Shown piece after piece: positions 1 to 64,000 of a stretch of 64,000 bases of DNA. Location of the stretch: contig JAJDTM010000046.1 of NCBI GenBank assembly GCA_022827185.1, positions 68,644-132,643 of the forward strand. Reading direction: 5' to 3'. Position 1 is the stretch's first letter. Each line of letters starts with the position of its first letter. The position numbers and the translations under genes were made by a program. This DNA is from Candidatus Poribacteria bacterium. GTDB taxonomy: Bacteria > Poribacteria > WGA-4E > WGA-3G. A model generated the notes under the pieces. The model was not told where the DNA came from, did no database searches, and saw only the letters and a list, made by a program, of their open reading frames with translations.

Positions 1-145
1 TAAGACAGGCACCGTCAACGGCGATACTATCACCGACTGTCGCATCGGCGAGGGTGTCACTCGCCTGAATTTCGAGGATGACGCCTTGCGATAGCCGCTG
101 GATATTTCGGATTGTTCCGAGTTCTTCGACGATCCCGGTGAACAT
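1..145 (-). CDS. ribE: Riboflavin synthase alpha subunit, N-terminal part (gene continues beyond window start)
   Basis: The reverse complement of 1-145 translates from ATG at 145 as MFTGIVEELGTIRNIQRLSQGVILEIQASDTLADATVGDSIAVDGACL, matching the canonical RibE N-terminus (MFTGI[IV]EE.G). It lies directly downstream of ribD on the same strand. The ORF track missed it because it is truncated by the window edge. Confidence 0.6.
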   Translation of the reverse strand, partial: MFTGIVEELGTIRNIQRLSQGVILEIQASDTLADATVGDSIAVDGACL

Positions 146-164
146 ACTGTAGATACCTCTGTGA

Positions 165-199
165 GTTTTCAGTTTTCAGTTATCAGTTTTCAGTTAAAG
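165..199 (-). promoter_or_regulatory. Tandem heptamer repeat (AGTTTTC x ~4.7 on + strand; GAAAACU on the mRNA) in the ribE 5' leader
   Basis: Units AGTTTTC/AGTTTTC/AGTTATC/AGTTTTC/AGTTAAA are read directly from the sequence, immediately upstream of the ribE RBS and start. A similar GT(T/C)(G/T)TCA heptad array sits upstream of the thrC-like gene at 12245-12272. Confidence 0.4.
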
Positions 200-374
200 A
201 AGTTTGTAGAGTGTTCTGAAGTTAGGGAAGTCCGTAAAGTTTTCAACTTTGAAACTTTAGCACACTTCACAACTTTCTTACTGACCACTCTCATTGCGAG
301 GCAAACTGCTGATTGACAATTACTTTATCTGATTGTTGTTTCTGTGTGGTCGGTGCTTCAGTTGTACCTACCTT

Positions 375-480
375 ATAAACCCCCTAAATCCCCCTTATCA
401 GGTGGACTTTGATAGGTACCCTTCAATATAAACCCCCTAAATCCCTCTTATCAGGGGGACTTTGATAGGTACCCTTCAAT
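375..480. repeat. 53-bp tandem duplication (375-427, 428-480); each unit holds a family-A hairpin element plus 17 bp matching the ribD 3' end
   Basis: Two near-identical units ATAAACCCCCTAAATCCC(C/T)CTTATCAGG(T/G)GGACTTTGATAGGTACCCTTCAAT. Copy 2 supplies the last codons (IEGYLSKSP) and the TGA stop of ribD. Confidence 0.7.
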
Positions 481-1566
481 TAGGAAATCGGCATCGGGCA
501 TTGGCGTGATGCTAATCCTTTGCAAATGCGGTACGTCCTTCAAGCTGGAGACCCCTTCGCCGCCGATGGGTCCCGGTGCGTTCCGTCCACCGATGAGTTT
601 AGGTGCCACGAAGCACATAACCTTATCAACGATTCCGGCTGCAATGGCGGAGGCGTTGATTTCGCCGCCGCCTTCTATCAACACGCTTGTTATCTCACGT
701 TTTCCCAATATTTCCATCAAGCTTTTAAAACAGACTTGGTTTCCGTGTGCTGCTGGCGTGGTTACCACTTCCGCGCCTGCCTTTTCGAGTGCTTTAACAT
801 TCGCCATCGGTGCGTCAGGTGTTACAGCAACGATAACATCGGCACTGCTTTCGACGTTGAAAATGCGTGCGTCCGTCGGTGTCCTTCCGTGTGAATCCAG
901 CACAATCCGGGTTGCGTCTTGGCCTTCTCTATCCTGAAGCCGCGTCGTTAGTGCGGGATTATCACGTGCAACTGTGCCTCTGCCGACGAGGATCGCATCT
1001 ACTACGTCTCGGATTTCATGTCCGCGCTGTCGTGATGCTTCAGATGTAATCCATTGCGATTCGCCGGAGGTGGTCGCTATCTTCCCGTCAAGACTCATCG
1101 CAGTTTTGAGGATGACAAACGGCGTACCGGTTTGGATGTATTTCCTATGGACTTCGTTTAGTTCTGCTGCTGCCTGCGTACAGATACCTGCTTGGACGCG
1201 GATACCTGCCTTCTGAAGTTGGCGAATACCTTTGCCTGCGACGCTCGGATTCGGATCGACTTCTGCGATGTAGACGTTCGCGATGCCAGCCTGAATCACT
1301 GCCGCTGTGCAGGGCGGTGTGCGTCCCCAATGGCAACACGGCTCAAGGTTCGTGTAGAGTGTCGCACCTTTGGCATTTTCGCCTGCGGCGTTCAGGGCAT
1401 GGATTTCGGCGTGCGGGGTTCCCGCTTTTTGATGGTAACCTTCACCGATAACCTTACCGTCTTTTACGATGACTGCACCGACGAGTGGATTGGGACTAGT
1501 GCGTCCGTTTGCTTGTTTTGCCAATGCCAGTGCGCGTTGCATGAAGGTTATATGTACTTCGTTCAT
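451..1566 (-). CDS. ribD: Bifunctional diaminohydroxyphosphoribosylaminopyrimidine deaminase / 5-amino-6-(5-phosphoribosylamino)uracil reductase
   Basis: 371 aa. The N-terminal CMP/dCMP-type deaminase motifs HAEIHAL and PCxxC(LEPCCHWGRTPPC) are followed by a C-terminal RibD reductase domain. It is followed by ribE. Confidence 0.9.
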   Translation of the reverse strand: MNEVHITFMQRALALAKQANGRTSPNPLVGAVIVKDGKVIGEGYHQKAGTPHAEIHALNAAGENAKGATLYTNLEPCCHWGRTPPCTAAVIQAGIANVYIAEVDPNPSVAGKGIRQLQKAGIRVQAGICTQAAAELNEVHRKYIQTGTPFVILKTAMSLDGKIATTSGESQWITSEASRQRGHEIRDVVDAILVGRGTVARDNPALTTRLQDREGQDATRIVLDSHGRTPTDARIFNVESSADVIVAVTPDAPMANVKALEKAGAEVVTTPAAHGNQVCFKSLMEILGKREITSVLIEGGGEINASAIAAGIVDKVMCFVAPKLIGGRNAPGPIGGEGVSSLKDVPHLQRISITPMPDADFLIEGYLSKSP

Positions 1567-1634
1567 GCTGAAAACCGAAAACCTTTGCTTGTATAGTATA
1601 TCATATTTTTTTTGGAAATCAAATCATTTATTCA

Positions 1635-1721
1635 GGACTTACGCATTTTTCCCTGATAACGGACATCCTATGCCCTGCGTTCGGGGTTTCAAACCCCGCC
1701 TGCAAGGGTGCTGCGTAAGTC
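1635..1721. repeat. Family-B palindromic MITE/REP-like element (GGACTTACGCA ... TGCGTAAGTC termini, internal GGGGTTTCAAACCCC hairpin)
   Basis: One of at least 6 copies with 11-bp inverted termini and an internal hairpin; the other full copies are at 26184, 36949, 54146 and 57472. It lies in the 3' flank of the prx-like gene. Confidence 0.6.
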
Positions 1722-1727
1722 TTATTA

Positions 1728-2225
1728 TTAAGGTTTCGCTGTTGCTTTCAAGGATTCGAGGATTTCTGACTGATTGACGAGATCGAATTGATGTGTGCCG
1801 ATGTACATGTATCTGATAATCCCTGTTTTGTCAATGATAAACGTTGACGGACGTGCGATGTTGTAAGCCTCAAGGCTGAGCCAGTGATAGACACCGTAGT
1901 TTTTGATGACACTCCGCGTTTTGTCTACCAATAACGGGAATGTGATACCGTTTTTATCGGCATAGCCGCGGAGTTCACGGGGCCACTGCCCGGCAATGGC
2001 AAGCGGTGTCGCTGTGTACTCGGCGTAGGTGTCAACATTTTCTTGGACAGCCGACAACTGACGGCGACTGTTCGGTCACCATGTCCCTCGGAAGAAGGTT
2101 AAGACGACGTGTTGGGTGTCTCGGTACGTTTCAAGCGAGACCTCTTCTCGCTGGTGCGATGGCAGCGTGAAGAGGGGTGCGGTATCGCCGATGTTGAGAA
2201 TTTTGTTTTTACGCGGCATGTGCAT
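1728..2225 (-). CDS. Peroxiredoxin-like (AhpC/TSA-redoxin, PRX_like2-type) thiol peroxidase with in-frame TGA at the catalytic Cys position; candidate selenoprotein
   Basis: A single minus-strand frame reads MHMPRKNKILNIGDTAPLFTLPSHQREEVSLETYRDTQHVVLTFFRGTW-[TGA at 2076-2078]-PNSRRQLSAVQENVDTYAEY...KATAKP*. The segment FFRGxW(U)Pxxrrql aligns to the FYRGxWCPxC active site of Prx-like proteins. The ORF track splits it at the TGA (its 1728..2057 ORF uses a TTG start just downstream of the TGA). A modest hairpin follows the TGA. Confidence 0.5.
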
Positions 2226-2463
2226 ATTGTACGAGATATTTCGTTTGATGTCAAGTTTTTAGGAATTGGCGGTCGGTAGTCGGCTGTCGGGGGTCAGCCA
2301 TCATCGGTGGGCAGTTGGTGGGCGTGGTTTTATGTCTTCTATTTACGAGTGGCTTGAATAGCTGCATAATGCAGCAGAGGTAGATTGGATTGAGGATCTC
2401 ACACATACCGTCATTCCCCTCTTTGATAACACCATAGGTGGCGAGTTCACTGATGATGTCATT

Positions 2464-2490
2464 CCCCGCCCCTTATCAGGGGGACTTTAA
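2464..2490. repeat. Family-A element, degenerate copy (CCCCGCCCCTTATCAGGGGGACTTTAA)
   Basis: It shares the CCCCTTATCAGGGGGACTTTAA core with the copies at 14322, 18494, 19765 and 30544. Confidence 0.55.
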
Positions 2491-2514
2491 TCAGACGCGT
2501 TTTTACAATAGCCT

Positions 2515-5500
2515 TTACTTTTGCTTCTGCTTGGTTGAAGAGGGGAGTGCGTACATGCTTCGGCGAACTTTCACAATTTCATCGGTATTGACGAGCCGCT
2601 TGAGTTCATTTTTTATTGAGCCTGGATGTCCTTTAATGGTGTCAATGAGTTCAGATGTTTTTTTCTCGCCTGTGGCGAGTAGGGCGAAGATCTGATCACG
2701 GAGTGGGACCCGGAGAGGTTTCCCGCCTCTAAGCTTCATCAATATCCGGTTTGCTTGGCTTCTGGAGATACCTAAGACCTGTTCTACTTTTTCTCTACTG
2801 GATTCGGCAGTGAGGTTGTCGCGTTCTGTCTCAAACTGCTCACGTATGGCGATGGTTTCAGGGAGTTTATCTAACCCGCCAGCGACCTCAAAATCTTCCC
2901 AATCAAAAAACGAGGTTTCAGGTCGATCGGTGATGTTAGGCAGTGATAGACTTGTGAGCAAGACTATTGTCTTGTTTGACAAGCTGTTCAATCTGGCTCG
3001 CCCGATAATCTGTGAAAGTAAGCCTATAGCGTTCTGTTCATACACATACCGGATGCGTTCGTCTTTGTAGATGCCGAATTCTGCTTCTCCATCATAACAG
3101 ATCGGTTTTTCGTCGTTTCCGAAGAGAATCTGTGTCTTTCGCCAAGTGATGGCTGGTGACCAGTAGGGTGCGCCGACGATCCAAATGATATTTGCTGCTT
3201 CAAAATCGGCATCTTTTAACGCTTCGGTCCGTTTGAAACCCTCCACGAAACAGACATTCTCCTTTGCTGCGATGTTCTGCAGATGTCCTATTATTGGTGC
3301 GCTGGTGATAATAGCGTGCTGAACGTTTGGATTCTTGTCAATTTCGGTTTGGATACCGAGAAAAATGCGCTGTCCTATTTCGGACATGCCGAGTGCCCGC
3401 CAGTCAGTGTCGTAGTTTAAAATTGATTGTCGCGGATAGATACCTGTGCGAATCTGAAAGACCCGATTCCCCGTGATCCATGCTGTCGGTTTGATGTTAT
3501 GGACTTCAATCTCCTCATCTGGGAAGGCTCGGCGTAAATCCTGCTCAGAGAGCGTTGACGACATAAACAAGAGTCGTTTGACGCTTGGATGCAACACCGG
3601 CGGTACCCAGAACCGCATTTCTTTGCCGGTCCATAATATCGGTGCGTCGGCATCCCGTGTGTAATATTCAAAGAAACGCGTGAGTTGATGCCAAAGCGTC
3701 CAGTTCGGATTTGGATAGGCAGTTGGAAGTGCTCGAATTTTCGGGACAGTTGATGTATCCAAGATGCCCAATTCAATGGCTTGTGTCATTGACATCGGGA
3801 TTTTCATGTCTTGGTTCAATTCAAGAGCCTCAAGTTGAAAAACAGGGAGTCCTTTTGCCGTGAGTCTATCCGCGGTGTCAGTATCCATAGGAATGTAGGC
3901 ATCGGCACCGCCTTCAAATTCAATAGCAAAATGTGCCAACACTTTTTCGGTTTCATCATCTACAAACTCGCGCGGTACCACTCTACCGATTATATTAACT
4001 TGACCCATCTGCTGGATAAGTGTTGCTTCTTGCGCTTGAAATGCTTGCACAGCTGCACGGATCCGTCTGACAGGATTATCATCAACGCCGCCTTTGGTTT
4101 CTAATGCGTTTAGTAAGGCGTTGGCAAAATTCCCTAAGGTACTTTCGTGCCAGTTCACGCGCCATTCCTCTAAGATGTCTTTTGATACCTCACATTTTAC
4201 AAACAGTTTATCTGCTTCTGCTCTATCAACGATACAAAGTCGCTCAGTGCCGTCCGCGGCTTCAAGTGTTTCTGCTGCCACTTTTGCGTGTTGTGGATCC
4301 AAAAACAATCTAACAGGATTTAATATTTGTGCCTTAGTACTTTTTAATGTGGCGAATTGCGACAGATACCCACGCTGCTGACATTCTGTATAGACGGGAC
4401 ACTGTGGACAAATACTCTCGCTCGGATTTCCACCCTTTTTTTCAAGTGCATCACACCGCTTTGGATCCTCACAGACATTACCGTGTTGAAAGGGGTTCGC
4501 CATCCGTACCTCAACGGGTATTTCTTTCACCTGTTCCCATAAGTAGTGCCGAGGTCTCCTGGGTGCGACAGATGACACGTTTCGATTTTGAAAGCGTTGT
4601 TCTGTGTCTTTAGTTAGCAAGGATTTCGCAGCTAAACTGATTACGCCGCCGTTGATAACATAGGATTCTGCTGCATAACTCTTTCCGGCACCTGCTTCAG
4701 CAATGAGTCCGAGAATTCGTGCATCCCGGTTGAAAACCTGCTGCATCTGAACAGCATTTTCTTCAGGTGTTCGGTAACGGCTGTTTTCGCCTTCCAGTTT
4801 GTGTAGCACCGAAGCTGGACGTTTAATTCCCAATGGACTCAGTTCAGCTTCCCGCACGGCAAGGATCTCATCCGTTACAGGCAATCCAGTCGTCGGTACT
4901 GGTGGCAGAATACCGGTATCATCCCAGATATCTGTTATATGCGTTGCTTCGGTTGGGAGTCCAGTATCAGGTATAGCAGCGCGAACCCGGACCTCTCCGT
5001 CTTGCTCCCATAGCAAAACGTCTCCATCAGCAACGTTTCTGTCGGGGTGAGCCCAATGGTGAATGCCATCTTTTTCTTGTAGATAGGAAAACCCGCGCTT
5101 CAAGAACGCCACTCTTGCGAGATTAAGGTTGCTTGAACCGAGCGATGTCTGCAGAATAGACGTAGTTTGCGTAGCGGGTTCCGATGCCGTTTCTCCGGAG
5201 GGTGCGGGTTGGTGAAGCGTATCCCGAAGCGTGTCAATGGCGGCAAAGAGGACCTCTTTGGCAATGATCGGCGGATTTAGTAGATTTCCGATCAAAATTT
5301 CGTAACGCGCGTCCCAACGGCTATATCCTTTGTCCCCCAAGATTTCGAGATACACATCGCGATGGTGTAGATTTTCGGGAGTCGGTGTATGTTTATAGGT
5401 ATACTGCTTCGCTTCATTGGTGTTGGGATGGAGATAATTTTGAACTCTACAGGAAAAACGCAACCCACCAGACTTTGTCAGGGTCAACAAGGGGTTTGCT

Positions 5501-5943
5501 ACAGCGTTAGCGAGTGCCTCGATACAGGTTAGAACAACATCAGGTGCGTCGCAAATAGCAGCATACTTAAAATTGATGTCGTGCCATTGGGCGCCATCAC
5601 ACTCTGAAGGGACACCTGTATACACCTGAACACCCCAGGATCTGTGCCATATAGCACTGTGCCAGTCTTCTGTGCTTTGGCGTTTCAAAAACCGTTCACC
5701 TTCAAAATCCCACGGGCCGTGGTCGTGATAAGGTGCGTGTCCTATCGGCATGAAAGAGATGTCCGCCTGCTCAAGTTCATAAAGCCTTATAGGATATCTC
5801 CACGCGCAATAGGCCCTGAAATGATAAGGGAGCCCTTTGTAGAGTGCTGGTGTTATCTTTGTCTTCCGCTGCCGAAGCGGCTTTTCGTGTCGTTGGTGAC
5901 AACGCTGAATAATATCTTTTAAGGAATTCATAATTATACTCAT
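2515..5943 (-). CDS. Large multidomain replication-type protein: N-terminal Prim-Pol (bifunctional primase-polymerase)-like domain, central P-loop NTPase (GLIAEAGAGKSYA), Cys4 zinc-ribbon, C-terminal HTH; probable relic of a plasmid/phage/integrative element
   Basis: 1142 aa. The N-terminus has Prim-Pol-like motifs (..VYTGVPSE..HDINF..TKSGGLRFSCRV, cf. T.sGG.H.yf). A Walker A motif (AGAGKS) and a CxxC...CPQCP Zn-ribbon follow. The C-terminus has a winged-helix-like GISRSQANRILMKL. Confidence 0.5.
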   Translation of the reverse strand: MSIIMNSLKDIIQRCHQRHEKPLRQRKTKITPALYKGLPYHFRAYCAWRYPIRLYELEQADISFMPIGHAPYHDHGPWDFEGERFLKRQSTEDWHSAIWHRSWGVQVYTGVPSECDGAQWHDINFKYAAICDAPDVVLTCIEALANAVANPLLTLTKSGGLRFSCRVQNYLHPNTNEAKQYTYKHTPTPENLHHRDVYLEILGDKGYSRWDARYEILIGNLLNPPIIAKEVLFAAIDTLRDTLHQPAPSGETASEPATQTTSILQTSLGSSNLNLARVAFLKRGFSYLQEKDGIHHWAHPDRNVADGDVLLWEQDGEVRVRAAIPDTGLPTEATHITDIWDDTGILPPVPTTGLPVTDEILAVREAELSPLGIKRPASVLHKLEGENSRYRTPEENAVQMQQVFNRDARILGLIAEAGAGKSYAAESYVINGGVISLAAKSLLTKDTEQRFQNRNVSSVAPRRPRHYLWEQVKEIPVEVRMANPFQHGNVCEDPKRCDALEKKGGNPSESICPQCPVYTECQQRGYLSQFATLKSTKAQILNPVRLFLDPQHAKVAAETLEAADGTERLCIVDRAEADKLFVKCEVSKDILEEWRVNWHESTLGNFANALLNALETKGGVDDNPVRRIRAAVQAFQAQEATLIQQMGQVNIIGRVVPREFVDDETEKVLAHFAIEFEGGADAYIPMDTDTADRLTAKGLPVFQLEALELNQDMKIPMSMTQAIELGILDTSTVPKIRALPTAYPNPNWTLWHQLTRFFEYYTRDADAPILWTGKEMRFWVPPVLHPSVKRLLFMSSTLSEQDLRRAFPDEEIEVHNIKPTAWITGNRVFQIRTGIYPRQSILNYDTDWRALGMSEIGQRIFLGIQTEIDKNPNVQHAIITSAPIIGHLQNIAAKENVCFVEGFKRTEALKDADFEAANIIWIVGAPYWSPAITWRKTQILFGNDEKPICYDGEAEFGIYKDERIRYVYEQNAIGLLSQIIGRARLNSLSNKTIVLLTSLSLPNITDRPETSFFDWEDFEVAGGLDKLPETIAIREQFETERDNLTAESSREKVEQVLGISRSQANRILMKLRGGKPLRVPLRDQIFALLATGEKKTSELIDTIKGHPGSIKNELKRLVNTDEIVKVRRSMYALPSSTKQKQK

Positions 5944-6031
5944 AACCGAAAAAGTATTAATTAAGCCTTTCGTACCATATCACAAATTTTTCTTTTTTGT
6001 CAAGTTTTTATACGGAGGCTGTCTACTACTT

Positions 6032-7156
6032 TCACATCAATTCGACGAAGACTTCGTTTGCGAGGAAAAGTCCACGGCGGGTGAGTCGGAGATGGGTGGC
6101 GGTGCGTTCAAGTAATTGAAGGTCTATCCATTTTTTGAGGATGTCTCCGAACGCAGCTTCAATTTCTTCACCGAAGCGGTTTTGGTAATCTTCAAGAGAG
6201 ATGCCTTCCCGTTTGCGGAGGGCGAGCATGAGGGTTTCTGCCTTTTCCGCGTTTCCGGTCAGGTGTTCTGTGTTGGCGATGGGTTTGTTGCGTTTGGAGA
6301 GTTTGTTAATGTAAGGGGCGATGCCTCGAATATTGGTGTAGCGCACGCCGTTGATATACCCACACGCGCCCGCACCGAGTCCTATGCACGGTTGGTTGTT
6401 CCAGTAGACGAGATTGTGTTTTGCATAATGGTCGGGTCTGGCGAAGTTACAGATCTCGTAGTGGGTGTACCCGTGCGCGGTGAGTGTCTTAATAGTATAT
6501 TGGAACATATCCGCTTCAGTGTCCTCAGTCGGGATGTGAAGTTCACCGGCTTGCCACCATTCATAAAATGGGGTATCCTGCTCCATGACGAGATTATAGG
6601 CTGAAATGTGGGCGGGGTTGAGAGAGATGACTTCATTGAGTGTGTGGTGCCATGCTTCCATCTTCTGGTCGGGCAGCGCGAAGATGAGATCGATGTTGAT
6701 GTTCTCAAATCCGCTTTCGCGGGCGAGATAGTAACTTTCAAGGAACTCGGTAACGGTGTGGGTTCTGCCTAACTGTTTCAGGGTCTCATCTTGCATCGCT
6801 TGCAAACCGAAACTGAGCCGATTCACACCGTTGTTTTTCATCACGTTAAGCTTCTCGTTGTCAACGGTGCCCGGATTACATTCTACGGTGATTTCAGCGT
6901 CCGGTGTTATTTGGAAATGCTGCTGGATGTCGATGAAAAGCTGTGCTAAGGCATTAGTAGAGAGGATGGAAGGGGTGCCGCCGCCGATGAAAACCGTTTG
7001 TAGGGGTTCGGTCTCTGAGGCGTAGAGTTCCATCTCTGTGCGAAGTGCTTGTAGGTATGCTTTCGCCTGTTCTTTGTGAAAAGTGTATGTATTGAAGGCG
7101 CAATAATAGCATTTCGTGGCGCAAAATGGGATATGGATGTATACGGAAGATGCCAT
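6032..7156 (-). CDS. hemW: Radical-SAM heme chaperone HemW / coproporphyrinogen-III oxidase-like protein
   Basis: The CxxxCxxC radical-SAM motif (FCATKCYYCAF) and the HemN/HemW C-terminal domain are present. I trimmed the start to ATG at 7156 (MASSVYIHIPFC); the ORF-track start at 7333 would overlap the upstream ADH by 176 nt. Confidence 0.8.
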   Translation of the reverse strand: MASSVYIHIPFCATKCYYCAFNTYTFHKEQAKAYLQALRTEMELYASETEPLQTVFIGGGTPSILSTNALAQLFIDIQQHFQITPDAEITVECNPGTVDNEKLNVMKNNGVNRLSFGLQAMQDETLKQLGRTHTVTEFLESYYLARESGFENINIDLIFALPDQKMEAWHHTLNEVISLNPAHISAYNLVMEQDTPFYEWWQAGELHIPTEDTEADMFQYTIKTLTAHGYTHYEICNFARPDHYAKHNLVYWNNQPCIGLGAGACGYINGVRYTNIRGIAPYINKLSKRNKPIANTEHLTGNAEKAETLMLALRKREGISLEDYQNRFGEEIEAAFGDILKKWIDLQLLERTATHLRLTRRGLFLANEVFVELM

Positions 7157-7157
7157 A

Positions 7158-8261
7158 TTATTCTGTAAATTCCAATCCGATTCGGATGGCTGAGCCTGTG
7201 TCTGCGTAGGAGAAGGCTTCGTTAATGTCGCTGAATGGGAAGGTGTCCGAGATGATTTTGTGGAACGGATATTTGTCGCGTGTACGCACGAGAAAATCGA
7301 GGGCGCGCGGGATAACCCACGGTTCGTAGACAATCACGCCGCGAATTGCTTTGCTACAGCGGACGATGTTGCCCGGGTCAATCTCTGTGGGGAATCCGAG
7401 GTTGATGTTTCCGATCCAGAGGTAGCGTCCACCCCAACGGAGCATTTCTATGCCTTCCGCAAGGACACGCGGCGAACCGACAAACTCCGCGACGAGATCC
7501 GCGCCGATGCTACTTGTCTGATCGAGTACGTATTCCACCCGTGATTTCATATCGATTTCGTCAACGTTGAGCGTCTCATCCGCACCGAACTCCCGTGCCA
7601 GAGATAGGCGTGCGGGCAACCGGTCGAAAACGATGATTTTTCCTGCACCCATCTCGCGTGCGACGGCTGTTGCGTAGAGCCCGAGTCCACCCGCCCCTTG
7701 GATAACGACGGTATCGCCGAGGGTAATGCCGATCTGATTGAGTCCGTAGATGACTTCGGATAAGGCGCAGTTGATCGGGGATACCAGCGCGTCTGAAAGT
7801 TCGTCGGGGACCTTGAACACCCAATGCCCGGGTTTCATGTAGTAGTATTCGCCGTAGGCACCGTGGAAATGCGGCGGTTGCTCGCTGGAGACACCGAGCC
7901 AATCTCTGTAGCGGTTCGGGCACCCGGGTTTCCCGTTGAGGCACATCCAGCAGTGCTGACACGGTTTGAAATAGGAGTAGGCGATCCGATCGCCTTCGGT
8001 AAGCGGTTGTCCGATGCTATCGGTTGTGATGTTACGTCCCATCGCTTCAATCGTGCCGATCATTTCATGTCCCAACACTTGCGGGATACCGCTCTCGATT
8101 TTGGGTCCGTGTCCGCGCCAGAAATGCAGGTCGGAGCCGCAGATATTCGCCATACGGATTCGCACAAGCATGTCGTCGGGTGTGACGGCTGGGACTGGGT
8201 ACTCCCGGAATTCCATCGGGGTTTGCGGTTGTGTGAAGATGGCGACTTTTCCGGTTTTCAT
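7158..8261 (-). CDS. Zinc-dependent alcohol dehydrogenase family (MDR; threonine/sorbitol dehydrogenase-like)
   Basis: Catalytic Zn motif GHEMIG, a structural Zn Cys cluster (CQHCWMCLNGKPGC) and a Rossmann GAGGLG. I trimmed the start to ATG at 8261 (MKTGKVAIF), which is preceded by AAGGAAAT RBS. Confidence 0.8.
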   Translation of the reverse strand: MKTGKVAIFTQPQTPMEFREYPVPAVTPDDMLVRIRMANICGSDLHFWRGHGPKIESGIPQVLGHEMIGTIEAMGRNITTDSIGQPLTEGDRIAYSYFKPCQHCWMCLNGKPGCPNRYRDWLGVSSEQPPHFHGAYGEYYYMKPGHWVFKVPDELSDALVSPINCALSEVIYGLNQIGITLGDTVVIQGAGGLGLYATAVAREMGAGKIIVFDRLPARLSLAREFGADETLNVDEIDMKSRVEYVLDQTSSIGADLVAEFVGSPRVLAEGIEMLRWGGRYLWIGNINLGFPTEIDPGNIVRCSKAIRGVIVYEPWVIPRALDFLVRTRDKYPFHKIISDTFPFSDINEAFSYADTGSAIRIGLEFTE

Positions 8262-8452
8262 TTTTTTAGATTTCCTTGCGGTTCGGTTAGATACGTCTGG
8301 AATTTGAGGGGCTGTTCCGTAGACCCGCTTTCCACTTCGTTTCAAGCTACATCCTTCTCCCGAAAATTTGATGTTCAACTCCGTAGATTCGTCACAAACA
8401 TTGTTTTGGAATTCGCAACTGTGCCTTTGATGATGAACTTTTCCTTCAAGAA

Positions 8453-8776
8453 CTAAACAGTGACGACTCGTTGTTGTCCCTTCCTATTTTCTGAGGGAAT
8501 AATACGGATTTCAATATCGCGGTTCAATTGGTTCAGAAACGTCAACAATCGCTCTACACTATAATGATTAAACCTTCCCTGTTTTAGCCGGGAGATCTCA
8601 GGCTGCTTCACACCTAAAATCTTTGCCGCTTCAGCCTGGGTTAACTTGCGATCTTCTATAATTTGGAACACCTCAAATCCAAGTTTCGCTTTAAGAAATA
8701 GTTCCTCCGCGTCCGGCAAATCTAAATCCTTAAAGACATTGCCTGAGCTCTTTTCAAATTTAATCTTCTTGCTCAT
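8453..8776 (-). CDS. higA: HigA-like XRE-family HTH antitoxin
   Basis: 107 aa with an HTH LTQAEAAKILGVKQPEISRL. It overlaps the upstream toxin ORF by 17 nt, the typical HigB-HigA order. Confidence 0.7.
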   Translation of the reverse strand: MSKKIKFEKSSGNVFKDLDLPDAEELFLKAKLGFEVFQIIEDRKLTQAEAAKILGVKQPEISRLKQGRFNHYSVERLLTFLNQLNRDIEIRIIPSENRKGQQRVVTV

Positions 8777-9134
8777 AGTTTTCCTCCAGTTCTTGCGCCA
8801 TTTTGAGGCGTCTCTTGATAAGGTCCACCTCTTTCTTGGGAGTTTTAATTCCGCGCTTCGATTTTTTTTGAAAACAATGCAGCACGTAAACTCGCTCTCC
8901 GATTTTCACCGCATATACGGCGCGATAAGTATTGGTCCGATAATCCGATCGTATCTCGAAAACCCCTGAGCCAGCGCCTTTAAATGGTTTAGCTGCTGGA
9001 GACATGCTTCCGGCCTGGACAATAAATAAAGCGTCCCCAATGTCTTTTTGGACAGGCGGCGGAAATTCCTTTAGTCTTGCCTTGGAGTCTCCGATCCATA
9101 CGGCTTCTCTTAAGTTTATCCTCTTATGATCCAT
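8760..9134 (-). CDS. higB: HigB/RelE-superfamily (Gp49-like) type II toxin
   Basis: 124 aa. The segment VYVLHCFQKKSKRGIKTPKKEVDLIKRRLK is typical of the Gp49/HigB addiction-module killer family. Confidence 0.65.
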   Translation of the reverse strand: MDHKRINLREAVWIGDSKARLKEFPPPVQKDIGDALFIVQAGSMSPAAKPFKGAGSGVFEIRSDYRTNTYRAVYAVKIGERVYVLHCFQKKSKRGIKTPKKEVDLIKRRLKMAQELEENYEQED

Positions 9135-9220
9135 GATATATTATAACCAAATGGATATAATTTTTTCAAGGATAATGATCTCCATGAAGCCCAATGATTG
9201 TATATTTACGTATAGGCTTC

Positions 9221-9610
9221 TTAATATTCATCAAAATTGATAACTTTCCAGCGTCCATCAATTTCTTCGGTGTGGATTACGACTTTTCGGGTGTGGGTTG
9301 TTGTGCCACGGATTTCGATAGTAAGTTTGTAGTTAAAGAGTACGTGCGTTGCCTCTTCTTTACCGGTGAGCTCGTATTCAATCTTTGGCATTTCGTCAAA
9401 TTGTTGCCCTGGGACGCGGACTTCACTGACGCGTTCGATTTCGTCTTTGAGTTTTTCTGCGGCGAGACCGTGGCAGAGTTGTAGGGCTGCCGTTTGGTCT
9501 GCGCGCTGGTAATAGTTATAGATAAAGTCTTCACAAACTGCTTGCGGGGTATTCCTATTTGAACACGCGAGTATTAACAAAATAGACAGTAGGAGATATT
9601 GTGGTTTCAT
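9221..9610 (-). CDS. Small lipoprotein of unknown function
   Basis: A signal peptide with a lipobox (LILACS). I see no recognisable catalytic motif. Confidence 0.45.
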   Translation of the reverse strand: MKPQYLLLSILLILACSNRNTPQAVCEDFIYNYYQRADQTAALQLCHGLAAEKLKDEIERVSEVRVPGQQFDEMPKIEYELTGKEEATHVLFNYKLTIEIRGTTTHTRKVVIHTEEIDGRWKVINFDEY

Positions 9611-10926
9611 CTCTTTTTTCCGCGAACCATTGCAATGTTGAAGATGCGGCGCTCATGGCCGTGAGCGGGGCTGTTCACAACATCGCCTAATGCCCAGAGT
9701 GTTGAGGAGCTTCCGCCGTCGAAATTGATAGCGTGTTTGATACCGAGTTCACTGAAAAATTTCCCCATATCGTAGAGGGTCATCCCCATGCTATACCCGT
9801 GCTGCCTACCGTCGATAGCGATGAGGAAGAGTTTGTCGTCGTTGAATCCTAATGCGCTGCGGGGGTGGCGCGAGGCACCGTTGCTATGTGCGGATGCGCT
9901 GCGGCCTCGTGATTTTCCGAACCTAATTAATTCGTGTTCAATCTTCCCATTTCTGACGAGCCTTAGATTTCCGCCAATCCCTTGCTGAACGCGTTGCCAT
10001 TTTGTAGGTGTGAGCGCGATCTCCAAAGTGCCTTTTGTGGATGTTGCGATTTTCTTTGCCCAATTGCGTCCCCTGCGAGATTCTATTGCGATGACGACAC
10101 CGTCAGACGGGATAACGCTGTTGCCGCGCGGGTTGACCTCAGTAACAATAAATCGGCTTGTGTATTTTCCGGTGATTGGGAGTTTGAGTTTCTTAAGCGT
10201 GAATTCGTAGCATCGGCGCGTCAGCGTCCTGTGTCCGAAGCGTGGCGTGAAAAGTACGACGGGACACGACGAGCCACAGATTTGGTTGATGGCATCAATT
10301 GAGAGTGTATCGGTGTTTCTGTTGCCGATACGGAGTTCTCCATTAAGTTGTACTCTTTCCAAGAGAAACTCGCCTTCAGGGGTTACGCCGAAACTCGTCT
10401 CGCCCCATGGCGATGGCGGCGAATATCCCCATCTATCAAGTGCTATGGGGATGCTGACGAGTTCGCCGTTTTGAATGTGTAGATTAAAAGTCATACCGCC
10501 GCGTCCATAAGAGTCGCCTCGGATGCCGAAACTTCCGTTAACACCCGCGAGCGGTAATATCTTTTTTCTCTTGAGTCGTCGGGTAGCGTTTGTGACGGTT
10601 TCACGTCCTATGATCTGATTGTTGGCGAGTTCGACATCGAATTGGAGATTTTTCGCTGTGCGATCCATTTCTGCTATATAAACGGCAGCCCCGCCAGTCC
10701 ACCAGTAGCGGTGGAGTCGAAACCCTTCTGGCCAACGTTTGCGATTGATTTCGTCGCGCCGTATGACGGTGTCAGGGAGTTTCTCTCGTGATTTGCTGGT
10801 AGCGGCATTGCTGTAGGAGAATGGGTGTTCAACACCGCGGAGCGCGCTGATGACCAAAATAGATAGCAGAATAAGCACGCATACTATCGCTAAGCGTGTG
10901 AGGTAAGATCTGTTTTCTTGAACCAT
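9607..10926 (-). CDS. Phosphodiester glycosidase family protein (DUF2233/NAGPA-like), membrane-anchored
   Basis: An N-terminal TM helix. The C-terminal IAIDGRQHGYSMGMTLYDMGKFFSELGIKHAINFDGGSSSTL is characteristic of the phosphodiester glycosidase family. Confidence 0.6.
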   Translation of the reverse strand: MVQENRSYLTRLAIVCVLILLSILVISALRGVEHPFSYSNAATSKSREKLPDTVIRRDEINRKRWPEGFRLHRYWWTGGAAVYIAEMDRTAKNLQFDVELANNQIIGRETVTNATRRLKRKKILPLAGVNGSFGIRGDSYGRGGMTFNLHIQNGELVSIPIALDRWGYSPPSPWGETSFGVTPEGEFLLERVQLNGELRIGNRNTDTLSIDAINQICGSSCPVVLFTPRFGHRTLTRRCYEFTLKKLKLPITGKYTSRFIVTEVNPRGNSVIPSDGVVIAIESRRGRNWAKKIATSTKGTLEIALTPTKWQRVQQGIGGNLRLVRNGKIEHELIRFGKSRGRSASAHSNGASRHPRSALGFNDDKLFLIAIDGRQHGYSMGMTLYDMGKFFSELGIKHAINFDGGSSSTLWALGDVVNSPAHGHERRIFNIAMVRGKKR

Positions 10927-10934
10927 CTTTTAAA

Positions 10935-11130
10935 CTTTCCTTACGGTTCGGTGAAGTGGGTCTGTAATTTCGGAGTGCCTCTCCGTAGAGTCGCATGCGC
11001 CGTTGTTGCATGCTGCTTTTTCTGAATTGGAGCAAAAATCCATAACTTTCCTTACGGTTCGGTGAAGTGGGTCTGTAATTTCGGAGTGCCTCTGTTGCAT
11101 GCTGCTTTTTCTGAATTGGAGCAGAAACCC
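10935..11130. repeat. Tandem direct duplication (~111 bp + ~85 bp units) in the upstream region of the glycosidase gene
   Basis: Two copies of CTTTCCTTACGGTTCGGTGAAGTGGGTCTGTAATTTCGGAGTGCCTCT...GTTGCATGCTGCTTTTTCTGAATTGGAGCA(A/G)AAA. Copy 1 carries a 22-bp insertion (CCGTAGAGTCGCATGCGCCGTT). Confidence 0.75.
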
Positions 11131-11135
11131 AATAT

Positions 11136-12239
11136 TTAAAAACTTGCTTTTAAGCCGATGCCTGTGAGGATTGATACCACTTGGTCCCCTGATGTTATGA
11201 TGCCTGCTTGTAGAAACTTTTGATATGCTTTGACAACTACAGCTGAAGTCGGTTCGACATAGATGCCTTTGGCTGCGAGCGTTGCCAATCCTGTTTTAAT
11301 GTCTGTATCCTCAACAGTGGTAAATGCGCCGTTTGTGGCACTGATAGCCTCCAAAATCATCTGCCCTCGGATCGGGAGTTCGGCGGTAATTCCTTCGGCG
11401 AGTGTTTTATCGGTTTGCGGCATTCTTGAGACGGCTTCTGTTTTATTAACGTGGGCATTGTAAATCGGGCAACAGACATTGGGTTGAACGCCAAGAAGGC
11501 GCGGGACGTTTACGATGATCCCTTGTGCTTGTAATTCGCGGAAGCCGATAAAGAGGCCTAAATAGATACTTCCGAATCCGACGGGACAGATAACATGTGT
11601 GGGTGCGCGCCAACCGAGTTGTTCAACGATTTCATAGGCAAGCGTTTTTGTGCCTTCCAAGAAAAACGGGTGCCAATTGTGAGATGCATAACAGGTGGTC
11701 TCTGCTGCGAGTTTCACTGCCTCCGTTGTCGCCATTCGGTTTCCGGGTACCAATTTTAACTCGGCACCGTAAGCGGAAATTTGTTTTAGTTTGCCTTGTG
11801 AGGTAGACTCAGGGCAATAGATGGTACAATGGATGCCTGCTCTCGCACTATAAGCGGCTATTGCGGCGCCCGCATTGCCCGATGAATCTTCAACGATTTC
11901 CTCAACACCGAGTGCTTTGAGATGGGTGAGGAGAACGGACGCACCTCTATCCTTATAGGAGCCGGTTGGACAGAGGTAGTCCAATTTTAGAAAATGTTCC
12001 GGTGTATCAACATCAATCGGAACAAGCGGGGTCATGCCTTCACCGAGGGTAACAATATCTGTATCCGCGTCGATTGGCAGTGCCTCTCGATACCGCCATA
12101 ATGACATCGCTGCCGGAACTTGTGCGTTCGGCAAGATATGCGAATTCTTGATGAGATTCAGCGCGTTGCCGCAGTCGCACTTATAGCGTAACGGCGAGAT
12201 TTTATAGGTTTTGTTACATTTGTTACACAGATAATTCAT
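11136..12239 (-). CDS. thrC: Threonine synthase-like PLP-dependent enzyme (short ThrC/cysteate synthase type) with N-terminal zinc ribbon
   Basis: PLP-lysine motif GSYKDRG, glycine-rich SSGNAGAA, and an N-terminal CNKCNK...KCDCG. Confidence 0.55.
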   Translation of the reverse strand: MNYLCNKCNKTYKISPLRYKCDCGNALNLIKNSHILPNAQVPAAMSLWRYREALPIDADTDIVTLGEGMTPLVPIDVDTPEHFLKLDYLCPTGSYKDRGASVLLTHLKALGVEEIVEDSSGNAGAAIAAYSARAGIHCTIYCPESTSQGKLKQISAYGAELKLVPGNRMATTEAVKLAAETTCYASHNWHPFFLEGTKTLAYEIVEQLGWRAPTHVICPVGFGSIYLGLFIGFRELQAQGIIVNVPRLLGVQPNVCCPIYNAHVNKTEAVSRMPQTDKTLAEGITAELPIRGQMILEAISATNGAFTTVEDTDIKTGLATLAAKGIYVEPTSAVVVKAYQKFLQAGIITSGDQVVSILTGIGLKASF

Positions 12240-12244
12240 TATTG

Positions 12245-12272
12245 GTTGTCAGTCGTCAGTTTTCAGTTGTCA
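12245..12272 (-). promoter_or_regulatory. Tandem heptamer repeat GT(T/C)(G/T)TCA x4 in the thrC-like 5' leader
   Basis: GTTGTCA/GTCGTCA/GTTTTCA/GTTGTCA lies immediately upstream of the thrC-like start at 12239. It is the same repeat type as at 165-199. Confidence 0.4.
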
Positions 12273-12320
12273 GTTCGCTATTTGAGAGGATGATTGTTCG
12301 TAGTAAGAATGATATAAATG

Positions 12321-14123
12321 CTATTTCAAAATAAGCATCCGTCTTGTTTGTTGGAAAGATGGCGTTACCAATTGAAAGAAATAAACTCCACTTGCCACAG
12401 GTTCACCTAAGGTATTACGTCCGTCCCAATACGCCGCACGTTCGCGACTATTATAGAAACCTGCGGATTGGAAACCGAGTGAAAGGGTACGAATCAACTT
12501 ACCTGCTGTATCATAAATGGATATCGATACCAAACTATCTTTGGAAAGTTGGTACGGGATCCATGTTTCAGGGTTAAATGGGTTCGGATAGTTCTGAAGC
12601 AGACGGTTCCGTTTTGGGGTGCCGATGCTATTAAGCGTTACGTTCATAACAGCGTTTTCAAGATCAGCAGTGTTCACCGTGAAGTTGAATTTTTCTGAGA
12701 CAATATTTCCATTTGTATCGGTGACAATTAATTCCATCGTGTCCCCGATTGCTACGACGCTGCGGTAGTTGAGATTGGCGGTGGCAGCGGCGAAATAATT
12801 ATCGCGAACTTGAGAGGTCATGACGGTATTTGTCCGGAGGTTTCGGACTTGGACGCTGTAACCGTTAAAGTGCTGCAAACTTTCTAAGTGTCCGCTGACA
12901 ACGAATGCCCACATCTGGTTGGCGTTAGTGCCCGGTGCTGCAGCGACCTGTGTCTGATTCGTCCATCCTGTCCCGGTGAAGACGATGTCGCGTGCCGTTG
13001 GTAGATTGACGATGTACCCTTTTGCCCCTTCTATGGGAAATCCATCGTCAGGTGCGTTTGGTGTCCATGCCAAAAACTCCTGGTTTGCGGCATCAAGCGT
13101 AATGACGGTTGTCGCCCCCGTCTTGATTGCGAGCGAGCGTGCTGTCGTATGGACAGTCGGTTTCAACGGTACGGACAACATGTTCAAACCTGTAGAAAGG
13201 TGCATGAAGAAAATATTGCCGAAACCTTCTCCGTTAGGTCTACCGAGGAAACCGTGTCTCCGTCCATCTGGTAGGTCATAATAACCGATAATACTTCCAT
13301 CCTGATTAACATTTCGGACGACGGTACTCACACTGCCTGGGAGCCGCACTTCATAGAGGGTGCCATCTGGCAGGAGGATATAGGAGCGCAGAATATCATT
13401 TACAGCTTTGGCTCTGAAGCCGATCACACCGGCATCGGTGATAGTGTTCACAAATAGGAATTGAAGATTCGGCATCTCTGGAAGGTCAATAGTGGTGAAA
13501 CTGCCGTCGGGGTTCCGTATGAACCCATGGGGCATTCCATCAGCATCCACGTAGCTGCCGACGACAGCACCTGCAGCGTTGACAAAGTCCCCATAAGTAT
13601 TGATTGCGCCTGGGAATGTAATTGTCAGTTCCCCTGAGAAGGCGTGGGTGACTCCTGCTGCATCGACGATGTTCCCACTCAGTGCCCCTGTTTCATCGCT
13701 AATACCGTAGATGTGGGTTTCGGCTGCCCCAGGGAAATCATATTGCCGTAGTTCGCCATTTTCTAAGATGACACCATGATACAGACCGTTGCTATCCTTG
13801 TAGTGTCCAGCAGCGTTCCCGTTATTACCGAGCGCGTAGAAATAAGTGTTCTGTGAGCCGGGGAAGTCATACGCGCTGAAGACACCATCTATCAATGTGA
13901 AGCCGATGGTTTTCTCGCCATTGGGGCTCCGGGTGTTCCCCGCATAATCCCCGAAGTCGTTACTGGCAGCCACCTCCAGAAAATCGACACCGGGAACTTC
14001 GATAGTCTCAAAGGTGTAATCTGCAATTGGTGTTTCGGGACTAACTTGTGCAACGGCGTGCCCTGTGAAACAGATGGTTAGACCTATAGACAGAATAAGT
14101 GCGATTTTTATGTAATGATGCAT
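12321..14123 (-). CDS. Secreted repeat protein (YDFPG.../GHY repeats) with C-terminal Por_Secre_tail/FlgD-Ig-like sorting domain
   Basis: Signal peptide, then repeated ...YDFPGSQNTYFYALGNNG.AAGHY.DS.GL.HGV.LE.GELRQYDFPGA.. units. The C-terminus QNYPNPFNPETWIPYQL...IYD..GKL.RTL..G....G.Y.....AAYWDGRN..GE.VASGVYF.QL matches the TIGR04183-like consensus. Confidence 0.6.
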   Translation of the reverse strand: MHHYIKIALILSIGLTICFTGHAVAQVSPETPIADYTFETIEVPGVDFLEVAASNDFGDYAGNTRSPNGEKTIGFTLIDGVFSAYDFPGSQNTYFYALGNNGNAAGHYKDSNGLYHGVILENGELRQYDFPGAAETHIYGISDETGALSGNIVDAAGVTHAFSGELTITFPGAINTYGDFVNAAGAVVGSYVDADGMPHGFIRNPDGSFTTIDLPEMPNLQFLFVNTITDAGVIGFRAKAVNDILRSYILLPDGTLYEVRLPGSVSTVVRNVNQDGSIIGYYDLPDGRRHGFLGRPNGEGFGNIFFMHLSTGLNMLSVPLKPTVHTTARSLAIKTGATTVITLDAANQEFLAWTPNAPDDGFPIEGAKGYIVNLPTARDIVFTGTGWTNQTQVAAAPGTNANQMWAFVVSGHLESLQHFNGYSVQVRNLRTNTVMTSQVRDNYFAAATANLNYRSVVAIGDTMELIVTDTNGNIVSEKFNFTVNTADLENAVMNVTLNSIGTPKRNRLLQNYPNPFNPETWIPYQLSKDSLVSISIYDTAGKLIRTLSLGFQSAGFYNSRERAAYWDGRNTLGEPVASGVYFFQLVTPSFQQTRRMLILK

Positions 14124-14321
14124 AGCTATCCTTTTTTCATGTGTATTTGGAAATCGTGAGTCAACGGTTTTTGTTCAAATGAACTATCCAAACCGATACC
14201 AAGATGAATTCTCTATGGATATTATAGCACTTTTTTTTGATATTGACCATTTTTAATTTTTTGAGGACACGGACATTTATGGTAGATTTTAGAATTACTT
14301 GGACACTCTTAAGGCAAAATC

Positions 14322-14356
14322 AACCCCCTAAATCCCCCTTATCAGGGGGACTTTAA
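14322..14356. repeat. Family-A hairpin element (AACCCCCTAAATCCCCCTTATCAGGGGGACTTTAA)
   Basis: A perfect 6-bp stem CCCCCT/AGGGGG with a 4-nt loop. It is intergenic, between the two paralogous secreted-protein genes. Confidence 0.7.
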
Positions 14357-14434
14357 AAAGATAGGCTTAAAAAAGATGTCACAGTTATACCGATGGCATA
14401 ACTGTGACACTTGTAAGTTTTATACGGATTGACG

Positions 14435-17164
14435 CTATTTTACGATGACGAGTCGTCGTGTTTGCTGGAAGGTGGGTGTCGTCAATTGGTAAAAATAGGT
14501 ACCACTCGCAACGCGTTCACCGAGGGCATTGCGTCCATCCCAATAAGCGGCACGTTCGCGACTGTTATAGAAGCCTGCGGATTGGAAACCGAGCGAAAGT
14601 GTGCGAACCAACTTCCCAGTTGTATCGTAAATGGATACGGATACAGAACTGTCTTGTGCGAGTTGATAGGGAATCCATGTTTCAGGGTTAAACGGATTCG
14701 GGTAGTTCTGGAGCAACAGATTCTGATTCGGTTTACCGATCCCATCAAGCTTGACAGATAAAACGGCGTTTGCCAAGTGTTCAGGTGTCACTGTGAAACT
14801 AACGGTTTGTGATTCAACATTGCCATCGGGACCGATGACGCGTACTTCAACGACATCTCCGGCTTGGACGACGCTGCGTCGCGTCAAGTCGGCAGTTGCA
14901 GCGGCGAAGTAATCCCCTTGCACTGGTGCGGTTATGACGGTGTTTGTTCTCAGGTTGCGGACGCTGACCTGATAACCGTCTGATGTGGGTTTGCCTTCCA
15001 AGTGTCCACTGACCACGAACGCCCATGCTTCTTGGGTAACCCCCCTATCCCCCCTTATCAAGGGGGTAATAGCAGAAGGTGCTGCAGGTGTTTCATCGGC
15101 TGGATCTGTCCAAGGTGCGCCGATGAATGCGAAGTTGCGTGCTTCTGGGACATTGACGATATAGCCGTTGCCCCCTTCAATTGGAAAGCCGTCATCGGGT
15201 GCGCTGGGTGTCCATGCGACGAACTGCTGACTTGCCCTATCAAGTGTGATGACGGTTGTCGCGCCTGTCAAAGCAACAAGCGTCTTGGCAGTCATCGGTT
15301 TTGGTGGTGCCAAAGGCACAGCGAGCATGTTCAACCCTTTCGTGAGTGTAGCAGTGTAGAAGTTGCTAAAATGTGTGCTTTCTGCTTTGGTAGAGAGTTT
15401 TGCGATAAACCCGTGTCTGCGTCCATCGGGTGAGTCGTAGTGTCCGACGACAGAACCGTCCTGATTGATATTCCATCCCTCCGTGCCAACGCTGCCTGGA
15501 AAGTCCAACTCATGTAGCCCGTATAGGTATGAGCCGACATAAGAGCGCGGACGGTCCCCGGCTGCTTTGGCACGGGCAATCACAAACACCCCGCTACCTT
15601 CTGCATCGTTAATCCCGTGCAAAAAAAAGTATTCCAGATTGGACGGATCCAGATAGTCCAGAATGATAAACCTGCCACTCGGGGTACGCGCGAATGCATG
15701 ATATAGGCCGTCAGCATCTACGAAGCTGCCTATGATAGAGCCTGCTGCATTCACAAAATCAGCGTATGTTGCTGTTGCCTCGGGTGCCTCAATTATTTCG
15801 TCTCCTGAGAAGCCGCGGCGAACGCCAGAAGCGTCAATAAAATTCCCCGTCATAGCACCCGTCGCATCGCTAAAACCGTATATGAAGGTTTCGACGGCAC
15901 CCGGAAAATCGTATTGGCGCAACTCGCCATTTTCTAAGACGACACCGTGGAACAGCCCCTCGCTATCTTGATAGTGTCCGGCAGCTATTCCATTATTGCC
16001 AAGTGCATAGAAATAAGTGCCTTGTGATCCGGGGAAATCGTGGCGCGTAAAAACGCCATCAATGAGTGTAAATCCGACAATTTTTTCGCCATCAGCACTC
16101 CGCGTGTTTCCGGCGTAATCCTCGAAGTCGCTACTCGCTGCCAACTCTAAAAAGTCTACGCCCGGAACATCAATACTCTCATAAGTATAGTTGAATTCAG
16201 GGGGTGGGAGATAAGCGATATTTCTGAATTTTGTAGCGGTTTCCGCGGTGGGTTTTGCGATAAACCCGTGTCTACGTCCATCGGATAAGTCGTAGTACCC
16301 GACGGCAGAACCGTCCTGATTGATATTGTAGCCTTCTGTGCTAACGCTGCCTGGGAACTCCAATTCAGATAATCCGTGCTGGGATGTGCCGACATAGGAG
16401 CGCGGAATGTCACCTTTCGCTTTAGCGCGGGCGACGATAATCCTCGTATCAGTGATACCGTGCACAAAAAAGTATTCCAGCATTGATGAGTCCAGATATT
16501 CATGAAATACAAATGTGCCATTTGAGGTGCGCACATAAGAATAATATAGGCCGTCAGCGTCTATGTAGCTTCCTGTAACAGCACCACTTGCGTTCACAAA
16601 ATCAGCATAAGTTGCGGTTGCATCAGGTACTTCAATGATTATGTCCCCTGAGAATCCACGTCGAATGCCGGAGGCATCTATAAAATTACCTGTTAATACG
16701 CCTCTCGAATCACTGTACCCGTATATCTCTGTTTGAACGGCTCCTGGAAAATCGTATTGGCGCAACTCACCATCTTCTAAGATGACACCGTGGAACAGCC
16801 CCTCGCTATCTTCGTAGTGTCCCGCGGCTAATCCATTATTACCGAATGCATAGAAGTAAGTGTTCTGTGAACCGGGGAAGTCATAGGTTGTAAAAACGCC
16901 ATCAATGAGTGTAAATCCGACGATTTTTTCGCCATCAGCACTCCGCGTGTTTCCGGCGTAATCCTCAAAATCGCTACTCGCCGTCAACTCTAAAAAGTCC
17001 ACGCCCGGAACCTCGATACTCTCGTAAGTGTAGGTGAATTCAGCGGATGGGGGAGTTGGGGCATTATCGGTTTGTGCATCGGTGTTGCTTAGGAAAAAGG
17101 AATTGAGACATACAAACAACGTGAAGGTATAAAACAAAAAACTGGTTTTAATATGAGTGTGCAT
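14435..17164 (-). CDS. Secreted repeat protein, paralog of 12321..14123 with an internal ~285-aa tandem duplication and the same C-terminal sorting domain
   Basis: 909 aa with a signal peptide. Two ~855-bp near-identical modules lie at approximately 16190-17044 and 15335-16189. The C-terminal 300 aa are ~85% identical to the upstream paralog. It contains an in-frame family-A repeat insertion at 15038-15072. Confidence 0.6.
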   Translation of the reverse strand: MHTHIKTSFLFYTFTLFVCLNSFFLSNTDAQTDNAPTPPSAEFTYTYESIEVPGVDFLELTASSDFEDYAGNTRSADGEKIVGFTLIDGVFTTYDFPGSQNTYFYAFGNNGLAAGHYEDSEGLFHGVILEDGELRQYDFPGAVQTEIYGYSDSRGVLTGNFIDASGIRRGFSGDIIIEVPDATATYADFVNASGAVTGSYIDADGLYYSYVRTSNGTFVFHEYLDSSMLEYFFVHGITDTRIIVARAKAKGDIPRSYVGTSQHGLSELEFPGSVSTEGYNINQDGSAVGYYDLSDGRRHGFIAKPTAETATKFRNIAYLPPPEFNYTYESIDVPGVDFLELAASSDFEDYAGNTRSADGEKIVGFTLIDGVFTRHDFPGSQGTYFYALGNNGIAAGHYQDSEGLFHGVVLENGELRQYDFPGAVETFIYGFSDATGAMTGNFIDASGVRRGFSGDEIIEAPEATATYADFVNAAGSIIGSFVDADGLYHAFARTPSGRFIILDYLDPSNLEYFFLHGINDAEGSGVFVIARAKAAGDRPRSYVGSYLYGLHELDFPGSVGTEGWNINQDGSVVGHYDSPDGRRHGFIAKLSTKAESTHFSNFYTATLTKGLNMLAVPLAPPKPMTAKTLVALTGATTVITLDRASQQFVAWTPSAPDDGFPIEGGNGYIVNVPEARNFAFIGAPWTDPADETPAAPSAITPLIRGDRGVTQEAWAFVVSGHLEGKPTSDGYQVSVRNLRTNTVITAPVQGDYFAAATADLTRRSVVQAGDVVEVRVIGPDGNVESQTVSFTVTPEHLANAVLSVKLDGIGKPNQNLLLQNYPNPFNPETWIPYQLAQDSSVSVSIYDTTGKLVRTLSLGFQSAGFYNSRERAAYWDGRNALGERVASGTYFYQLTTPTFQQTRRLVIVK

Positions 17165-17183
17165 AACGAAACCTTTCTTAAAT

Positions 17184-17244
17184 GGGACTTACGCAGTCCC
17201 CGTGCAGTCGGGGTTTGAAACTCTTCGCGACGCATCGCGAGGCG
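17184..17244. repeat. Family-B element, partial/degenerate copy
   Basis: GGGACTTACGCAGTCCCCGTGCAGTCGGGGTTTGAAAC... retains the left terminus and the hairpin left arm. Confidence 0.4.
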
Positions 17245-17415
17245 ATTGACACATCTATTCAGTTAGAATGGGTCAAATCTTATTTTTATTTGAAAAAAAA
17301 TAAAAAGGCTTATATCTGACTATGAATTATAAGATACTTTCGGGGAAAAAGCAAATTATATCGCTTGAAAATACCTTTGGGCTAAGGGATTGGTTAGGAA
17401 ACGGCGGCGTGAAAG

Positions 17416-18417
17416 TTATTCGTCCCAAGGCAATGGCACGCCTAATCGTTCACTGACTTCGCGTGCGGATTCCTGTTCTGCTTCCCCGTAGCGGATACCT
17501 TCGCGGCGATGCTGTTCTGTACGTTCCGTTTCAATTGCACCCGGTAGTAACGCCTTCTCGGTGCCAGGCAGCGGTTCGTAGGTTTCACGAACATCATGCA
17601 CCATGCGGTCGACTTCAGTGTGGAAAACATCAGGTGGCACAACGGATTCGATATTTATTGCGAGTACCATGCTGCCTTGTGGCGGTTGCCATTTTGCGGT
17701 GTCCTCCGGTGGGGGTTCGGTGAAGCCGGTCAATGCCCCACCGAGCAGATGTGCTATAGCGGTATAGCCGATGCTCTTGAAGAAAGCAGCGGGGATCATT
17801 GAAAGCAGCGCGTCGAAATCAGGACCGCGTTGGTAATCCGCCATAATACAGGTCGCTGCGTCGAGTACAACCGGTGGTTCATCGCCGGAGGGGATCGCGA
17901 AACAGATGGGTGGATTGCCGAAATAACCGAGCTGGGGTTTAGGGTCTCGGTTTCCGGCGTTGCCGTGGTTCCGTGATCCCTGTACCGAGAAACCGATACA
18001 TCCAGCCTCGTTGCACAAACGCGCGTAGTGACCTGCAGACCCGTAGTGTCCGATGTAACGCACCAGCCCCATCCCAATGCCTACTTCTTTCGCTTTGGCG
18101 ATGGCGTGTTCAGTGGCACGCACCATCGGCAGGTAGCCGAGGGTGCCGTTTCCGTCAAGCACGACGGCGGTTGGTGTTTCATGGATGACGCGGATATTCG
18201 GGTTTGGGTTGAGACCTCCGTTTTCAAAGCCTCTACAATATCGGTTAACAGTCTGTGTGCCGTGACTACGGACCCCGCGTAAGTCGGAGTTGACGAGTAA
18301 TCGGCTGATGAGTGTGGCGTGTTCGTGTGTGAGGCCGGCTTTCTCAAAGCAAGCGGTAGAGAAGTTGAGAAGCCTTTCCTCATCTACTAAGACGAAATTT
18401 TCTGGTGGTCTGTTCAT
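17416..18417 (-). CDS. Ldh_2 family oxidoreductase (malate/L-lactate/ureidoglycolate/sulfolactate dehydrogenase family)
   Basis: Contains GVRSHG and GMGLVRYIGHYGSAGHY, typical of the Ldh_2 family. It is a tandem paralog of 18585..19589. Confidence 0.7.
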   Translation of the reverse strand: MNRPPENFVLVDEERLLNFSTACFEKAGLTHEHATLISRLLVNSDLRGVRSHGTQTVNRYCRGFENGGLNPNPNIRVIHETPTAVVLDGNGTLGYLPMVRATEHAIAKAKEVGIGMGLVRYIGHYGSAGHYARLCNEAGCIGFSVQGSRNHGNAGNRDPKPQLGYFGNPPICFAIPSGDEPPVVLDAATCIMADYQRGPDFDALLSMIPAAFFKSIGYTAIAHLLGGALTGFTEPPPEDTAKWQPPQGSMVLAINIESVVPPDVFHTEVDRMVHDVRETYEPLPGTEKALLPGAIETERTEQHRREGIRYGEAEQESAREVSERLGVPLPWDE

Positions 18418-18493
18418 GTTTTTTCCTTTAAGAATGTGAGTTTTAAAAAAGTATTAGAAGTCAGGACAGGTGCAAATTAAATTTTAGTGATTT

Positions 18494-18528
18494 AACCCCC
18501 TAAATCCCCCTTATCAGAGGGACTTTAA
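18494..18528. repeat. Family-A hairpin element
   Basis: AACCCCCTAAATCCCCCTTATCAGAGGGACTTTAA lies between the tandem Ldh_2 genes. Confidence 0.65.
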
Positions 18529-18584
18529 GCGATAGTGTGTCCGCCCCAAGTATTTATCAAACTCACATTTTAAGAATGTAGTGG

Positions 18585-19589
18585 CTATTCGTCCCAAGGG
18601 AGTGGTACGCCTAATCGTTCACTGACCCCGCGTGCTGATTCCTGTTCCATTTCCCCGTAACGGATGCCTTCGCGGCGGTGATGTTCTGTGCGTTCCGTTT
18701 CAATTGCACCCGGCAGTAGTGCCCTATCGGTTCCCGGCAACGGTTCATAAGTTTCGCGGACATCGTGCGCCATGCGATCGACTTCTGCGTTGAAAACAGC
18801 GGTTGGTACAACGGATTCAATGTCTATTGCGAGTACCATCCCGCCCATTCTACTGCCGCTCCATTTTGCGGTGTCTTCCGGTGGTGGTTCAGTAAATCCT
18901 GTCAATGCGCCGCCGAGTAGGCTTGCCACGGCGGTATAGCCGATACTCTTGAAGAAAGCAGCAGGTATCACTGAAAGGAGCGCATCGAAATCAGGACCGC
19001 GCTGGTAGTCTGCCATAATACAGGTCGCTGCATCGAGTACAACCGGCGGTTCCTCACCGGAAGGAATCGCGAAACAGATGGGTGGGTTGCCGTAGTAGCC
19101 GAGCTGGGGTTTGGGATCTTGGTTTCCAGCGTTGCCTTGGTTCTGGTATCCTTGCACTGAAAAACCGATGCAACCGTTTTCGTTACAGAGACGCGCATAA
19201 TGTCCTGCGGATCCGTAGTGTCCGATATAACGGACGAGTCCCATCCCGATGCCGACCTCTTTCGCTTTGGCAATTGCGTGCTCAGTCGCACGTACCGTCG
19301 GAAGGTAGCCGAGGGTACCGTTTCCGTCAAGTACGACAGCGGTCGGTGTTTCGTGGATGATTCGGATATCCGGATTAGGGTTAAAACTCCCGTTTTCAAA
19401 GCCGCCGCAATATCCGTTGACGGTCCGAGTGCCGTGGCTGCGGACACCGCGTAGGTCGGAATTGACGAGCAGTCGGCTGATGAGTGCGGCGTGCTCGTGT
19501 GTGATACCGGCTTTCTCAAAGCAGGCGGTAGAGAAGTTAAGAAGCCGTTCTTCGTCTACAAGGACGAAATCTTCTGGCGGTCGATTCAT
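18585..19589 (-). CDS. Ldh_2 family oxidoreductase (tandem paralog)
   Basis: Roughly 85-90% amino-acid identity to 17416..18417, with the same motifs. Confidence 0.7.
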   Translation of the reverse strand: MNRPPEDFVLVDEERLLNFSTACFEKAGITHEHAALISRLLVNSDLRGVRSHGTRTVNGYCGGFENGSFNPNPDIRIIHETPTAVVLDGNGTLGYLPTVRATEHAIAKAKEVGIGMGLVRYIGHYGSAGHYARLCNENGCIGFSVQGYQNQGNAGNQDPKPQLGYYGNPPICFAIPSGEEPPVVLDAATCIMADYQRGPDFDALLSVIPAAFFKSIGYTAVASLLGGALTGFTEPPPEDTAKWSGSRMGGMVLAIDIESVVPTAVFNAEVDRMAHDVRETYEPLPGTDRALLPGAIETERTEHHRREGIRYGEMEQESARGVSERLGVPLPWDE

Positions 19590-19698
19590 ATTTTACTCCT
19601 TCGCAGCGAAATCCGACAGGTGTCTGAGTCGTAAATGGATTTGTTGGCCTGATTCACGGGACCCTGCCCAACAAGATTGTGTTTAGGCGATAGATTTA

Positions 19699-19818
19699 GG
19701 ACTTACGCAAATTTAGCAGAAAACGGATATTTTGCACATAAAAAGTAAATATTCAAACGTTTTTAACCCCCTAAATCCCGCTTATCAGGGGGACTTTAAG
19801 AGGAGATGCGTAAATTCT
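19699..19818. repeat. Composite element: family-B left terminus (GGACTTACGCA) + family-A hairpin (19765-19799) + degenerate right terminus (GATGCGTAAATTC)
   Basis: Read directly from the sequence. The nesting is analogous to the composite at 30524-30596. Confidence 0.5.
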
Positions 19819-19900
19819 AAGATTTTATTTAATAAATATATCACAAAACTTGTTGGATGTCACGTTTTTTTAATTACTGCGTTTCGGTAAAGATTTCGAT

Positions 19901-21871
19901 TCATTCGTTCTTTAGAATGGGTGGAATCTCCCAAAGTAGCACTGTGTGATCGAAATTTTCACTTGCGAGCGTGCGTCCATCGGGTGAATAGATGAGAGAA
20001 GTGACGCTGGAGTATCCTGTGAAAGTTGTTTTGTGTTTTCCGGTGTCAGCATCCCACAACCGGATCGTGCGATCGATGCTTCCTGTAGCAATCGTGTTGC
20101 CATCGAGTGAATAGGCGATAGCAGTAACCCCATCGCTATGTCCGGTCAATGTAATATTATTTTTCCGTGTGTTAATATCCCACAAACGGACAATATTGTT
20201 ATTTCTTCTGCTGGTAGCGAGCGTCCTTCCATCAGGCGAGTATACTAATGCTCTGACATCGCTTGTGTGCTGAGTTGTGATTGTACTTTCGAGCTCGCCC
20301 GTCACAGGATTCCAGAACCGGATCTTACCGCCCAAATCGCCACTGGCGATTGTTCTGCCATCCGGCGAGAAGATCACAGCGGAGCGATAATTGTGGCCTT
20401 CGTATATAACTTTACGTTTCCCCGTTCGGACGTGCCACAAATAGATCGTCCCTTCATCGTGTGTGTAGTATTCTCCAACGGTAACGAGCGTGTTTCCATC
20501 GGGCGAGAACACCACCCGGGATATATCGTATTCGCGATCTGTGAACAGCAGATGCATCCAGTTCGTATGCTTAAGTGTCGTTTTTCGTTTGCCTGTTTTC
20601 GCGTCCCCTAACTGCACGGTGTCGTTCCAATAATTTTCGATAGCGAAAGTATTCGCTTCCGGGGAATAGGCAATCGGCGTGCCTTTGACAGTAAGCGTGG
20701 TTTTTCGTTTGCCTGTCCTTGCGTCCCACACTCCGAAACCTCCTGATTCTCCTGTGGCAAGCGTGTTTCCATCGGGTGAATATGCAAGCAGTTCGATACG
20801 GTTGTGCTTTATGATGGTGGCTTTAGGTGTGCCGGTCTGTGCGTCCCATAACTCAGCTGTGCCGTCCCGACTTACAGTGGCAAACGTATTTCCATCGGGT
20901 GAATATGCTATGGAGGAGACACCCGCCGCGTGTGCGGTGAGCTGCGTTTTGCGTCGCATCGTCCGCGCATCCCACAACCGAACCTTACCGTTCCGGGTTC
21001 CGGTAGCGAGCGTCCTTCCATCGGGTGAGTATGCTATGGACGTAACAGCGTTATGATACCTACTCCAAGGGAGTGCGGCGTTAATCCCTTGTGTATGTTT
21101 CAGAGTGGATTTATGTTTTCCGGTGTCAGTGTGCCACAACCGCACAGTGCTGTCCCGACTTGCAGTGGCGATGGTATTTCCATCAGGTGAATACGCTATA
21201 GCAGTGATCCGCTTCGTGTGTCCCGCGAGCTTGGCTTTGCGTTTCCCTGTGAATGCATCCCACAATTGGACAGTGTTATCTTTATCATCTCTCCGACCGG
21301 TTATCCAACCGCCGCCGGTAGCGATAGTTGTGCCATCGGGTGCGTATGCTACAGCGGTGACACCGCTTGTATGAGGTCCGCTGAGTGTACCGATGCGTTG
21401 GTATGTTTCAGCGTCCCAGACCCGTACGCCACCGTCCGTATTTCCACTAACAATTGTGGTGCCATCCGGTGAATAAGCGATAGAAGTAACCCTGTGTCCA
21501 TACTTTGTAAGCGTGCCTCTGCGTTGCTTTGTGGAAACATCCGATAACAGCACCTTGCTGTCGCTGATTGCTCTGGCGATTATGGTCCCATCGGGTGAAT
21601 ATGCGAATGTAAAAGTAGAAGTACAGTCGGTTTGCGGTAGCAGATCGAGTGCTTTGCCGGTATCTGGATCATAGAACCAAATCCCGACAGAACTGGAAAT
21701 TGCGAGCCGACTGCCATCGGGAGAGAATTGAACTTCACCTATATCTCCCTTACCGAGCCGTGCTTTCGCACCTTCGGGTAGACTGAATTCTGTGTAGTCT
21801 TGGGCGACGCTTGGAAGGCAGCAGATTGAGATTATCAGGAACATCCGTATTAAGAGAACGGAAATTTTCAT
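19901..21871 (-). CDS. Secreted WD40-repeat beta-propeller protein
   Basis: A signal peptide (start trimmed to ATG at 21871, MKISVLLIRMFLIIS) and more than 12 WD40 units (..AYSPDG.T.A.....T.RLWD..TG...). Confidence 0.75.
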   Translation of the reverse strand: MKISVLLIRMFLIISICCLPSVAQDYTEFSLPEGAKARLGKGDIGEVQFSPDGSRLAISSSVGIWFYDPDTGKALDLLPQTDCTSTFTFAYSPDGTIIARAISDSKVLLSDVSTKQRRGTLTKYGHRVTSIAYSPDGTTIVSGNTDGGVRVWDAETYQRIGTLSGPHTSGVTAVAYAPDGTTIATGGGWITGRRDDKDNTVQLWDAFTGKRKAKLAGHTKRITAIAYSPDGNTIATASRDSTVRLWHTDTGKHKSTLKHTQGINAALPWSRYHNAVTSIAYSPDGRTLATGTRNGKVRLWDARTMRRKTQLTAHAAGVSSIAYSPDGNTFATVSRDGTAELWDAQTGTPKATIIKHNRIELLAYSPDGNTLATGESGGFGVWDARTGKRKTTLTVKGTPIAYSPEANTFAIENYWNDTVQLGDAKTGKRKTTLKHTNWMHLLFTDREYDISRVVFSPDGNTLVTVGEYYTHDEGTIYLWHVRTGKRKVIYEGHNYRSAVIFSPDGRTIASGDLGGKIRFWNPVTGELESTITTQHTSDVRALVYSPDGRTLATSRRNNNIVRLWDINTRKNNITLTGHSDGVTAIAYSLDGNTIATGSIDRTIRLWDADTGKHKTTFTGYSSVTSLIYSPDGRTLASENFDHTVLLWEIPPILKNE

Positions 21872-21902
21872 GATGGCTTTTATTCCTTTTTCGTGTTTAG
21901 GT

Positions 21903-23618
21903 CTACTCTTTCTGTAAAGTTGCTTTTCTTTCCATGATGAGCACAGTGCCATTTTGATGCACCTGTGCAGTCGTCGTACCATCGGGGGAATGCAACAATC
22001 TCTTGGAACCCCTTGGGATGTCAGCAGGGGTTGGGGTAAGTTTCCGCCCTGTCTCGGCATCCCACACGCGCACCTTATTTTTCCAATCTCCGGTAGCGAT
22101 TATTCTTTTCCCATCTTTTGAAAATACCACAGTCCGAACAGCCCCTGGTCCTTTAAATATGACCCTTTTGCGTATTCCTGTCCTTGCATCCCACAAATAC
22201 ACCGTTCCTTTTTCGACGGTATAATAATCTCCACCCGTAACGATGGTCTTACCATCGGGAGAATAAGCGATAGGCCCTATATCATACTCACGATTTTGAA
22301 GTATCAAAAAGATGGTGTCAATCAAACCAAAATGCTCGAGTGTTACTTTATGTTTGCCTGTTTTCGCATCCCGTAACAGCACTCGATCATTGTATGAACT
22401 CACCACAGCGATCGTTTTGCCATCGGGAGCATACGTGATGTTAAAGATGATACCTCTATCTCCAGTAAAAGTGTTTTTAAGTTCTCCAGTGGACACATCC
22501 CAAAAGTGTACCTTTCCGGCTTGATTTCCCGTGACAATTGTTTGACTGTCGGGAGAATATGCGGCGGTGTTGATGCGCTTATATCCTGTGAGTATCGCTT
22601 TGGATTTACCTGTGGTGGCATCCCACAATCGCACTGTACCATCTGAACTGGCGGTAGCGATGGTCTTTCCATCGGGTGAATATATAACGGATTTGGTTCT
22701 CTTTGTATGTCCAGTGAAAGTGGATTTAAGTTTCGTTGTCCGTGTGTCCCACAATTGTACGTCACCGTTCCCCGTTCCACAGACGATGGTGTTTCCATTC
22801 GGAGAATATCCGATAGATGTTACACTTTCTTTGTCTGACGTGAGTGTCGTTTTGTGAGTTCCGGTGGTAGCATCCGACAACCGAATTGTCCCATCGTAGC
22901 TGCCAGTCGCGATGGTCTTACTATCTGGAGAATATGCTGCGCAAGAAACTTGTTCTGAATGTCCAGTAAGCGTGATTTTGTGCTTGCCAGTTTTTCCATC
23001 CGCCAAGTGTACCGTGTTATCCGCTGCAGGGGCAGCGTAAGTTGTCCCATCCGGAGAGAATATAACAAAAGTATCCCATGGCATCTGCATTCTACTTGTG
23101 AAAATATTTTGTCCTGTTTGTGTGTCCCATAATCGGATTGTATTGTCACGATGCCATCCACTGGCAGCGATGGTCTCTCCATCTGGAGAGTACGCGATTG
23201 AATTAACACGCGTTGTGTGCCCCATGAGTATTGCTTTATCTTCTCCAGTAGCGACATCCCATACCTCTACTGCAAACATACCACCTCCACGCGTCCGTTT
23301 AGGTTTACCCCAACTTGTACTCGCAATTGTTTTGCCGTCAGGGGCATACGCGAAAGTGTAAGGACGCGTAATGTGTGAACGCTTTAATAATTCCAACGTT
23401 TTTCCTGTTTCGGGATCGTGGAGCCAGATACCGATAGAAGTTGAAATCGCCAGTTTACTCCCATCTGGAGAGAAGTGGACTTCACCGAGGGTGCCTTTGC
23501 CAATACGTGCTATGAGACCTTCCGGTAAGCCGATTTGTGGGTTATCTTGTGCGGTTAATGGGGAACAGCAGACTAAAGCGATAATTATCGTGAATATGAA
23601 AGAAAAGGAAGTTTTCAT
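21903..23618 (-). CDS. Secreted WD40-repeat beta-propeller protein
   Basis: A signal peptide (MKTSFSFIFTIIIALVCCSPLTAQ) and multiple WD40 units. Confidence 0.75.
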   Translation of the reverse strand: MKTSFSFIFTIIIALVCCSPLTAQDNPQIGLPEGLIARIGKGTLGEVHFSPDGSKLAISTSIGIWLHDPETGKTLELLKRSHITRPYTFAYAPDGKTIASTSWGKPKRTRGGGMFAVEVWDVATGEDKAILMGHTTRVNSIAYSPDGETIAASGWHRDNTIRLWDTQTGQNIFTSRMQMPWDTFVIFSPDGTTYAAPAADNTVHLADGKTGKHKITLTGHSEQVSCAAYSPDSKTIATGSYDGTIRLSDATTGTHKTTLTSDKESVTSIGYSPNGNTIVCGTGNGDVQLWDTRTTKLKSTFTGHTKRTKSVIYSPDGKTIATASSDGTVRLWDATTGKSKAILTGYKRINTAAYSPDSQTIVTGNQAGKVHFWDVSTGELKNTFTGDRGIIFNITYAPDGKTIAVVSSYNDRVLLRDAKTGKHKVTLEHFGLIDTIFLILQNREYDIGPIAYSPDGKTIVTGGDYYTVEKGTVYLWDARTGIRKRVIFKGPGAVRTVVFSKDGKRIIATGDWKNKVRVWDAETGRKLTPTPADIPRGSKRLLHSPDGTTTAQVHQNGTVLIMERKATLQKE

Positions 23619-23789
23619 GGTGAGGTATCTCCTTTTTGGAATCGCAAACAGTTCATTTCAAAAAGCCCGTTGGTTCGCTTCCTAACGTTACTTTTGTTGT
23701 AATATGTTTCGGCTTCTTTCAGAAAAATCAAGCTTGCTAAACATTGGAGACTAAACACGCATAAAAACTTCCTATTATATCTACTACTT

Positions 23790-24947
23790 TTATGGGGCAA
23801 TTTGCTTAAAGAACTGCTTTTGACCATCTTTGATGGTGAAGATTACCGCGCTTTTGGTGGGATGGCGGTTTTCGTCATAACTGGCGACCCGCGTTGCACC
23901 GATGTAGTTCTCAGTAGCAGCGAGTTGATCGCGTATTTCTTCTGGATCCAGGCTGCCGGCGCGTTCAACGGCTTCAAAGAGCAGTTTGACTGCGTCATAA
24001 CTGACAGCAACACCGCCAGTCGGTGTGGATTCATAGATGGATTCATAGGTGTTGACGAATGCTTGCGCGTTCGGTTCATCTGTGTCTGGCGAGAAGTGTC
24101 CACTGAAAAAACTGCCTTCTATTTCGGCGTTTTCGTTATCAAATAGGAGTTCGCTGTCCCATGAATCTGCACCGAGGAAGATCGTAGGGTCTCCCTCAGT
24201 GCTTTGCAATGGAATTGCCCGTGCCTGTTGTGTTATTAACGCGATGTCTTGAACAAAACCGGATGTGAAAAGGACATCGGGCTTTGCGGCTGCAATGTTT
24301 GTAAGTTGTGCTGTAAAGTCTGAGGTATCTCCTTCGTAAAATTCGTGGGCGACGATTTCGCCACCAAATTTGCTGAAATTGCGTGCGAAGAATTCGGAAA
24401 TACCTTCCGTGTAAAGATCACCGCTTCGTGTGATGAGAGCAGCGGTGGAAGTACCGAGGTCCGATTTGGCAAACTGTGCCATGACTGCCCCTTGAAAACT
24501 ATCTGTGAAAGATGCCATAAAGACGAAGTTGCCAGCATTGGTTACATTCGGGTTCGTAGCGGTTGTCGTAATCATCGGGATTCCGTGGCGTTGTGCGATT
24601 GGACCGACCTCAACAGCGTGGGAAGAGCGGTTGGGTCCGATGAGCGCGATAATTTTCTCTTCAACGATGAGTTGCTCCGCGATTTGGATGGAGACTTCCG
24701 GTCCGGCTTCTTTGTTAATATGTCCAATCAATTCGACGGGTGTGCCGAGCAGGCCGCCGCGTTGATTAATTTCTGTGACAGCCATCTCTGCGCCGTTTGG
24801 ATAGGTAACGCGTTCACCAGCGACGACGAAACCGATCTTGAGGGTTTCTTGTTGTTGTTGAGGCGTAACAATCTTTCCGACCCTGTCACACCCGATGGAC
24901 GCTACAAGTAATACGCTAAAACTGATGAGTGCTAAGAATTTATACAT
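23790..24947 (-). CDS. ABC transporter substrate-binding lipoprotein, branched-chain amino-acid (Liv/Peripla_BP_6) family
   Basis: A lipobox (ASIGC) and a type-I periplasmic binding fold (..LKIGFVVAGERV..). I trimmed the start to ATG at 24947. Confidence 0.65.
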   Translation of the reverse strand: MYKFLALISFSVLLVASIGCDRVGKIVTPQQQQETLKIGFVVAGERVTYPNGAEMAVTEINQRGGLLGTPVELIGHINKEAGPEVSIQIAEQLIVEEKIIALIGPNRSSHAVEVGPIAQRHGIPMITTTATNPNVTNAGNFVFMASFTDSFQGAVMAQFAKSDLGTSTAALITRSGDLYTEGISEFFARNFSKFGGEIVAHEFYEGDTSDFTAQLTNIAAAKPDVLFTSGFVQDIALITQQARAIPLQSTEGDPTIFLGADSWDSELLFDNENAEIEGSFFSGHFSPDTDEPNAQAFVNTYESIYESTPTGGVAVSYDAVKLLFEAVERAGSLDPEEIRDQLAATENYIGATRVASYDENRHPTKSAVIFTIKDGQKQFFKQIAP

Positions 24948-25250
24948 GGTGATAAAGTCCTTGTAAAAAATGGTTTCCTTTGTTTTAGATATTTGATACA
25001 ATGTTTTGAATCGCATGGGAAACTGCCATAGGTGGCAATGACATCTCAATGCGAATAGAAGTTATGTAATGCGACATCTTAGGTTCGCATATGTATATAA
25101 TATAATATTAAATATTGAAAATAAACAAGTCAATTTGATAGGACTATTTAGTTATACATAAATTACCGGATTTTCTAAATTTTTGAATCTTCTTTTTCAG
25201 GTTTCCCGGTGCGGTTCATGAAGATTAATTTTTTAATTCGGTAATTTCTT

Positions 25251-25295
25251 GGGGCAGTCCGGTGCGGTTCCAAACCGCACCTACCGGACCTGGGG
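25251..25295. repeat. Family-C palindrome (GGGGCAGTCCGGTGCGGTTCCAAACCGCACCTACCGGACCTGGGG)
   Basis: Near-perfect inverted repeat CCGGTGCGGTT/AACCGCACC(TA)CCGG. Related copies are at 50423-50465 (inverted orientation) and 50704-50741. It lies in the divergent promoter region between 24947 and 25417. Confidence 0.6.
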
Positions 25296-25416
25296 AAAAT
25301 ATAGAATTACCGAGAAAACACCAGACACGGCTCGTGTTACAGTCTGTTTTAGGACTTGAAATGTTTCTTTAAGTGAATATGTAAAACTAAATGACCCTGT
25401 GTAACACACATTTATT

Positions 25417-26175
25417 ATGGAAAATTTAATCACAGTGATTGGTCGCGGGCACTCTGGGACGCGTGCTATTTCGCATACGTTATACGCCAGTGGTGTTTTC
25501 ATGGGGAGTCAACTGAACCCTTCTGGCGATAAGATACCACCACACGCGATGTATGATGCTTGCCGAGTGATGGCGCAATATGTCAAATGGGAGGGTGGAC
25601 TCTCGTGGGATTTTGATCCGCTTTGGACGATGCCGATTGATCCAGAGTTTGAACGGCTTATTAATACCTACCTTGAGGATGTACTGAAGGATCCGGCATC
25701 TCACAAAGGTTGGAAGATTCCAGAGACGACGCTCGTCTATCCATGGATAATTCGGATGTTCCCTGATATAAAATATATCCACTGGATTCGGGATCCGCGA
25801 GATTGTATTCGGGGCAGCCACAAAACGGACGACCTTCGGGATTTTGGGGTCCCGTATCCTGAAACGGACGACATCTATGAGAGACGCGCCATTTCTTGGA
25901 TCTATCAATATAAACTCATGCAAGCGACACCGATGCCTAAGCATGTTATCCAGATCCGTTTTGAGGATTTTGTTTTGGGACAGGAGCGGATACTCAAGGC
26001 GCTTGAGGCGTTTTTAGGTATCCCGTTAGGTAGGATTATCGTGCGTCCTGACGCAGTGGATCGGTGGAAGAAAGATGTCGCGGCATTGGAACCGGGTGCG
26101 TCGTTACCGCACTACGAATTTGAGTTTCTGAAAAGAGCAATCGTTGAAAACGGTTATCCTTTAACAGCAACCTAA
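25417..26175 (+). CDS. Sulfotransferase-family protein
   Basis: An N-terminal PAPS 5'-PSB-like loop VIGRGHSGTRAIS and a sulfotransferase-like size and fold signature. Moderate confidence only. Confidence 0.45.
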   Translation: MENLITVIGRGHSGTRAISHTLYASGVFMGSQLNPSGDKIPPHAMYDACRVMAQYVKWEGGLSWDFDPLWTMPIDPEFERLINTYLEDVLKDPASHKGWKIPETTLVYPWIIRMFPDIKYIHWIRDPRDCIRGSHKTDDLRDFGVPYPETDDIYERRAISWIYQYKLMQATPMPKHVIQIRFEDFVLGQERILKALEAFLGIPLGRIIVRPDAVDRWKKDVAALEPGASLPHYEFEFLKRAIVENGYPLTAT

Positions 26176-26183
26176 CAGAGACA

Positions 26184-26272
26184 GGACTTATGCATTTTTC
26201 TATGATGATAACTATAGATTACGCACTGCAGGGGGGTTTAAAACCCCCCCTGCAAGGGGAGCTGCGTAAGTC
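26184..26272. repeat. Family-B element, full copy
   Basis: GGACTTATGCATTTTTCTATGATGATAACTATAGATTACGCACTGCAGGGGGGTTTAAAACCCCCCTGCAAGGGGAGCTGCGTAAGTCC: 11-bp inverted termini and a perfect 11-bp internal stem. Confidence 0.7.
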
Positions 26273-26291
26273 CTAAAAAAAAGGAACTATT

Positions 26292-27311
26292 ATGTCAACT
26301 ACTTATCGTGTTGGACTTGTTGGAACAGGTGGAATTGCAAATGCACACGGCAATGCGTGTCAACAAGCACCGAGTGCTGAATTGGCGGCGATCTGTGATG
26401 TGTCTGAAGGTGCGTTAGCCAATTTCGGTGAACGGTTTGATGTAGCACCTGAGCACCGGTATCTCTCTTTAGACGAGATGTTAGAGACTGAAAACTTGGA
26501 CATCGCTATTATCTGTACGTGGGGTGCGTTCCACGCTGAGGTTGGTATCCAGCTTTCTGAATCTCGCCAGGTCAAGGCGATCTTGTGTGAGAAGCCGTTC
26601 ACGTCAACCGCAGCGGAGGCGGAAGCGTTCGTGGGTGCAGCACAAGCGAACGGTGTTCTCGTAGCGGAAGCGTTTAAATTCCGGCATCATCCGATGCACC
26701 TCAAGGCGAAAGAATTAATTGATTCGGGAGCTATCGGGGAGTTTAAGGCACTCCGTAGCACCTTCTGCACGGGTGGTGGCGGCGGTGGACCAGAAACACG
26801 TAAACCTGAGGCGAATTGGCGGTTTAATAAAGCGAAGGGTGGCGGCAGTATCTACGATTTGGCGTGTTACAATATCCACCATGCGCGGTTTATGTTCGGT
26901 GCTGAACCGATTCGGGTATCGGGAATGTCTCAAGCAGGATTAGAAGTAGATGACGGTTCCTACCTACAGTTAGTATTTCCCGGTGAACGGGTCGCCCAGA
27001 TTTCCACCGGTTTTAATTGTGCTGGTGGACAGTACGCTGAAATGGCTGGGTTGGGGGGTATGCTTAGAATTGAGACGGCGTGGAATAATGAGAATTCAGC
27101 TGTCAATATTGTGCTTACCACACGAGAGGGCAGAGAAGTTATCGAGTTTGAACCGTGTTTCCAGTTCGCATTACAATTGGAACATATGTGCGAAGTTTTA
27201 ACAACTGGTGAACCGCATCGGATCTCACCGGAGAGCTGCGTGAATCAGATGCGCACCATTGATGCCGCCTTTGAAGCGATGGCGACGGGACGGACGGTCG
27301 AATTAGGATAG
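26292..27311 (+). CDS. Gfo/Idh/MocA family NAD(P)-dependent oxidoreductase
   Basis: An N-terminal Rossmann VGLVGTGGIANAH and the EKP motif (CEKPF). Confidence 0.8.
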   Translation: MSTTYRVGLVGTGGIANAHGNACQQAPSAELAAICDVSEGALANFGERFDVAPEHRYLSLDEMLETENLDIAIICTWGAFHAEVGIQLSESRQVKAILCEKPFTSTAAEAEAFVGAAQANGVLVAEAFKFRHHPMHLKAKELIDSGAIGEFKALRSTFCTGGGGGGPETRKPEANWRFNKAKGGGSIYDLACYNIHHARFMFGAEPIRVSGMSQAGLEVDDGSYLQLVFPGERVAQISTGFNCAGGQYAEMAGLGGMLRIETAWNNENSAVNIVLTTREGREVIEFEPCFQFALQLEHMCEVLTTGEPHRISPESCVNQMRTIDAAFEAMATGRTVELG

Positions 27312-27425
27312 CAGGTTTAAATGGCTTTCGGCTGTCGGCTATCGGCTTTCAGCAAAGACGCAAGCGTTACATAAACGTTTCTTTGCTGACGGCTGATGGC
27401 TAATCTGCTGACAGCCGACGGCTGA

Positions 27426-28148
27426 TTGCTGACTGCTATTATAATTATTATGGCGAATTTTGCAGAGACGAAAGCACTTACGTTTGACCTATTCGGCACA
27501 ATTTTGGATTTAGGTGGCAGTCTTACGCCGTTCATTAGTGAATCGCTGGATGCCCACGCTGCGGTGGATGTGTCTGCGGACGAATTTTGGGCGCAGTGGC
27601 GTTACAGGCAGCGAATTGAGCAGTATCAGGACACAATTACAATGCTTGGGCATAGCGGTTATTTGGAAACGGTGCGGCGCGCTTTGCACTACACGCTGAG
27701 ACGCAACGGTATTGATGCCGCATCCGATACCGTGCAAGCGTTTATGCGCGGGTGGCAGCAGCTTTCTCCCTTTCCAGAGGTTTTGGCTGCGCTTTCGCGG
27801 CTACAGGCTCGGTATCAGTTAGTGGTGTTGTCTAATGGGGATCCATCGTTTTTAGAATATCTCGTTACAGAACGGGTCGTCTGGGATTTTGACGATGTGA
27901 TCTCGGTTACATCAGTCGGTGCGTTTAAACCACATCCGGCGGTCTATCGTGGTGCTGCGGGCAAGTTAGGACTTGAGGTCAACGAGTGTCTGATGGTGTC
28001 AGCGAATTCGTTTGACATCATGGGAGCGCGGGCGTGTGGCTATAAAGGTGCTTTTGTCAATCGTTATGAATTGCCGTATGAGGATACCTCGTACCAACCT
28101 GATGTAACGGTGCTCGATTTTACGGCGTTGGCGGAGGCATTGCTGTGA
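27426..28148 (+). CDS. HAD-superfamily hydrolase (haloacid dehalogenase type II-like)
   Basis: Motif I FDLFGTILD, plus motif III/IV-like residues. Confidence 0.7.
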   Translation: MLTAIIIIMANFAETKALTFDLFGTILDLGGSLTPFISESLDAHAAVDVSADEFWAQWRYRQRIEQYQDTITMLGHSGYLETVRRALHYTLRRNGIDAASDTVQAFMRGWQQLSPFPEVLAALSRLQARYQLVVLSNGDPSFLEYLVTERVVWDFDDVISVTSVGAFKPHPAVYRGAAGKLGLEVNECLMVSANSFDIMGARACGYKGAFVNRYELPYEDTSYQPDVTVLDFTALAEALL

Positions 28149-28170
28149 CGGCGGTTGCAGTGTGAGGGTG

Positions 28171-29520
28171 CTACCGATCCTTTTCAACCCGCGGACGAAA
28201 ACTGTGTCCCTTACTGTCAGTTAGGATCATCTCGGATAAATGCACTTTTATGGGTTTGACATCAATAACCTCAAAAGTGAGAGTGGCTAATCTACGGTTC
28301 GCGTTGCCGGCATGTGAAAGCGTGTAAGCGGCAAGTTTCACACGATTTGCAGACACAACTGGCGGTGTAAAAGATGATCTATCCGGTGGATAGTTGTCTT
28401 TATAGTTGACATATCGGAGAACTGTGGCATCAAACTCTACAGTTGCTTGATACGCCACCACGCTCGTTTTGCCTGAAGCGTTAAGAGTGAAAGTTAATAG
28501 TTCACCGACTTTTGGGGATTGAAGTGGGGTTGGTGAAATGCTCACAAGGGTCTGTTTTGCGGGGACAAGTGCCCACAATCCTACCGTGCCATCATCTCCT
28601 GCACTGGCAAGAGTTTTCCCATCTGGACTGAATGCAACATATTCAACCAGTGATGTATGTCCTGTGAAGGTTTTCAAGTGTGTGCTGTTAGCGGTATCCC
28701 ATAACCGAATCGTTTTATCTTTCTTGCCGCCTGTACTGGCAAGAGTTTTTCCGTCTGGACTGAATGCGACACTCAAAACATCAGATGTGTGTCCTTTGAG
28801 GGTCTTCAGATGTTTGCCAGTGGCGACATCCCACAGGCGGATGGTCCAGTCCCAACTGCCACTTGCGATTGTTTTTCCATCTGGACTGAATGCGATACTG
28901 GTGACACTTAATGTATGCCCTTCAAGGGTTTTCAACTGCACACCTGTGGCAATATCCCACACACGAATTATTTTATTCTTACCTCCGCTTGCAAGAATTT
29001 TACTATCTGGACTGAACGCTATTCCCCTAATATCATCCTTGTGTCCGATGAGAGTTTTCAAGTATTTACCTGTGGTAGTATCCCATAGGCGAATTGTAGC
29101 ATCCCAGCTGCCACTTGCGATTGTTTTCCCATCCGGGCTGAACGCAACGTGCCAGACCCTTGCCGTGTGTCCTTTGAGGATTTTCAGTAACTCGCCTGTG
29201 TCAGCGTCCCACAAACGGACGGTATTATCGCCACTACTACTCGCAATTATTTGCCCGTTGGGACTAAAAGCAACACTATAAACTGTATCTGTATGTCCTT
29301 TAAATCTTCTCGGTTGAGTGCCCGCGACAAGATTCCATACCCAAATTCTTTGGTCCCATCCACCACTTACGATTGTATTTCCATCTGGACTGAACGCAAC
29401 ACTCCTCACCCAAGACGTGTGTCCAAAAAGGAAATGTTGGTTTGTGGAATGTTGGCTGAATGCACATGGCGGGAAGGAGAGGATTGTTATCACCAAGATA
29501 CAAAGAAGTGTTGTTTTCAT
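28171..29520 (-). CDS. Secreted WD40-repeat protein with C-terminal cohesin-like beta-sandwich domain
   Basis: A signal peptide (start trimmed to ATG at 29520), seven canonical WD40 units (GHT..V.SVAFSPDG.TIASGS.D.TIRLWD), and a C-terminal domain homologous to the cohesin-like region of 30808..33687. Confidence 0.7.
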   Translation of the reverse strand: MKTTLLCILVITILSFPPCAFSQHSTNQHFLFGHTSWVRSVAFSPDGNTIVSGGWDQRIWVWNLVAGTQPRRFKGHTDTVYSVAFSPNGQIIASSSGDNTVRLWDADTGELLKILKGHTARVWHVAFSPDGKTIASGSWDATIRLWDTTTGKYLKTLIGHKDDIRGIAFSPDSKILASGGKNKIIRVWDIATGVQLKTLEGHTLSVTSIAFSPDGKTIASGSWDWTIRLWDVATGKHLKTLKGHTSDVLSVAFSPDGKTLASTGGKKDKTIRLWDTANSTHLKTFTGHTSLVEYVAFSPDGKTLASAGDDGTVGLWALVPAKQTLVSISPTPLQSPKVGELLTFTLNASGKTSVVAYQATVEFDATVLRYVNYKDNYPPDRSSFTPPVVSANRVKLAAYTLSHAGNANRRLATLTFEVIDVKPIKVHLSEMILTDSKGHSFRPRVEKDR

Positions 29521-29543
29521 GTTTGATTGTTTTCTTACTTGGT

Positions 29544-30509
29544 TCAAGGCTTCGTCTCGGTTTTCATCTTACCCCACGACGTAGTTAAGAGTTGTAGCGA
29601 GGGAGAGACAGGTAACTGCCTCGGATCGAACCAATTGCCGGAATGATTACCGCCATCTTTTGTGAGTTGTATGACCTTATGACGCTTCAAGTCGATTTTG
29701 AAGATTTGTGAATTGTTTCCAACGACACCCTCTGTATAAATAAGTTCATCGCCAGCGGGTGCCCAAGCAGGTGTGTTTGCGATCAACGATGTCATCCGGC
29801 TGAGATAACTCCCATCGCGATTAACAATGAATACGGACTGTTGCTGTTCTGCGGGTCGAAACCAGACGAAGGCGATTCTATTGTCAACGGGTGACCAGGC
29901 GGGATGAAACATTCTGGGGAAATCGTCGCGAAGCAGCGTCTCTTGTTTGTAGGTTTCTAAGTCGATAAATCGGATTTGGCGGCTTGCCCAGTGAATCTCA
30001 TCTGCTACAACAAAAGCGATTTCTGTTCCATCTGACGACCACGTTGGATACCCACTATGGACGTTCTTTAGATGTACAATCGGCTTTGCTGAAGTAGCGT
30101 CTGCCTTGGCAATATAAATGTTTATACTGCCTAAGTTGTGCTGTGAATAGGCAATACTTTTTCCATCTGGTGACCATGCAGGGTGGGTTCTATATGCCCG
30201 CGCGTTAGGGAAGAGTGGACGCACATTTCTTCCGTCCACGTCCATTAGATGAAGGTCCTGCGTTCCGTCGCGGTCGGATGTAAAGAGAATCTTATCGCCA
30301 GTTGGTGAGATGACGGGTTCTCGATCGACAGCACGGTCATAGGTTAATCTCTCCTGTCGAGTGCCATCGGGGTTCATCATGTAGATTTCCCAATTCCCAT
30401 CGCGATTTGATGAAAACACAATCTTTTCGGTCCTGAGCTGCTTGGCTGAAACAGGACATAGCAATCCGAGGATGAGGCAACAACAGATGAAAATGTTTCG
30501 CAATTTCAT
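29544..30509 (-). CDS. TolB-like periplasmic beta-propeller (PD40 repeat) protein
   Basis: A signal peptide and PD40 repeats (..PAWSPDGKSIAYS.. / ..PTWSSDGTEIAFV..). Confidence 0.65.
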   Translation of the reverse strand: MKLRNIFICCCLILGLLCPVSAKQLRTEKIVFSSNRDGNWEIYMMNPDGTRQERLTYDRAVDREPVISPTGDKILFTSDRDGTQDLHLMDVDGRNVRPLFPNARAYRTHPAWSPDGKSIAYSQHNLGSINIYIAKADATSAKPIVHLKNVHSGYPTWSSDGTEIAFVVADEIHWASRQIRFIDLETYKQETLLRDDFPRMFHPAWSPVDNRIAFVWFRPAEQQQSVFIVNRDGSYLSRMTSLIANTPAWAPAGDELIYTEGVVGNNSQIFKIDLKRHKVIQLTKDGGNHSGNWFDPRQLPVSPSLQLLTTSWGKMKTETKP

Positions 30510-30523
30510 GAGAGAACCCTTTA

Positions 30524-30596
30524 GGACTTACGCAAATTTATTTAACCCCCTAAATCCCGCTTATCAGGGGGACTTTAAGAGGCAATGCGTAAGTCC
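30524..30596. repeat. Composite element: family-A hairpin (30544-30578) nested between family-B inverted termini (GGACTTACGCA ... TGCGTAAGTCC)
   Basis: Read directly from the sequence. It is intergenic, between the TolB-like and the large WD40 gene. Confidence 0.65.
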
Positions 30597-30807
30597 TATC
30601 CTTTATATCACTTATTCTGTTGATGTTCAAGTACGTTTGGTAGGTAGGTATTGAGAAATGGATAGGTGCCGCTTGAAAATAAGGTTTATGCCCTCAATTG
30701 CGAAGATAATAACATATTCGTCAAAAAAAAGTCAAGAAAAAGTCAAATAATTCTTTTTCTTGACGGATTCTACTGAAAAACATATCTTTGGTTGTCGCTA
30801 ATGGACG

Positions 30808-33687
30808 TTACTTCATAATCAACATCTTTCGGGTTGCTGTGAAGTCTCCTGCTGTTAATGTATAGAAATATATACCGCTCGCAACGGGTTCACCGAGTTC
30901 ATTTTTGCCATCCCAATACGCTGCACGTGTCCGATCGTGATAGATACCTAACGGTTGATGTCCGAGAGTTAAGGTTCGCACGAGTTTTCCGTCTGCTGCA
31001 TGGATCGTAAGCGTGACATCCGCGGGTGCTGCCAACTGGTAGGGTATCCATGTCTCTGGATTGAATGGATTTGGATAGTTTGGGAGCAGTGTGGTCTCTT
31101 CTGGAGTTAGTGCTGCGAGGAGTTGTTGGAGGATTAAAATGCCGCGTTGGAAGGTTGGGTTTACAAGTCCGACCTGTTGTGCTTCACGTAGCCACTGTTG
31201 TACATCTTTTCCTGTGAACGGAATTGTCGTATTGCTTCTCCACGCTGCCGGCGCGCCTGCGGTGTCGGTTATTGCACCTGCGACCAAAGTGAGGTCAACG
31301 ATATTGACGATTCCATCTCCATTGACATCTGCTAAATTTTCACCTGTCTGCGAAAAGTTTGAGGCAACGAGTACTAAGTCTTGGATGTCAACCACACCAT
31401 TGCCATCCACATCGCCTACTGCAAGCGACGGTTCCGTTATTTGTCCGGTTTTAACGCGCGCGTACGAGATCCGACTTGTGCTATCAGTGAGAAGCACATC
31501 AGATAAGGTTAGCATAGATGCTTTAGGGGCGATGACCTCAAACGTAATGGTGGCGAGTGTCCCGGAACCGCTGACTTCGCCAGCAAAAGATGTTGCCGCG
31601 AGTGTCACTCTATTCTCTGTAGCAAGAACGGGTATAGCGAACGCGTCCGATAGCAGATAGTCGCCATTCGTACTTTCAAGATAACGGATGGCAGCGGGAT
31701 CAAACCGGATGGTTAATTGATAACCTGCCACAGCACTTCCGTCTGCGATATTGAGGGAAAAAGTTAATTGTTCGCCGATAGCGGGTGATTGTACTGGAGC
31801 TGGTGAAAAACTCACGGTTGCGTACATATTGGTTGGCGGCGTAAAGTTCCAAAGAAGCACTGTGCCATCTAAACTCCCACTTGCGAGCGTGTTTCCATCT
31901 GGACTGAAGGCGATGCTCAGGATACGATTTGTGTGTCCGGTGAGTGTTTGAACCTGTTCACCAGAAATCGTATCCCACAGCCCAATGGTGTCATCCCAGC
32001 TGGCACTTGCGAGCGTGTTCCCATCTGGACTGAAGGCGATATTAAGGACATAGTCCGTATGTCCAGTGAGGGTTCGCTTGTGTTCGCCGAAGACGGCATC
32101 CCATAGGCGGATGGTGCCGTCGTCACTCCCACTTGCGAGTGTATTCCCATCAGGGCTGAACGCAATGCTTCTGACATAATCCGTGTGTCCAATGAGTGTC
32201 TGCTGATGCTGCCCGGAGACAACATTCCATAGATGAATGATGCCATCAGCGTTGCTGCTTGCGAGTGTATTTCCATCAAGGCTGAATGCGATGCCTAAGA
32301 TGGCATTTGTATCCCTAACGAGTGTCCGCTGATATTCACCTGTGGTAGCATTCCATAAGCGGATTGTGTTATCTGAACTGCCACTTGCGAGCGTCCTACC
32401 ATCAGGGCTGAACGCGATATCTCTGACGGTATCTGTATGTCCGGTGAGTATTTGCGGGTCCTGCCCGGCGGTAATATTCCATAGACGAATAGTGCCGTCG
32501 TCACTTGCACTTGCGAGTGTATTTCCATCAGAGTTGAACGCAACTGCCCCGACCCAATCGGTATGTCCGGTCAGGATCTGCTGAGATACACCGGAGGTAG
32601 CATCCCACAGATGCACAGTGCCGTCCACGCTCCCACTTGCGAGCGTTTCTCCATCCGTACTAAATGCGACGCTACTGATATAATCCGTATATCCTGTGAG
32701 TGTTTGTCTGATACTTCCAAAGACAGCATCCCGCAGGAAGATTGTTCCATCTGCCCCAGCACTCGCAAGTGTTCCGCCGCTCGAGTTGAATGCAACGCTC
32801 AGTACAGTATCCGTATGTCCGGTGAGTGTTTGCTGACGCTGCCCCGAGGTTGTATCCCACAAATGGATAGTGGTATCAGCACTCCCGCTTGCGAGTGTAT
32901 TTCCATCAGGGCTGAATACGATGCTTAGGACAGCACGCGTATGTCCAGGCAACGCTCTCTGAAGCACGCCAAACGTAGCGTTCCATAAACGAATATTGCC
33001 ATCTCTGCTCCCGCTTGCGAGGTTCCCGCCAGTAGCATTGAAAGTGACACTATAAACCTCGTCCGTATGTCCTGGTAATACCCGGTGTTCCCCGGTGGTG
33101 ACGTTCCACAGACGGACAGTGCTGTCAGCACTTCCACTGGCAAGTGTTCCACCGGTTGCATTGAAAGCGATGCTGTAAACAGCATCCGTGTGTCCTGAGA
33201 ATGTCTGGTATTCACCTGTAGTAGTATTCCATAAGCGAATAGTGCTATCAGCACTTCCACTGGCAAGTGTCAGATTATCCGTGCCAAAAGCGACGCTATA
33301 AACCGCGCCCGTGTGTCCTGAGAATGCCTGTTGATGTTCACCTGTGGCGGCATTCCACAGATGGACGGTACCATCCCGACTACCACTTGCGAGCGTGGTG
33401 TTATCAGTGCTGAATGCGATGCTGCTGGCATCCTCTGTATGCCTCGTGAGCAGTGCGACTTCCTCATAAGTCTGTGTATTATAGAGCCAAATACCGATAG
33501 AGGTTGCGATTGCCAAACGCGTACTATCTGGCGAATACTTTAGTTCGTTGATCCACCCTTTACCGAGGCGTACTTTGGCACCTTGCGGTAAATTAAATGT
33601 TGAAGCCTCTTGGGCAAAACTGTTCAGTGGGTATGTGCTTAAACAGATCAATAACATCAAAAAAATCGAAAATAATATTTTTTTCAT
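30808..33687 (-). CDS. Secreted multi-WD40 (~14 repeats) protein with cohesin-like domain, dockerin (double Ca-binding loop) and Por_Secre_tail/FlgD-Ig-like C-terminal domain
   Basis: A signal peptide and repeated LTGHTD.V.SVAFS.DG.TLASGS.D.TIRLW units. The cohesin-like segment is G.QLTFSLNIADGSAVAGYQLTIRFDPAAI. The dockerin is DVDGNGVVDIQDLVLVA...DVNGDGIVNIVDLTLVAG. The C-terminus is LPNYPNPFNPETWIPYQL....YWDGKNELGEPVASGIYFY. Confidence 0.75.
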   Translation of the reverse strand: MKKILFSIFLMLLICLSTYPLNSFAQEASTFNLPQGAKVRLGKGWINELKYSPDSTRLAIATSIGIWLYNTQTYEEVALLTRHTEDASSIAFSTDNTTLASGSRDGTVHLWNAATGEHQQAFSGHTGAVYSVAFGTDNLTLASGSADSTIRLWNTTTGEYQTFSGHTDAVYSIAFNATGGTLASGSADSTVRLWNVTTGEHRVLPGHTDEVYSVTFNATGGNLASGSRDGNIRLWNATFGVLQRALPGHTRAVLSIVFSPDGNTLASGSADTTIHLWDTTSGQRQQTLTGHTDTVLSVAFNSSGGTLASAGADGTIFLRDAVFGSIRQTLTGYTDYISSVAFSTDGETLASGSVDGTVHLWDATSGVSQQILTGHTDWVGAVAFNSDGNTLASASDDGTIRLWNITAGQDPQILTGHTDTVRDIAFSPDGRTLASGSSDNTIRLWNATTGEYQRTLVRDTNAILGIAFSLDGNTLASSNADGIIHLWNVVSGQHQQTLIGHTDYVRSIAFSPDGNTLASGSDDGTIRLWDAVFGEHKRTLTGHTDYVLNIAFSPDGNTLASASWDDTIGLWDTISGEQVQTLTGHTNRILSIAFSPDGNTLASGSLDGTVLLWNFTPPTNMYATVSFSPAPVQSPAIGEQLTFSLNIADGSAVAGYQLTIRFDPAAIRYLESTNGDYLLSDAFAIPVLATENRVTLAATSFAGEVSGSGTLATITFEVIAPKASMLTLSDVLLTDSTSRISYARVKTGQITEPSLAVGDVDGNGVVDIQDLVLVASNFSQTGENLADVNGDGIVNIVDLTLVAGAITDTAGAPAAWRSNTTIPFTGKDVQQWLREAQQVGLVNPTFQRGILILQQLLAALTPEETTLLPNYPNPFNPETWIPYQLAAPADVTLTIHAADGKLVRTLTLGHQPLGIYHDRTRAAYWDGKNELGEPVASGIYFYTLTAGDFTATRKMLIMK

Positions 33688-33807
33688 TATGAGGTATAGA
33701 TGCTCCTATGTTTGGCTGCCGTGGTGTGTTGGCATACAAATTATAGACTCTTTTTCTAAGTGTGGCACGAAAGATAGTGTGGTATCAATTTTTGGTTTGA
33801 GGTAGAT

Positions 33808-34659
33808 TCAGGACCAGACGAACACTTCGTTATCGTCGGGAGAATATCCGATAAAAACCGCCAAGACGATTCGGGCGCGCGTGCCTTGCACAGGTGGTAC
33901 TTCATGGATACATCGCGTGTTGAAAAAGTAGAGATCGCCTTGCTGTAGATCGACCTGATAGTTCTCTATCCCATTTTCAGCGGCGTACCTGTCAAAGGTT
34001 TCCTCGGCGATATGGGGTTGAATTTCCTCGGACCAGAGGCACCGATGTAGGATGGCTTGTGTGCCTTTTCCGTTTTCGTCGGCGTTTTGGACGCATAGTA
34101 CGCCAGCAAACTGGTGTTCAAAACGATAAACTTCATAATTAGTGCGCTGCTCGCGGTACTTGACGTGATCGATGTGTGGCTTATAACTATGCGTTTCGTA
34201 ATGGACTCTGAAGATGGCGGGCCCGTAGCGTGCGCCATCGGGTTCACGCGCAGTTTTTACCTCTTTTCCCGGTGAAAGTGCTGTGAGCGAGTTGTAGATG
34301 AGATCGACTGGATCATCAAATCCATCAAATAGGAAGCTAAAGAGGTGTTCTGTTGCTTGCGCGTGTGCCAAAAATTTTGCCTTATCACTGCCACGATTAC
34401 CGAGGCTGGTGCCGATGTCAATGCGGGTGCGGTTATCAACGGAGTTGGTATCGGCTTCGTCGCGCATCAAGCCCATATTTGTGAACCGATGGATAAGCCC
34501 TTGGCACTGTGTCGGTGAATATGCATTTCGGAGAATGATGGCTGGCACTTCGGCTTGGGAGAGCGCGTAAATTGGATCGCTATAGGTTTGGCAAACTGTT
34601 TCAAGATCAGGCTCCGCTGGGAGCCAATTGCTTTGGGTACTCATGGGAACCTCCGTCAT
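33808..34659 (-). CDS. 2-oxoglutarate/Fe(II)-dependent oxygenase superfamily protein (putative)
   Basis: An HxD...H facial triad candidate (HIDHV ... IHEV). Otherwise there is little similarity I can name. Confidence 0.4.
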   Translation of the reverse strand: MTEVPMSTQSNWLPAEPDLETVCQTYSDPIYALSQAEVPAIILRNAYSPTQCQGLIHRFTNMGLMRDEADTNSVDNRTRIDIGTSLGNRGSDKAKFLAHAQATEHLFSFLFDGFDDPVDLIYNSLTALSPGKEVKTAREPDGARYGPAIFRVHYETHSYKPHIDHVKYREQRTNYEVYRFEHQFAGVLCVQNADENGKGTQAILHRCLWSEEIQPHIAEETFDRYAAENGIENYQVDLQQGDLYFFNTRCIHEVPPVQGTRARIVLAVFIGYSPDDNEVFVWS

Positions 34660-34714
34660 GAACTCCGTAGTAGGGTCGAGGTAACCTCGCCCCTACAGGT
34701 GCCGCTGCATACAT

Positions 34715-35554
34715 TTAGAAGCGCGGGTTGAAGAGATAATCGTAATCGTCTATTTTTTCTTTAGCGAAGTCAATAAACTCGGCATTATGGTCGAGATCAC
34801 TATTTTCAAAGGCGGCTTCGCATCCAGTTTTATACTTCAGTTTACGGTTGGATCCGAGCCAAGAGACACGGTGAATCATTGCTATCATGTGGCGAGGCTT
34901 GTCGGACGGGTTGGGGACACCTCGGTGCCAGAGTCGCATGTCTCGAATCAGGATGCTTCCCTTCTTCGCATTTCCACGAATGGGTGGCGCGATTTTACGG
35001 CGTGCCTCCTCTTCTTCAGCCTCTATGCCGCGCCCACTGACCACCAGATGTGAGCCTGGCCAGAGTTCAACACTGCCATTCTCCTCCGCTGTATCCTGAG
35101 GTGAAATATTAACAACGACCTCTGTGGTCGGGTGTGCGACCTCCTGATCTGGCCACAGATGGGCACCGTCTCTGTGGAGTGGTTGGGTTGTGCTACCGGG
35201 ACAGTTCGTATTGCCGTTGTAAAAGTTGTTATAGAGGCCGGGACCGAGAAGTTCTGTCGTTACTTGTATGACATAAGGATTCGCAACGATGTCTCTAAAG
35301 ATATAGGGTGCGAAAGGTGGGGGGCCCTGCTGAAGGTGCCCCTTAAGTCCGCCCGCCCCACCCCATTTTTCGGCTTTAATGAGGATCTGCGAATCTGCGT
35401 CCATCCGTTTGTGGAGAATGTCCAAGTGTTCATGGCTAACGACGTTTTCTAAGACCACATAGCCGTCGACGCGAATCGCCTTGACGGCTTGTTCCACATG
35501 GGCATCTGTCAATTTTTCTGCTTCTAATTCTTTCGGTTGAACGGTTATCTCCAT
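34715..35554 (-). CDS. Phytanoyl-CoA dioxygenase (PhyH) family 2OG/Fe(II) hydroxylase
   Basis: HxD (LHRDGAH) plus a distal His (LWHRG), and a size (~279 aa) consistent with PhyH/EctD-like enzymes. Confidence 0.6.
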   Translation of the reverse strand: MEITVQPKELEAEKLTDAHVEQAVKAIRVDGYVVLENVVSHEHLDILHKRMDADSQILIKAEKWGGAGGLKGHLQQGPPPFAPYIFRDIVANPYVIQVTTELLGPGLYNNFYNGNTNCPGSTTQPLHRDGAHLWPDQEVAHPTTEVVVNISPQDTAEENGSVELWPGSHLVVSGRGIEAEEEEARRKIAPPIRGNAKKGSILIRDMRLWHRGVPNPSDKPRHMIAMIHRVSWLGSNRKLKYKTGCEAAFENSDLDHNAEFIDFAKEKIDDYDYLFNPRF

Positions 35555-35568
35555 AATGTTGTTTTCCT

Positions 35569-36921
35569 TTACCCAAAAAATTCAACATAGAGGGCTTGAA
35601 CAGCGGTCTCCATATCTTCGGATTTTATACCGAACATCATGCTGACTTCGTTGGAACCTTGATTAATCATCTCAATGTTCACATCGGCACCGGCTAACGC
35701 ACTTGTGGCGCGGGAGGCGATGCCGACAGTGTGACGCATGCCTTCACCGACAACCATAATCAGAGCCAGGTTTCGTTCTACGAAGACGTCTTCAGGTGCA
35801 AGTGTTTGTCGAATTTGTTCAATAACCCTTTTTTCTTTCTGCACTGACAGGTTTTCTTCGCGGATAATGACTGACATGTTATCTATACCAGACGGAACGT
35901 GCTCAAAAGAGATTTCTTCGGCTTCCAGTATCTGCAATAATCGTCGGCCGAACCCGATTTGACGGTTCATCAGGTATTTGCTGAGATATATACAGCAGAC
36001 GTTCTCCATTGCAGCGATACCAACGACCGGAATGTCTGTTGATTTGCGGTTCGGGAGGATTCGGGTGCCATCTGCGTCTGGATTGTTAGTGTTTCGGATG
36101 TTAACAGGTACGTGTGCGCGATAGACGGGTTCAAGTGCTTCATCATGGAAGACAGAGAATCCGGCGTAAGAGAGTTCACGCATTTCACGATAGGTTAACT
36201 CGGCGATCGGTGTGGGGTTTTTAACGATAGACGGATTCGCCGCAAACACAGAATCGACATCGGTAAAATTCTCATACACCGCCGCCCGAACAGCACTTGC
36301 AAGGATAGCACCTGTGATGTCTGAACCGCCGCGCGAAAAGGTGACGATGTTTCCCTGTCTTGAGTAACCGAAGAAGCCGGGGAAGATAGTGATACCCGGA
36401 TGTTCTTGCAGCGTCCGCAGGCGATTATACGCTTCCGGTAAGACTTGTGCATTACCGGGTTCATCGGAAAGCAATAAACCCGCGTCCTTCGGATTCACAT
36501 AATGTGCATCTACACCGCGTGCCTGCAGCACTTGTGCGATAAGGCGTGCGCAGTTGTCTTCACCCCCTGCTTTCATTGTGTCCATATAGAGATCCGCATC
36601 AGTTGTACTATGTTCCAACCGTTCCGTCAGATCGCGGGCGATGGGTTCAACAACCTCTGCGGAGAGTCCTAATTCAGCGGCGATGCTTCGGTAACGTTCA
36701 ATCACTTCGGCGCATTCCGAGGCACCAAGTTTTCCAGCGAGACGTTGTGATGCTGCGGCAATGAGCAGATCGGTCACTTTGATGTCTTGGCTGTGCCGTT
36801 TTCCGGGTGCGGAGACGACGATGAGGCGGCGTCCCGGGTCAGCGGTGATGATGTCGCAAACTTGGCGCACTTGTTCCGCTGATGCGAGGGAACTCCCGCC
36901 AAACTTTGATACTTTTAACAA
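35569..36921 (-). CDS. lysC: Aspartate kinase
   Basis: An N-terminal KFGGSS motif, the amino-acid kinase fold and C-terminal ACT-like regions. Confidence 0.85.
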   Translation of the reverse strand: MLKVSKFGGSSLASAEQVRQVCDIITADPGRRLIVVSAPGKRHSQDIKVTDLLIAAASQRLAGKLGASECAEVIERYRSIAAELGLSAEVVEPIARDLTERLEHSTTDADLYMDTMKAGGEDNCARLIAQVLQARGVDAHYVNPKDAGLLLSDEPGNAQVLPEAYNRLRTLQEHPGITIFPGFFGYSRQGNIVTFSRGGSDITGAILASAVRAAVYENFTDVDSVFAANPSIVKNPTPIAELTYREMRELSYAGFSVFHDEALEPVYRAHVPVNIRNTNNPDADGTRILPNRKSTDIPVVGIAAMENVCCIYLSKYLMNRQIGFGRRLLQILEAEEISFEHVPSGIDNMSVIIREENLSVQKEKRVIEQIRQTLAPEDVFVERNLALIMVVGEGMRHTVGIASRATSALAGADVNIEMINQGSNEVSMMFGIKSEDMETAVQALYVEFFG

Positions 36922-36948
36922 TCCGGATCCTCCAATCTTTTATTTTCA

Positions 36949-37036
36949 GGACTTAAGCATTTTTCTATGATAACCTATGTATTACGCACTGCAGGTGGGG
37001 TTTCAAACCTCACCTGCAGTGGGGGCTGCGTAAGTC
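36949..37036. repeat. Family-B element, full copy
   Basis: GGACTTAAGCATTTTTCTATGATAACCTATGTATTACGCACTGCAGGTGGGGTTTCAAACCTCACCTGCAGTGGGGGCTGCGTAAGTCC. The stem is mutated relative to 26184 but complementarity is preserved. Confidence 0.7.
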
Positions 37037-37086
37037 CTAATTTTTTGTGACACCGTGAAGTCGTTTAGGGTTTCAGCGTGAATAAA

Positions 37087-37806
37087 CTATTTTTTTAGAT
37101 GTGAAACATGTGTGCCTTCGGCTGGCTCAAACTGTTGTGAATTTTCGCCTTTGTAATGGCATATAAAACTCCGCCGCCATCGGTCGTGCGTCTTGTTCAT
37201 ATAGGAGCCGTGGATAACCTTACCATCAAAGAAAAGCGCGTCCCCGGGCGACATGTCGATGCCCAATTCTTTAGCGTTCTTCGGTTTGACGGCTTGTACA
37301 TTTGTAAACGAAATAGCGGTATCCGCCGCTTCAACGGAGAACAGTCCATGTTGATGGGAACGTGGAATCAGCACCATACGTCCAACAGCGTCGTCGGATG
37401 TATCCAATGCGACCCAAACGCCGATGAGGGGGTCTATGGTGATGTACTGCTCATCTTGATGGAGTGCCTGACCGCGTGCACCGGGCGGTTTGAAGTAGAT
37501 CATTGTTTGTAACAGCACTGGCGTATCGTCAATGAGTTGTTCCGTAATGTTAAGCAGGTTGGTATCTGCTGCCCATTCTTGGGTGAGTTCGTCCCAGTTG
37601 TGCATATTAATCATGCGTGGGAATTGGTGATTTGGGTCATCGGCGTGGTCGGTTGTGCCGCCGGAGTCGCCGGGTTTCGGACCTTCTGCACGGCGTTTCA
37701 TGTAGTGCTCGCGCATTGACGTTACTGTGGCTGGGTCAAAAAGATTTGGAACGACCACGAAGCCTTGTTCTTTGTAGTGGTTTTGTTGTAGATGGGTTAG
37801 GTGCAT
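37087..37806 (-). CDS. PhyH-family 2OG/Fe(II) dioxygenase (ectoine-hydroxylase-like)
   Basis: HxD (ALHQDEQ) and a distal His (VIHGSY). Confidence 0.55.
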   Translation of the reverse strand: MHLTHLQQNHYKEQGFVVVPNLFDPATVTSMREHYMKRRAEGPKPGDSGGTTDHADDPNHQFPRMINMHNWDELTQEWAADTNLLNITEQLIDDTPVLLQTMIYFKPPGARGQALHQDEQYITIDPLIGVWVALDTSDDAVGRMVLIPRSHQHGLFSVEAADTAISFTNVQAVKPKNAKELGIDMSPGDALFFDGKVIHGSYMNKTHDRWRRSFICHYKGENSQQFEPAEGTHVSHLKK

Positions 37807-37990
37807 GGAAAGTGCTCCCGCAGATTGCCGATCCGTTTTGGATGCTGTTTTCGAGTCTATCTTTTAATTTTATGGTAATTTCGGATATTTGTCAAAGTTT
37901 TTTCTCTCTATGTGTGGAAGGTTTGGTTTCTTGTGATAGCACCCAAACCAATTAACGCTCACCACCCGTGAAATCAACAAACTCTATGCC

Positions 37991-40900
37991 ATGCCAGCAC
38001 TCCTAATTTTTCAGCACGGGCAGTCCTTGACCTTCGCTATTATCAACCGTAGACCGAGTCAGCGAGACGGGGCCCGCTATGTGCTTGAAAAGATGGTACT
38101 TATCAAGGATATTGACGTTGCCACTCCGCACCGCGCACACCTTGACATCTTGGCAGACCTGTCGCTTGATGCCCTCTATCACCGGCACGAATTCACGAAC
38201 TTCTTGGAGCTCCATCAGGCGTGGCAGCGGACGTTGGACACCTCCGAACTCAACAGACGTTTCTTCAAAGAGATTGCCGATTGGTATTTCTGGGCAGTTG
38301 ATAAGGTGACGTTTCCATCGGATGCAGGCGACGACAAGACTGTTCGTAACGCGACCTGCATCATCCGTTTGATTACACGGCTGATCTTCGTCTGGTTTCT
38401 CAAAGAGAAAAACCTTGTGCCGGACGCGCTTTTTAACGAGGAAGCTATTGCGGAACTGCTCACAAGTCTGGATGCTCAGGAAAGCACCTATTACAAAGCC
38501 GTTCTCCAAAACCTATTTTTTGCAACCTTGAATCAGGAGATGAACACACCTGAAAAACCGAACACCCGCAAGTTCCGAGGGGAGGGCCGGCAGCACTATA
38601 ACATCACTTCGCTCTACCGCTATAAGCGTTATTTCAAGGATCCAGACGCGGCACTGCGGCTGTTTGAGACGGTCCCGTTCCTCAACGGTGGTCTGTTTGA
38701 GTGTCTGGATAAATCCGCACCGGATGATGCGAAAACGATCTTGCGTATAGACGGTTTCTCTGATAGAGACGACAACCCGCTCTATGTGCCAAACGAACTC
38801 TTCTTCTCCGAACCACAGGCGGTCAATCTCAACGCCGTCTATGGCACGAAAAATAGCAGGTATACCGTGCGTGGATTAATCCATATCCTCAACCGCTACA
38901 AATTTACGATTGCAGAGAACACACCGATAGAGGAAGAAGTCGCATTGGATCCCGAATTGCTCGGACAGGTCTTTGAAAACCTGCTTGCGGCGTTCAACCC
39001 CGAAACCGGCACGACTGCGCGTAAACAGACGGGTTCGTTCTATACACCCCGCGAAATCGTCAACTACATGGTGGACGAATCCCTCATCGCTTATCTCAAA
39101 AACACAGTTCGTAGTAGGGCAATTCATTGCCCGTCGGAAACCAAACTCCGTCATCTCCTATCCTACAACGACGAACCCCACCAATTCACCGATACTGAAG
39201 TTGAACATCTCATCAACGCCATAGACACACTGAAGATTCTGGATCCCGCCTGCGGCTCTGGTGCGTTCCCGATGGGCATCCTGCACAAACTCGTCTTCCT
39301 GCTCGGTAAACTTGACCCGCGCAACGCTCAGTGGCGACAACGGCAAATTGACCGCGTCCAAGCTGCCATTGCTACATCAGAGAAGATTGACGATAGCACC
39401 TTCCGTGAAAGTGCTATTGCTGAACTGGAACGCGAAATAGAGAGCATCAACGATGCATTTGAACGCAATGCACTCGACTACGGCAGAAAGCTCTATCTCA
39501 TAGAGAACTGCATCTACGGTGTGGACATCCAACCTATCGCGACACAGATCGCTAAACTCCGGTTTTTTATCTCGCTGATCGTTGAGCAGAAAATTGACGA
39601 TACGCGCGAAAACCGCGGGGTGCGTCCGTTGCCGAATTTGGAGACGAAGTTTGTCGCAGCGAATACGCTCCTCGGTGTAGAGAAACCCGAACAGATGATG
39701 CTTCGCAACCCAGGGATAGACAGCAAAGAGAAGGCATTAGCGGAGGTGCGCCGTCGGCACTTCACTGCGCGAACACCACGCACGAAAGATCGCTACAGAC
39801 AACGCGATGCGGAACTCCGCGCCGAAATCAGCGGATTGCTCAAACGGGACGGGTTTCCGAGTGAGACGACTGAAAAGATTGCTCATTGGGATCCATACAA
39901 CCAGAACGCCTCCGCAGATTTCTTTGACCCAGAATGGATGTTCGGTATTACGGAGGGGTTTGATGTCGTGATTGGCAACCCGCCTTACGTCCGTCAAGAG
40001 AAAATCAAGCATCTCAAACCCACGTTGAAAAAGCACTATACCTGTTACACAGGCGCAGCCGACCTCTACGTCTATTTCTATGAGCGCGGGCTGCAACTGC
40101 TGAGTCCAAGCGGTATCCATACGTTTATCTGTTCTAACAGTTGGCTGGATGTCAACTACGGCGCGCCGTTACAGAAGTATCTCTTAGATAACACAGCGGG
40201 TGCGGTTATCTGCCATAGCGAAGCGGAACGCGAATTTGAGAGTGCCGACATCAACACCATCGTTAGCCTTCTCCAAAACGGCACCCCCGATGCCGATTCT
40301 CACTTCCGCTTTCTCACCTTCAAGACGTTCATCGGCGATCCAGATATAGAAAATCGTCGAGAGCGGACACGCACGTATACCGAGTTGGGACAAGCAGGCA
40401 CGCGGGACAACAGATACACAGGCGACAAATGGGGTGGGAAATACCTCCGCGCCCCGGACATCTACTGGACGATTTTAGAGAAAGGCAAAGATAAACTGGT
40501 ACGCCTCGGTGATGTTGCCGAGGTGAGGCGAGGGTTCACAACCGGTGCAAATGAATTTTTCTATCTTGACGCGGATCGGGTTCAGGAATGGGGTATTGAA
40601 TCGGAATATCTGAGGCACGTTATCAAAAGTCCGCGTGAGTGCAAAAGTATCCGTGTGGATCCGAGTCAGTTGCAGTTCAAGTTGTTTATGTGCCATGCAG
40701 ACAAGGCAGCATTGACAGGCACTGCGGCGTTAGAATACATCAAATGGGGTGAATCGCAAGGGTATCATCAGCGACCGAGTTGTAAAGGACGGGTGCGTTG
40801 GTGGGATTTGGGTGAAGAGTCTGGAAATAGTATTTTTGTTAAAGAAGCAGATGAAACTTCGGCGGTATTTTACAACCCTGACAACTATCTCGTTGATTGC

Positions 40901-41275
40901 CGTCTCTACTATGCGAATCTTTCTAATCACGTCCTTTTGTTCTTAAATTCTGTCATTGGCGCAATGTTCTTTGAGCTATACAGCCGTTCAGGACTTGGCA
41001 AAGGTGCAAGAAGTATGATGGTTTCGGATTATGAGGATGTTCCAACTTTAGAGAATATAAATGTAGATAAGAAAGCGACTGAGTTGGTTTTAAGGCAAAT
41101 TTGCCCTTTGTCTCCCCGAAAATTTGCTAATTCTGAATCTGAGTGGTCTACCCTTGACGCAATCATCTTTGATGCCCTTGATCTCACACAAGGTGAACGG
41201 GATGGTGTGTATGAAGCGGTTGTTAATCTGGTGGAATCTCGGTTGCGGAAGGCGCGGAGTTTGAAGGGGAAATAG
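37991..41275 (+). CDS. Eco57I/MmeI/PglX-like gamma-class N6-adenine DNA methyltransferase with its own C-terminal TaqI_C-type target-recognition region; no recognisable nuclease domain
   Basis: 1094 aa. The N-terminal helical region carries PFLNGGLFE. Motif X is GSFYTPREIV, motif I is LDPACGSGAFPMG, and motif IV is VIGNPPYV. The C-terminal TRD-type region reads VRLGDVAEVRRGFTTGANEFFYL ... RWWDLGEE ... LLFLNSVIGAMFFEL. Confidence 0.75.
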   Translation: MPALLIFQHGQSLTFAIINRRPSQRDGARYVLEKMVLIKDIDVATPHRAHLDILADLSLDALYHRHEFTNFLELHQAWQRTLDTSELNRRFFKEIADWYFWAVDKVTFPSDAGDDKTVRNATCIIRLITRLIFVWFLKEKNLVPDALFNEEAIAELLTSLDAQESTYYKAVLQNLFFATLNQEMNTPEKPNTRKFRGEGRQHYNITSLYRYKRYFKDPDAALRLFETVPFLNGGLFECLDKSAPDDAKTILRIDGFSDRDDNPLYVPNELFFSEPQAVNLNAVYGTKNSRYTVRGLIHILNRYKFTIAENTPIEEEVALDPELLGQVFENLLAAFNPETGTTARKQTGSFYTPREIVNYMVDESLIAYLKNTVRSRAIHCPSETKLRHLLSYNDEPHQFTDTEVEHLINAIDTLKILDPACGSGAFPMGILHKLVFLLGKLDPRNAQWRQRQIDRVQAAIATSEKIDDSTFRESAIAELEREIESINDAFERNALDYGRKLYLIENCIYGVDIQPIATQIAKLRFFISLIVEQKIDDTRENRGVRPLPNLETKFVAANTLLGVEKPEQMMLRNPGIDSKEKALAEVRRRHFTARTPRTKDRYRQRDAELRAEISGLLKRDGFPSETTEKIAHWDPYNQNASADFFDPEWMFGITEGFDVVIGNPPYVRQEKIKHLKPTLKKHYTCYTGAADLYVYFYERGLQLLSPSGIHTFICSNSWLDVNYGAPLQKYLLDNTAGAVICHSEAEREFESADINTIVSLLQNGTPDADSHFRFLTFKTFIGDPDIENRRERTRTYTELGQAGTRDNRYTGDKWGGKYLRAPDIYWTILEKGKDKLVRLGDVAEVRRGFTTGANEFFYLDADRVQEWGIESEYLRHVIKSPRECKSIRVDPSQLQFKLFMCHADKAALTGTAALEYIKWGESQGYHQRPSCKGRVRWWDLGEESGNSIFVKEADETSAVFYNPDNYLVDCRLYYANLSNHVLLFLNSVIGAMFFELYSRSGLGKGARSMMVSDYEDVPTLENINVDKKATELVLRQICPLSPRKFANSESEWSTLDAIIFDALDLTQGERDGVYEAVVNLVESRLRKARSLKGK

Positions 41276-41340
41276 ATTAAATTCAGTTGATATTTGTTCA
41301 CCAGATGTGGTATTATTAACCCAAAAGAGAGGATTAGGTA

Positions 41341-43398
41341 ATGGCGAAAAAAATATCAAAGCGTGTTAAAACACTAAGTGGGTTTATGAAATGGGTGGAA
41401 CAATTCAACGATGGGCAATATCTGTTTCGAGGTGTTTCAAAACACACTCACAAATTGGAAGCATCTGCTTATCGTCGTCTGCCAGAAGCGGAAAGAAATA
41501 ATCAAAATAAACTCCTCAAAATCAATCAGGAGTTGATAGATAAAGCACGTCTTCTGGGGCACGATCAGAAAGATGGACATTACCTTTCTGATTTAGAACT
41601 GTTGGCAGAACTTCAGCACTTTGGTGCTGCTACCTGCTTGATAGATTTCACACGTAGCGCGCAGATCGCACTATGGTTTGCTTGCCAACAGAGTTCGACT
41701 GGAGAAGCAAATGGAAAAGTCTTCGCTGTGCGTTCTGACGATCCCGTACTCTTTAGAACCATTACCCCTAAATTGGTAGTCGAAAAAGACATTGGTTACT
41801 TTTTTGAAGAGGATGAGAGCGGGATATCTCCGCTATATCAATGGCAACCCAAGCAACAGAATAATCGTGTTATCGGCCAGCAATCCATTTTTATATTCGG
41901 TGGATCTCAAATTGAGGTGGCAGCAGAATGTGTAATTCTAAAAAGTAGTAAATCAGAAATTCTGGATTCTTTGGACAACTCTGCAGGTATCACTGAAGCG
42001 AGTATATATCCTGATTTTGACGGTTTCGCGCGTCTACATGCCCAAAATAAGCCATACATTGAACCGAATGTTCAAAGTTATCTGCAACGCGGGACCGAAG
42101 CACACTTAGAAGGCAAGCTTGATGATGCAATTGCCTACTACAGTGAAGTTATATCACTACAGCCAAACACTTCTACGCTAACTATAGCTTACCAAGGTCG
42201 TGGTTTTGCGTACTTTTTCAAACGTGAGTTTGACCCCGCTATTAAAGACTTTACCAAGGCAATAAATTCTAATTCCAAAGATGCCGTAACTTATTACAGT
42301 CGTGGGACAGTCTATAGTCTTACACGCGAATTTGATCTCGCTATCGCTGACTATACTAAAGCTATAGAACTTAATCCTGAGTTTGCTGAAGTCTACGTTC
42401 ATCGTGGTGCTGCTTACATTGACAATAACAAAGTTGATTTGGCCCTCAAGGACTATAACAAAGCGATGGAGCTTAAACCCGATGACCCTGTTACTTATGT
42501 CAGGCAAGGTATTGCTTACGGCAAAAAGGGGGAAATTGACACAGCTATTAAAAATCTTGGTAAGGCAATAGAACTCAATCCAAAATTTGCAGAAGCCTAC
42601 GCTACTCGTGGTGCTGCTTACATTGACAAAAAGGAACTTGATTTGGCTATTAGCGACTGTACGAAGGCGATAGAATTAGACCCAACTGATGCTACAGTAT
42701 ATTGCTACCGCGGTCGTGCTTACAACGAAAAAGGCATTTTTAACGAGGCGATTGATGACTTGACTCAAGCGATAGAACTGGATCCACATCTTGCCGAAGC
42801 TTACCTGAACCGTGGTAATGCCTACGATCATAAGAAAGATTTCAACAAGGCGATTGGTGATTATACTAAAGCGATAGAACTGGATCCAGATGACACTGAC
42901 TTCTACTGCTATCGCGGTTTTGCTTACCAACGCAAAGGTGATCTCAATTTGGCAATTGATGACTTTACCGAAGCGATAAAGAGAAATCCGAACTTTGCTG
43001 AAGCTTATCTGGATCGTGGATGTATTTATGGAGAAATAAGAGATTTTGACAAGGCGATTAATGATTTCACCAAATTGGTACAACTCAGACCTGATGATAG
43101 CAGAGCATACACTGCTCGCGGTGTTACTTACCGCAGGAAAGGTAATTTTAACTTAGCGATTAATGACTTTAGTAGAGGAATAAAAGTAGATCCAGATGAT
43201 GCTAAAGCTTATTACCACCGGGCCGATCTACGATTACACTTAAGGGAATTCAAAAAAGCCAAATCAGACCTAACAACTGCCAGAGACATGGGGGTAAATA
43301 TTATCGCTGCATTCCATAATAGCTACGAAAGCATTGAAGATTTTGAGCAGAAAACCGATATTCAGTTACCAGAAGACATCGCCGCGCTCTTGACCTAG
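41341..43398 (+). CDS. FRG-domain protein fused to ~13 TPR repeats and a conserved C-terminal module
   Basis: An N-terminal FRG motif (QYLFRGVSKHTHKLEASAYRR) and 34-aa TPR units (..A..Y..A..LDP..A.AY..RG.AY...). The C-terminal ARDMGVNIIAAFHNSYESIEDFEQKTDIQLPEDIAALL is shared with three neighbouring TPR proteins. Confidence 0.65.
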   Translation: MAKKISKRVKTLSGFMKWVEQFNDGQYLFRGVSKHTHKLEASAYRRLPEAERNNQNKLLKINQELIDKARLLGHDQKDGHYLSDLELLAELQHFGAATCLIDFTRSAQIALWFACQQSSTGEANGKVFAVRSDDPVLFRTITPKLVVEKDIGYFFEEDESGISPLYQWQPKQQNNRVIGQQSIFIFGGSQIEVAAECVILKSSKSEILDSLDNSAGITEASIYPDFDGFARLHAQNKPYIEPNVQSYLQRGTEAHLEGKLDDAIAYYSEVISLQPNTSTLTIAYQGRGFAYFFKREFDPAIKDFTKAINSNSKDAVTYYSRGTVYSLTREFDLAIADYTKAIELNPEFAEVYVHRGAAYIDNNKVDLALKDYNKAMELKPDDPVTYVRQGIAYGKKGEIDTAIKNLGKAIELNPKFAEAYATRGAAYIDKKELDLAISDCTKAIELDPTDATVYCYRGRAYNEKGIFNEAIDDLTQAIELDPHLAEAYLNRGNAYDHKKDFNKAIGDYTKAIELDPDDTDFYCYRGFAYQRKGDLNLAIDDFTEAIKRNPNFAEAYLDRGCIYGEIRDFDKAINDFTKLVQLRPDDSRAYTARGVTYRRKGNFNLAINDFSRGIKVDPDDAKAYYHRADLRLHLREFKKAKSDLTTARDMGVNIIAAFHNSYESIEDFEQKTDIQLPEDIAALLT

Positions 43399-43416
43399 CC
43401 AACGGACGAAAAAGAT

Positions 43417-43697
43417 CAACAAACCAAGAGTTTTCGCAGACTTCCACAACGCAGATGCAAAAGGCAGGGGTCCGATTGAACTGTGCCGGACAGCGGCGGA
43501 CCTTGAACGTCAGAAAATTATGCTGCGAAATGGATAGGCTCTTATTATCTATAGTGAAGAGTTGGAGGTTGAACGCATTGTTTGCTACTCCGAAAAAGAA
43601 AAGTTGTGGACAGGGGTGATTGATTGGGATGCCATTCAAGAGATAAAACCTGTCCCCTCTCAAATAACTCCGCAAATCCGTGACATAGCGCGGTAAT
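43417..43697 (+). pseudogene. Degenerate copy of the small protein gene found intact at 50794..51078 (no start codon, in-frame TAG)
   Basis: Nucleotide homology to 50806-51078 is ~90%, but ...CTGCGAAATGGATAGGCT has a TAG where the intact copy has CAG (Q), and there is no in-frame ATG. Confidence 0.45.
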
Positions 43698-43926
43698 GTG
43701 ATATACGCCTACACCTGATGAGATGGCTTCTTTTCAACTAATGCCTTAAGCATAGCATCGGGACGCGGTATTGTCTCATCGCGGATTGCACAGATTTCGC
43801 AGATTTTTTGAATCTGTATCATCTAGCATTATAGGTGACCGGTATGAAATCCGCGTCATCCGTACTATCTGTGCAAATCCGAGATTCAGACGATTGCGAG
43901 ATTTCATCCTCAAAGAAATTGGGATT

Positions 43927-46581
43927 ATGGAGAAAAAGCCGGTGAGTAAACCGTTAAAAGTGTTTATTACCTATTCACATAAAAATACAGCAGAAAAGGA
44001 CGAATTGATAACACGTCTTGCCCTTCTCAAACGTGAAGGCATAATAAGCATTTGGCATGACAACGAAATTCTGCCAGGTGACAAGTGGCGTGATGCTATC
44101 TTCAGCAATCTTGCGGATTCCGACCTTCTGCTCTATCTTACCTCTGCTGATAGCCTTGAATCTGAAAACTGTAATAAAGAATTAGCAGCGGCGTTAAACA
44201 CAGAGATAAGGGTGATTCCAATTATCCTTGAGCATTGTGATTGGCAAAACTATCAACTTAGTGACTTCCAAGCTCTTCCTGACAGAGGTAATCCTATTGA
44301 CGAATGGCAACCTGAGAGTAAAGGGTGGCAAAATGTAGTGGATGGTGTCCGAAAAGTTGTTGAAAGGCAGTCTGAGAATTGGTTTTCTGAAACCTTTGAG
44401 AAAGAACTTCGTGCTGAATCAGAGTTCCACCGTGGGAATGTTCAACAGCTGCTTGGGCAGCTAGAAATGGCAATAGAAGCCTATTCACAGTCCATTGACC
44501 TTAAACCTCGTGTTGCTAGTTCTTATAACAATCGCGGTGCTGCTTACCAGAAAAAAGGAAATTTTGATCGCGCCATTGAAGATTTTAACATGGCAATTGA
44601 ACTGAAAAACAACTATAGCCAAGCTTATTACAATCGTGGGCTCACTTACGACGAAAACGGTGAAATTGAAAAAGCCCTTGAAAACTATAATAAAGCGATA
44701 AAACTCAAACCTGATTATGCTGAAGCATATAGCAATCGAGGCAATATTTATAAGAAAGAAAGCAAGTTTGATAGAGCTGTCGCAGACTATAACATAGCGA
44801 TAAAACTCAGACCAGACCTTGCCGAGGTTCATTACAATCGCAGTGTAATTTACGAAAATGAAGGCGATTATGATAGGGCCATCCAAGATTGTAACACAGC
44901 GATAAAACTCAAACCCGATTTTCCCGAAGCGTATAACAATCGCGGTAACGCTTACATAGGAAAAGGTGAATTTGGCAATGCTATCGTGGATTATAATACG
45001 GCGATAAAACTCAAACCCGATTTTCCCGAAGCGTATTACAGCCGTGGTACTACTTATGGTATAACTGGCGATTCTAATAGCGCAATTAAAGACTTTGACA
45101 AAGCGATAAAACTCAAACCTGATTTTCCCGAGGCATACAGTAATCGCGGTAACGCTTACGTCTTTGAAGGCAAGTTGGAAAACGCTCTCAAAGACTACAC
45201 TGAAGCAATACAACTTAAACACGACTATGTTGATGCTTACTGTAATCGCGGAGCAGTTTATGGCATAACAGGCAATTATGACAGGGCAATCAAAGATTAT
45301 ACCGAAGCGATAAAACTCAATCCACACCATGCCAACGCCTATAATAATCGTGGAATGGCTTGGTTACACCTGCAAGAGTGGGATAGAGCCAAAACCGACT
45401 TCACAACTGCTAAACAGTTAGGCGTTGACATCATTGCAATGTTCCATAATTCCTACAAGGATGTTGAGACGTATCAAAAGAATCGGCTCGTCAAATTGCC
45501 GGAGGACCTTGCACTGCTGCTGACGCAACGCAGGCGGGATCGCTATCCGAAGCTGCAGAAAGTGTTGGATGCTGACGGCAATCCGCTGGAATTGCCGGAC
45601 GTGGTGAATTTACGCGAGCAGCTACGCAATGCTGGTCCCCAGCTAAGCGAGTACATCAATGCGAAGTCTGCCTTCGGTATTAATACGACCCCAACCGAGG
45701 TATTTGTGGTAGACAAAACGACACGGGATGAACTCATTGGGGCACATCCCGCATCTGCTGATATTTTGAAGCCGTTTTTGCACGGACAGGATATCAGACG
45801 TTGGTACGTTGATACACCGCAGCACTGGTTAATTTTTACCCACCGCGGTATAGCAATAGACGACTACCCGGCAATTTTGAAGTATTTGGAGAGTCATAAG
45901 GAGAGCCTACAGAAAAGAAAGGGTAAACAAGCATGGTACGAGTTACCGGCGTCTCTTGACCATGCGGAACGTTTTGCACAACCGAAACTGGTTTGTCCAA
46001 ACACCTATAACCATCACACTTTTGCGGTTGATACAGAGAGTTTTTATTACGGGAATACGTCTTACCTTATCCCAACCGAGGAAAAATGGCTTTGTGGGCT
46101 TCTCAATTCCCGGACTGTAGAGTGGTTCTATTCACAGGTGTCGAACCAATTGACGATTGATCCGCTTCGGGCGCGCAGCGGGTATATCCAACAGATTCCG
46201 ATTCCCGACATCACGCCAGTTCACAAAGCACTCATTGCTAAAATCGTTGACTACCTGATCTCTCTGCAGCAGCAACCGGAGATAAACAGCAAAGATTTGA
46301 AGTACGCCCGCGACCATGTGATGCTTGGATACTTTGAGCGCGTTATTGATGGATTGATTTATGAGGCTTACCTACCTGCGGAACTTCATAAGAGCGATAA
46401 AGTCTTCTTGCAACCGTTATTGGACGAAGGGTTGCCACTCATTGAAGAGATTCAGGGCAATAAAATGACTGCTTTCCGGGACATCTTTGAGCGGCTATAT
46501 GACAGGATGCATCTTGTCCGACGCCACCTTTATTATCTGGATGTTATAAAACCTATCCGCATTATTCAGGGGAAACTGTGA
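43927..46581 (+). CDS. TIR-domain protein fused to TPR array, the shared post-TPR module, and a C-terminal TaqI_C/Eco57I-C-like DNA target-recognition domain
   Basis: The TIR reads KVFITYSHKNTAEKDELITRL...ISIWHDNEILPGDKW...SENCNKEL. About nine TPR units follow. The shared module is AKQLGVDIIAMFHNSYKDVETYQKNRLVKLPEDLALLL. The C-terminus has GINTTPTEVFVV...GQDIRRWYV...HWLIFTHRG..YPAILKYLESHKESLQKRK..QAWYELP...KLVCPNTYNHHTFAVD..YY.NTSYLIP...LCGLLNSRTVEWFY...IQQIPIPD. I trimmed the start to ATG at 43927 (MEKKPVSKPLKVFITYSHKN). Confidence 0.65.
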   Translation: MEKKPVSKPLKVFITYSHKNTAEKDELITRLALLKREGIISIWHDNEILPGDKWRDAIFSNLADSDLLLYLTSADSLESENCNKELAAALNTEIRVIPIILEHCDWQNYQLSDFQALPDRGNPIDEWQPESKGWQNVVDGVRKVVERQSENWFSETFEKELRAESEFHRGNVQQLLGQLEMAIEAYSQSIDLKPRVASSYNNRGAAYQKKGNFDRAIEDFNMAIELKNNYSQAYYNRGLTYDENGEIEKALENYNKAIKLKPDYAEAYSNRGNIYKKESKFDRAVADYNIAIKLRPDLAEVHYNRSVIYENEGDYDRAIQDCNTAIKLKPDFPEAYNNRGNAYIGKGEFGNAIVDYNTAIKLKPDFPEAYYSRGTTYGITGDSNSAIKDFDKAIKLKPDFPEAYSNRGNAYVFEGKLENALKDYTEAIQLKHDYVDAYCNRGAVYGITGNYDRAIKDYTEAIKLNPHHANAYNNRGMAWLHLQEWDRAKTDFTTAKQLGVDIIAMFHNSYKDVETYQKNRLVKLPEDLALLLTQRRRDRYPKLQKVLDADGNPLELPDVVNLREQLRNAGPQLSEYINAKSAFGINTTPTEVFVVDKTTRDELIGAHPASADILKPFLHGQDIRRWYVDTPQHWLIFTHRGIAIDDYPAILKYLESHKESLQKRKGKQAWYELPASLDHAERFAQPKLVCPNTYNHHTFAVDTESFYYGNTSYLIPTEEKWLCGLLNSRTVEWFYSQVSNQLTIDPLRARSGYIQQIPIPDITPVHKALIAKIVDYLISLQQQPEINSKDLKYARDHVMLGYFERVIDGLIYEAYLPAELHKSDKVFLQPLLDEGLPLIEEIQGNKMTAFRDIFERLYDRMHLVRRHLYYLDVIKPIRIIQGKL

Positions 46582-48017
46582 AAATAACCAATATTAAGAT
46601 TAAAAATTTCAGAGCTTTTCCGCAAATCTATCACATCAATCTTCATAATGCGGGGAAGAACTTACTTGTTTATGGAGAAAATGGGAGCGGAAAATCGTCA
46701 CTGTATCTCGCCCTAAAGTATTTTCTTGAATCCGGTGTGCCCGAAAATAGCGAGGATGACAGGAACCGGGCGTTTGAAACCCATCAAAATATCTTTACCG
46801 AGGATCTTGGTCATATCAAACTTCATTTCCGTTCAGAGCCTCAACGAGAGAAAGATACCTATGAGTGGTCAAGAGATGTTAAACAGACAACTGACGAGCT
46901 GATTATTGAAACGTCAAAGGCGAAAGGCTTTCTGGACTACAAGGTGCTATTGGAAACACACTATCTTCATCGTGAAAACGATATTGTGAATTTGTTCGAT
47001 CTGTTGGTTGAAGTGCTGCTGGCAAACACTATCAACCCCAGGACAGATAGACCTCTCACAGCGGACTGGAACGCCATTCAGCCTCCGTTTCCTCGCAGAG
47101 GTGCAAAACACCAAATTGCGGACCTGGAAAGACAGATAGTCAACTTCAACAGGGAGTTAGCAAACAGGTTAGCAGAATTAAGTCCGAAGGTGTCCGAAAT
47201 TCTCAACAAGTTTGGATACAAAGTCGCGCTTGACTTTGATTTTCAAGGCGTTACGTACAACCAGGGTGAGAAAACGCTTGATAACCGAGAGATTCTCTTA
47301 AAAGTTGAATTTTTTGATACAGATATACCTTCACATCACCGATTCCTGAACGAGGCAAAGCTGTCAGCAATTGCGATTGCTATCTATCTTTCGTCAATCT
47401 TGTGCTTGCCAGAACCAAAAGAAGGCATGAAAATTCTTGCGCTTGACGATGTGCTGATAGGTTTGGATATGTCAAACCGTCTGCCGGTTCTTGACATTCT
47501 GAACGAGTACTTCTCAGATTACCAAATCTTCTTGACGACTTACGATAAGGCGTGGTATGAGATTGCTAAACAACGGACAGACCAAAAAGACTGGAAATAT
47601 GCTGAATTCTATTTCTCCCAAACCGATGAGTATGAAATTCCGGTCTATGCAGAAGATAAGGCATACCTTGAAAAGGCGCGGGAATATCTTGATTTGAATG
47701 ACTACAAAGCCTGTGCAATTTACGTCCGAACCGCTTTTGAAGCGGTAATCAAACGATACTGTGAGAAAAGGAATCTTGCCATTAAGTATCGTGAAAATCC
47801 GAAAGACTTGAGAAGTGAAGATTTTTGGGTACCGATAAAAATGGAAATGGACGAAGCGGGCGACCTCCTTTTAGATCTAAGAGTTGTTGACAAAATTGAA
47901 TTGGCACGAAAATTTATCCTAAATGAACTCAGTCATGATACCTTCGTGAATATCTACAGAAAGGAACTTGAGGATGCAATTGACGCGGTTGCGGAACTTG
48001 AAGCTGCTTTAGCATAG
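46578..48017 (+). CDS. SMC/RecF-like ABC ATPase (AAA_15/AAA_21-type), translationally coupled to the TIR gene
   Basis: A GTG start overlaps the TIR-gene TGA (GTGA). The N-terminus reads IKIKNFRAF..., Walker A is GENGSGKSS, the D-loop/Walker B is ILALDDVLIGLD, and the signature/His region reads QIFLTTYD. Confidence 0.7.
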   Translation: MKITNIKIKNFRAFPQIYHINLHNAGKNLLVYGENGSGKSSLYLALKYFLESGVPENSEDDRNRAFETHQNIFTEDLGHIKLHFRSEPQREKDTYEWSRDVKQTTDELIIETSKAKGFLDYKVLLETHYLHRENDIVNLFDLLVEVLLANTINPRTDRPLTADWNAIQPPFPRRGAKHQIADLERQIVNFNRELANRLAELSPKVSEILNKFGYKVALDFDFQGVTYNQGEKTLDNREILLKVEFFDTDIPSHHRFLNEAKLSAIAIAIYLSSILCLPEPKEGMKILALDDVLIGLDMSNRLPVLDILNEYFSDYQIFLTTYDKAWYEIAKQRTDQKDWKYAEFYFSQTDEYEIPVYAEDKAYLEKAREYLDLNDYKACAIYVRTAFEAVIKRYCEKRNLAIKYRENPKDLRSEDFWVPIKMEMDEAGDLLLDLRVVDKIELARKFILNELSHDTFVNIYRKELEDAIDAVAELEAALA

Positions 48018-48044
48018 AGCTAAGCCGCGCTAAGATAATTCATA

Positions 48045-48266
48045 ATGATTCAGAATAATCAAGAACTTGAAACAACGTTGGAACGCATTGAACGCTTTCA
48101 AAAGATAGTTGAGAAACTCAAAGCGTCTGAAACAAATCCACGGAATTATGAGTTATCCACGGGCGGTTTCCTTGCGGAAATCGACCGGATGAAACTGGAA
48201 GTGAGAAAGTATCTATCCATTCATTCGAGCGAATTGATAGAACAAATTGCTGAAGGCAGTACCTAA
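48045..48266 (+). CDS. Small coiled-coil protein of unknown function
   Basis: A 73-aa ORF between the ATPase and the next TPR gene with no clear SD. It may be a real small adaptor or may be spurious. Confidence 0.3.
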   Translation: MIQNNQELETTLERIERFQKIVEKLKASETNPRNYELSTGGFLAEIDRMKLEVRKYLSIHSSELIEQIAEGST

Positions 48267-48337
48267 AAATAAGCAAAATCAATCCGCGTCATCCGTGAAA
48301 TCCGCGAAAATTCGCGATTTGCGGCGTACTCGCCCAA

Positions 48338-49663
48338 ATGCGACCTGCATTCAGACAAGCAAAAAGTCAAATTCCTCAAGTCACTTGCATCTTGGAGAAA
48401 AACATGGGAAAAAAACACAGTCAAAAACGCGCCGAGATGTATTACAAGCACGGGTTCGCTCAAAGGAAAAAAGCGGATTATGAGCGTGCTATTGTAGACT
48501 TTACCAAAGCGATAGAACACAATCCAGAAGATGTCTTTGCCTATACGAATCGGGGTGTAGTTTATTACAACAAGGGTAAGTTTTACCGTGCAGTCGATGA
48601 CTTTAGCAAAGTCATAAGCCTCACACCTGATGATGCATTTGCCTACTATGGCCGCGGGATGGCTTACCGCAATCTGCTGATTTTTGAGAAAGCCATCCAA
48701 GACTTTAGCACGGCGATACGTCTTAAACCCGATACGGCTGCTGATGCCTATACCGAGCGCGGTGTAACTTATCACACCAAAGGTGATGTAGACCATGAAG
48801 GTGATGTAGACCATGCTATTGAAGACTATAATGCTGCGATAGCACTGGATCCAGCGTTTGCACAGGCTTGGACGGCGCGCGGTAAAGCTTATCGTGATAA
48901 AGGCGAGATTGACAAGGCAATTGAAAATTACAACAAGGCGATTGAACTCAACCCAGAACTCGCTGAGCCTTATACCTACCGCGGTCTTATCTACACCGAA
49001 CAAGGCGCGGTAGACAAAGCGATTGAAGATCATAGCAAAGCGATCACGTGCAACCCAGAGTTTGCCGAAGCGTACGTTAATCGAGGGCAGGCTTACTACG
49101 CCAAAAACGAATTGGACCAGGCGATAGCAGATTATGACAAAGCCATAGAGATCGATTCAGAACTTGTGGAGGCATACACGTATCGGGGCAACGCGTATCG
49201 CGCTAAAGTCGAGTTAGACAGCGCAATTGCGGATTATACCGAGGCACTAAAACTCAGACCAAAGATTGCTGAATTCTATTACACACGGGGTGAGGCTTGG
49301 TTGCTTGCGAAAGGTTGGGAAGAGGCGAAGACCGACTTGACAGCTGCGCTCCTACAAGACATGGATGTCGCCGCTGCGTTTCACAATATCCACGGGAGCA
49401 TTGCTGCCTTTGAGGAGAAGATAGGGAGTCGTTTGCCGAGAGAGATTGTAGTATTATTGACACCGCGGAGCGAACCGTTTGAAATTGATAAAGATGCGCG
49501 GATCGCGTTGGGAATGAAGTATTATGGAAACGACGAACTCAGCAGTGGACTCGCAGCGCGCCTTGCAGGTGTCCCACGCGAAGATTTCTGGTACCTAATG
49601 GGGGATTACGGTCTCTCTCTCCTTACCCTTGATGAAGAAGAGCACGCCAAGAGCGGATTTTAA
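48338..49663 (+). CDS. TPR-repeat protein with shared post-TPR module and C-terminal UPF0175-type antitoxin domain
   Basis: TPR units are followed by AAFHNIHGSIAAFEEKIGSRLPREIVVLL. The C-terminal ALGMKYYGNDELSSGLAARLAGVPREDFWYLMGDYGLSL matches the UPF0175 antitoxin fold pattern. An alternative start is ATG at 48404. Confidence 0.6.
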   Translation: MRPAFRQAKSQIPQVTCILEKNMGKKHSQKRAEMYYKHGFAQRKKADYERAIVDFTKAIEHNPEDVFAYTNRGVVYYNKGKFYRAVDDFSKVISLTPDDAFAYYGRGMAYRNLLIFEKAIQDFSTAIRLKPDTAADAYTERGVTYHTKGDVDHEGDVDHAIEDYNAAIALDPAFAQAWTARGKAYRDKGEIDKAIENYNKAIELNPELAEPYTYRGLIYTEQGAVDKAIEDHSKAITCNPEFAEAYVNRGQAYYAKNELDQAIADYDKAIEIDSELVEAYTYRGNAYRAKVELDSAIADYTEALKLRPKIAEFYYTRGEAWLLAKGWEEAKTDLTAALLQDMDVAAAFHNIHGSIAAFEEKIGSRLPREIVVLLTPRSEPFEIDKDARIALGMKYYGNDELSSGLAARLAGVPREDFWYLMGDYGLSLLTLDEEEHAKSGF

Positions 49664-49666
49664 AGA

Positions 49667-50158
49667 ATGCCGATACAACCAGTTGTTAGCAATAACAGTC
49701 CGCTTGTGGGACTTTTGGGGATCAATCTGCTTTCTCTGTTGCGAGATCTTTATACAGAGGTATGGATTCCACGAAAAGTTGAAAAGGAGTTTCTCAGAAA
49801 GGATCCGATAGTCCGCCGGGAGGCACTCGAAAATGCTCCCTGGATTAAAACTGTTGATTTAACGGATCCGCGAACCGCTGCGGTTCATGCGGAACTTGAT
49901 GAGGGTGAAGCCGAGGCATTGGCTCTTGCTAATGAACATGACGCTCGTCTCGTTCTTCTTGATGAAAAGAAAGGAAGACAGAAAGCCAAGCAAATTGGAT
50001 TAACGGCTATGGGGATAGTAGGCGTTTTGCAAGAGGCGAAGGAAGAAGGCTTGATTGATGCCATCAAGCCGCTTTTAATTCGGTTGCAGGATAACGGAAT
50101 CCACCTGAGCGAATCGCTCATCAATAACGCCCTACAAGACGCAGGTGAGGCAGATTAG
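49667..50158 (+). CDS. DUF3368-type PIN-domain protein (toxin partner of UPF0175)
   Basis: The conserved acidic residues of the DUF3368/PIN fold are present (VVSNNSPLVGLLGI..., ...DEGEAEALALA..., LVLLDEKKGRQKA). It starts 3 nt after the TPR-UPF0175 stop. Confidence 0.65.
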   Translation: MPIQPVVSNNSPLVGLLGINLLSLLRDLYTEVWIPRKVEKEFLRKDPIVRREALENAPWIKTVDLTDPRTAAVHAELDEGEAEALALANEHDARLVLLDEKKGRQKAKQIGLTAMGIVGVLQEAKEEGLIDAIKPLLIRLQDNGIHLSESLINNALQDAGEAD

Positions 50159-50397
50159 CAGGCGGGTTTACAACGCACACTCACGTTGTATGGAAGTGAC
50201 AGAATAAATTAATTGCTACCAGATATTGCCGAAATGTTGACGTAGTAGTAGGAGCAAAGCCTAATCCACCGCTTCAAAACCGCTGCCAGTTTCAAGTAGG
50301 AGAGCATTCTGTCTGCACGATTTATCCCAGCAATCCTTTAATCCTGATTCAGACAATATTATACATACCGCTCTGCTGGAGGAGAAGGAAAAACGAC

Positions 50398-50790
50398 CAT
50401 AGTTGTCAATTTAGGGATCCGCCAGGTCCGGTAGGTTCGGTTTCCCAACCGAACCGGACTGCCCCAAGACCGGCGGATGCTTTCTCTCAAGGGATGTGTC
50501 GGTTGAGTTTGTGTGTATAACCCGGGGCAGTTAGGAAACTACACCATAGGTGTCAATTTAGGGTTTTTTCACGGCATTTGGGAATGGTTAATAAACATGC
50601 CGCCCTTACAGGGCTTGGTTTTTGCTTGAACATGCTGCTATAAACATATCGTCCCTCCGGGACTAAAGAGGGTTATGAAGTCTTCAAGGTTTTCGCGTCG
50701 TATCCGGTTCGGTTAGTAAACCGAACCTACCGGGTCCGGGGCTGAGGTGGTTATTTTTTTAAAATTGACACTTATGGGTCAGAAGAAAAA
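50398..50790. repeat. Repeat-rich intergenic block: family-C palindromes (50423-50465 and 50704-50741, mutually inverted), 21-bp direct repeats ACCATAG(T/G)TGTCAATTTAGGG (50398-50418, 50543-50563) and an inverted partial copy (50765-50780)
   Basis: Read directly from the sequence. It separates the two TPR-UPF0175/PIN modules. Confidence 0.6.
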
Positions 50791-50793
50791 ACG

Positions 50794-51078
50794 ATGATGA
50801 ATAAACCAAGAGTTTTCACAGACTTCCACAACGCGGATGCAAAAGGTAGGGTCCGATTGAATTGTGCTGAAACTGCGGCGGACCTTGAACGTCAGAAAAT
50901 TATGCTGCGAAATGGACAGGTTCTTATTATCTATAGCGAAGAGTTAGAGGTTGAAGGCATTGTTTGCTACTCCGAAGAGGAAAAGTTGTGGACAGCGGTA
51001 ATTGATTGGAATGCTATTCAAGAGATAGAACCTGTCGCCTCCCAAATAACTCCGCAAATCCGTGACATAGCGGGGTAA
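50794..51078 (+). CDS. Small conserved hypothetical protein (94 aa); intact copy of the pseudogene at 43417..43697
   Basis: The ORF is MMNKPRVFTDFHNADAKGRVRLNCAETAADLERQKIMLRNGQVLIIYSEELEVEGIVCYSEEEKLWTAVIDW... Both copies immediately precede a TPR-module gene. Confidence 0.4.
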   Translation: MMNKPRVFTDFHNADAKGRVRLNCAETAADLERQKIMLRNGQVLIIYSEELEVEGIVCYSEEEKLWTAVIDWNAIQEIEPVASQITPQIRDIAG

Positions 51079-51133
51079 TGTGATATACTTCTACACTACC
51101 TTTGAGAAACCTGCCTTGTGAAGGAGAGAACTG

Positions 51134-52543
51134 ATGCAAGAACTGATCCAGGGTTCTGTGGATACTTATTACAACAGCGATTTTGCCGAGGTGAAAAGAG
51201 AAGACGACGCAGCAAGACATAACACCCAAGGCATCGCTTATAGTAAAAACGGTGAGCACGCACGCGCAATCGCAGCCTTCAACAAGGCGGTAAAACTGGA
51301 TCTACATTTTGCCGAGGCTTATTACAATCGCGGATGCGCTTATGACGGCAAAGGCGATTATGAAAAAGCAATTGAAGACTATTGCGCAGCGATCAAGCAC
51401 AATCCCAATTTTGCTGAGGCATACAACAACCGCCGTAACACATATAAGAAAAAAGGCACCGCATATAAAACCTACGGAGATTATAGTATAGCGATAAAGT
51501 TGGCTCCACAACTGACTGAGGCATATTACAATCGAGGGACCGACTCTCTCAAAGAAGGTTCCTATAACGATGCGATTAGAGATTATGACACGGCAATAGA
51601 ACGCCAGCCAAAGTTTCCGCAATTTTATAATGCTCGCGGTGTCGCTTACGAAAATGACAGCGAGATTTTGGCTGTGCTTTCACGCTATAAGGTAGCAGTA
51701 GGGCTGGAGGCGAGAGTCCCTAAAGTCCGTATATCTTACGGAGAGGAATACTACAGTGAAGCGGAACTCCGTGCTGCTATTGAAGACTATAGCACAGCGA
51801 TCGATTTGAAACCGAATTATGCCGAGGCGTATTTCAATCGTGGGAGAGCACACTTCAAAAAAGGTGAGAGTGATGCCGCTATCAAAGACTATAGTACAGC
51901 AATCGCTTTGAAATCAGATTACGCCGAGGCGTATCTCAACCTTGGTGTGGCTTATGACAGCAGAGATGAGTTTGACGCTGCACTCGAAAACTATAATATA
52001 TCCGTATCCCTCGCCTCTGATCTCCCGATTGCTTACAGTCATCGAGGTGCTGCTTCCCTCCGTAAAGGTAAAGTAAAATCAGCGATTGAAGACTATAACA
52101 CAGTCCTATCTCTCAATCCCGATTACACAGCGGTGTATTACAAGCGCGGGATAGCATGGTTATATGTGAGAGAGTGGGAGAAAGCGAAAACCGACCTGAT
52201 TGCCGCCAAAGATAGAGGTATGGCTATCATGCAGACGTTCCATGACGATTACAGAAACGTGGTAACGTTTGAACAGAAAACGGGTGTTCATTTACCTGAA
52301 GACATAACGGGATTGCTAATTCCACAAAAAGGGCTTGCCGAACTGGAAAAGGAAACTCGGCTGGCGTTGGCATTGAAATATTATAAAAGCGGCGCGATCA
52401 GTACCGGACTCGCTGCGCAATTGGTAGGTATATCCCGCGAAGCGTTCTGGTATCTTATGGGGGATTACGGGCTCTCTCTGTTTGAGCTAACTGAAGATCT
52501 ACTTGCGGAGCTCGATAATGCCTCCAAGACCAATTATCAGTAA
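51134..52543 (+). CDS. TPR-repeat protein with shared post-TPR module and C-terminal UPF0175-type antitoxin domain (second copy)
   Basis: A good RBS (GAAGGAGAG) precedes the start. The module reads TFHDDYRNVVTFEQKTGVHLPEDITGLL and the C-terminus reads ALALKYYKSGAISTGLAAQLVGISREAFWYLMGDYGLSL. Confidence 0.6.
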   Translation: MQELIQGSVDTYYNSDFAEVKREDDAARHNTQGIAYSKNGEHARAIAAFNKAVKLDLHFAEAYYNRGCAYDGKGDYEKAIEDYCAAIKHNPNFAEAYNNRRNTYKKKGTAYKTYGDYSIAIKLAPQLTEAYYNRGTDSLKEGSYNDAIRDYDTAIERQPKFPQFYNARGVAYENDSEILAVLSRYKVAVGLEARVPKVRISYGEEYYSEAELRAAIEDYSTAIDLKPNYAEAYFNRGRAHFKKGESDAAIKDYSTAIALKSDYAEAYLNLGVAYDSRDEFDAALENYNISVSLASDLPIAYSHRGAASLRKGKVKSAIEDYNTVLSLNPDYTAVYYKRGIAWLYVREWEKAKTDLIAAKDRGMAIMQTFHDDYRNVVTFEQKTGVHLPEDITGLLIPQKGLAELEKETRLALALKYYKSGAISTGLAAQLVGISREAFWYLMGDYGLSLFELTEDLLAELDNASKTNYQ

Positions 52544-53015
52544 TAATAGTCCGCTCGTTGCACTTTTAGGACTTGACCTTCTTTCTTTATTACGCGAACT
52601 TTACACTGAGGTATGGATTCCTGAAGAGGTCAAAGCGGAGTTTCTTGGGGTAGAAAGAATGCACCGCCTGCAGGCACTTAACGATGCTCCATGGATTAAA
52701 ACCGTTCATTTGACAGATGTAACGGACGTATCAACTTATGTGAGAAGCGGACTTGATCTTGGTGAAGCCGCCGTATTCGCGCTTGCCAAAGAACACGATG
52801 CTCAATTTGTCATTATTGATGAACTCAAGGCGCGACAGCATGCTGCGAGAATCGGATTATCTTTTAAAGGCACGCTTGGCATTTTGCTTGAGGCGAAGGA
52901 AGAAGGCTTGATTGATGCCATCAAGCCGCTTTTAATTCGGTTGCAGGATAACGGAATCCACCTGAGCGAATCGCTCATCAATAATGCCCTACAGGACGCG
53001 GGTGAGGTGGATTAA
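52518..53015 (+). CDS. DUF3368-type PIN-domain protein (second copy)
   Basis: It is paralogous to 49667..50158; the C-terminal 60 aa are nearly identical. I trimmed the start to ATG at 52518 (MPPRPIISNNSPLVALLG), which overlaps the upstream TPR gene end. Confidence 0.65.
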   Translation: MPPRPIISNNSPLVALLGLDLLSLLRELYTEVWIPEEVKAEFLGVERMHRLQALNDAPWIKTVHLTDVTDVSTYVRSGLDLGEAAVFALAKEHDAQFVIIDELKARQHAARIGLSFKGTLGILLEAKEEGLIDAIKPLLIRLQDNGIHLSESLINNALQDAGEVD

Positions 53016-53171
53016 CGGGCATGTTTACACAATCCTATAAATCTTGATTTAGAACAATAGAATATGCAATATGCCGCGGTTGTAGACCCACGTTATCGTT
53101 GGCAATTTAAGGTGACTTGAAAAGAAAGGTATGCTATACTTAGGCAAAATTTTATTGATGGAGTTTATTTT

Positions 53172-54110
53172 TTGATGAATAACGAATGGGTTGTTTACGA
53201 AGGGAACGAGGGGCCCGGGCAAGGTAAACATATTGTCCTTGTCAGTGGCGATGAAGAGTATCGCTCTGAAGAGGCGTTACCGATGTTGGGGAAGGTGTTA
53301 GCTACACATCACGGGTTTAAATGCACAGTGCTGTTTGCTATTAATCCCGATACAGGCGAGATTGATCCGGAAGTGCAGACCAATATTCCCGGACTTCATA
53401 ACTTAGAATCAGCAGATATGATGGTACTGTTCACGCGTTTCCGTGAACTGCCCGATGAACAGATGAAATATGTCGTTGACTATACGAATGCTGGTAAACC
53501 TGTGATGGGACTCCGGACAGCGACACACGCTTTTAGTTATAGCCGCGATCTTGAGAGTCCGTATGCAAAATATAGTTTCAATAGCAAAGATTTTGAAGGC
53601 GGCTACGGCAGACAGGTGCTCGGTGAGACGTGGGTTAATCACCATGGACATCACGGGAAAGAGAGCGCGCGCGGTGTCATTGATGAAGCCATGCAGGACC
53701 ATCCGATCCTCAAAGGTGTTGACGATGTTTGGGGTCCGTCCGATGTCTACGGCATTAATGATTTGACAGGCGATTCCGAAGTGCTTATCCACGGGCAGGT
53801 ACTGGTCGGTATGGATCCGACAGATGCGCCAAAACCGGATACTATCACAATGCCGATGGTGTGGATTAAAACCTATACAGGTGATGAAGGCAACACCTCA
53901 CGTGTCCTTAACACAACGATGGGTGCCTCTGTTGATTTGGAAAGCGAAGGACTTCGCCGTCTGCTTGTCAATGGTTGCTATTGGTGTATGGGAATGGAGG
54001 ACGCAATTCCTGATAAGAGTGTTGTCGATTATGTCGGCGATTATGAACCGACGTTCTTCGGTTTCGGCACTTTTACAAAAGGTGTCTGTCCGGGAGACCA
54101 TGCCTTGTAG
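53172..54110 (+). CDS. ThuA-like (class-I glutamine amidotransferase-like fold) protein
   Basis: ...GKPVMGLRTATHAF... and ...HPILKGV... resemble ThuA-family conserved blocks. Moderate confidence. Confidence 0.45.
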   Translation: MMNNEWVVYEGNEGPGQGKHIVLVSGDEEYRSEEALPMLGKVLATHHGFKCTVLFAINPDTGEIDPEVQTNIPGLHNLESADMMVLFTRFRELPDEQMKYVVDYTNAGKPVMGLRTATHAFSYSRDLESPYAKYSFNSKDFEGGYGRQVLGETWVNHHGHHGKESARGVIDEAMQDHPILKGVDDVWGPSDVYGINDLTGDSEVLIHGQVLVGMDPTDAPKPDTITMPMVWIKTYTGDEGNTSRVLNTTMGASVDLESEGLRRLLVNGCYWCMGMEDAIPDKSVVDYVGDYEPTFFGFGTFTKGVCPGDHAL

Positions 54111-54145
54111 TCCGATCTTTCGTCAGATATTAAATCGTGAAGGGT

Positions 54146-54235
54146 GGAACTCACGCAAATTACTTTGCAGGCGAGGTTTTAAACCTCGCCTGCGGCGTAT
54201 GGGCCGCAGGTTCTCATTAGAAAATGCGTAAGTCC
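54146..54235. repeat. Family-B element (degenerate left terminus, intact hairpin GGCGAGGTTTTAAACCTCGCC and right terminus)
   Basis: Read directly from the sequence. Confidence 0.55.
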
Positions 54236-54239
54236 TAAT

Positions 54240-57200
54240 CTATTCTTCTGCAAGCGCGATGTGAAATATCCCGCGATCTTTGATAGAACTATAGAGTTTA
54301 TCGTTAATAACGACGAGGGAAACGACTTCACCCAGAACTTCTGAAGAGATTCGCTCCCATCGACTCTTGGTATCCAAGCGATAGATTCCAATATCGCCAG
54401 CCCCATAAACTGTGGGACCATCCACAGCAAATCTGTCTATGATAGGAGGCGTACCGACACTATCGGTTAGCACGCGCCAGTGTGCGCCGGTTTCTGAACT
54501 CAAGACCCCTTCGTCTGTTGCGACATAAACTGTTGTATCTGCAAAGGTTATCTCGTTGAAACGGGTAAAGTGAAGCGGTAGACTGGGTGTAACATCTCTC
54601 CAGCTGCTTCCTCCATCAAACGACTGAAACAGTTTACCATCGCGTTTGCCGACATAGATGGTTTCGCCTGAAACCGCTAATTTGAGATCTTGGCTGTCAT
54701 CGTCATAAGACGCTTGGCTCATGTCTGTTAATCCTGTGCTTGTCCATTCCAGATCACCAAGTCTCCTCTTAAAAAGCCTACGTCCGTATTCAGCATAGAA
54801 CACATCGTCACAGACTACGACTGTTGTGCCTTTCACGTCACAGGCTACGACTGTTGTAGCTTCCTCGTCCTTTCCAAGGACAGGAGGTGGAATGATTGAT
54901 ACAATTGATTGATGCTCTTTTTCAGAACCGTCAGATAAGTAGGGCTCTTTCGCTTCATTGCTACCTGTCGGTAACTGATGGAGTGATGCTTCATCAAAAG
55001 TGGGTATGCTTTGAACTGGAGCGAGTATATTCCGGTCTGTAGATAAGCCGAAAATTTGCAAGCTGTTTTGCAAGTTGTCATCTATATCTACATGTGAAAG
55101 AAGATAAAGATTGTTGTCATCAGTTATCAATTTTGAGTTAAAGAAGTGAGAGATATGAGCACTGTCCGGTTTTGATTCTTCATTTGTAATTGTAGACACC
55201 TTCCCTAAAGACCCCTCGGCAATTGAGAGTTTTTTCCAAGACACACCTTCGTCAGTTGATTGATACACCGCATAACCATTATGCGCGTATAACCTGTCGT
55301 TGAACGCAACCAAATTCTCCAATCTTGTTCCCACCATTCCATCTATAAGTAATTGCCACGATTTCCCGCCATCAGTCGTACGATGAATTCCAAAGAGACC
55401 AACTTTGTAGAACGTCATCTCGTTTACTGCTACAGATGGAAGACTATTGGTCATGAACAGCTCCGAATCCCCCAAAAGTTCTGTCCAAGTTTTTCCGTTA
55501 TCTGTTGAGCGATGGCGTTGGTCGCCAGTTGACGCTAAAAGCACTTCACCAACAGCCAAAATCTTCATACCAGATGGTATGTATCGATCGTAAGATTTAT
55601 AACTGGGTGTTATTTCCGTCCATGATGTTCCCAAGTTAGCCGAATGGAAAATTTTGAGAACATGCGACTCATTTCTTGGCACTTCTTGTTCTACCTCGAT
55701 TGGCGTGAGTCCCAACAGATTGGGACCTGTTCCAACATAAAGATTATTCTCAGACGCTGCCAAGGCGTAGATGGCTCTGGATGTTTCCACCGGCAACTTT
55801 TTCCAAGTGCCTGAATCGAGACGATAGAGACCGCGTGCTGTGCCAGCAAACACTGTTTTTTCGACAGTAGCGACTGTGGAAATCGTTTTGTTTGCTAATC
55901 CGTCATTAAATAGGTGCCATTGTGTCCCACTGTCTGTAGATCGATAAATTCCTTCATCTCTGAGGGCAAGATACATCGTAGAACGGGCGTGTGTTGTTTC
56001 ATCCGTGATGATGAGACCAACAGCGTGTCCCTTGGGTCTGTGACCAATCGTCCGCCACGTTTCGCCGCTATCACCTGAAGCAAATATTTCATCAGTGGAT
56101 ACTATGTAAAGCGTACCACCATACTCTGCCATTGGCATTAGCGATTCACCGATTGGAATATCTGTGTTGATGCGTGTCCACACCGTCGCATCTGTTCCTA
56201 ATTTGTGTATTCCTGCCGGAGCAACAGCATAGACGGTCCCTTCAGATGTAGCGAAAATATCGCGGACGTGCCCACCTGGTGGTGCGCTGCCCTGCGTCCA
56301 CTGCGAAGTAGAAAATTTGGCGGAATCCTCCAATGTAGCAGATGTTGTGGTAGTTGTAGAGACTTGTGTGCTAGTTCCGCTGCTTTTACCTACGGAAGCA
56401 GCCCGACCCGCTTGATTTCGCACAGCTGGTTTCACCGCAATATCGAGAATGATAGGTGTGTCAATGATCTCAATGGTAGGTTCGGATTGTGCTTCAAAAC
56501 TGTACGGCTTCTGAAAACGCGCAAGGTACGCGTTGCTCACACCGAGCAGCAGTATAACCAAAACAGCGGCAGTTCCAAAAGCCGCCCACGGTAGCAAAGG
56601 TTTGCCAACCGGAGGCGATATCGGTTTGATATTAGCCACTTCCTGCATAATGCGCTCAGTTACTTGGGCGGGGAATGGGATGCTCCCAAGTGTTTCGCTG
56701 ACCAATAGTTCTTCCTGCCGTTCCTGTAAACGCTCGCGTCCGCGGTGAAGTCGACTTTTAACTGTGTTGACTGACACACCTAAGAATTTCCCAATTTCCT
56801 TCGCCGTCATTTCTCCGAGATAAAAGAGTGTCACCACCGTGCGTTCGCTCTCCGGCAGCTTTGCCAAAAGTTTTTTGACGAGTTCATGGCGATTCTCAGT
56901 GATCTCTGTCTGCCGTTGTTCAGATAGGTGACGCGTATAAGAGAGTTTCTCAATTTCTTCTATAGGTGTGGCTTCCAGTGATTGCCTCACGATTTTATTT
57001 TTTTGAAGCCATTTACTGCAAAGTCGATCGGCAATTACATAAATCCATCCTGCAAACTGGTTCGGATTTTTTAGCTGAGCGAGGTTCTTGTATACTGAAA
57101 GGAAAGTGTCTTGCGTAATCTCTTCAGCAATGTGAAAATCGCCCACTTTTCGCCACGCCAGCGCGTGAATACTCTTTTGGTGTTTTTGGACTAAAACACT

Positions 57201-57263
57201 GAATGCTTCATCGTTACCTGATAAAATTCTACGAATCAATTGAACATCGTTTTCTCGTTCCAT
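54240..57263 (-). CDS. ECF (group 4) sigma-70 factor fused via a single TM helix to a large extracytoplasmic BNR/Asp-box (Sortilin/Ycf48-like) beta-propeller domain
   Basis: Sigma region 2 is ...DFHIAEEITQDTFLSVYKNL... and region 4 is ...LFYLGEMTAKEIGKFLGVSVNTVKSRLHRGR... The hydrophobic segment is LLPWAAFGTAAVLVILLLGV. More than eight S/T-x-D-x-G-x-T/S-W BNR motifs follow (STDSGTQW, STDNGKTW, TTDGGKSW, STDEGVSW, SFDGGSSW...). Confidence 0.75.
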   Translation of the reverse strand: MERENDVQLIRRILSGNDEAFSVLVQKHQKSIHALAWRKVGDFHIAEEITQDTFLSVYKNLAQLKNPNQFAGWIYVIADRLCSKWLQKNKIVRQSLEATPIEEIEKLSYTRHLSEQRQTEITENRHELVKKLLAKLPESERTVVTLFYLGEMTAKEIGKFLGVSVNTVKSRLHRGRERLQERQEELLVSETLGSIPFPAQVTERIMQEVANIKPISPPVGKPLLPWAAFGTAAVLVILLLGVSNAYLARFQKPYSFEAQSEPTIEIIDTPIILDIAVKPAVRNQAGRAASVGKSSGTSTQVSTTTTTSATLEDSAKFSTSQWTQGSAPPGGHVRDIFATSEGTVYAVAPAGIHKLGTDATVWTRINTDIPIGESLMPMAEYGGTLYIVSTDEIFASGDSGETWRTIGHRPKGHAVGLIITDETTHARSTMYLALRDEGIYRSTDSGTQWHLFNDGLANKTISTVATVEKTVFAGTARGLYRLDSGTWKKLPVETSRAIYALAASENNLYVGTGPNLLGLTPIEVEQEVPRNESHVLKIFHSANLGTSWTEITPSYKSYDRYIPSGMKILAVGEVLLASTGDQRHRSTDNGKTWTELLGDSELFMTNSLPSVAVNEMTFYKVGLFGIHRTTDGGKSWQLLIDGMVGTRLENLVAFNDRLYAHNGYAVYQSTDEGVSWKKLSIAEGSLGKVSTITNEESKPDSAHISHFFNSKLITDDNNLYLLSHVDIDDNLQNSLQIFGLSTDRNILAPVQSIPTFDEASLHQLPTGSNEAKEPYLSDGSEKEHQSIVSIIPPPVLGKDEEATTVVACDVKGTTVVVCDDVFYAEYGRRLFKRRLGDLEWTSTGLTDMSQASYDDDSQDLKLAVSGETIYVGKRDGKLFQSFDGGSSWRDVTPSLPLHFTRFNEITFADTTVYVATDEGVLSSETGAHWRVLTDSVGTPPIIDRFAVDGPTVYGAGDIGIYRLDTKSRWERISSEVLGEVVSLVVINDKLYSSIKDRGIFHIALAEE

Positions 57264-57471
57264 CAGAATACTCCGTGATTATGATCCGCCGAGTTTGGAT
57301 AGACACAGCGGTAGATAGACAAGTTCTCTCAATATCAAGGCACTTTCCTATTGGAAAGTATACCAAACACAACAGTAAAATGAAACCCATAAATTTGAAA
57401 CATTATTTGGGCTGTCTATAATTATTAAAGATACGATTTTGAGGCGGAAAGGGTGCATAATCTGAAAAATA

Positions 57472-57559
57472 GGACTTACGCAATTTTCCTACGAATAGCG
57501 ATTATCATGCGCCGCTGGCAAGGTTTGAAACCTCGCCAGCGATGAAGCTGCGTAAGTCC
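57472..57559. repeat. Family-B element, full copy
   Basis: GGACTTACGCAATTTTCC...GCTGGCAAGGTTTGAAACCTCGCCAGCGATGAAGCTGCGTAAGTCC. Confidence 0.65.
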
Positions 57560-57561
57560 CG

Positions 57562-58290
57562 CTAATTTGGCGGCATCGGCTCTTTGAGGTGTTCTAAAGC
57601 CGCTTGTGCGCTCACAATCTGTTTCCTTGCGTGTTCAAAGTTTTTCTTACTGTATTCGATCTGCACTTTGGCGCGTTCGACTTGTTCCTTACTGCGTTCA
57701 ATGGTGCGTTCAATTTCCACTTTGGTGCCTTCAATCTCCGCTTTGGTGCCTTCAATGTCTACCAGCATGTTGATGTAAGCCGCTTTATAGGTTTCCCAGT
57801 CATCCGTCGGTGGAATATCAAGAACGCCTGACTGCCACAGATTCGGATTGTCTTCCAGCAATGCCAAAGCATGCCGTTGTGACAGATTGGACACATACTC
57901 GTAGAGGGTTCCTATGATGATGCCTCTGTCCAAAAGCAGCTGAAGCCACTCCGCCCGTGGATACCTTGCATCTATCTCACTTATTGTAAGGTTACTGCTA
58001 TAACTTTCAGTTTCTGTCCCGTTGCCCTTGCGCGATAGGCGGACTTCGGTTTTTGCGTGTCCCTTATTGTAATCCGCATCTAAAGCTTTCATCAGTTCCT
58101 TGGCATCTTGGGGACCGGTGTATTTCTTGTCGCTGGGCGGTGCTTTCTCGTTGAATTCAATGCTTACACGGAACCGCATACTCGGTGATATAATTTCAAG
58201 TTCAGTGGTTGTCATTGAAGATGTCCCGGATACCGAATGTACACAGAACCGCATTTCAAGAGCGTTTGCACTGTGAGAAGTCCTTTTCAT
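57562..58290 (-). CDS. Hypothetical protein with C-terminal coiled-coil heptad repeats
   Basis: 242 aa with repeated EGTKAEIEGTKVEIERTIERSKEQVERAKVQIE. No recognisable domain. Confidence 0.4.
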   Translation of the reverse strand: MKRTSHSANALEMRFCVHSVSGTSSMTTTELEIISPSMRFRVSIEFNEKAPPSDKKYTGPQDAKELMKALDADYNKGHAKTEVRLSRKGNGTETESYSSNLTISEIDARYPRAEWLQLLLDRGIIIGTLYEYVSNLSQRHALALLEDNPNLWQSGVLDIPPTDDWETYKAAYINMLVDIEGTKAEIEGTKVEIERTIERSKEQVERAKVQIEYSKKNFEHARKQIVSAQAALEHLKEPMPPN

Positions 58291-58439
58291 TTTCTTTCTC
58301 CTTCAGAGGCGTTATGTTGCCTCGTGTTTGAAGTTTAACCTTTGAACAATATTCGCCAAAAAAAGGCGAGGTATTTGCGTAACTCAATGAACGTTGCTGA
58401 TAATTCGGCGCTCATTAGTATGTCGTGTCGTACTTCGCG

Positions 58440-59855
58440 TCAAATATCTGACCGGAAGAATTTCAGAAACGCCAAAGTCGTCAACACCACCGCAAAGAAG
58501 CATAGGAAGAGCACATCCACCAGTGAGTGCCTTAACGTTTCATCTAAAGAAGGGACTGCTATAGGCGGTGGCTGCGCAATTGTGTCGAGATCATCCGGAT
58601 GGTAACTTCTTACGGAAGCGTGATCTACTATTTTACTGAACAGATCCGCGTGAAGTGCGCCATAATAACGATCCGCTGCTTCAAAGTAGTTGTGTTTCTT
58701 AACCTTTCCGGTCTGTGTCAAGTTCGTGGTGAGATAAATTAGGGAAGCGGTCGGTGTGATTCGTGAGAGGGTCTCGCCGACCTTTTCCTGTCGCGCTTTC
58801 TCGCGCTGATAGTTCCGATCTATCTGGTCGGTGCGATCCGCGAATTTCTGCTTATATGTGCCTTCAAGCGGTTGCACCAGTTTATCGAACTCCGCTCCTA
58901 CTGCAAACATCTGTTCATAGGAAGCTTTCGGACGATCTTTCCAGAATTCTTGGTGTATCTCCTTTTTTCTTTCTTCAAGTTCAGCATTGAAATTCTCGCG
59001 GAGTGCGGTCTTTTCGAGATAAACGCTCTGCGAGGTTTTTGTGGGTACGATTAATTTCGCCGCGACAAACCCGATGCGTGGCACAATCAGCACAGCGAAT
59101 ACCCAGACAGTGAAGGCGACGATGAGTGCTGTTTTAGCGTTATCTAAATAGGTGGAAATCACCGTGCCAATGGCGAAAAATACGCCGATGTAGAGCAGCG
59201 CGGCGAGCATCAGACTCATGACGCGTGGGAAAACCTCTGGCTCACCGAGGGGAAACCCTTGCCAGACGATGACGAGTAAACCGAAGAGAAACGCTACCAA
59301 AAACGGCACCACGAACACGATGTATCCGCCAATGAGTTTGCTCCATAAAAAGAGGTCGCGTGGGAGGGCGTTCGCTAAATTAATCCGCAACGTGCCGGCT
59401 TCTCTTTCCCCAGCAACTGCATCGAAGGTAAACAACAGCGCAAGCAAACTGAAGACGGTGCCGACGACAAACAGAAAATCGAGATGCCCTAAAAGGTGGG
59501 CAATAGAGTCGGAAACGGTCGCCGGTGGCCCTTGGGTAATCCCATTACGCGTCATCCCAAGATAACTTGGCAGTGCGTCCCCCAATCCATTTGCGAAAAC
59601 GCTCAAGGGTGTCGGTTTGAAGAAGAGTTTAGAGACTTCCAGCTCCGGTTCCAGTTCCATACTCGGATTTATGATCTTTTCTTCGACGTTTGACAGTTTA
59701 ATGGATTCTTGGTAATCCAAAAGGTTTTTACGATAGTTTTGATGATTGATAGAGAGGGTTAACGGAACAAGCAATAGACACATCAAAAGGAGCATAACGA
59801 ACCGGACGCTCAGAATATGATGCATCATCTCTTTTTGAATTAACGTCATTAACAT
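58440..59855 (-). CDS. ABC-2 family transporter permease-like membrane protein
   Basis: Multiple TM helices and the ABC-2 hallmark DAVAGEREAGTL after TM1, with a long soluble insertion. No cognate ATPase is adjacent. Confidence 0.5.
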   Translation of the reverse strand: MLMTLIQKEMMHHILSVRFVMLLLMCLLLVPLTLSINHQNYRKNLLDYQESIKLSNVEEKIINPSMELEPELEVSKLFFKPTPLSVFANGLGDALPSYLGMTRNGITQGPPATVSDSIAHLLGHLDFLFVVGTVFSLLALLFTFDAVAGEREAGTLRINLANALPRDLFLWSKLIGGYIVFVVPFLVAFLFGLLVIVWQGFPLGEPEVFPRVMSLMLAALLYIGVFFAIGTVISTYLDNAKTALIVAFTVWVFAVLIVPRIGFVAAKLIVPTKTSQSVYLEKTALRENFNAELEERKKEIHQEFWKDRPKASYEQMFAVGAEFDKLVQPLEGTYKQKFADRTDQIDRNYQREKARQEKVGETLSRITPTASLIYLTTNLTQTGKVKKHNYFEAADRYYGALHADLFSKIVDHASVRSYHPDDLDTIAQPPPIAVPSLDETLRHSLVDVLFLCFFAVVLTTLAFLKFFRSDI

Positions 59856-59945
59856 GTTGAATTCTCCTTATAGTTGCTCTTTCATTAGTCCTGTATAATT
59901 ATTAATGATCCGATTTGAAAGTGGAAAGGGTGCATAAAGTGAAAA

Positions 59946-60070
59946 ATTTGGGGCATGGAGAAGGAGGGGATTGTTCCTGATAACAGTATTGTCGATTATG
60001 TGGGAGATTATTCATCGACTTTCATTGGTTTTGGCACTTTCCAGAAGACGATACCTTGTTATAGGACGAT
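59946..60070 (+). pseudogene. Remnant of the 3' end of a ThuA-like gene (duplicate of 53995-54120)
   Basis: GGGCATGGAGAAGGAGGGGATTGTTCCTGATAACAGTATTGTCGATTATGTGGGAGATTATTCATCGACTTTCATTGGTTTTGGCACTTTCCAGAAG parallels ...GGAATGGAGGACGCAATTCCTGATAAGAGTGTTGTCGATTATGTCGGCGATTATGAACCGACGTTCTTCGGTTTCGGCACTTTTACAAAAGG. The reading frame is broken. Confidence 0.5.
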
Positions 60071-60188
60071 CTTTCGTGAGATATTAAATTATGAAGGGCG
60101 GATTTCGCATCCGCCCTATGCTATTGTCAGATAAACCTGAGGTTCGTACCAACCAAAGATGGAGTTTGTTTCTCCAACGTGGTGTTGC

Positions 60189-63182
60189 CTATTCTTCTTC
60201 AAGCGCGATATGAAATATTCCGCGATCTTCTATAGCACTATAGAGTTTATCGTTAATGACGGCGAGTGCAACAGTTTCGCCGAGTGCTTCTGAAGACATT
60301 TTTTTCCATTGATTACCGGTATCCAAGCGGTAGGCTCCGGTATCGCTAACACCATAGATTGTGGGACCATCCACAGCAAATCTGTCTATGATAGGACGCG
60401 TACCCGCATTATCGGTTAGCACGCGCCAGTGTACACCGGTTTCTGAACTCAAGACCCCTTCGTCTGTTGCGACATAAACTGTTGAATCTGCAAAGGTTAT
60501 CTCGTTGAAACGGGTAAAGTGAAGCGGTAGACTTGGCGTAACGTCTCTCCAGCTGCTCCCGCCATCAAGCGACTGAAACAGTTTACCATCGCGTTTCCCG
60601 ACATAGACGGTTTCTTCCAAAGCCGCTAATTTGAGTTCCATCCTGAGGTCTTCATAAGACCGTTGGTCCCTGTCCGTTAATCCTGTGTTTGTCCATTTCG
60701 GATCACCAAGTCTCCACTTAAAAAGCCTACGTCCCTGCTCAGCATAGAACACATCGTTACAGACTGCGACCATTCTGGCTTTCGCGTCCTTCTCACGTAT
60801 AGGCGGTGGAACGATTGGGACGACTGCGTGATGCGCTTTTTCGGGGCCCTCAGATAAGTGCGTCTCTTTCGCTGTCTCGCTACTTGTCTCTAACTTACGG
60901 AACAGTGCTTCATCATCAGAAGGGGGTATGCTTTGAACGGGACTGCGTATATCGACCTCTGTGGATAAACGGGCAATTTGCAAGTTGTCATCTTTAGGTG
61001 AAACAAAATAAAGATTGTTGTTATCAACTGCCAATTTTGAATGAAAAGAGGTGTAGACGCGAGCCTTGTCCGGCTTTGATGATTCAGTTGCAGTCGCCTT
61101 CATGAAAGATAGTTCGGCACTTGAGAGGTTTTTCCAAGACACACCTTCGTCAGTTGATTGATAGAGCGCGAAGCCAGTATGCGCGTATAATCTGTTGTTG
61201 AAGGCAACCAAATCCTGTAGCCTTGTTCCCACCATTCCATCTATAAGTAGGTGCCCCGACTCCCCACCATCAGTTGTGCGGAAAACACCGAAGGGGCCCG
61301 CTTTGTAAAATGTATTCTCATTCACCACCACGGCTGGCAGCCTATTCACCATGAGCATATCCGTATCTCCTATCATTTCTGTCCAAGTTTGTCCGTTATC
61401 TGTTGAACGATATCGGTGCTCGGCAGTCGAAGCTAAGAGGATGTCACGTCCAGCCGAAATCATCATGCCAGCGGGTACCACTCGATCATAGGCTTTATAA
61501 TTGGGTGTTATTTCAGTCCACGACGCGCCGAAGTCAGCCGAGTGGAAGATCTTGACCGCATACGCCTCAATTTTTGGTACTTCTCGTTCTGTTCCTATTG
61601 GCGTGAATCCCAACAGCTCCGGCCCTGTCCCAATGTAGAGGTTATTCTCAAACACCGCCAAGGCGTAGATGGCTCTTGATGTCTCCACCGGCAGCTTTTT
61701 CCAGGTGTCTGAATTGAGGTGATAGAGACCGCGCGCTGTACCCGCAAACACTGTTTTTCCAACAGCAGCGACTATAGAAATCTCTTTACTTGCTAATCCG
61801 TCGTTAAATGCGTCCCAATGTATTCCACCGTCTGTAGATCGATAAATTCCTTCATCTCTGAGGGCAAGATACATCGTCCGATGTGCTTGTGCGTAAGAGC
61901 GAGGTGCCCTCGCCGCTACTTCTTCATCCGTGATGATGAGACCGACAGCATCTCCCTTTGGTCTGGTACCGATTGTCCGCCATGTTTCACCCCTATCGCC
62001 CGACGTAAATATTTCATCGGTGGATACTATGTAAAGGGTGCCACTATGTTCTGCCATCGGCATTAGCGATTTACCAATTGGAATATCCGTGTTGATGCGT
62101 GTCCACGTGGTCGTATCTGTTCCTAATCTGTATATGCCTGTCGGAGCAATAGCATAGAGAGTCCCTTCAGATGTAGCGAAGATATCGCGGACGTGTCCAC
62201 CTGGTGGTGCGCCTCCCAGCGTCCACCGCCCGGTAGAAAATTTGGCAGGGTCCTCCACCGATGCTGTTGTAGTTGTAGCGACTTGTGTGCCGGTGCCGCT
62301 GCTTTTACCGGCGGTAGCAGCCTGTCCAACTCGGTTTCGTACTGCTGGTTTTGCCGTAGTATTGAGAATGATGGGTGTGTCAATGATTTCAATAGTCCGT
62401 TCAGATTGTGCTTCAAAACTGTACGGCTTCTGAAAACGGACAAGATATTGAGCGATCGCACCGAACAGCAATATGACCAAAACGGTAGCAGTTCCAAGAG
62501 CCACCCACGGTAGCAAAGGTTTGCCAACCGGAGGCGCGGTCGGGTTAATGTCAGCGACTTGCCGCATGATACGTTCGGTTACTTGGGCAGGGAATGGGAT
62601 ATTCCCGAGTGTTTCGCGTACTAACGGTTCTACCTGCTGTTCCTGTAAACGCTTGCGTCCCCTGCGAAGTCGGCTTTTAATCGTATTTACTGACACACCT
62701 AAAAATTTTCCGATCTCCTTCGCTGTCATTTCTCCGAGGTAGTGGAGGGACACTACCGTGCGTTCACTCTCAGGCAGTTTTGATAGCAGTTTTTTGACGA
62801 GTTCATGCCGATCCTCGGCGACCTCTGCCTGCCGTTGGTCTGCTACGTGATGCGTATAAGAGGATTTCTCGATTTCTTCCATAGGTGTGTCTTCCAATGA
62901 TTGCGTCGTGAATTTATTTTTTTGAAGCCACTTTAGACAGAACCGATTGGCAATTACATAAACCCAACCCGAAAACTGGTTCGGATTTTTCAGCTGCGCG
63001 AGGTTCTTGTATACCGAGAGGAAAGTGTCTTGTGTAATCTCTTCAGCGATGTGAAAATCGCCGACTTTCCGCCACACCAGCGCGTGAATACCCTTTTGGT
63101 GCCTACGGACTAAAACACTAAATGCCTCATCGTTGCCTGATAAAATTCTGCGAATCAGTTGAACATCGTTTTCTTTTTCCAT
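60189..63182 (-). CDS. ECF sigma factor-TM-BNR beta-propeller fusion (paralog of 54240..57263)
   Basis: 997 aa, ~85% identical to the first copy, with the same domain order and BNR motifs. Confidence 0.75.
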   Translation of the reverse strand: MEKENDVQLIRRILSGNDEAFSVLVRRHQKGIHALVWRKVGDFHIAEEITQDTFLSVYKNLAQLKNPNQFSGWVYVIANRFCLKWLQKNKFTTQSLEDTPMEEIEKSSYTHHVADQRQAEVAEDRHELVKKLLSKLPESERTVVSLHYLGEMTAKEIGKFLGVSVNTIKSRLRRGRKRLQEQQVEPLVRETLGNIPFPAQVTERIMRQVADINPTAPPVGKPLLPWVALGTATVLVILLFGAIAQYLVRFQKPYSFEAQSERTIEIIDTPIILNTTAKPAVRNRVGQAATAGKSSGTGTQVATTTTASVEDPAKFSTGRWTLGGAPPGGHVRDIFATSEGTLYAIAPTGIYRLGTDTTTWTRINTDIPIGKSLMPMAEHSGTLYIVSTDEIFTSGDRGETWRTIGTRPKGDAVGLIITDEEVAARAPRSYAQAHRTMYLALRDEGIYRSTDGGIHWDAFNDGLASKEISIVAAVGKTVFAGTARGLYHLNSDTWKKLPVETSRAIYALAVFENNLYIGTGPELLGFTPIGTEREVPKIEAYAVKIFHSADFGASWTEITPNYKAYDRVVPAGMMISAGRDILLASTAEHRYRSTDNGQTWTEMIGDTDMLMVNRLPAVVVNENTFYKAGPFGVFRTTDGGESGHLLIDGMVGTRLQDLVAFNNRLYAHTGFALYQSTDEGVSWKNLSSAELSFMKATATESSKPDKARVYTSFHSKLAVDNNNLYFVSPKDDNLQIARLSTEVDIRSPVQSIPPSDDEALFRKLETSSETAKETHLSEGPEKAHHAVVPIVPPPIREKDAKARMVAVCNDVFYAEQGRRLFKWRLGDPKWTNTGLTDRDQRSYEDLRMELKLAALEETVYVGKRDGKLFQSLDGGSSWRDVTPSLPLHFTRFNEITFADSTVYVATDEGVLSSETGVHWRVLTDNAGTRPIIDRFAVDGPTIYGVSDTGAYRLDTGNQWKKMSSEALGETVALAVINDKLYSAIEDRGIFHIALEEE

Positions 63183-63296
63183 CAGAATGCTCCATGATTA
63201 TACAGTAGTAAGTAGACGAATTCTCTCAATATCAAGTCACTTTCCTACCGGAAAGTATACCAAACACAACAGTAAAATGAAACCTTTAATATACCC

Positions 63297-64000
63297 TTAA
63301 AACTGCTTCAAGTTTCCCCAAGTGGTTGCAAGTTTTGTTCTCGGTGTTACAGATTTTGGAATATCGTCCCCGGTGGTGATGCTAAAGTTATCAAAAAGCA
63401 CGGAGTAATTTGAGACCCCGAAACCGACTTTACCCTTCGGATAGTCAGGAAACTCGACCTCCACGTGTTCAAATTTTTTCGCTTCTAAAATTACGGGTCC
63501 GAGAACTTGCTTGCCATTAATCCAAAAAGTCAAGTGTTTTCCATGAACGCTCAACTTCAGGTGAGACCATTTTTTGACGCTTAAGGAGCGATAAGGTTTC
63601 GTTTCATAGTCCAGAACAGCATTTCCATTCGGCAAGCGACGCCCAGAACAACGAGCCATGGATTTAGGTTCGGGTACCGGCATGTCTCCAATTGTACAGA
63701 GGACTCCCCATGTCTGATCTTTTTTGGTCTGATGAATCCGCGATGCAATCACAATATGGGCAGGTCCATGTTTTCGGAGCGGTTTAACGTCAACTTCAAT
63801 ATCGTAATCTTGCCACTCTTCATCCCCGATCACAAATAAACGCGTCACACGATCAGCACCAATTACTAAAGACTCGAGTTGACCGCCAGCAATTTTCCAA
63901 GAATGGACACCGGGAGGTCCATGAAATATTGTCAGTTCCTGCCACTGTTTTATAATATCTCTATCATCAAAAGTTTCCAGAAACACCTCTGCCCCTGCGG
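63297..64000 (-). CDS. DUF1080 (3-keto-disaccharide hydrolase / laminin-G-like) family protein; 5' end runs off the window
   Basis: ...HSWKIAGGQLESL... and ...HLKLSVHGKHLTFWINGKQVLG... match the DUF1080 pattern. The reading frame is open to position 64000. Confidence 0.5.
   Translation of the reverse strand, partial: AGAEVFLETFDDRDIIKQWQELTIFHGPPGVHSWKIAGGQLESLVIGADRVTRLFVIGDEEWQDYDIEVDVKPLRKHGPAHIVIASRIHQTKKDQTWGVLCTIGDMPVPEPKSMARCSGRRLPNGNAVLDYETKPYRSLSVKKWSHLKLSVHGKHLTFWINGKQVLGPVILEAKKFEHVEVEFPDYPKGKVGFGVSNYSVLFDNFSITTGDDIPKSVTPRTKLATTWGNLKQF

Follow-up and report, generated by a model that had tools for sequence, protein, structure and literature searches.

The UPF0175-DUF3368 pair, catalogued by PADLOC as the defence candidate PDC-S70 and corresponding to COG2886-COG2405, is a known type II toxin-antitoxin (TA) pairing (PMC5499597, PMC2701414), whose canonical UPF0175 antitoxins comprise ~80-100 aa. 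One PDC-S70 representative reduced the plating of phages T4, T5 and T7 on E. coli 100-1000-fold (preprint, bioRxiv 10.1101/2024.09.26.614923). VapBC systems, whose toxins belong to the PIN family PF01850, are organized as bicistronic operons and feature an antitoxin with a DNA-binding-type domain and a flexible acidic C-terminal tail. Sensor-coupled or extended antitoxins include fused CapRel, the PanA/Panacea antitoxins and the chaperone-addicted TAC antitoxins; in these, an extra domain sets the timing of toxin release, and one accessory domain can be combined with several TA types. Variable C-terminal TPR arrays behind an N-terminal effector (TIR, FRG) are found in STAND/NLR-type receptors such as Avs and bNACHT and in the TPR-containing conflict systems of multicellular bacteria reportedly described by Kaur et al. 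in 2020.

Here, we analyzed a window of 64,000 nucleotides from Candidatus Poribacteria (JAJDTM010000046.1:68644-132643; positions are counted from its first letter), which contains two tandem modules, each composed of a TPR protein ending in a complete UPF0175 antitoxin domain and a gene for a DUF3368/COG2405 PIN. The open frame at 48338-49663 showed seven to eight TPR matches and UPF0175 (PF03683) at aa 377-436 (43.7 bits, E 2.2e-11), while the frame at 51134-52543 showed TPRs and UPF0175 at aa 400-460 (55.3 bits, E 5.5e-15; Pfam cut-off 27.9 bits). The frames downstream, 49667-50158 and 52503-53015, matched DUF3368 (PF11848) with 51.3 and 60.2 bits, respectively (cut-off 27.3 bits). In addition, an HMM of 84 nodes built from 16 stand-alone UPF0175 proteins aligned with both tails at E ~1e-24, covering nodes 4-77 in module 1 (E 8e-24) and 4-82 in module 2 (E 4e-24), and both PINs gave full-length PADLOC matches to PDC-S70 (PIN1 E 1.2e-44, PIN2 E 1e-43). 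The UPF0175 tail on a TPR protein followed by a DUF3368 PIN, proposed in a first-pass annotation together with the known TA pairing, is thus upheld by Pfam, PADLOC and the stand-alone HMM, and the similarity to UPF0175 passed the profile search by which that annotation wanted it checked.

The two copies of the module, already recognized in that annotation, are diverged paralogues: PIN1 and PIN2 share 67% identity and the TPR proteins ~40%. The 3' 125 nt of PIN2 are nearly identical to PIN1. In both, the UPF0175-bearing gene (419 and 469 aa, respectively) lies directly upstream of the PIN gene on the same strand, giving a bicistronic arrangement with the antitoxin first and tight junctions, namely a 3-nt gap in module 1 and a 26-nt overlap in module 2. 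A promoter scan gave no signal above chance. The gene order, the tight coupling and the two domains are those of the described UPF0175-DUF3368 pair, and the whole stand-alone antitoxin sequence is contained in the fusion.

The frame of module 1 is indeed open from 48338, as first annotated, but the likeliest gene start is the ATG at 48404, which has a GGAG 9 nt upstream and yields a protein of 419 aa (48404..49663, + strand), as in the gene call of an identical contig (L001). Its TPR array comprises ~9 helix pairs and ~300 aa in the AF2 model, rather than the ~400 aa estimated initially. It is followed by a conserved element, referred to here as the cap (49286-49465), and by the UPF0175 domain (49418-49645), which shares the cap's final 15 aa; beyond it, the protein ends in an acidic tail predicted to be disordered (pLDDT 89.7 overall, below 50 for the final 14 residues). 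The predicted toxin PIN1 (49667..50158, + strand, 163 aa) starts just beyond the scaffold gene's stop codon, as read from the junction sequence, and matches Pfam DUF3368 at E 1e-13. Its AF2 model (pLDDT 94.4) retrieved VapC/PIN structures as the top Foldseek matches (VapC4 5h4g, 1y82, 1v96 and 2mdt), with a probability of 1.00 both for 5h4g (TM 0.63-0.72) and for the COG2405 structure 2mdt (TM 0.73 normalized to the target). By its model, the toxin has a PIN fold like that of VapBC toxins. It differs from VapBC systems in its PIN family, in an antitoxin of another fold family (HTH UPF0175) and in a first catalytic Asp that has not been conserved.

The scaffold-antitoxin gene of module 2 (51134..52543, + strand, 469 aa) encodes a TPR array, a cap (52145-52324) and a complete UPF0175 domain (52277-52516), which is also matched by the PADLOC PDC-S70 antitoxin models PDLC05075/6. 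PIN2 (52518..53015, + strand, 165 aa, Pfam E 1.8e-16) most likely starts at the ATG at 52518, inside the scaffold gene. In the otherwise collinear strain L002, PIN2 is missing (window 52509-53030 is gone) and an orphan scaffold-antitoxin is left. This dispensability of PIN2 in a close strain counts against the reading we favor below. Just upstream of module 2, a conserved ORF of 94 aa (orf94, 50794..51078, + strand; gene calls in L001-L003 give it 93 aa) may be part of the same unit. It has no match in Pfam, PADLOC or NCBIfam, and a frameshifted copy, at 43414-43714, precedes the TIR gene described below.

In Candidatus Poribacteria, a TPR-cap-UPF0175 gene of 308-1346 aa ends at the start of the PIN gene in 23/23 loci, covering every poribacterial locus of the genome collection with readable upstream sequence, and no PIN lacking a fused antitoxin was found among them. 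Apparent short, unfused poribacterial antitoxins were rejected as broken genes on low-coverage contigs. In contrast, the closest non-poribacterial relatives, forming a sister clade, carry a stand-alone antitoxin of 93 aa (3/3 loci checked), which agrees with the earlier view that this antitoxin is normally a small separate protein. Median dN/dS values across 19 loci (last three TPRs, 0.16; cap, 0.18; UPF0175, 0.14; PIN, 0.22) show that the last TPRs, the linker, the antitoxin and the PIN are all under purifying selection. Since the PIN follows the fusion in every such poribacterial locus and all these parts are constrained, the fusion of the antitoxin to the TPR scaffold is no accident. Across species, PIN1-type proteins remain paired with tail-1-type and PIN2-type proteins with tail-2-type antitoxins. 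The distribution is TA-like: the PIN is not found without antitoxin, whereas a scaffold-antitoxin without its PIN exists. Our preferred interpretation, to which we assign a probability of roughly 55%, is that the modules represent a variant, specific to this lineage, of the UPF0175(COG2886)-DUF3368(COG2405 PIN) pair, acting as a TA-type abortive-infection module in which a scaffold-tethered antitoxin would hold the PIN and the TPRs would provide the input.

The setting of both modules is a defence island of this sponge symbiont, a hotspot of variation flanked by PhyH and ThuA. A type IIG restriction-modification enzyme (37991..41275, + strand, 1094 aa; PADLOC REase_MTase_IIG, E 7e-78) marks the left edge of the variable region; strain L002 keeps only a 146-bp 3' remnant of its gene. 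It is followed by a paralogous scaffold (41341..43398, + strand, 685 aa) with an FRG head (PADLOC PDC-S15, E 1e-30), a predicted NADase effector (PMC9503650), TPRs and a cap. This protein stops exactly after the cap and the UPF0175 N-terminal element (...IQLPEDIAALLT*), which aligned with nodes 3-17 of the UPF0175 HMM. The next gene (43924..46581, + strand, 885 aa) encodes a TIR-TPR-cap-TaqI_C protein, identified by Pfam TIR_2 and TaqI_C and by cap alignment, in which a TaqI-like DNA target-recognition domain replaces the antitoxin HTH; this architecture is kept in P0311, a cluster of 50 members, and in L032. Its gene overlaps by 4 nt with that of an SMC/ABC-type ATPase (46578..48017, + strand, 479 aa; Pfam AAA_23/SMC_N, PADLOC LmuB/mad3/AriA/PtuA-like). 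As in Thoeris, the TIR heads of this scaffold (E 1e-29, PADLOC) and of orthologous fusions match ThsB models; however, TIR is fused here to TPR-cap and TaqI_C or UPF0175, and no ThsA-like partner (SIR2 or Macro with SLOG) was detected among the genes scanned at 37991-53015.

The cap, a conserved element of 60 aa, joins the TPRs to the tail and ends in 15 residues that make up the N-terminal element of UPF0175. It is common to four proteins of the window, namely the FRG-TPR protein, the TIR-TPR-TaqI_C protein and the two TPR-UPF0175 fusions. Around it, the scaffolds are highly modular: the head is absent or consists of TIR, two TIR or FRG domains, the number of TPRs ranges from ~8 to 30, a 3-4-fold spread without loss of the module, and the tail is UPF0175, one of two unrelated short tails followed by classical PIN genes, TaqI_C, or none. 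TPR arrays with TIR or FRG heads were found in the neighbours within the window and in L007, L012, L014 and L032. In other species, such a head and the UPF0175 tail reside on the same polypeptide, as in L012 (restriction-modification genes, FRG-TPR-cap-UPF0175 and PIN) and L007 (restriction-modification genes, TIR-TIR-TPR-cap-UPF0175 and PIN). Among the more divergent fused loci (L032, L033, L037 and L038), L037 and L038 link the scaffold to VapBC-like systems, as TPR-cap is joined to the two other short tails with a true PF01850 PIN gene immediately downstream of each. Unfused cap proteins, in turn, adjoin DUF433-type TA pairs. The link to the adjacent TIR system, suggested by the first-pass annotation as a possible shared trigger, therefore turned out stronger than proposed, given the common cap, the single polypeptides found elsewhere and the TIR-TPR-TaqI_C and ATPase gene pair, which recurs beside the module, in another gene order, in L026 and L032. 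Defence-island location and rapid change of repeat number are also features of STAND/NLR-type receptors; unlike Avs and bNACHT, however, the four scaffolds are without a central NTPase (no NTPase family was among their Pfam matches), the ATPase encoded at 46578-48017, of SMC/ABC type, is a protein of its own, and the cap and antitoxin behind the TPRs would tether a second, separately encoded effector.

This shared architecture could also reflect an assembly platform, in which UPF0175 serves mainly as a docking adaptor rather than a releasable inhibitor, and the PIN is activated inside a multi-effector complex. Cap proteins would then join via TPR, cap and UPF0175 N-terminal element into a complex of NADases, PIN nuclease, DNA-recognition domain and ATPase. 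The occurrence of the cap and the 15-aa element in four proteins of one island, the recurrence of the TIR-TPR-TaqI_C and ATPase pair by the module in varied order, and the presence of two to three TPR-cap units per chain in P0267 and P0271 all fit this idea. Furthermore, 34/65 cap proteins end right after the UPF0175 N-terminal element, which is therefore conserved on its own. However, in many loci one headless module is all that lies between PhyH and ThuA (as in L019) or a TIR/FRG partner is missing within 6 kb; the module can thus stand alone. For the cap, no structural homologue is known beyond its first 24 aa, which are TPR-like. Altogether, we consider a platform of this kind doubtful.

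The variability of the arrays leads to another explanation, in which the pair is an ordinary selfish addiction module stabilizing the variable island, and the TPR fusion, lacking any role in sensing, arose as a tolerated by-product when abundant TPR genes recombined. TPR arrays do recombine, as seen from a strain-to-strain breakpoint at window position 48470, within the first TPR, from 102-nt periodic repeats of 60-78% identity and from the highly variable copy number, and TPR genes are unusually abundant in Poribacteria (PMC3909097). Nevertheless, a by-product would be hard to reconcile with a fusion fixed in all 23 loci without any intact unfused form, with last TPRs and cap as constrained as the antitoxin, with the same scaffold fused to three unrelated antitoxin-like tails, or with heads that are dedicated immune effectors, and we regard this explanation as unlikely.

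A further point concerns the PIN itself. The first catalytic Asp is replaced by Asn (N9) in 117/120 poribacterial and 113/120 sister-clade sequences (230/240 in total). The replacement is a trait of the whole PIN branch, independent of the fusion and common to the nearest canonical clade. The fourth acidic residue that is usually present is not apparent, and COG2405 proteins display two to five active-site residues, i.e. variable conservation, according to Matelska et al. For these reasons, nuclease activity of the PIN is uncertain. Because of the Asn, found in ~96% of both clades, the DUF3368 protein might be no toxin but a partner that binds RNA or protein, and the pair would then be a regulatory one, an HTH transcription factor with its co-factor on a TPR scaffold, which would match the variable active site of the family and the loss of PIN2 from a strain that kept its scaffold. 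However, E81, E90 and D99 are invariant and D78, E83, E100 and R104 nearly so, and Asp is found at position 9 in 9/240 sequences, which means that this position tolerates it. Considering also the phage protection by another PDC-S70 representative, and a gene order and toxin-never-alone pattern that match a TA, a non-nuclease role appears very unlikely. Finally, a function of these proteins as 'eukaryote-like' TPR proteins in sponge-host manipulation with TA genes as unrelated neighbours, the usual reading of TPR proteins in sponge symbionts (PMC3909097), is hardly credible for an antitoxin in the same reading frame as the TPRs and conserved together with them, charged N-termini without a signal-peptide-like hydrophobic stretch, and neighbours that are all defence genes.

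Under the favored reading as a TA-type abortive-infection module, the complete antitoxin forms the C-terminal ~80 residues of a cytoplasmic scaffold made of the variable TPR array and the cap. The PIN gene is translationally coupled to the scaffold gene, and both proteins would be made together. The PIN nuclease might be kept inactive on the UPF0175 domain and the acidic tail, and the TPR array might regulate it by receiving the input, although the 3-4-fold variation in TPR number could equally point to an array that is loosely constrained away from the junction. If a protein derived from phage or stress were bound, or if the scaffold were lost or re-assembled, the PIN might be freed or activated, leading to growth arrest or abortive infection. 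In the TIR- or FRG-headed orthologues, a single input would act through one scaffold on two effectors, an NAD-consuming one and the PIN. Recombination within and between the TPR arrays of adjacent paralogues reshuffles heads, repeat number and tails, as indicated by the breakpoint inside the first TPR and by the FRG and double TIR heads of L012 and L007. An extra antitoxin domain governing toxin release is the idea common to CapRel, PanA and TAC; their sequences are, however, unrelated, and the extra part is here a long TPR solenoid with a new cap, N-terminal to the antitoxin and shared with NADase-headed proteins. An antitoxin that is always carried on a variable TPR scaffold, which elsewhere bears TIR or FRG killing domains, suggests that these modules of Candidatus Poribacteria represent a hitherto undescribed, sensor-coupled toxin system.

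The region under study, from Candidatus Poribacteria, carries two gene pairs on one strand, each consisting of a scaffold-antitoxin gene and a DUF3368 PIN gene. Pfam detected seven to eight TPR matches and a C-terminal UPF0175 domain (E 2.2e-11) in the first scaffold-antitoxin ORF (48338-49663, +), and TPRs with a C-terminal UPF0175 domain (E 5.5e-15) in the second (51134-52543, +). The two DUF3368 ORFs, each downstream of a scaffold ORF, matched with E values of 1e-13 and 2e-16, and all TPR, UPF0175 and DUF3368 matches exceeded the curated Pfam cut-offs. Gene 1 most likely starts at the ATG at 48404, with a GGAG 9 nt upstream, as also called in L001, a public contig of identical sequence; 3 nt separate its stop from the PIN1 start, and the PIN2 gene (ATG at 52518) overlaps gene 2 by 26 nt. 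The domains and junctions therefore confirm the first-pass annotation, which had described UPF0175 as the C-terminal tail of a TPR protein, followed by a DUF3368 PIN, in a module present twice. The module layout stands as claimed, with small corrections of the exact coordinates at the starts of gene 1 and PIN2.

PIN1 and PIN2 are 67% identical and the two scaffolds about 40%, and the modules are old paralogues. The final 125 nt of both PIN genes are near-identical, suggesting a likely gene conversion at their 3' ends; this is not proven, because the peptide encoded there is also highly conserved in other species. Rfam returned no match within 47900-53300, and a promoter scan did not exceed shuffled expectation. 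Candidate terminators at 50048 and 52905 were rejected as an 8-bp palindrome within the PIN coding sequence. This palindrome, GGCTTGATTGATGCCATCAAGCC (8-bp stem; 50048-50070 in PIN1 and 52905-52927 in PIN2), encodes GLIDAIKP, and most species retain it; the related locus L010 shows a compensatory double change, the only one seen, and there are several breaks. Since the peptide GLIDxIKP is conserved, it mostly explains the conservation of the palindrome across species; the palindrome is probably incidental, a mere consequence of the peptide, but it might also act as an element in DNA or RNA.

The tail of protein 2 matches the antitoxin models of PDC-S70, the PADLOC candidate defence system for the UPF0175 (COG2886) and DUF3368 (COG2405) pair. 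An HMM made from 16 stand-alone members of UPF0175 matches the fused tails, its alignment beginning at node 3-4, and the fusions therefore hold a complete antitoxin. HMM nodes 3-18 correspond to KTGIQLPEDIAAMLT, the final 15 residues of a conserved 60-aa linker between TPR array and tail, which we call the cap. A profile-profile comparison of the cap with stand-alone antitoxins recovered the same register (P 0.008), the 15-aa motif by itself not being statistically strong. Pfam found nothing in the cap, and the cap profile matched only TPR motifs (RPAP3 and others), over the first 24 residues. Proteins with the cap only end, or change to another domain, directly past this UPF0175 N-terminal element. 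Most simply, all four TPR genes of the island would descend from a TPR-UPF0175 ancestor, its HTH part having been lost or replaced. The AlphaFold model of protein 1 (pLDDT 89.7) contains nine helix pairs of TPR type, a cap confidently modelled as helical, a UPF0175 core of three helices (pLDDT about 76) and a disordered acidic tail at the C-terminus. Disordered acidic tails are common for the toxin-binding ends of antitoxins. The module is most likely an abortive-infection system of the toxin-antitoxin type, in which a predicted toxic PIN would be held and neutralised by the scaffold-tethered antitoxin, with the TPR array as the sensing input.

The cap follows the last TPR in all four island TPR proteins, including FRG-TPR (41341-43398), whose C-terminus lies exactly at ...IQLPEDIAALLT, and TIR-TPR-TaqI_C (43924-46581). 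When cap plus UPF0175 served as the query against 1.84 billion representative proteins, only 101 matches emerged, in three classes: cap plus UPF0175; proteins whose extreme C-terminus is the cap itself (34 of the 65 with a cap), among them some that contain two or three TPR-cap units internally; and ordinary antitoxins of 80-110 aa. The FRG-headed metagenome proteins P0267 and P0271 carry two or three TPR-cap units per chain, so the cap is also found internally. Most fusions are headless, with TPRs directly at the start; heads comprise two TIR domains in locus L007, one TIR in locus L014 and database protein P0261, and FRG, a domain of the ART superfamily and a predicted NADase effector (PMC9503650), in locus L012. 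In such headed orthologues, the same scaffold would also control an NADase. A less likely rival model takes the scaffold as an assembly platform. The tails vary as well: database proteins P0342 and P0294 bear two unrelated short tails, each with a classical PF01850 PIN gene directly after, at the loci L037 (TPR-cap gene at 4001-5253) and L038 (4001-5160), one of these tails ending in ...HYLYGHPKVT. A scan of JGI metagenomes with a narrow cap alignment gave 11 loci, and unfused cap proteins there adjoin DUF433-type TA pairs.

The TIR-TPR-cap-TaqI_C gene overlaps a gene for an SMC/ABC-type ATPase (46578-48017) by 4 nt. Database protein P0311 (a 50-member cluster) and locus L032 have the same architecture and the same SMC-type ATPase partner, and the pair recurs in L026 and L032. 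It is probably also present in L038, where the TPR-cap/PIN genes are followed downstream by a TIR-TPR gene and an SMC-type ATPase. With its TIR head, DNA target-recognition domain and LmuB/AriA-like ATPase, the pair resembles a defence system that has yet to be described. A comparison of TaqI_C with the target-recognition domain of the type IIG enzyme next to it, of which it might have been a copy, gave no significant similarity (BLASTP E 0.4).

Scanning species-representative genomes recovered 27 loci from Poribacteria and a single Anaerolineales locus. Upstream sequence was readable at 23 poribacterial genome-collection loci; in every one of them the gene reaching the PIN start ends in TPR-cap-UPF0175 (308 to 1346 aa), and none has the PIN without the fusion. 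The Anaerolineales locus and two further sister-clade loci encode a 93-aa stand-alone antitoxin with a 4-nt overlap with the PIN. Short cap-UPF0175 proteins (P0121, P0122, P0127 and others) looked like unfused forms but were rejected as artefacts, because they come from long-read assemblies at 4x coverage in which many genes are broken and PINs, too, are split. The metagenome protein P0252 (184 aa) continues from its UPF0175 tail into the PIN (…EEELVNSRTLRMPTQIVISNNSPL…), owing either to a sequencing error or to a natural single-chain variant of scaffold, antitoxin and PIN. Across 19 loci, median dN/dS was 0.16 for the last three TPRs, 0.18 for the cap, 0.14 for UPF0175 and 0.22 for the PIN. 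In addition, tail type co-segregates with PIN type, and the close strain L002 (PIN1 100% identical) has kept the second scaffold-antitoxin while PIN2 is absent. These patterns fit a toxin-antitoxin relationship, with selection maintaining the fusion. A less likely rival model is a mere addiction module with a neutral fusion.

Both PINs match PDC-S70 end to end (E 1e-44), and the best PDB structural matches of the PIN1 AlphaFold model (pLDDT 94.4) are VapC/PIN structures, including the COG2405 structure 2mdt. Sequence searches of the PDB found nothing with the PIN and only chance-level matches with the UPF0175 tail, and scanning viral contigs with the PIN alignment revealed no relatives. The UPF0175-DUF3368 pair is almost unstudied in the literature. 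DUF3368/COG2405 has been classed in the VapC group, as a PIN-like family whose members are potential toxins, and UPF0175 occurs only alongside DUF3368 (Matelska et al., PMC5499597); COG2886 was predicted to be a small HTH antitoxin (Makarova et al., PMC2701414). According to a preprint (bioRxiv 10.1101/2024.09.26.614923), E. coli carrying a PDC-S70 representative was protected against T4, T5 and T7, and PDC-S70 is reported among the commonest candidate defence systems, especially in archaea. The residues E81, E90 and D99 are invariant in the PIN. At the position of the first catalytic Asp, 117 of 120 close homologues carry Asn, as do 113 of 120 members of the nearest canonical clade, so this residue characterises the branch rather than the fusion. 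PIN activity cannot be assumed, and a further, unlikely rival model accordingly sees a non-nuclease regulatory pair.

The segment between PhyH/aspartate-kinase-like genes and ThuA, which flank the island, is a variable hotspot: the same site has differing contents between strains and species (L002, L019, L025 and L026, compared with 37991-53030 here). The neighbours of the module are all defence-type genes. Least likely among the rival models is that of host-interaction TPR proteins. L002 keeps only a 146-bp remnant of the 3' end of the type IIG RM gene (37991-41275); from there to a breakpoint at 48470, inside the first TPR of gene 1, the window has an extra segment with the type IIG RM, FRG-TPR, TIR-TPR-TaqI_C, the ATPase and a 73-aa ORF. 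In L012 and L007, the RM gene is directly followed by an FRG- or TIR-headed fusion, a layout that TPR-array recombination in a window-like arrangement would produce. Tandem module duplication recurs in L022 and L033/L034.

An exact 16-nt motif, AATCCGCGTCATCCGT, lies in the 5' leader of the TIR gene (43848-43863) and in that of gene 1 (48281-48296), with 0.02 matches expected by chance; it also occurs at 18181-18196 on the minus strand with two mismatches. Both leaders and first codons look homologous by eye, with the motif copies left unaligned by MAFFT, and this suggests that gene 1 derives from a TIR-headed gene that lost its head. A conserved 94-aa ORF lacking a family match (50794-51078) lies just upstream of module 2; a frameshifted, start-less copy, about 90% identical, is found upstream of the TIR gene (43414-43714), and partial copies precede scaffold genes in L009 and L027. 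The 73-aa helical ORF after the ATPase gene (48045-48266), also present in L009 and L027, has no family match. Long antisense ORFs within TPR-coding regions (44485-45330, -, 281 aa; 48263-49033, -, 256 aa) most likely arise as artefacts from the repetitive codon pattern of the TPRs rather than being genes. A pair of large paralogous proteins, each about 1000 aa, is encoded at 54240-57263 (-) and 60189-63182 (-). The former combines an ECF sigma-factor N-terminus with BNR/beta-propeller-like repeats, an unusual fusion, and the L002 counterpart of the latter has a similar architecture.

The module agrees with the UPF0175-DUF3368 family in profile, fold and gene order, but its antitoxin is not small and stand-alone. 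It differs from STAND/NLR proteins in that the scaffold proteins have no NTPase and from Thoeris in that the genes scanned (37991-53015) include no ThsA, and we found no description of TPR-fused UPF0175 or of the cap in the literature. As far as sequence comparison goes, the architectural novelty is clear and well supported; the mechanism is testable, and function in this uncultured lineage is predicted. A broader reading, to which we give about one chance in five, is that TPR-cap is an unrecognised, NTPase-less immune scaffold of sponge symbionts through which PIN TA pairs and TIR/FRG NADases become a combinatorial receptor family. One variable TPR sensor would then govern both a covalent head effector and a PIN tethered non-covalently via the antitoxin tail, the common 15-aa UPF0175 N-terminal element would pair the cap proteins of one island, and recombination between TPR arrays would generate new head-tail combinations. 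The natural variants (headless, TIR-headed, FRG-headed, orphan antitoxin and alternative tails) offer a ready-made experimental design. The module itself would offer a natural case in which an antitoxin is hard-wired to a large repeat sensor, and so bears on how chromosomal TA systems are triggered, a question still open. It ties TA modules, by descent and architecture, to TIR/FRG immune effectors that share one scaffold, possibly a counterpart of NLR-type receptors that needs no NTPase, and part of the 'eukaryote-like' TPR expansion of sponge symbionts could be re-read as anti-phage or conflict machinery rather than as host-manipulation factors.

Follow-up and report, generated by a model that had tools for sequence, protein, structure and literature searches.

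A putative membrane-anchored ECF sigma factor with a GH74-like twin-propeller ectodomain in Candidatus Poribacteria

Two paralogous genes and their surroundings

The analysed window is a stretch of 64,000 nt from a contig of an uncultured, sponge-associated bacterium (Candidatus Poribacteria), and all of the features described below lie on its minus strand. Gene A (54240..57263) is an ATG-initiated open reading frame with the same boundaries as in the first-pass annotation, encoding a 1007-aa protein which, from the reading frame and its domain matches, is predicted to be an ECF sigma factor anchored in the membrane and bearing a twin-propeller ectodomain. From the N-terminus, an ECF sigma domain (regions 2 and 4) is followed by a 35-aa linker, a transmembrane (TM) helix at residues 222-244, a juxtamembrane motif, a Thr-rich stalk and an Asp-box ectodomain of ~670 aa. 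That one reading frame joins an ECF sigma factor, a single TM helix and a large Asp-box propeller had been proposed in the first pass, and is borne out by Pfam and TIGR02937 matches, hydropathy and an AlphaFold2 model. An identical copy of the protein (P0001) is encoded on a 195.6-kb metagenome scaffold.

Gene B (60189..63182; 997 aa), located 3 kb from gene A, is a paralog with the same architecture, comprising the same Pfam matches, a single TM helix and six Asp-boxes. The two proteins are 71% identical from end to end, and their coding DNA is 82% identical. Between the genes lie an ABC-2-type transporter permease gene (58440..59855; Pfam ABC2_membrane_2, E 2.6e-31) and, between this and gene A, a 242-aa open reading frame (57562..58290) with no Pfam match, homologs of which occupy the same position in seven related loci. 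Directly upstream of gene B is a gene for a DUF1080 or 3-keto-disaccharide-hydrolase-like secreted protein (63297..63986; Pfam 3keto-disac_hyd), the true start of which falls outside the window at ~64046, giving a product of 249 aa on the native contig. No site-1 or site-2 protease gene is encoded in the window, and no anti-sigma-type gene was found beside gene A, either on the native contig or among the Pfam matches of the window.

A leader block upstream of gene A (57305..57387) recurs upstream of gene B (63202..63284; nhmmer E 1.9e-25), the two copies sharing 74 of 83 bases as against 82% identity in the coding DNA, and the shared block noted in the first pass is therefore real. The block consists of GGTTTCA-N17-TGGTATACT, which resembles a sigma-70 extended -10 element, then a TTTCC-N4-GGAAA palindrome and TTGATA…TGTCTA. 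In nhmmer searches its occurrences were confined to the upstream regions of relatives with 62% identity or more, where its distance from the gene is constant; it had no match in Rfam, and none of the 23 predicted RNA pairs carries a compensatory change.

Architecture of the gene A protein

Both sigma regions exceed their Pfam cut-offs in the profile check suggested by the first-pass annotation. Region 2 (56994..57194, residues 24-90) scores 43.1 bits against a Sigma70_r2 cut-off of 24, and region 4, the -35-binding helix-turn-helix (56721..56885, residues 127-181), is matched by Sigma70_r4_2 at residues 127-179 (60.5 bits, cut-off 25.7) and by Sigma70_r4 (50.1 bits). Residues 8-182 match Sigma70_ECF above its curated cut-off, and the TIGR02937 (sigma70-ECF) score of 94.9 bits compares with a cut-off of 42.9; no region 1 or region 3 domain was matched in Pfam or NCBIfam. 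This domain content places the protein among the ECF (group 4) sigma-70 factors, and judged by these matches its ECF sigma domain is complete. The closest solved structure is that of Bacillus subtilis SigW (5wuq), to which residues 9-183 align at E 3e-23, and the NCBIfam SigW models score 108.6 bits, far below their equivalog cut-off of 209. Among 122 family sequences, the mean frequency of the commonest residue is 0.70 in region 2 and 0.73 in region 4.

Region 4 is separated from the membrane by a short cytoplasmic linker (56601..56708, residues 186-221), which contains one conserved helix (…LTExIMxEI…; at 199-210 in the AlphaFold2 model) and leads into the membrane through an invariant KPxxPW motif. 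Conservation of the linker is 0.57 in the 122 sequences, with T202, I205, K221, P222 and P225 invariant or nearly so. The ~35 residues between sigma region 4 and the TM helix are too short to hold an anti-sigma domain, and neither Pfam nor the family alignment revealed a ZAS or FecR signature there; neither Cys nor His, from which a zinc-finger motif could be built, occurs in residues 186-221 (ELLVSETLGSIPFPAQVTERIMQEVANIKPISPPVGK). The sigma/anti-sigma-like character ascribed to the protein in the first pass thus survives in the sense of membrane tethering, and not in that of a fused anti-sigma domain. Rather, the fused TM helix and ectodomain replace a cognate anti-sigma factor, as in other ECF groups with regulatory extensions.

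The TM helix (56532..56600, residues 222-244) is supported by hydropathy and by AlphaFold2, which places a helix at 226-250. It is the only hydrophobic stretch in either paralog (19-residue Kyte-Doolittle score up to 2.2), and nearly all of 150 family representatives have a single helix near residue 220. Flanking net charge in the 122 sequences is +1.9 on the N-terminal side vs -0.5 on the C-terminal side, in keeping with the positive-inside rule, and on the basis of hydropathy and flank charge the protein is therefore oriented with its N-terminus in the cytoplasm and its C-terminus outside.

Immediately beyond the membrane is a conserved extracytoplasmic juxtamembrane motif (56394..56531, residues 245-290; YLxRFQxPYSxxAxSExT[IV]E[IV]xDxPI[IV]…KPxxRNQxG), common to family members that bear different ectodomains. 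Across the 122 sequences, which carry BNR, WD40, LRR or other ectodomains, its conservation is 0.60, compared with 0.70-0.73 in the sigma domains and 0.32 in the Ser/Thr-rich, low-complexity stalk that follows (56262..56393, residues 291-334), which was delimited by reading the sequence and is predicted by AlphaFold2 to be coil of low pLDDT. We infer that the juxtamembrane motif is a candidate site-1 cleavage or docking element.

The remainder of the protein (54243..56261, residues 335-1007) is a GH74-like twin beta-propeller of ~14 blades, as delineated by AlphaFold2, Foldseek and profile search. Seven canonical Asp-boxes ([ST]x[DN]xGxxW) lie at residues 396, 442, 541, 586, 629, 669 and 881, as against a mean of 0.02 and a maximum of 2 in 20000 shuffles, and one degenerate copy (SSETGAHW) lies at 922. 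The repeats reported in the first pass are thus real, if not quite in the number claimed: seven are canonical and one degenerate, where at least eight had been counted, and only five fit the exact pattern given. Each Asp-box sits between the third and fourth strands of a blade in the AlphaFold2 model, as expected of BNR/Asp-box repeats. The model of residues 321-1007 (pLDDT 77.6, pTM 0.76), in which ~14-15 blades can be counted and a disordered insert occupies ~754-812, is consistent with two seven-bladed propellers forming a cleft, the fold that characterizes GH74. In Foldseek searches of the PDB, the best 21 matches were all GH74 xyloglucanases (TM 0.46-0.64, E 1e-20 to 1e-17), and a profile search of the PDB recovered the GH74 chain 2cn3_A at E 1e-19; sequence identity to GH74 is 12-16%. 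No WD40 match was found in the protein by Pfam or Foldseek.

These structural matches displace the sialidase- or Sortilin-like sensor suggested in the first pass. Sortilin-Vps10, PSII_BNR and DUF6242 all exceed their Pfam cut-offs, each over only part of the profile; the Sortilin-Vps10 match covers profile positions 2-61 of 446, and Sortilin appears in the PDB profile search at ~E 1e-4, far behind GH74. A Sortilin/Vps10 domain, with its ten-bladed propeller and 10CC module, can be ruled out on these grounds. The first GH74 catalytic Asp is present in 2cn2 (YARADIGG) and exchanged in the mutant 2cn3 (YARAAIGG), which marks its position; in the profile alignment the corresponding stretch of the gene A protein, Y345-A-V-A-P349-A-G351, has no acidic residue there, presenting Pro/Ala instead, and varies across the family. 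Lacking at least one GH74 catalytic Asp, the ectodomain is predicted to be catalytically impaired, although it may retain residual enzymatic activity. In the second propeller, the acidic residue E825 is conserved and is situated close to the corresponding motif. The ectodomain is most likely a ligand-binding sensor, and probably one that binds glycans.

A shared chassis and a candidate promoter

A homolog search returned 7194 matches, the best 120 of which are all 964-1012 aa long with 100% coverage, and 80 full-length loci were compiled from ~48 Poribacteria assemblies, some of which are complete chromosomes from long reads and one a single-cell genome. Relative to orthologs and paralogs, gene A has an overall dN/dS of 0.24-0.39 with all frames intact, and the values differ by part, being 0.10-0.17 in the sigma domain, 0.09-0.25 in the linker and TM helix, and 0.30-0.42 in the ectodomain. 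A second class of relatives matches only residues 1 to ~310, at 45-65% identity, the match to the gene A protein ending at ~residue 300-350, and bears WD40, LRR or M16-like C-termini. Genes of the WD40 and short types adjoin BNR-type genes in Poribacteria loci, which upholds the likeness to the sigma-TM-WD40 class that the first-pass annotation had drawn. From these alignments, the sigma domain, linker, TM helix and juxtamembrane motif constitute a conserved chassis on which ectodomains (BNR twin propeller, WD40, LRR and others) are exchanged. Chassis genes often stand in tandem clusters in Candidatus Poribacteria, to which every named relative of the gene A protein belongs, and by homology the family is very large and, to date, restricted to that lineage. 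We found no prior description of the chassis family in the literature searchable here. The family probably serves these bacteria in sensing their environment.

An ECF-type bipartite promoter-like motif (TTATGCACCC-N-…CGTATCTTTAAT) lies upstream of gene A at 57416..57461, ending 152 nt before the ATG (best nhmmer match, E 1.7e-9), and a second copy, an exact match to TTATGCACCCTTT, lies at 59895..59937 (E 8.4e-8), its end 39 nt ahead of the start of the ABC-2 permease gene; these are the only two matches in the window. The first pass had looked to the shared leader block for such a promoter, but the motif is instead located upstream of the block, and is absent from the 114-nt intergenic region of gene B. 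In 1.13 Mb of sequence, nhmmer returned 70 matches at E<1e-3, compared with none in shuffled loci, and 66 of the 70 are co-oriented with a family gene. Thirty-eight immediately precede family genes, among them a WD40-type gene and paralogs that are only 38-45% identical, and the rest precede genes for ABC-2 permeases (9), ABC ATPases (2), DUF1080 proteins (3), a Trypsin_2-TPR protease and other signal-peptide proteins. The heptamer ATGCACC occurs in 130 copies on the + strand vs 52 on the - strand, and the downstream consensus accompanies + strand copies only. Nevertheless, the motif is detectable within 300 nt of only around half of the family genes examined.

The hallmarks of an ECF promoter are AAC at -35 and CGT at -10 (PMC8103513). 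The Poribacteria consensus, TGCACC-N18-(C)GTC, has a similar geometry, but its -35 element contains ACC rather than AAC and its spacer of ~17-18 nt falls towards the upper end of the ECF range. It is also of similar type to the promoter of SigW (TGAAAC-N16-CGTA), the best sequence match to the sigma part. Genes for ECF sigma factors are often autoregulated. The gene A sigma factor may recognize this motif, although it could be the site of another sigma factor or regulator. ABC-2 permease homologs lie within 6 kb of a sigma gene in 26 of the 80 related loci, nine being directly preceded by the motif, and the ABC-2 permease gene is a putative regulon member. On the native contig a motif ends 60 nt upstream of the DUF1080 gene start (L001:3113-3158), an arrangement repeated at the orthologous locus L002, and the DUF1080 gene is probably co-transcribed with gene B from this motif outside the window.

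Known relatives and the mode of activation

The gene A protein belongs with the "one-component" ECF sigma factors. Of the closest known systems, the planctomycetal sigma-TM-WD40 type, ECF01-Gob, was reportedly described by Jogler et al. in 2012; WD40-bearing members exist within the Poribacteria family too, while the gene A ectodomain, compared by architecture, is a GH74-like Asp-box twin propeller rather than WD40. ECF57 has WD40-like repeats in its C-terminal extension (PMC8999054), and duplicated planctomycetal ECFs carry unrelated extensions (PMC7671368). An ECF core with a large extension made of repeats or a propeller, and duplication coupled to a swap of that extension, are features common to these groups and the present family. 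Unlike the planctomycetal groups, its named relatives are all Candidatus Poribacteria, and it has a conserved juxtamembrane motif which has not been described for them. The sigma/anti-sigma hybrid IutY (ECF243) of Pseudomonas putida, for which activation is by regulated intramembrane proteolysis (PMC8999054), is similarly one polypeptide in which a single TM helix links an ECF sigma at the N-terminus to a domain in the periplasm. IutY, however, has a complete anti-sigma domain of FecR-like type, its periplasmic domain is FecR, and it works with a TonB-dependent receptor, whereas the gene A protein has no FecR/FecI signature and a propeller as its sensor; with no FecR Pfam match and only ~35 aa between sigma region 4 and the TM helix, an IutY-like hybrid is rejected. 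Actinobacterial ECF48, ECF52 (SCO4117) and ECF53 likewise fuse an ECF sigma to TM helices and an extracytoplasmic domain, which in ECF52 binds carbohydrate, and proteolytic activation has been proposed for them (PMC8999054, PMC5826349). They differ in phylum and in sensor fold, and have a zinc-finger (ZAS-like) element of HxxxCxxC type and a Pro-rich region; the lack of Cys and His in the gene A linker excludes membership of this type. SigW is a free protein of 187 aa held by a separate membrane anti-sigma factor, RsiW, whereas the gene A sigma is itself membrane-anchored. With regard to the sensor, GH74 xyloglucanases share the twin seven-bladed propeller (TM up to 0.64, E 1e-20) but possess the first catalytic Asp. 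Twin-propeller ectodomains also serve as periplasmic glycan sensors coupled to transcription in the Bacteroides hybrid two-component systems BT4663 and BT4673, which differ from the gene A protein in having a kinase/regulator pair as output, and in superposing only weakly on a global scale (TM ~0.32).

We propose, with moderate confidence in the explanation as a whole, that the gene A product is a single-pass, N-in/C-out membrane protein with a cytoplasmic ECF (group 4) sigma domain and a periplasmic propeller, in which the ectodomain binds a ligand and the sigma factor is released by proteolysis. At rest the sigma domain would be held inactive at the membrane; a signal at the ectodomain would expose the juxtamembrane segment to a site-1 protease, and an intramembrane site-2 protease would then cut the TM helix, freeing a sigma fragment of ~220 aa. 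This fragment would bind core RNA polymerase and transcribe from TGCACC-N18-(C)GTC promoters. The targets would be the sigma gene itself, which would thereby be positively autoregulated, its paralogs, and adjacent genes encoding ABC-2 transporters, DUF1080 lectin-like proteins and secreted proteases. Precedent for proteolytic activation is provided by IutY, which is processed by Prc and RseP, and by ECF52 SCO4117 as a further fused sigma factor (PMC8999054). Weighing the evidence as analysed here, ectodomain-controlled proteolytic release of a sigma factor acting on its own and neighbouring promoters is the most likely mechanism, at slightly better than an even chance.

How a tethered sigma factor stays inactive is hard to account for, because there is no anti-sigma domain, and the sigma domain might be active while tethered. 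It is conceivable, if rather improbable, that the sigma factor is never released and instead brings RNA polymerase together with promoter DNA at the membrane, the ectodomain acting allosterically or through oligomerisation, after the model of the one-component membrane regulators ToxR and CadC. With the 35-aa linker and its sigma2-sigma4 architecture, the protein might have enough reach to contact RNA polymerase, and conformational signals could pass through the linker helix and juxtamembrane motif, both of which are strongly conserved. No site-1 or site-2 protease gene was found in the window, and the motif-bearing genes adjoin sigma genes and mostly encode membrane or secreted products, which would suit transcription at the membrane. 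However, a sigma factor must cycle on and off the core polymerase, and we know of no membrane-tethered sigma factor shown to act without release; every fused or sequestered ECF with TM segments that has been characterised depends on proteolysis for its activation (PMC8999054). Somewhat less probable again is that release occurs as proposed, but that the ectodomain is a reporter of folding or integrity, or a decoy, the damage or degradation of which by host or bacterial proteases or envelope stress frees the sigma factor. The logic of release would equal that of RseA and RsiW, the dN/dS of the ectodomain is above that of the rest of the protein, its disordered insert and the stalk could admit proteases, and a gene for a secreted Trypsin_2-TPR protease is present in some clusters, neighbouring family genes in only four of the loci examined. 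Against this, the many ectodomain types on one chassis are better explained by many specific inputs, and the GH74-like cleft suggests polymer binding.

Two further readings would do away with the signalling role or with the fusion itself. The GH74-related ectodomain accounts for two thirds of the protein length, and E825 is conserved. This would suit an anchored glycan-binding protein or glycosidase whose sigma-like part has degenerated into an anchor or adaptor and plays no part in transcription. We consider this very unlikely, given that the sigma part is the best conserved and passes all ECF model cut-offs, that an ECF-type motif accompanies family genes, that the first GH74 catalytic Asp is absent, and that WD40 and LRR domains, which are non-enzymatic, also occur fused to this sigma module. 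Least credible, to the point of being negligible, is that a frameshift or misassembly merged two genes, one for a sigma factor and the other for an anti-sigma factor or BNR protein, a concern raised in the first pass along with possible absence of the TM helix, which the hydrophobic stretch at ~222-244 in both paralogs dispels. An artefact is refuted by the 71% identical paralog, intact like gene A within the same window; by full-length homologs, intact and numbering in the thousands, in assemblies that were made independently and with different sequencing technologies; and by seven aligned coding sequences which contain no stop codons and are under purifying selection in all regions. The gene A fusion is a genuine single polypeptide.

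An ECF sigma factor tethered to a GH74-like ectodomain

Gene A (54240..57263, minus strand) begins with ATG and encodes a 1007-aa protein, in which Sigma70_r2 (residues 24-90) and Sigma70_r4_2/r4 (residues 127-181) both score well over their curated Pfam cut-offs; the whole-ECF models PF07638 and TIGR02937 are also passed. A 19-residue Kyte-Doolittle scan picks out residues 222-244 as the single hydrophobic segment (score up to 2.2) and finds a matching one in the paralogous gene B (60189..63182, minus strand), while AlphaFold2 places a helix at 226-250 of the gene A protein. The first-pass annotation had proposed an ECF sigma factor followed by one TM helix, with profile searches for the two sigma regions as a check, and both the architecture and the regions are borne out. 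TM-flank charges favor an N-in/C-out topology, and beyond the helix lie 45 conserved residues, then a stalk rich in Thr and Ser, then an all-beta region at 335-1007. As the full-length AlphaFold2 model, computed from a shallow alignment of sequences 73-88% identical, was poor (pLDDT 53.5), it was kept for secondary structure only, and was replaced by an ectodomain-only model from a diverse alignment of 102 sequences (pLDDT 77.6, pTM 0.76). Together these analyses show a complete ECF sigma whose chain continues through the membrane into a large GH74-like domain outside the cytoplasm.

A frameshift or misassembly joining two separate genes had been raised as a possible origin of the fusion, and is contradicted by several independent copies. 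Gene A is not an artefact, because the gene B protein is 71% identical to it over its whole length; a metagenome scaffold of 195.6 kb encodes the exact gene A protein; of 7194 database matches, the best 120 all measure 964-1012 aa and have 100% coverage; and a scan of species-representative genomes lists 80 full-length loci (38-96% identity) in ~48 assemblies, including complete chromosomes of 5-6.7 Mb and the WGA-3G single-cell genome. The 96% ortholog lies on the complete Poribacteria chromosome OZ253447.1. Seven aligned coding sequences contain no stop codons, and give dN/dS values of 0.10-0.17 for the sigma part, 0.09-0.25 for the linker and TM helix, and 0.30-0.42 for the ectodomain.

The ectodomain carries seven copies of [ST]x[DN]xGxxW (at 396, 442, 541, 586, 629, 669 and 881), against a chance mean of 0.02 and maximum of 2 in 20000 shuffles, as well as a degenerate copy at 922; the repeat observation of the first-pass annotation therefore stands, although its count of 'at least eight' was slightly generous. 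Its description of a sialidase/Sortilin-like sensor does not hold, since GH74 leads in both structure and sequence comparisons. Xyloglucanases of family GH74 take the first 21 places in a Foldseek search of the PDB (E 1e-20 to 1e-17; TM up to 0.64; 12-16% identity), and a sequence profile finds GH74 directly (2cn3_A, E 1e-19), with far weaker matches to Ycf48 and Sortilin. GH74 enzymes are twin seven-bladed propellers which form a polysaccharide cleft (PMC9103125). Next in the Foldseek ranking, at a far lower global TM of ~0.32, are the periplasmic sensors BT4673 and BT4663 of Bacteroides hybrid two-component systems, which are also twin propellers. The Clostridium thermocellum (C. thermocellum) GH74 chains differ by a single residue, YARADIGG in 2cn2 versus YARAAIGG in 2cn3, which is the mutated catalytic Asp. 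This position aligns in the profile to Y345-A-V-A-P349-A-G351 of the gene A protein, a stretch that is variable across the family. As Y345-G351 contains no acidic residue at the Asp position, at least one GH74 catalytic residue is missing, by a profile alignment that reaches the first Asp only. The ectodomain is best read as a polymer-binding module that is non-catalytic, or at least not catalytic in the GH74 manner. A GH74-like Asp-box ectodomain is also found without a sigma module in four database representatives (P0230, P0249, P0253 and P0204), behind an N-terminal signal anchor with a hydrophobic helix at residues 15-41, and therefore exists as an independent secreted or anchored protein too.

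ECF sigmas with a fused, sometimes transmembrane, regulatory extension are established, and include ECF01-Gob, ECF57, ECF48/52/53 and IutY. The gene A protein, which comes from another phylum than these groups, differs from ECF01-Gob and ECF57 in having no WD40 repeats, from IutY in having no FecR-type anti-sigma domain, and from ECF48/52/53 in having no zinc finger; on these specific features it fits none of them. With neither a FecR-type domain nor a zinc finger, it also departs from the sigma/anti-sigma-like single polypeptide that had been envisaged. The searchable literature, which does not extend to the ECF Hub tables and reclassification supplements, yielded no description of the Poribacteria sigma-fusion family, nor did we find there any sigma factor with a GH74-like or BNR sensor, or any mention of the conserved juxtamembrane motif or of the TGCACC-N18-GTC motif discussed below.

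One chassis, many ectodomains

An exhaustive search of 1.84 billion cluster representatives returned 445 with E<=1e-30. Some 35 of these are of the BNR type and match end to end (37-73% identity); in many others, of 400-1380 aa, the match is confined to residues 1 to ~300-350 (45-65% identity), and the C-termini of these chassis-only matches are WD40 propellers, LRR arrays or an M16-like domain. Nearly all representatives have one hydrophobic helix near residue 220. When 122 N-terminal regions are aligned, conservation (how often the most common residue appears at a position, averaged over each region) is 0.70 for sigma-2, 0.73 for sigma-4, 0.57 for the post-sigma-4 linker, 0.53 for the TM helix, 0.60 for the juxtamembrane segment (245-280) and 0.32 for the stalk. 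The conserved unit comprises, in order, sigma, a linker helix (…LTExIMxEI…), KPxxPW, the TM helix and YLxRFQxPYSxxAxSExT[IV]E[IV]. Given this regional conservation and the chassis-only matches, the sigma-to-juxtamembrane unit is therefore the reused part and the ectodomain is exchangeable; tether and juxtamembrane motif are conserved independently of sensor type. Exchange of extensions after duplication is known from ECFs of Planctomycetes (PMC7671368).

Upwards of 7000 sequence clusters make up the family, and a genome has several copies, often in tandem. In Poribacteria loci, where 15 kb may hold as many as four family genes, WD40-type and short (~445 aa) members adjoin BNR-type genes; the short type is very common, and its ectodomain has no Pfam match. 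At three loci (L042, L048 and L055), three or four family genes that differ in ectodomain (short ~445-aa, BNR, WD40) stand in tandem within 15 kb, for example at L048:3780-5108, 5998-8868, 11410-14190 and 14403-15002. All named matches listed in three homolog searches and one genome scan are from Candidatus Poribacteria, with no relative outside the phylum among them, and with the most divergent module as query the named matches listed were again Poribacteria only.

The locus exposes a very large family in which one chassis is recombined with different extracytoplasmic propeller or repeat domains, and such natural domain swaps offer a route to understanding how an extracytoplasmic signal activates a membrane-anchored sigma. 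To our knowledge, no branch of bacterial signal transduction is less well understood than ECF sigmas with fused extensions, of which only a handful have been studied, almost none of those with a transmembrane sensor. More broadly, the family suggests what repeats may do in a sponge-associated phylum that is uncultured and rich in 'eukaryote-like' repeat proteins, serving there as sensor modules.

A family-associated ECF-like promoter motif

A widely shared element, TTATGCACC(C)TTT-N-AAAA-N-(C)GT(A/C/G)TC(A/T)TTAAT, is read from its sequence as a putative promoter, TGCACC-N18-(C)GTC. A motif profile made from 31 sites, searched against 1.13 Mb of loci plus the window at a threshold of E<1e-3, gave 70 matches, compared with none in shuffled sequence. 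Nearly all (66 of 70) are co-oriented with a family gene, and 38 lie directly upstream of family genes, including paralogs just 38-45% identical and one WD40-type gene; the motif is a candidate for the conserved ECF-type promoter that had been suggested as worth seeking. The motif is ahead of most family genes in the tandem arrays. Other matches precede genes for ABC-2 permeases (9), ABC ATPases (2) and DUF1080-like proteins (3), and the motif is also ahead of a Trypsin_2-TPR protease gene and of further genes for signal-peptide proteins or lipoproteins. The heptamer ATGCACC occurs 130 times on the plus strand versus 52 on the minus strand, and the downstream consensus is seen in the plus-strand copies only. 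Just two copies of the motif lie in the 64-kb window: one (57416-57461) ends 152 nt ahead of gene A, the other (59895-59937) 39 nt ahead of an ABC-2 gene; a third, on the native contig just outside the window, is ahead of the DUF1080 gene that abuts gene B. ABC-2 permease homologs occur within 6 kb at 26 of the 80 loci, and DUF1080 homologs at 14. Together these results show that a family-associated motif resembling an ECF promoter marks family genes and neighboring envelope and transport genes.

The motif's geometry resembles the promoter of SigW, the closest solved relative of the sigma part. It also resembles the ECF promoter hallmark of -35 AAC and -10 CGT (PMC8103513). Paralogs differ little in the promoter-recognition regions of their sigma domains, which fits one shared motif, and as autoregulation is typical of ECFs, we infer that the family's own sigma domains may recognize it. 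An attempt to relate sigma residues to each gene's own -10/-35 variant by co-variation was dropped, as its 22 usable pairs were phylogenetically confounded.

The upstream block that the first-pass annotation considered as a promoter site does exist, at 57305-57387 and 63202-63284 (74/83 identical, versus 82% for coding DNA), but the candidate ECF-type promoter is not inside it. Manual reading gave GGAAAG…TGTCTA candidates with an unsuitable spacer of ~22 nt, and the block occurs just in close relatives (>=62% protein identity), always equally far from the ATG, which also rules it out as the family promoter. A structured 5' UTR RNA was likewise rejected, with no Rfam match and compensatory change in 0 of 23 predicted pairs. 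The block looks like a subfamily-specific leader, with a putative sigma-70-like extended -10 followed by a palindrome.

A REP/MITE-like palindromic intergenic element, with outer arms (A/G)GGACTTACGCA and TGCGTAAGTCC(T/C) surrounding a GC-rich inner hairpin (…GGCGAGGTTTcAAACCTCGCC…), was also observed at 57471-57560 and 54136-54236, and at ~1634, 17184, 19698, 26263, 30522-30598 and 36948-37038. Copies lie just past the gene A stop codon, and between a 242-aa ORF and the gene A promoter. A 12-mer of the element occurs 10 times against 0.25 expected, and folding of the 57468-57566 copy gives -46 kcal/mol (z = -5.96).

Signaling models and genomic neighborhood

We propose that the ectodomain would gate proteolysis, with a first cut in or near the juxtamembrane motif and a second, intramembrane cut helped by the helix-breaking residues P222, P225, G230 and G241; once free, the sigma domain would associate with RNA polymerase and switch on promoters that carry the motif, that of its own gene among them. 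Processing of IutY by Prc and RseP, and the ECF52 protein SCO4117, offer precedents (PMC8999054). Among scanned ORFs of the window (34.7-50 kb being judged from contig annotation only), there is no site-2 protease or anti-sigma gene. A sigma that is tethered yet active, in the manner of ToxR, is a serious rival to release by proteolysis, because the protein has no anti-sigma domain; a non-specific envelope-stress reading is also possible.

Proteolytic release could form part of a broader, and in our view rather doubtful, scenario, that Poribacteria built a major part of their transmembrane signaling on one massively expanded modular TM-sigma family with a shared promoter, glycan receptors and a juxtamembrane switch. 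One chassis would then carry interchangeable GH74-like, WD40, LRR or other sensors, the dead GH74-like twin propeller would bind environmental glycans, possibly those of a sponge host, and the juxtamembrane motif would serve as a proteolytic switch of a new kind, peculiar to this family. With one promoter type common to all of them, members would activate one another as well as nearby genes for transporters and secreted proteins. Such a network of many sensors, one chassis and one promoter type would, if true, raise the importance of the family. The candidate target promoter and candidate local regulon that accompany the family provide a concrete, testable sigma/promoter pair for heterologous work, and the system's orthogonality could interest synthetic biologists.

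Co-oriented genes on the native contig run in the order ABC-2 permease, secreted Trypsin_2-TPR protease, DUF1080-like, gene B, ABC-2 permease, 242-aa ORF and gene A, with a convergent ThuA-like gene beyond. The protease joins a secreted Trypsin_2 (HtrA/DegS-type fold) domain to a long array of TPRs; its gene forms part of the sigma gene cluster at L001:1106-2935 on the native contig (window ~64329-66158, beyond its end), and at L038:10912-12744 and L074:12982-14814 in two other family loci. It is found in four loci only, with the motif directly upstream in L038, and is a candidate site-1 protease or regulon member.

Gene content elsewhere in the window fits Poribacteria (cf. PMC3909097), with a sulfotransferase, a halogenase, TPR proteins and several WD40 propeller proteins that stand alone. 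Four stand-alone WD40 beta-propeller proteins (458-959 aa) are encoded within 14 kb (19901-23618, 28171-29547 and 30808-33687, minus strand), adjoined by a PD40 protein (29544-30509). A 1142-aa ORF at 2515-5943 (minus strand) has no Pfam match at E<=1e-5, and the C-termini of two large proteins (12321-14123 and 14435-17164) are FlgD_ig/Por_Secre_tail-like. Two toxin-antitoxin-like pairs were also seen, at 48338-49663 with 49667-50158 (plus strand), and at 51134-52543 with 52503-53015 (both plus strand); in the latter, the gene for a long TPR protein with a C-terminal, antitoxin-like UPF0175 domain, an unusual fusion, overlaps a DUF3368 (PIN-like) gene. Finally, a gene for a 936-aa TIR_2 and TPR protein (43771-46581, plus strand) overlaps by 4 nt that of a 479-aa ATPase of the AAA_15/AAA_21/SMC_N type in Pfam (46578-48017, plus strand), and the two could be an anti-phage defense pair.
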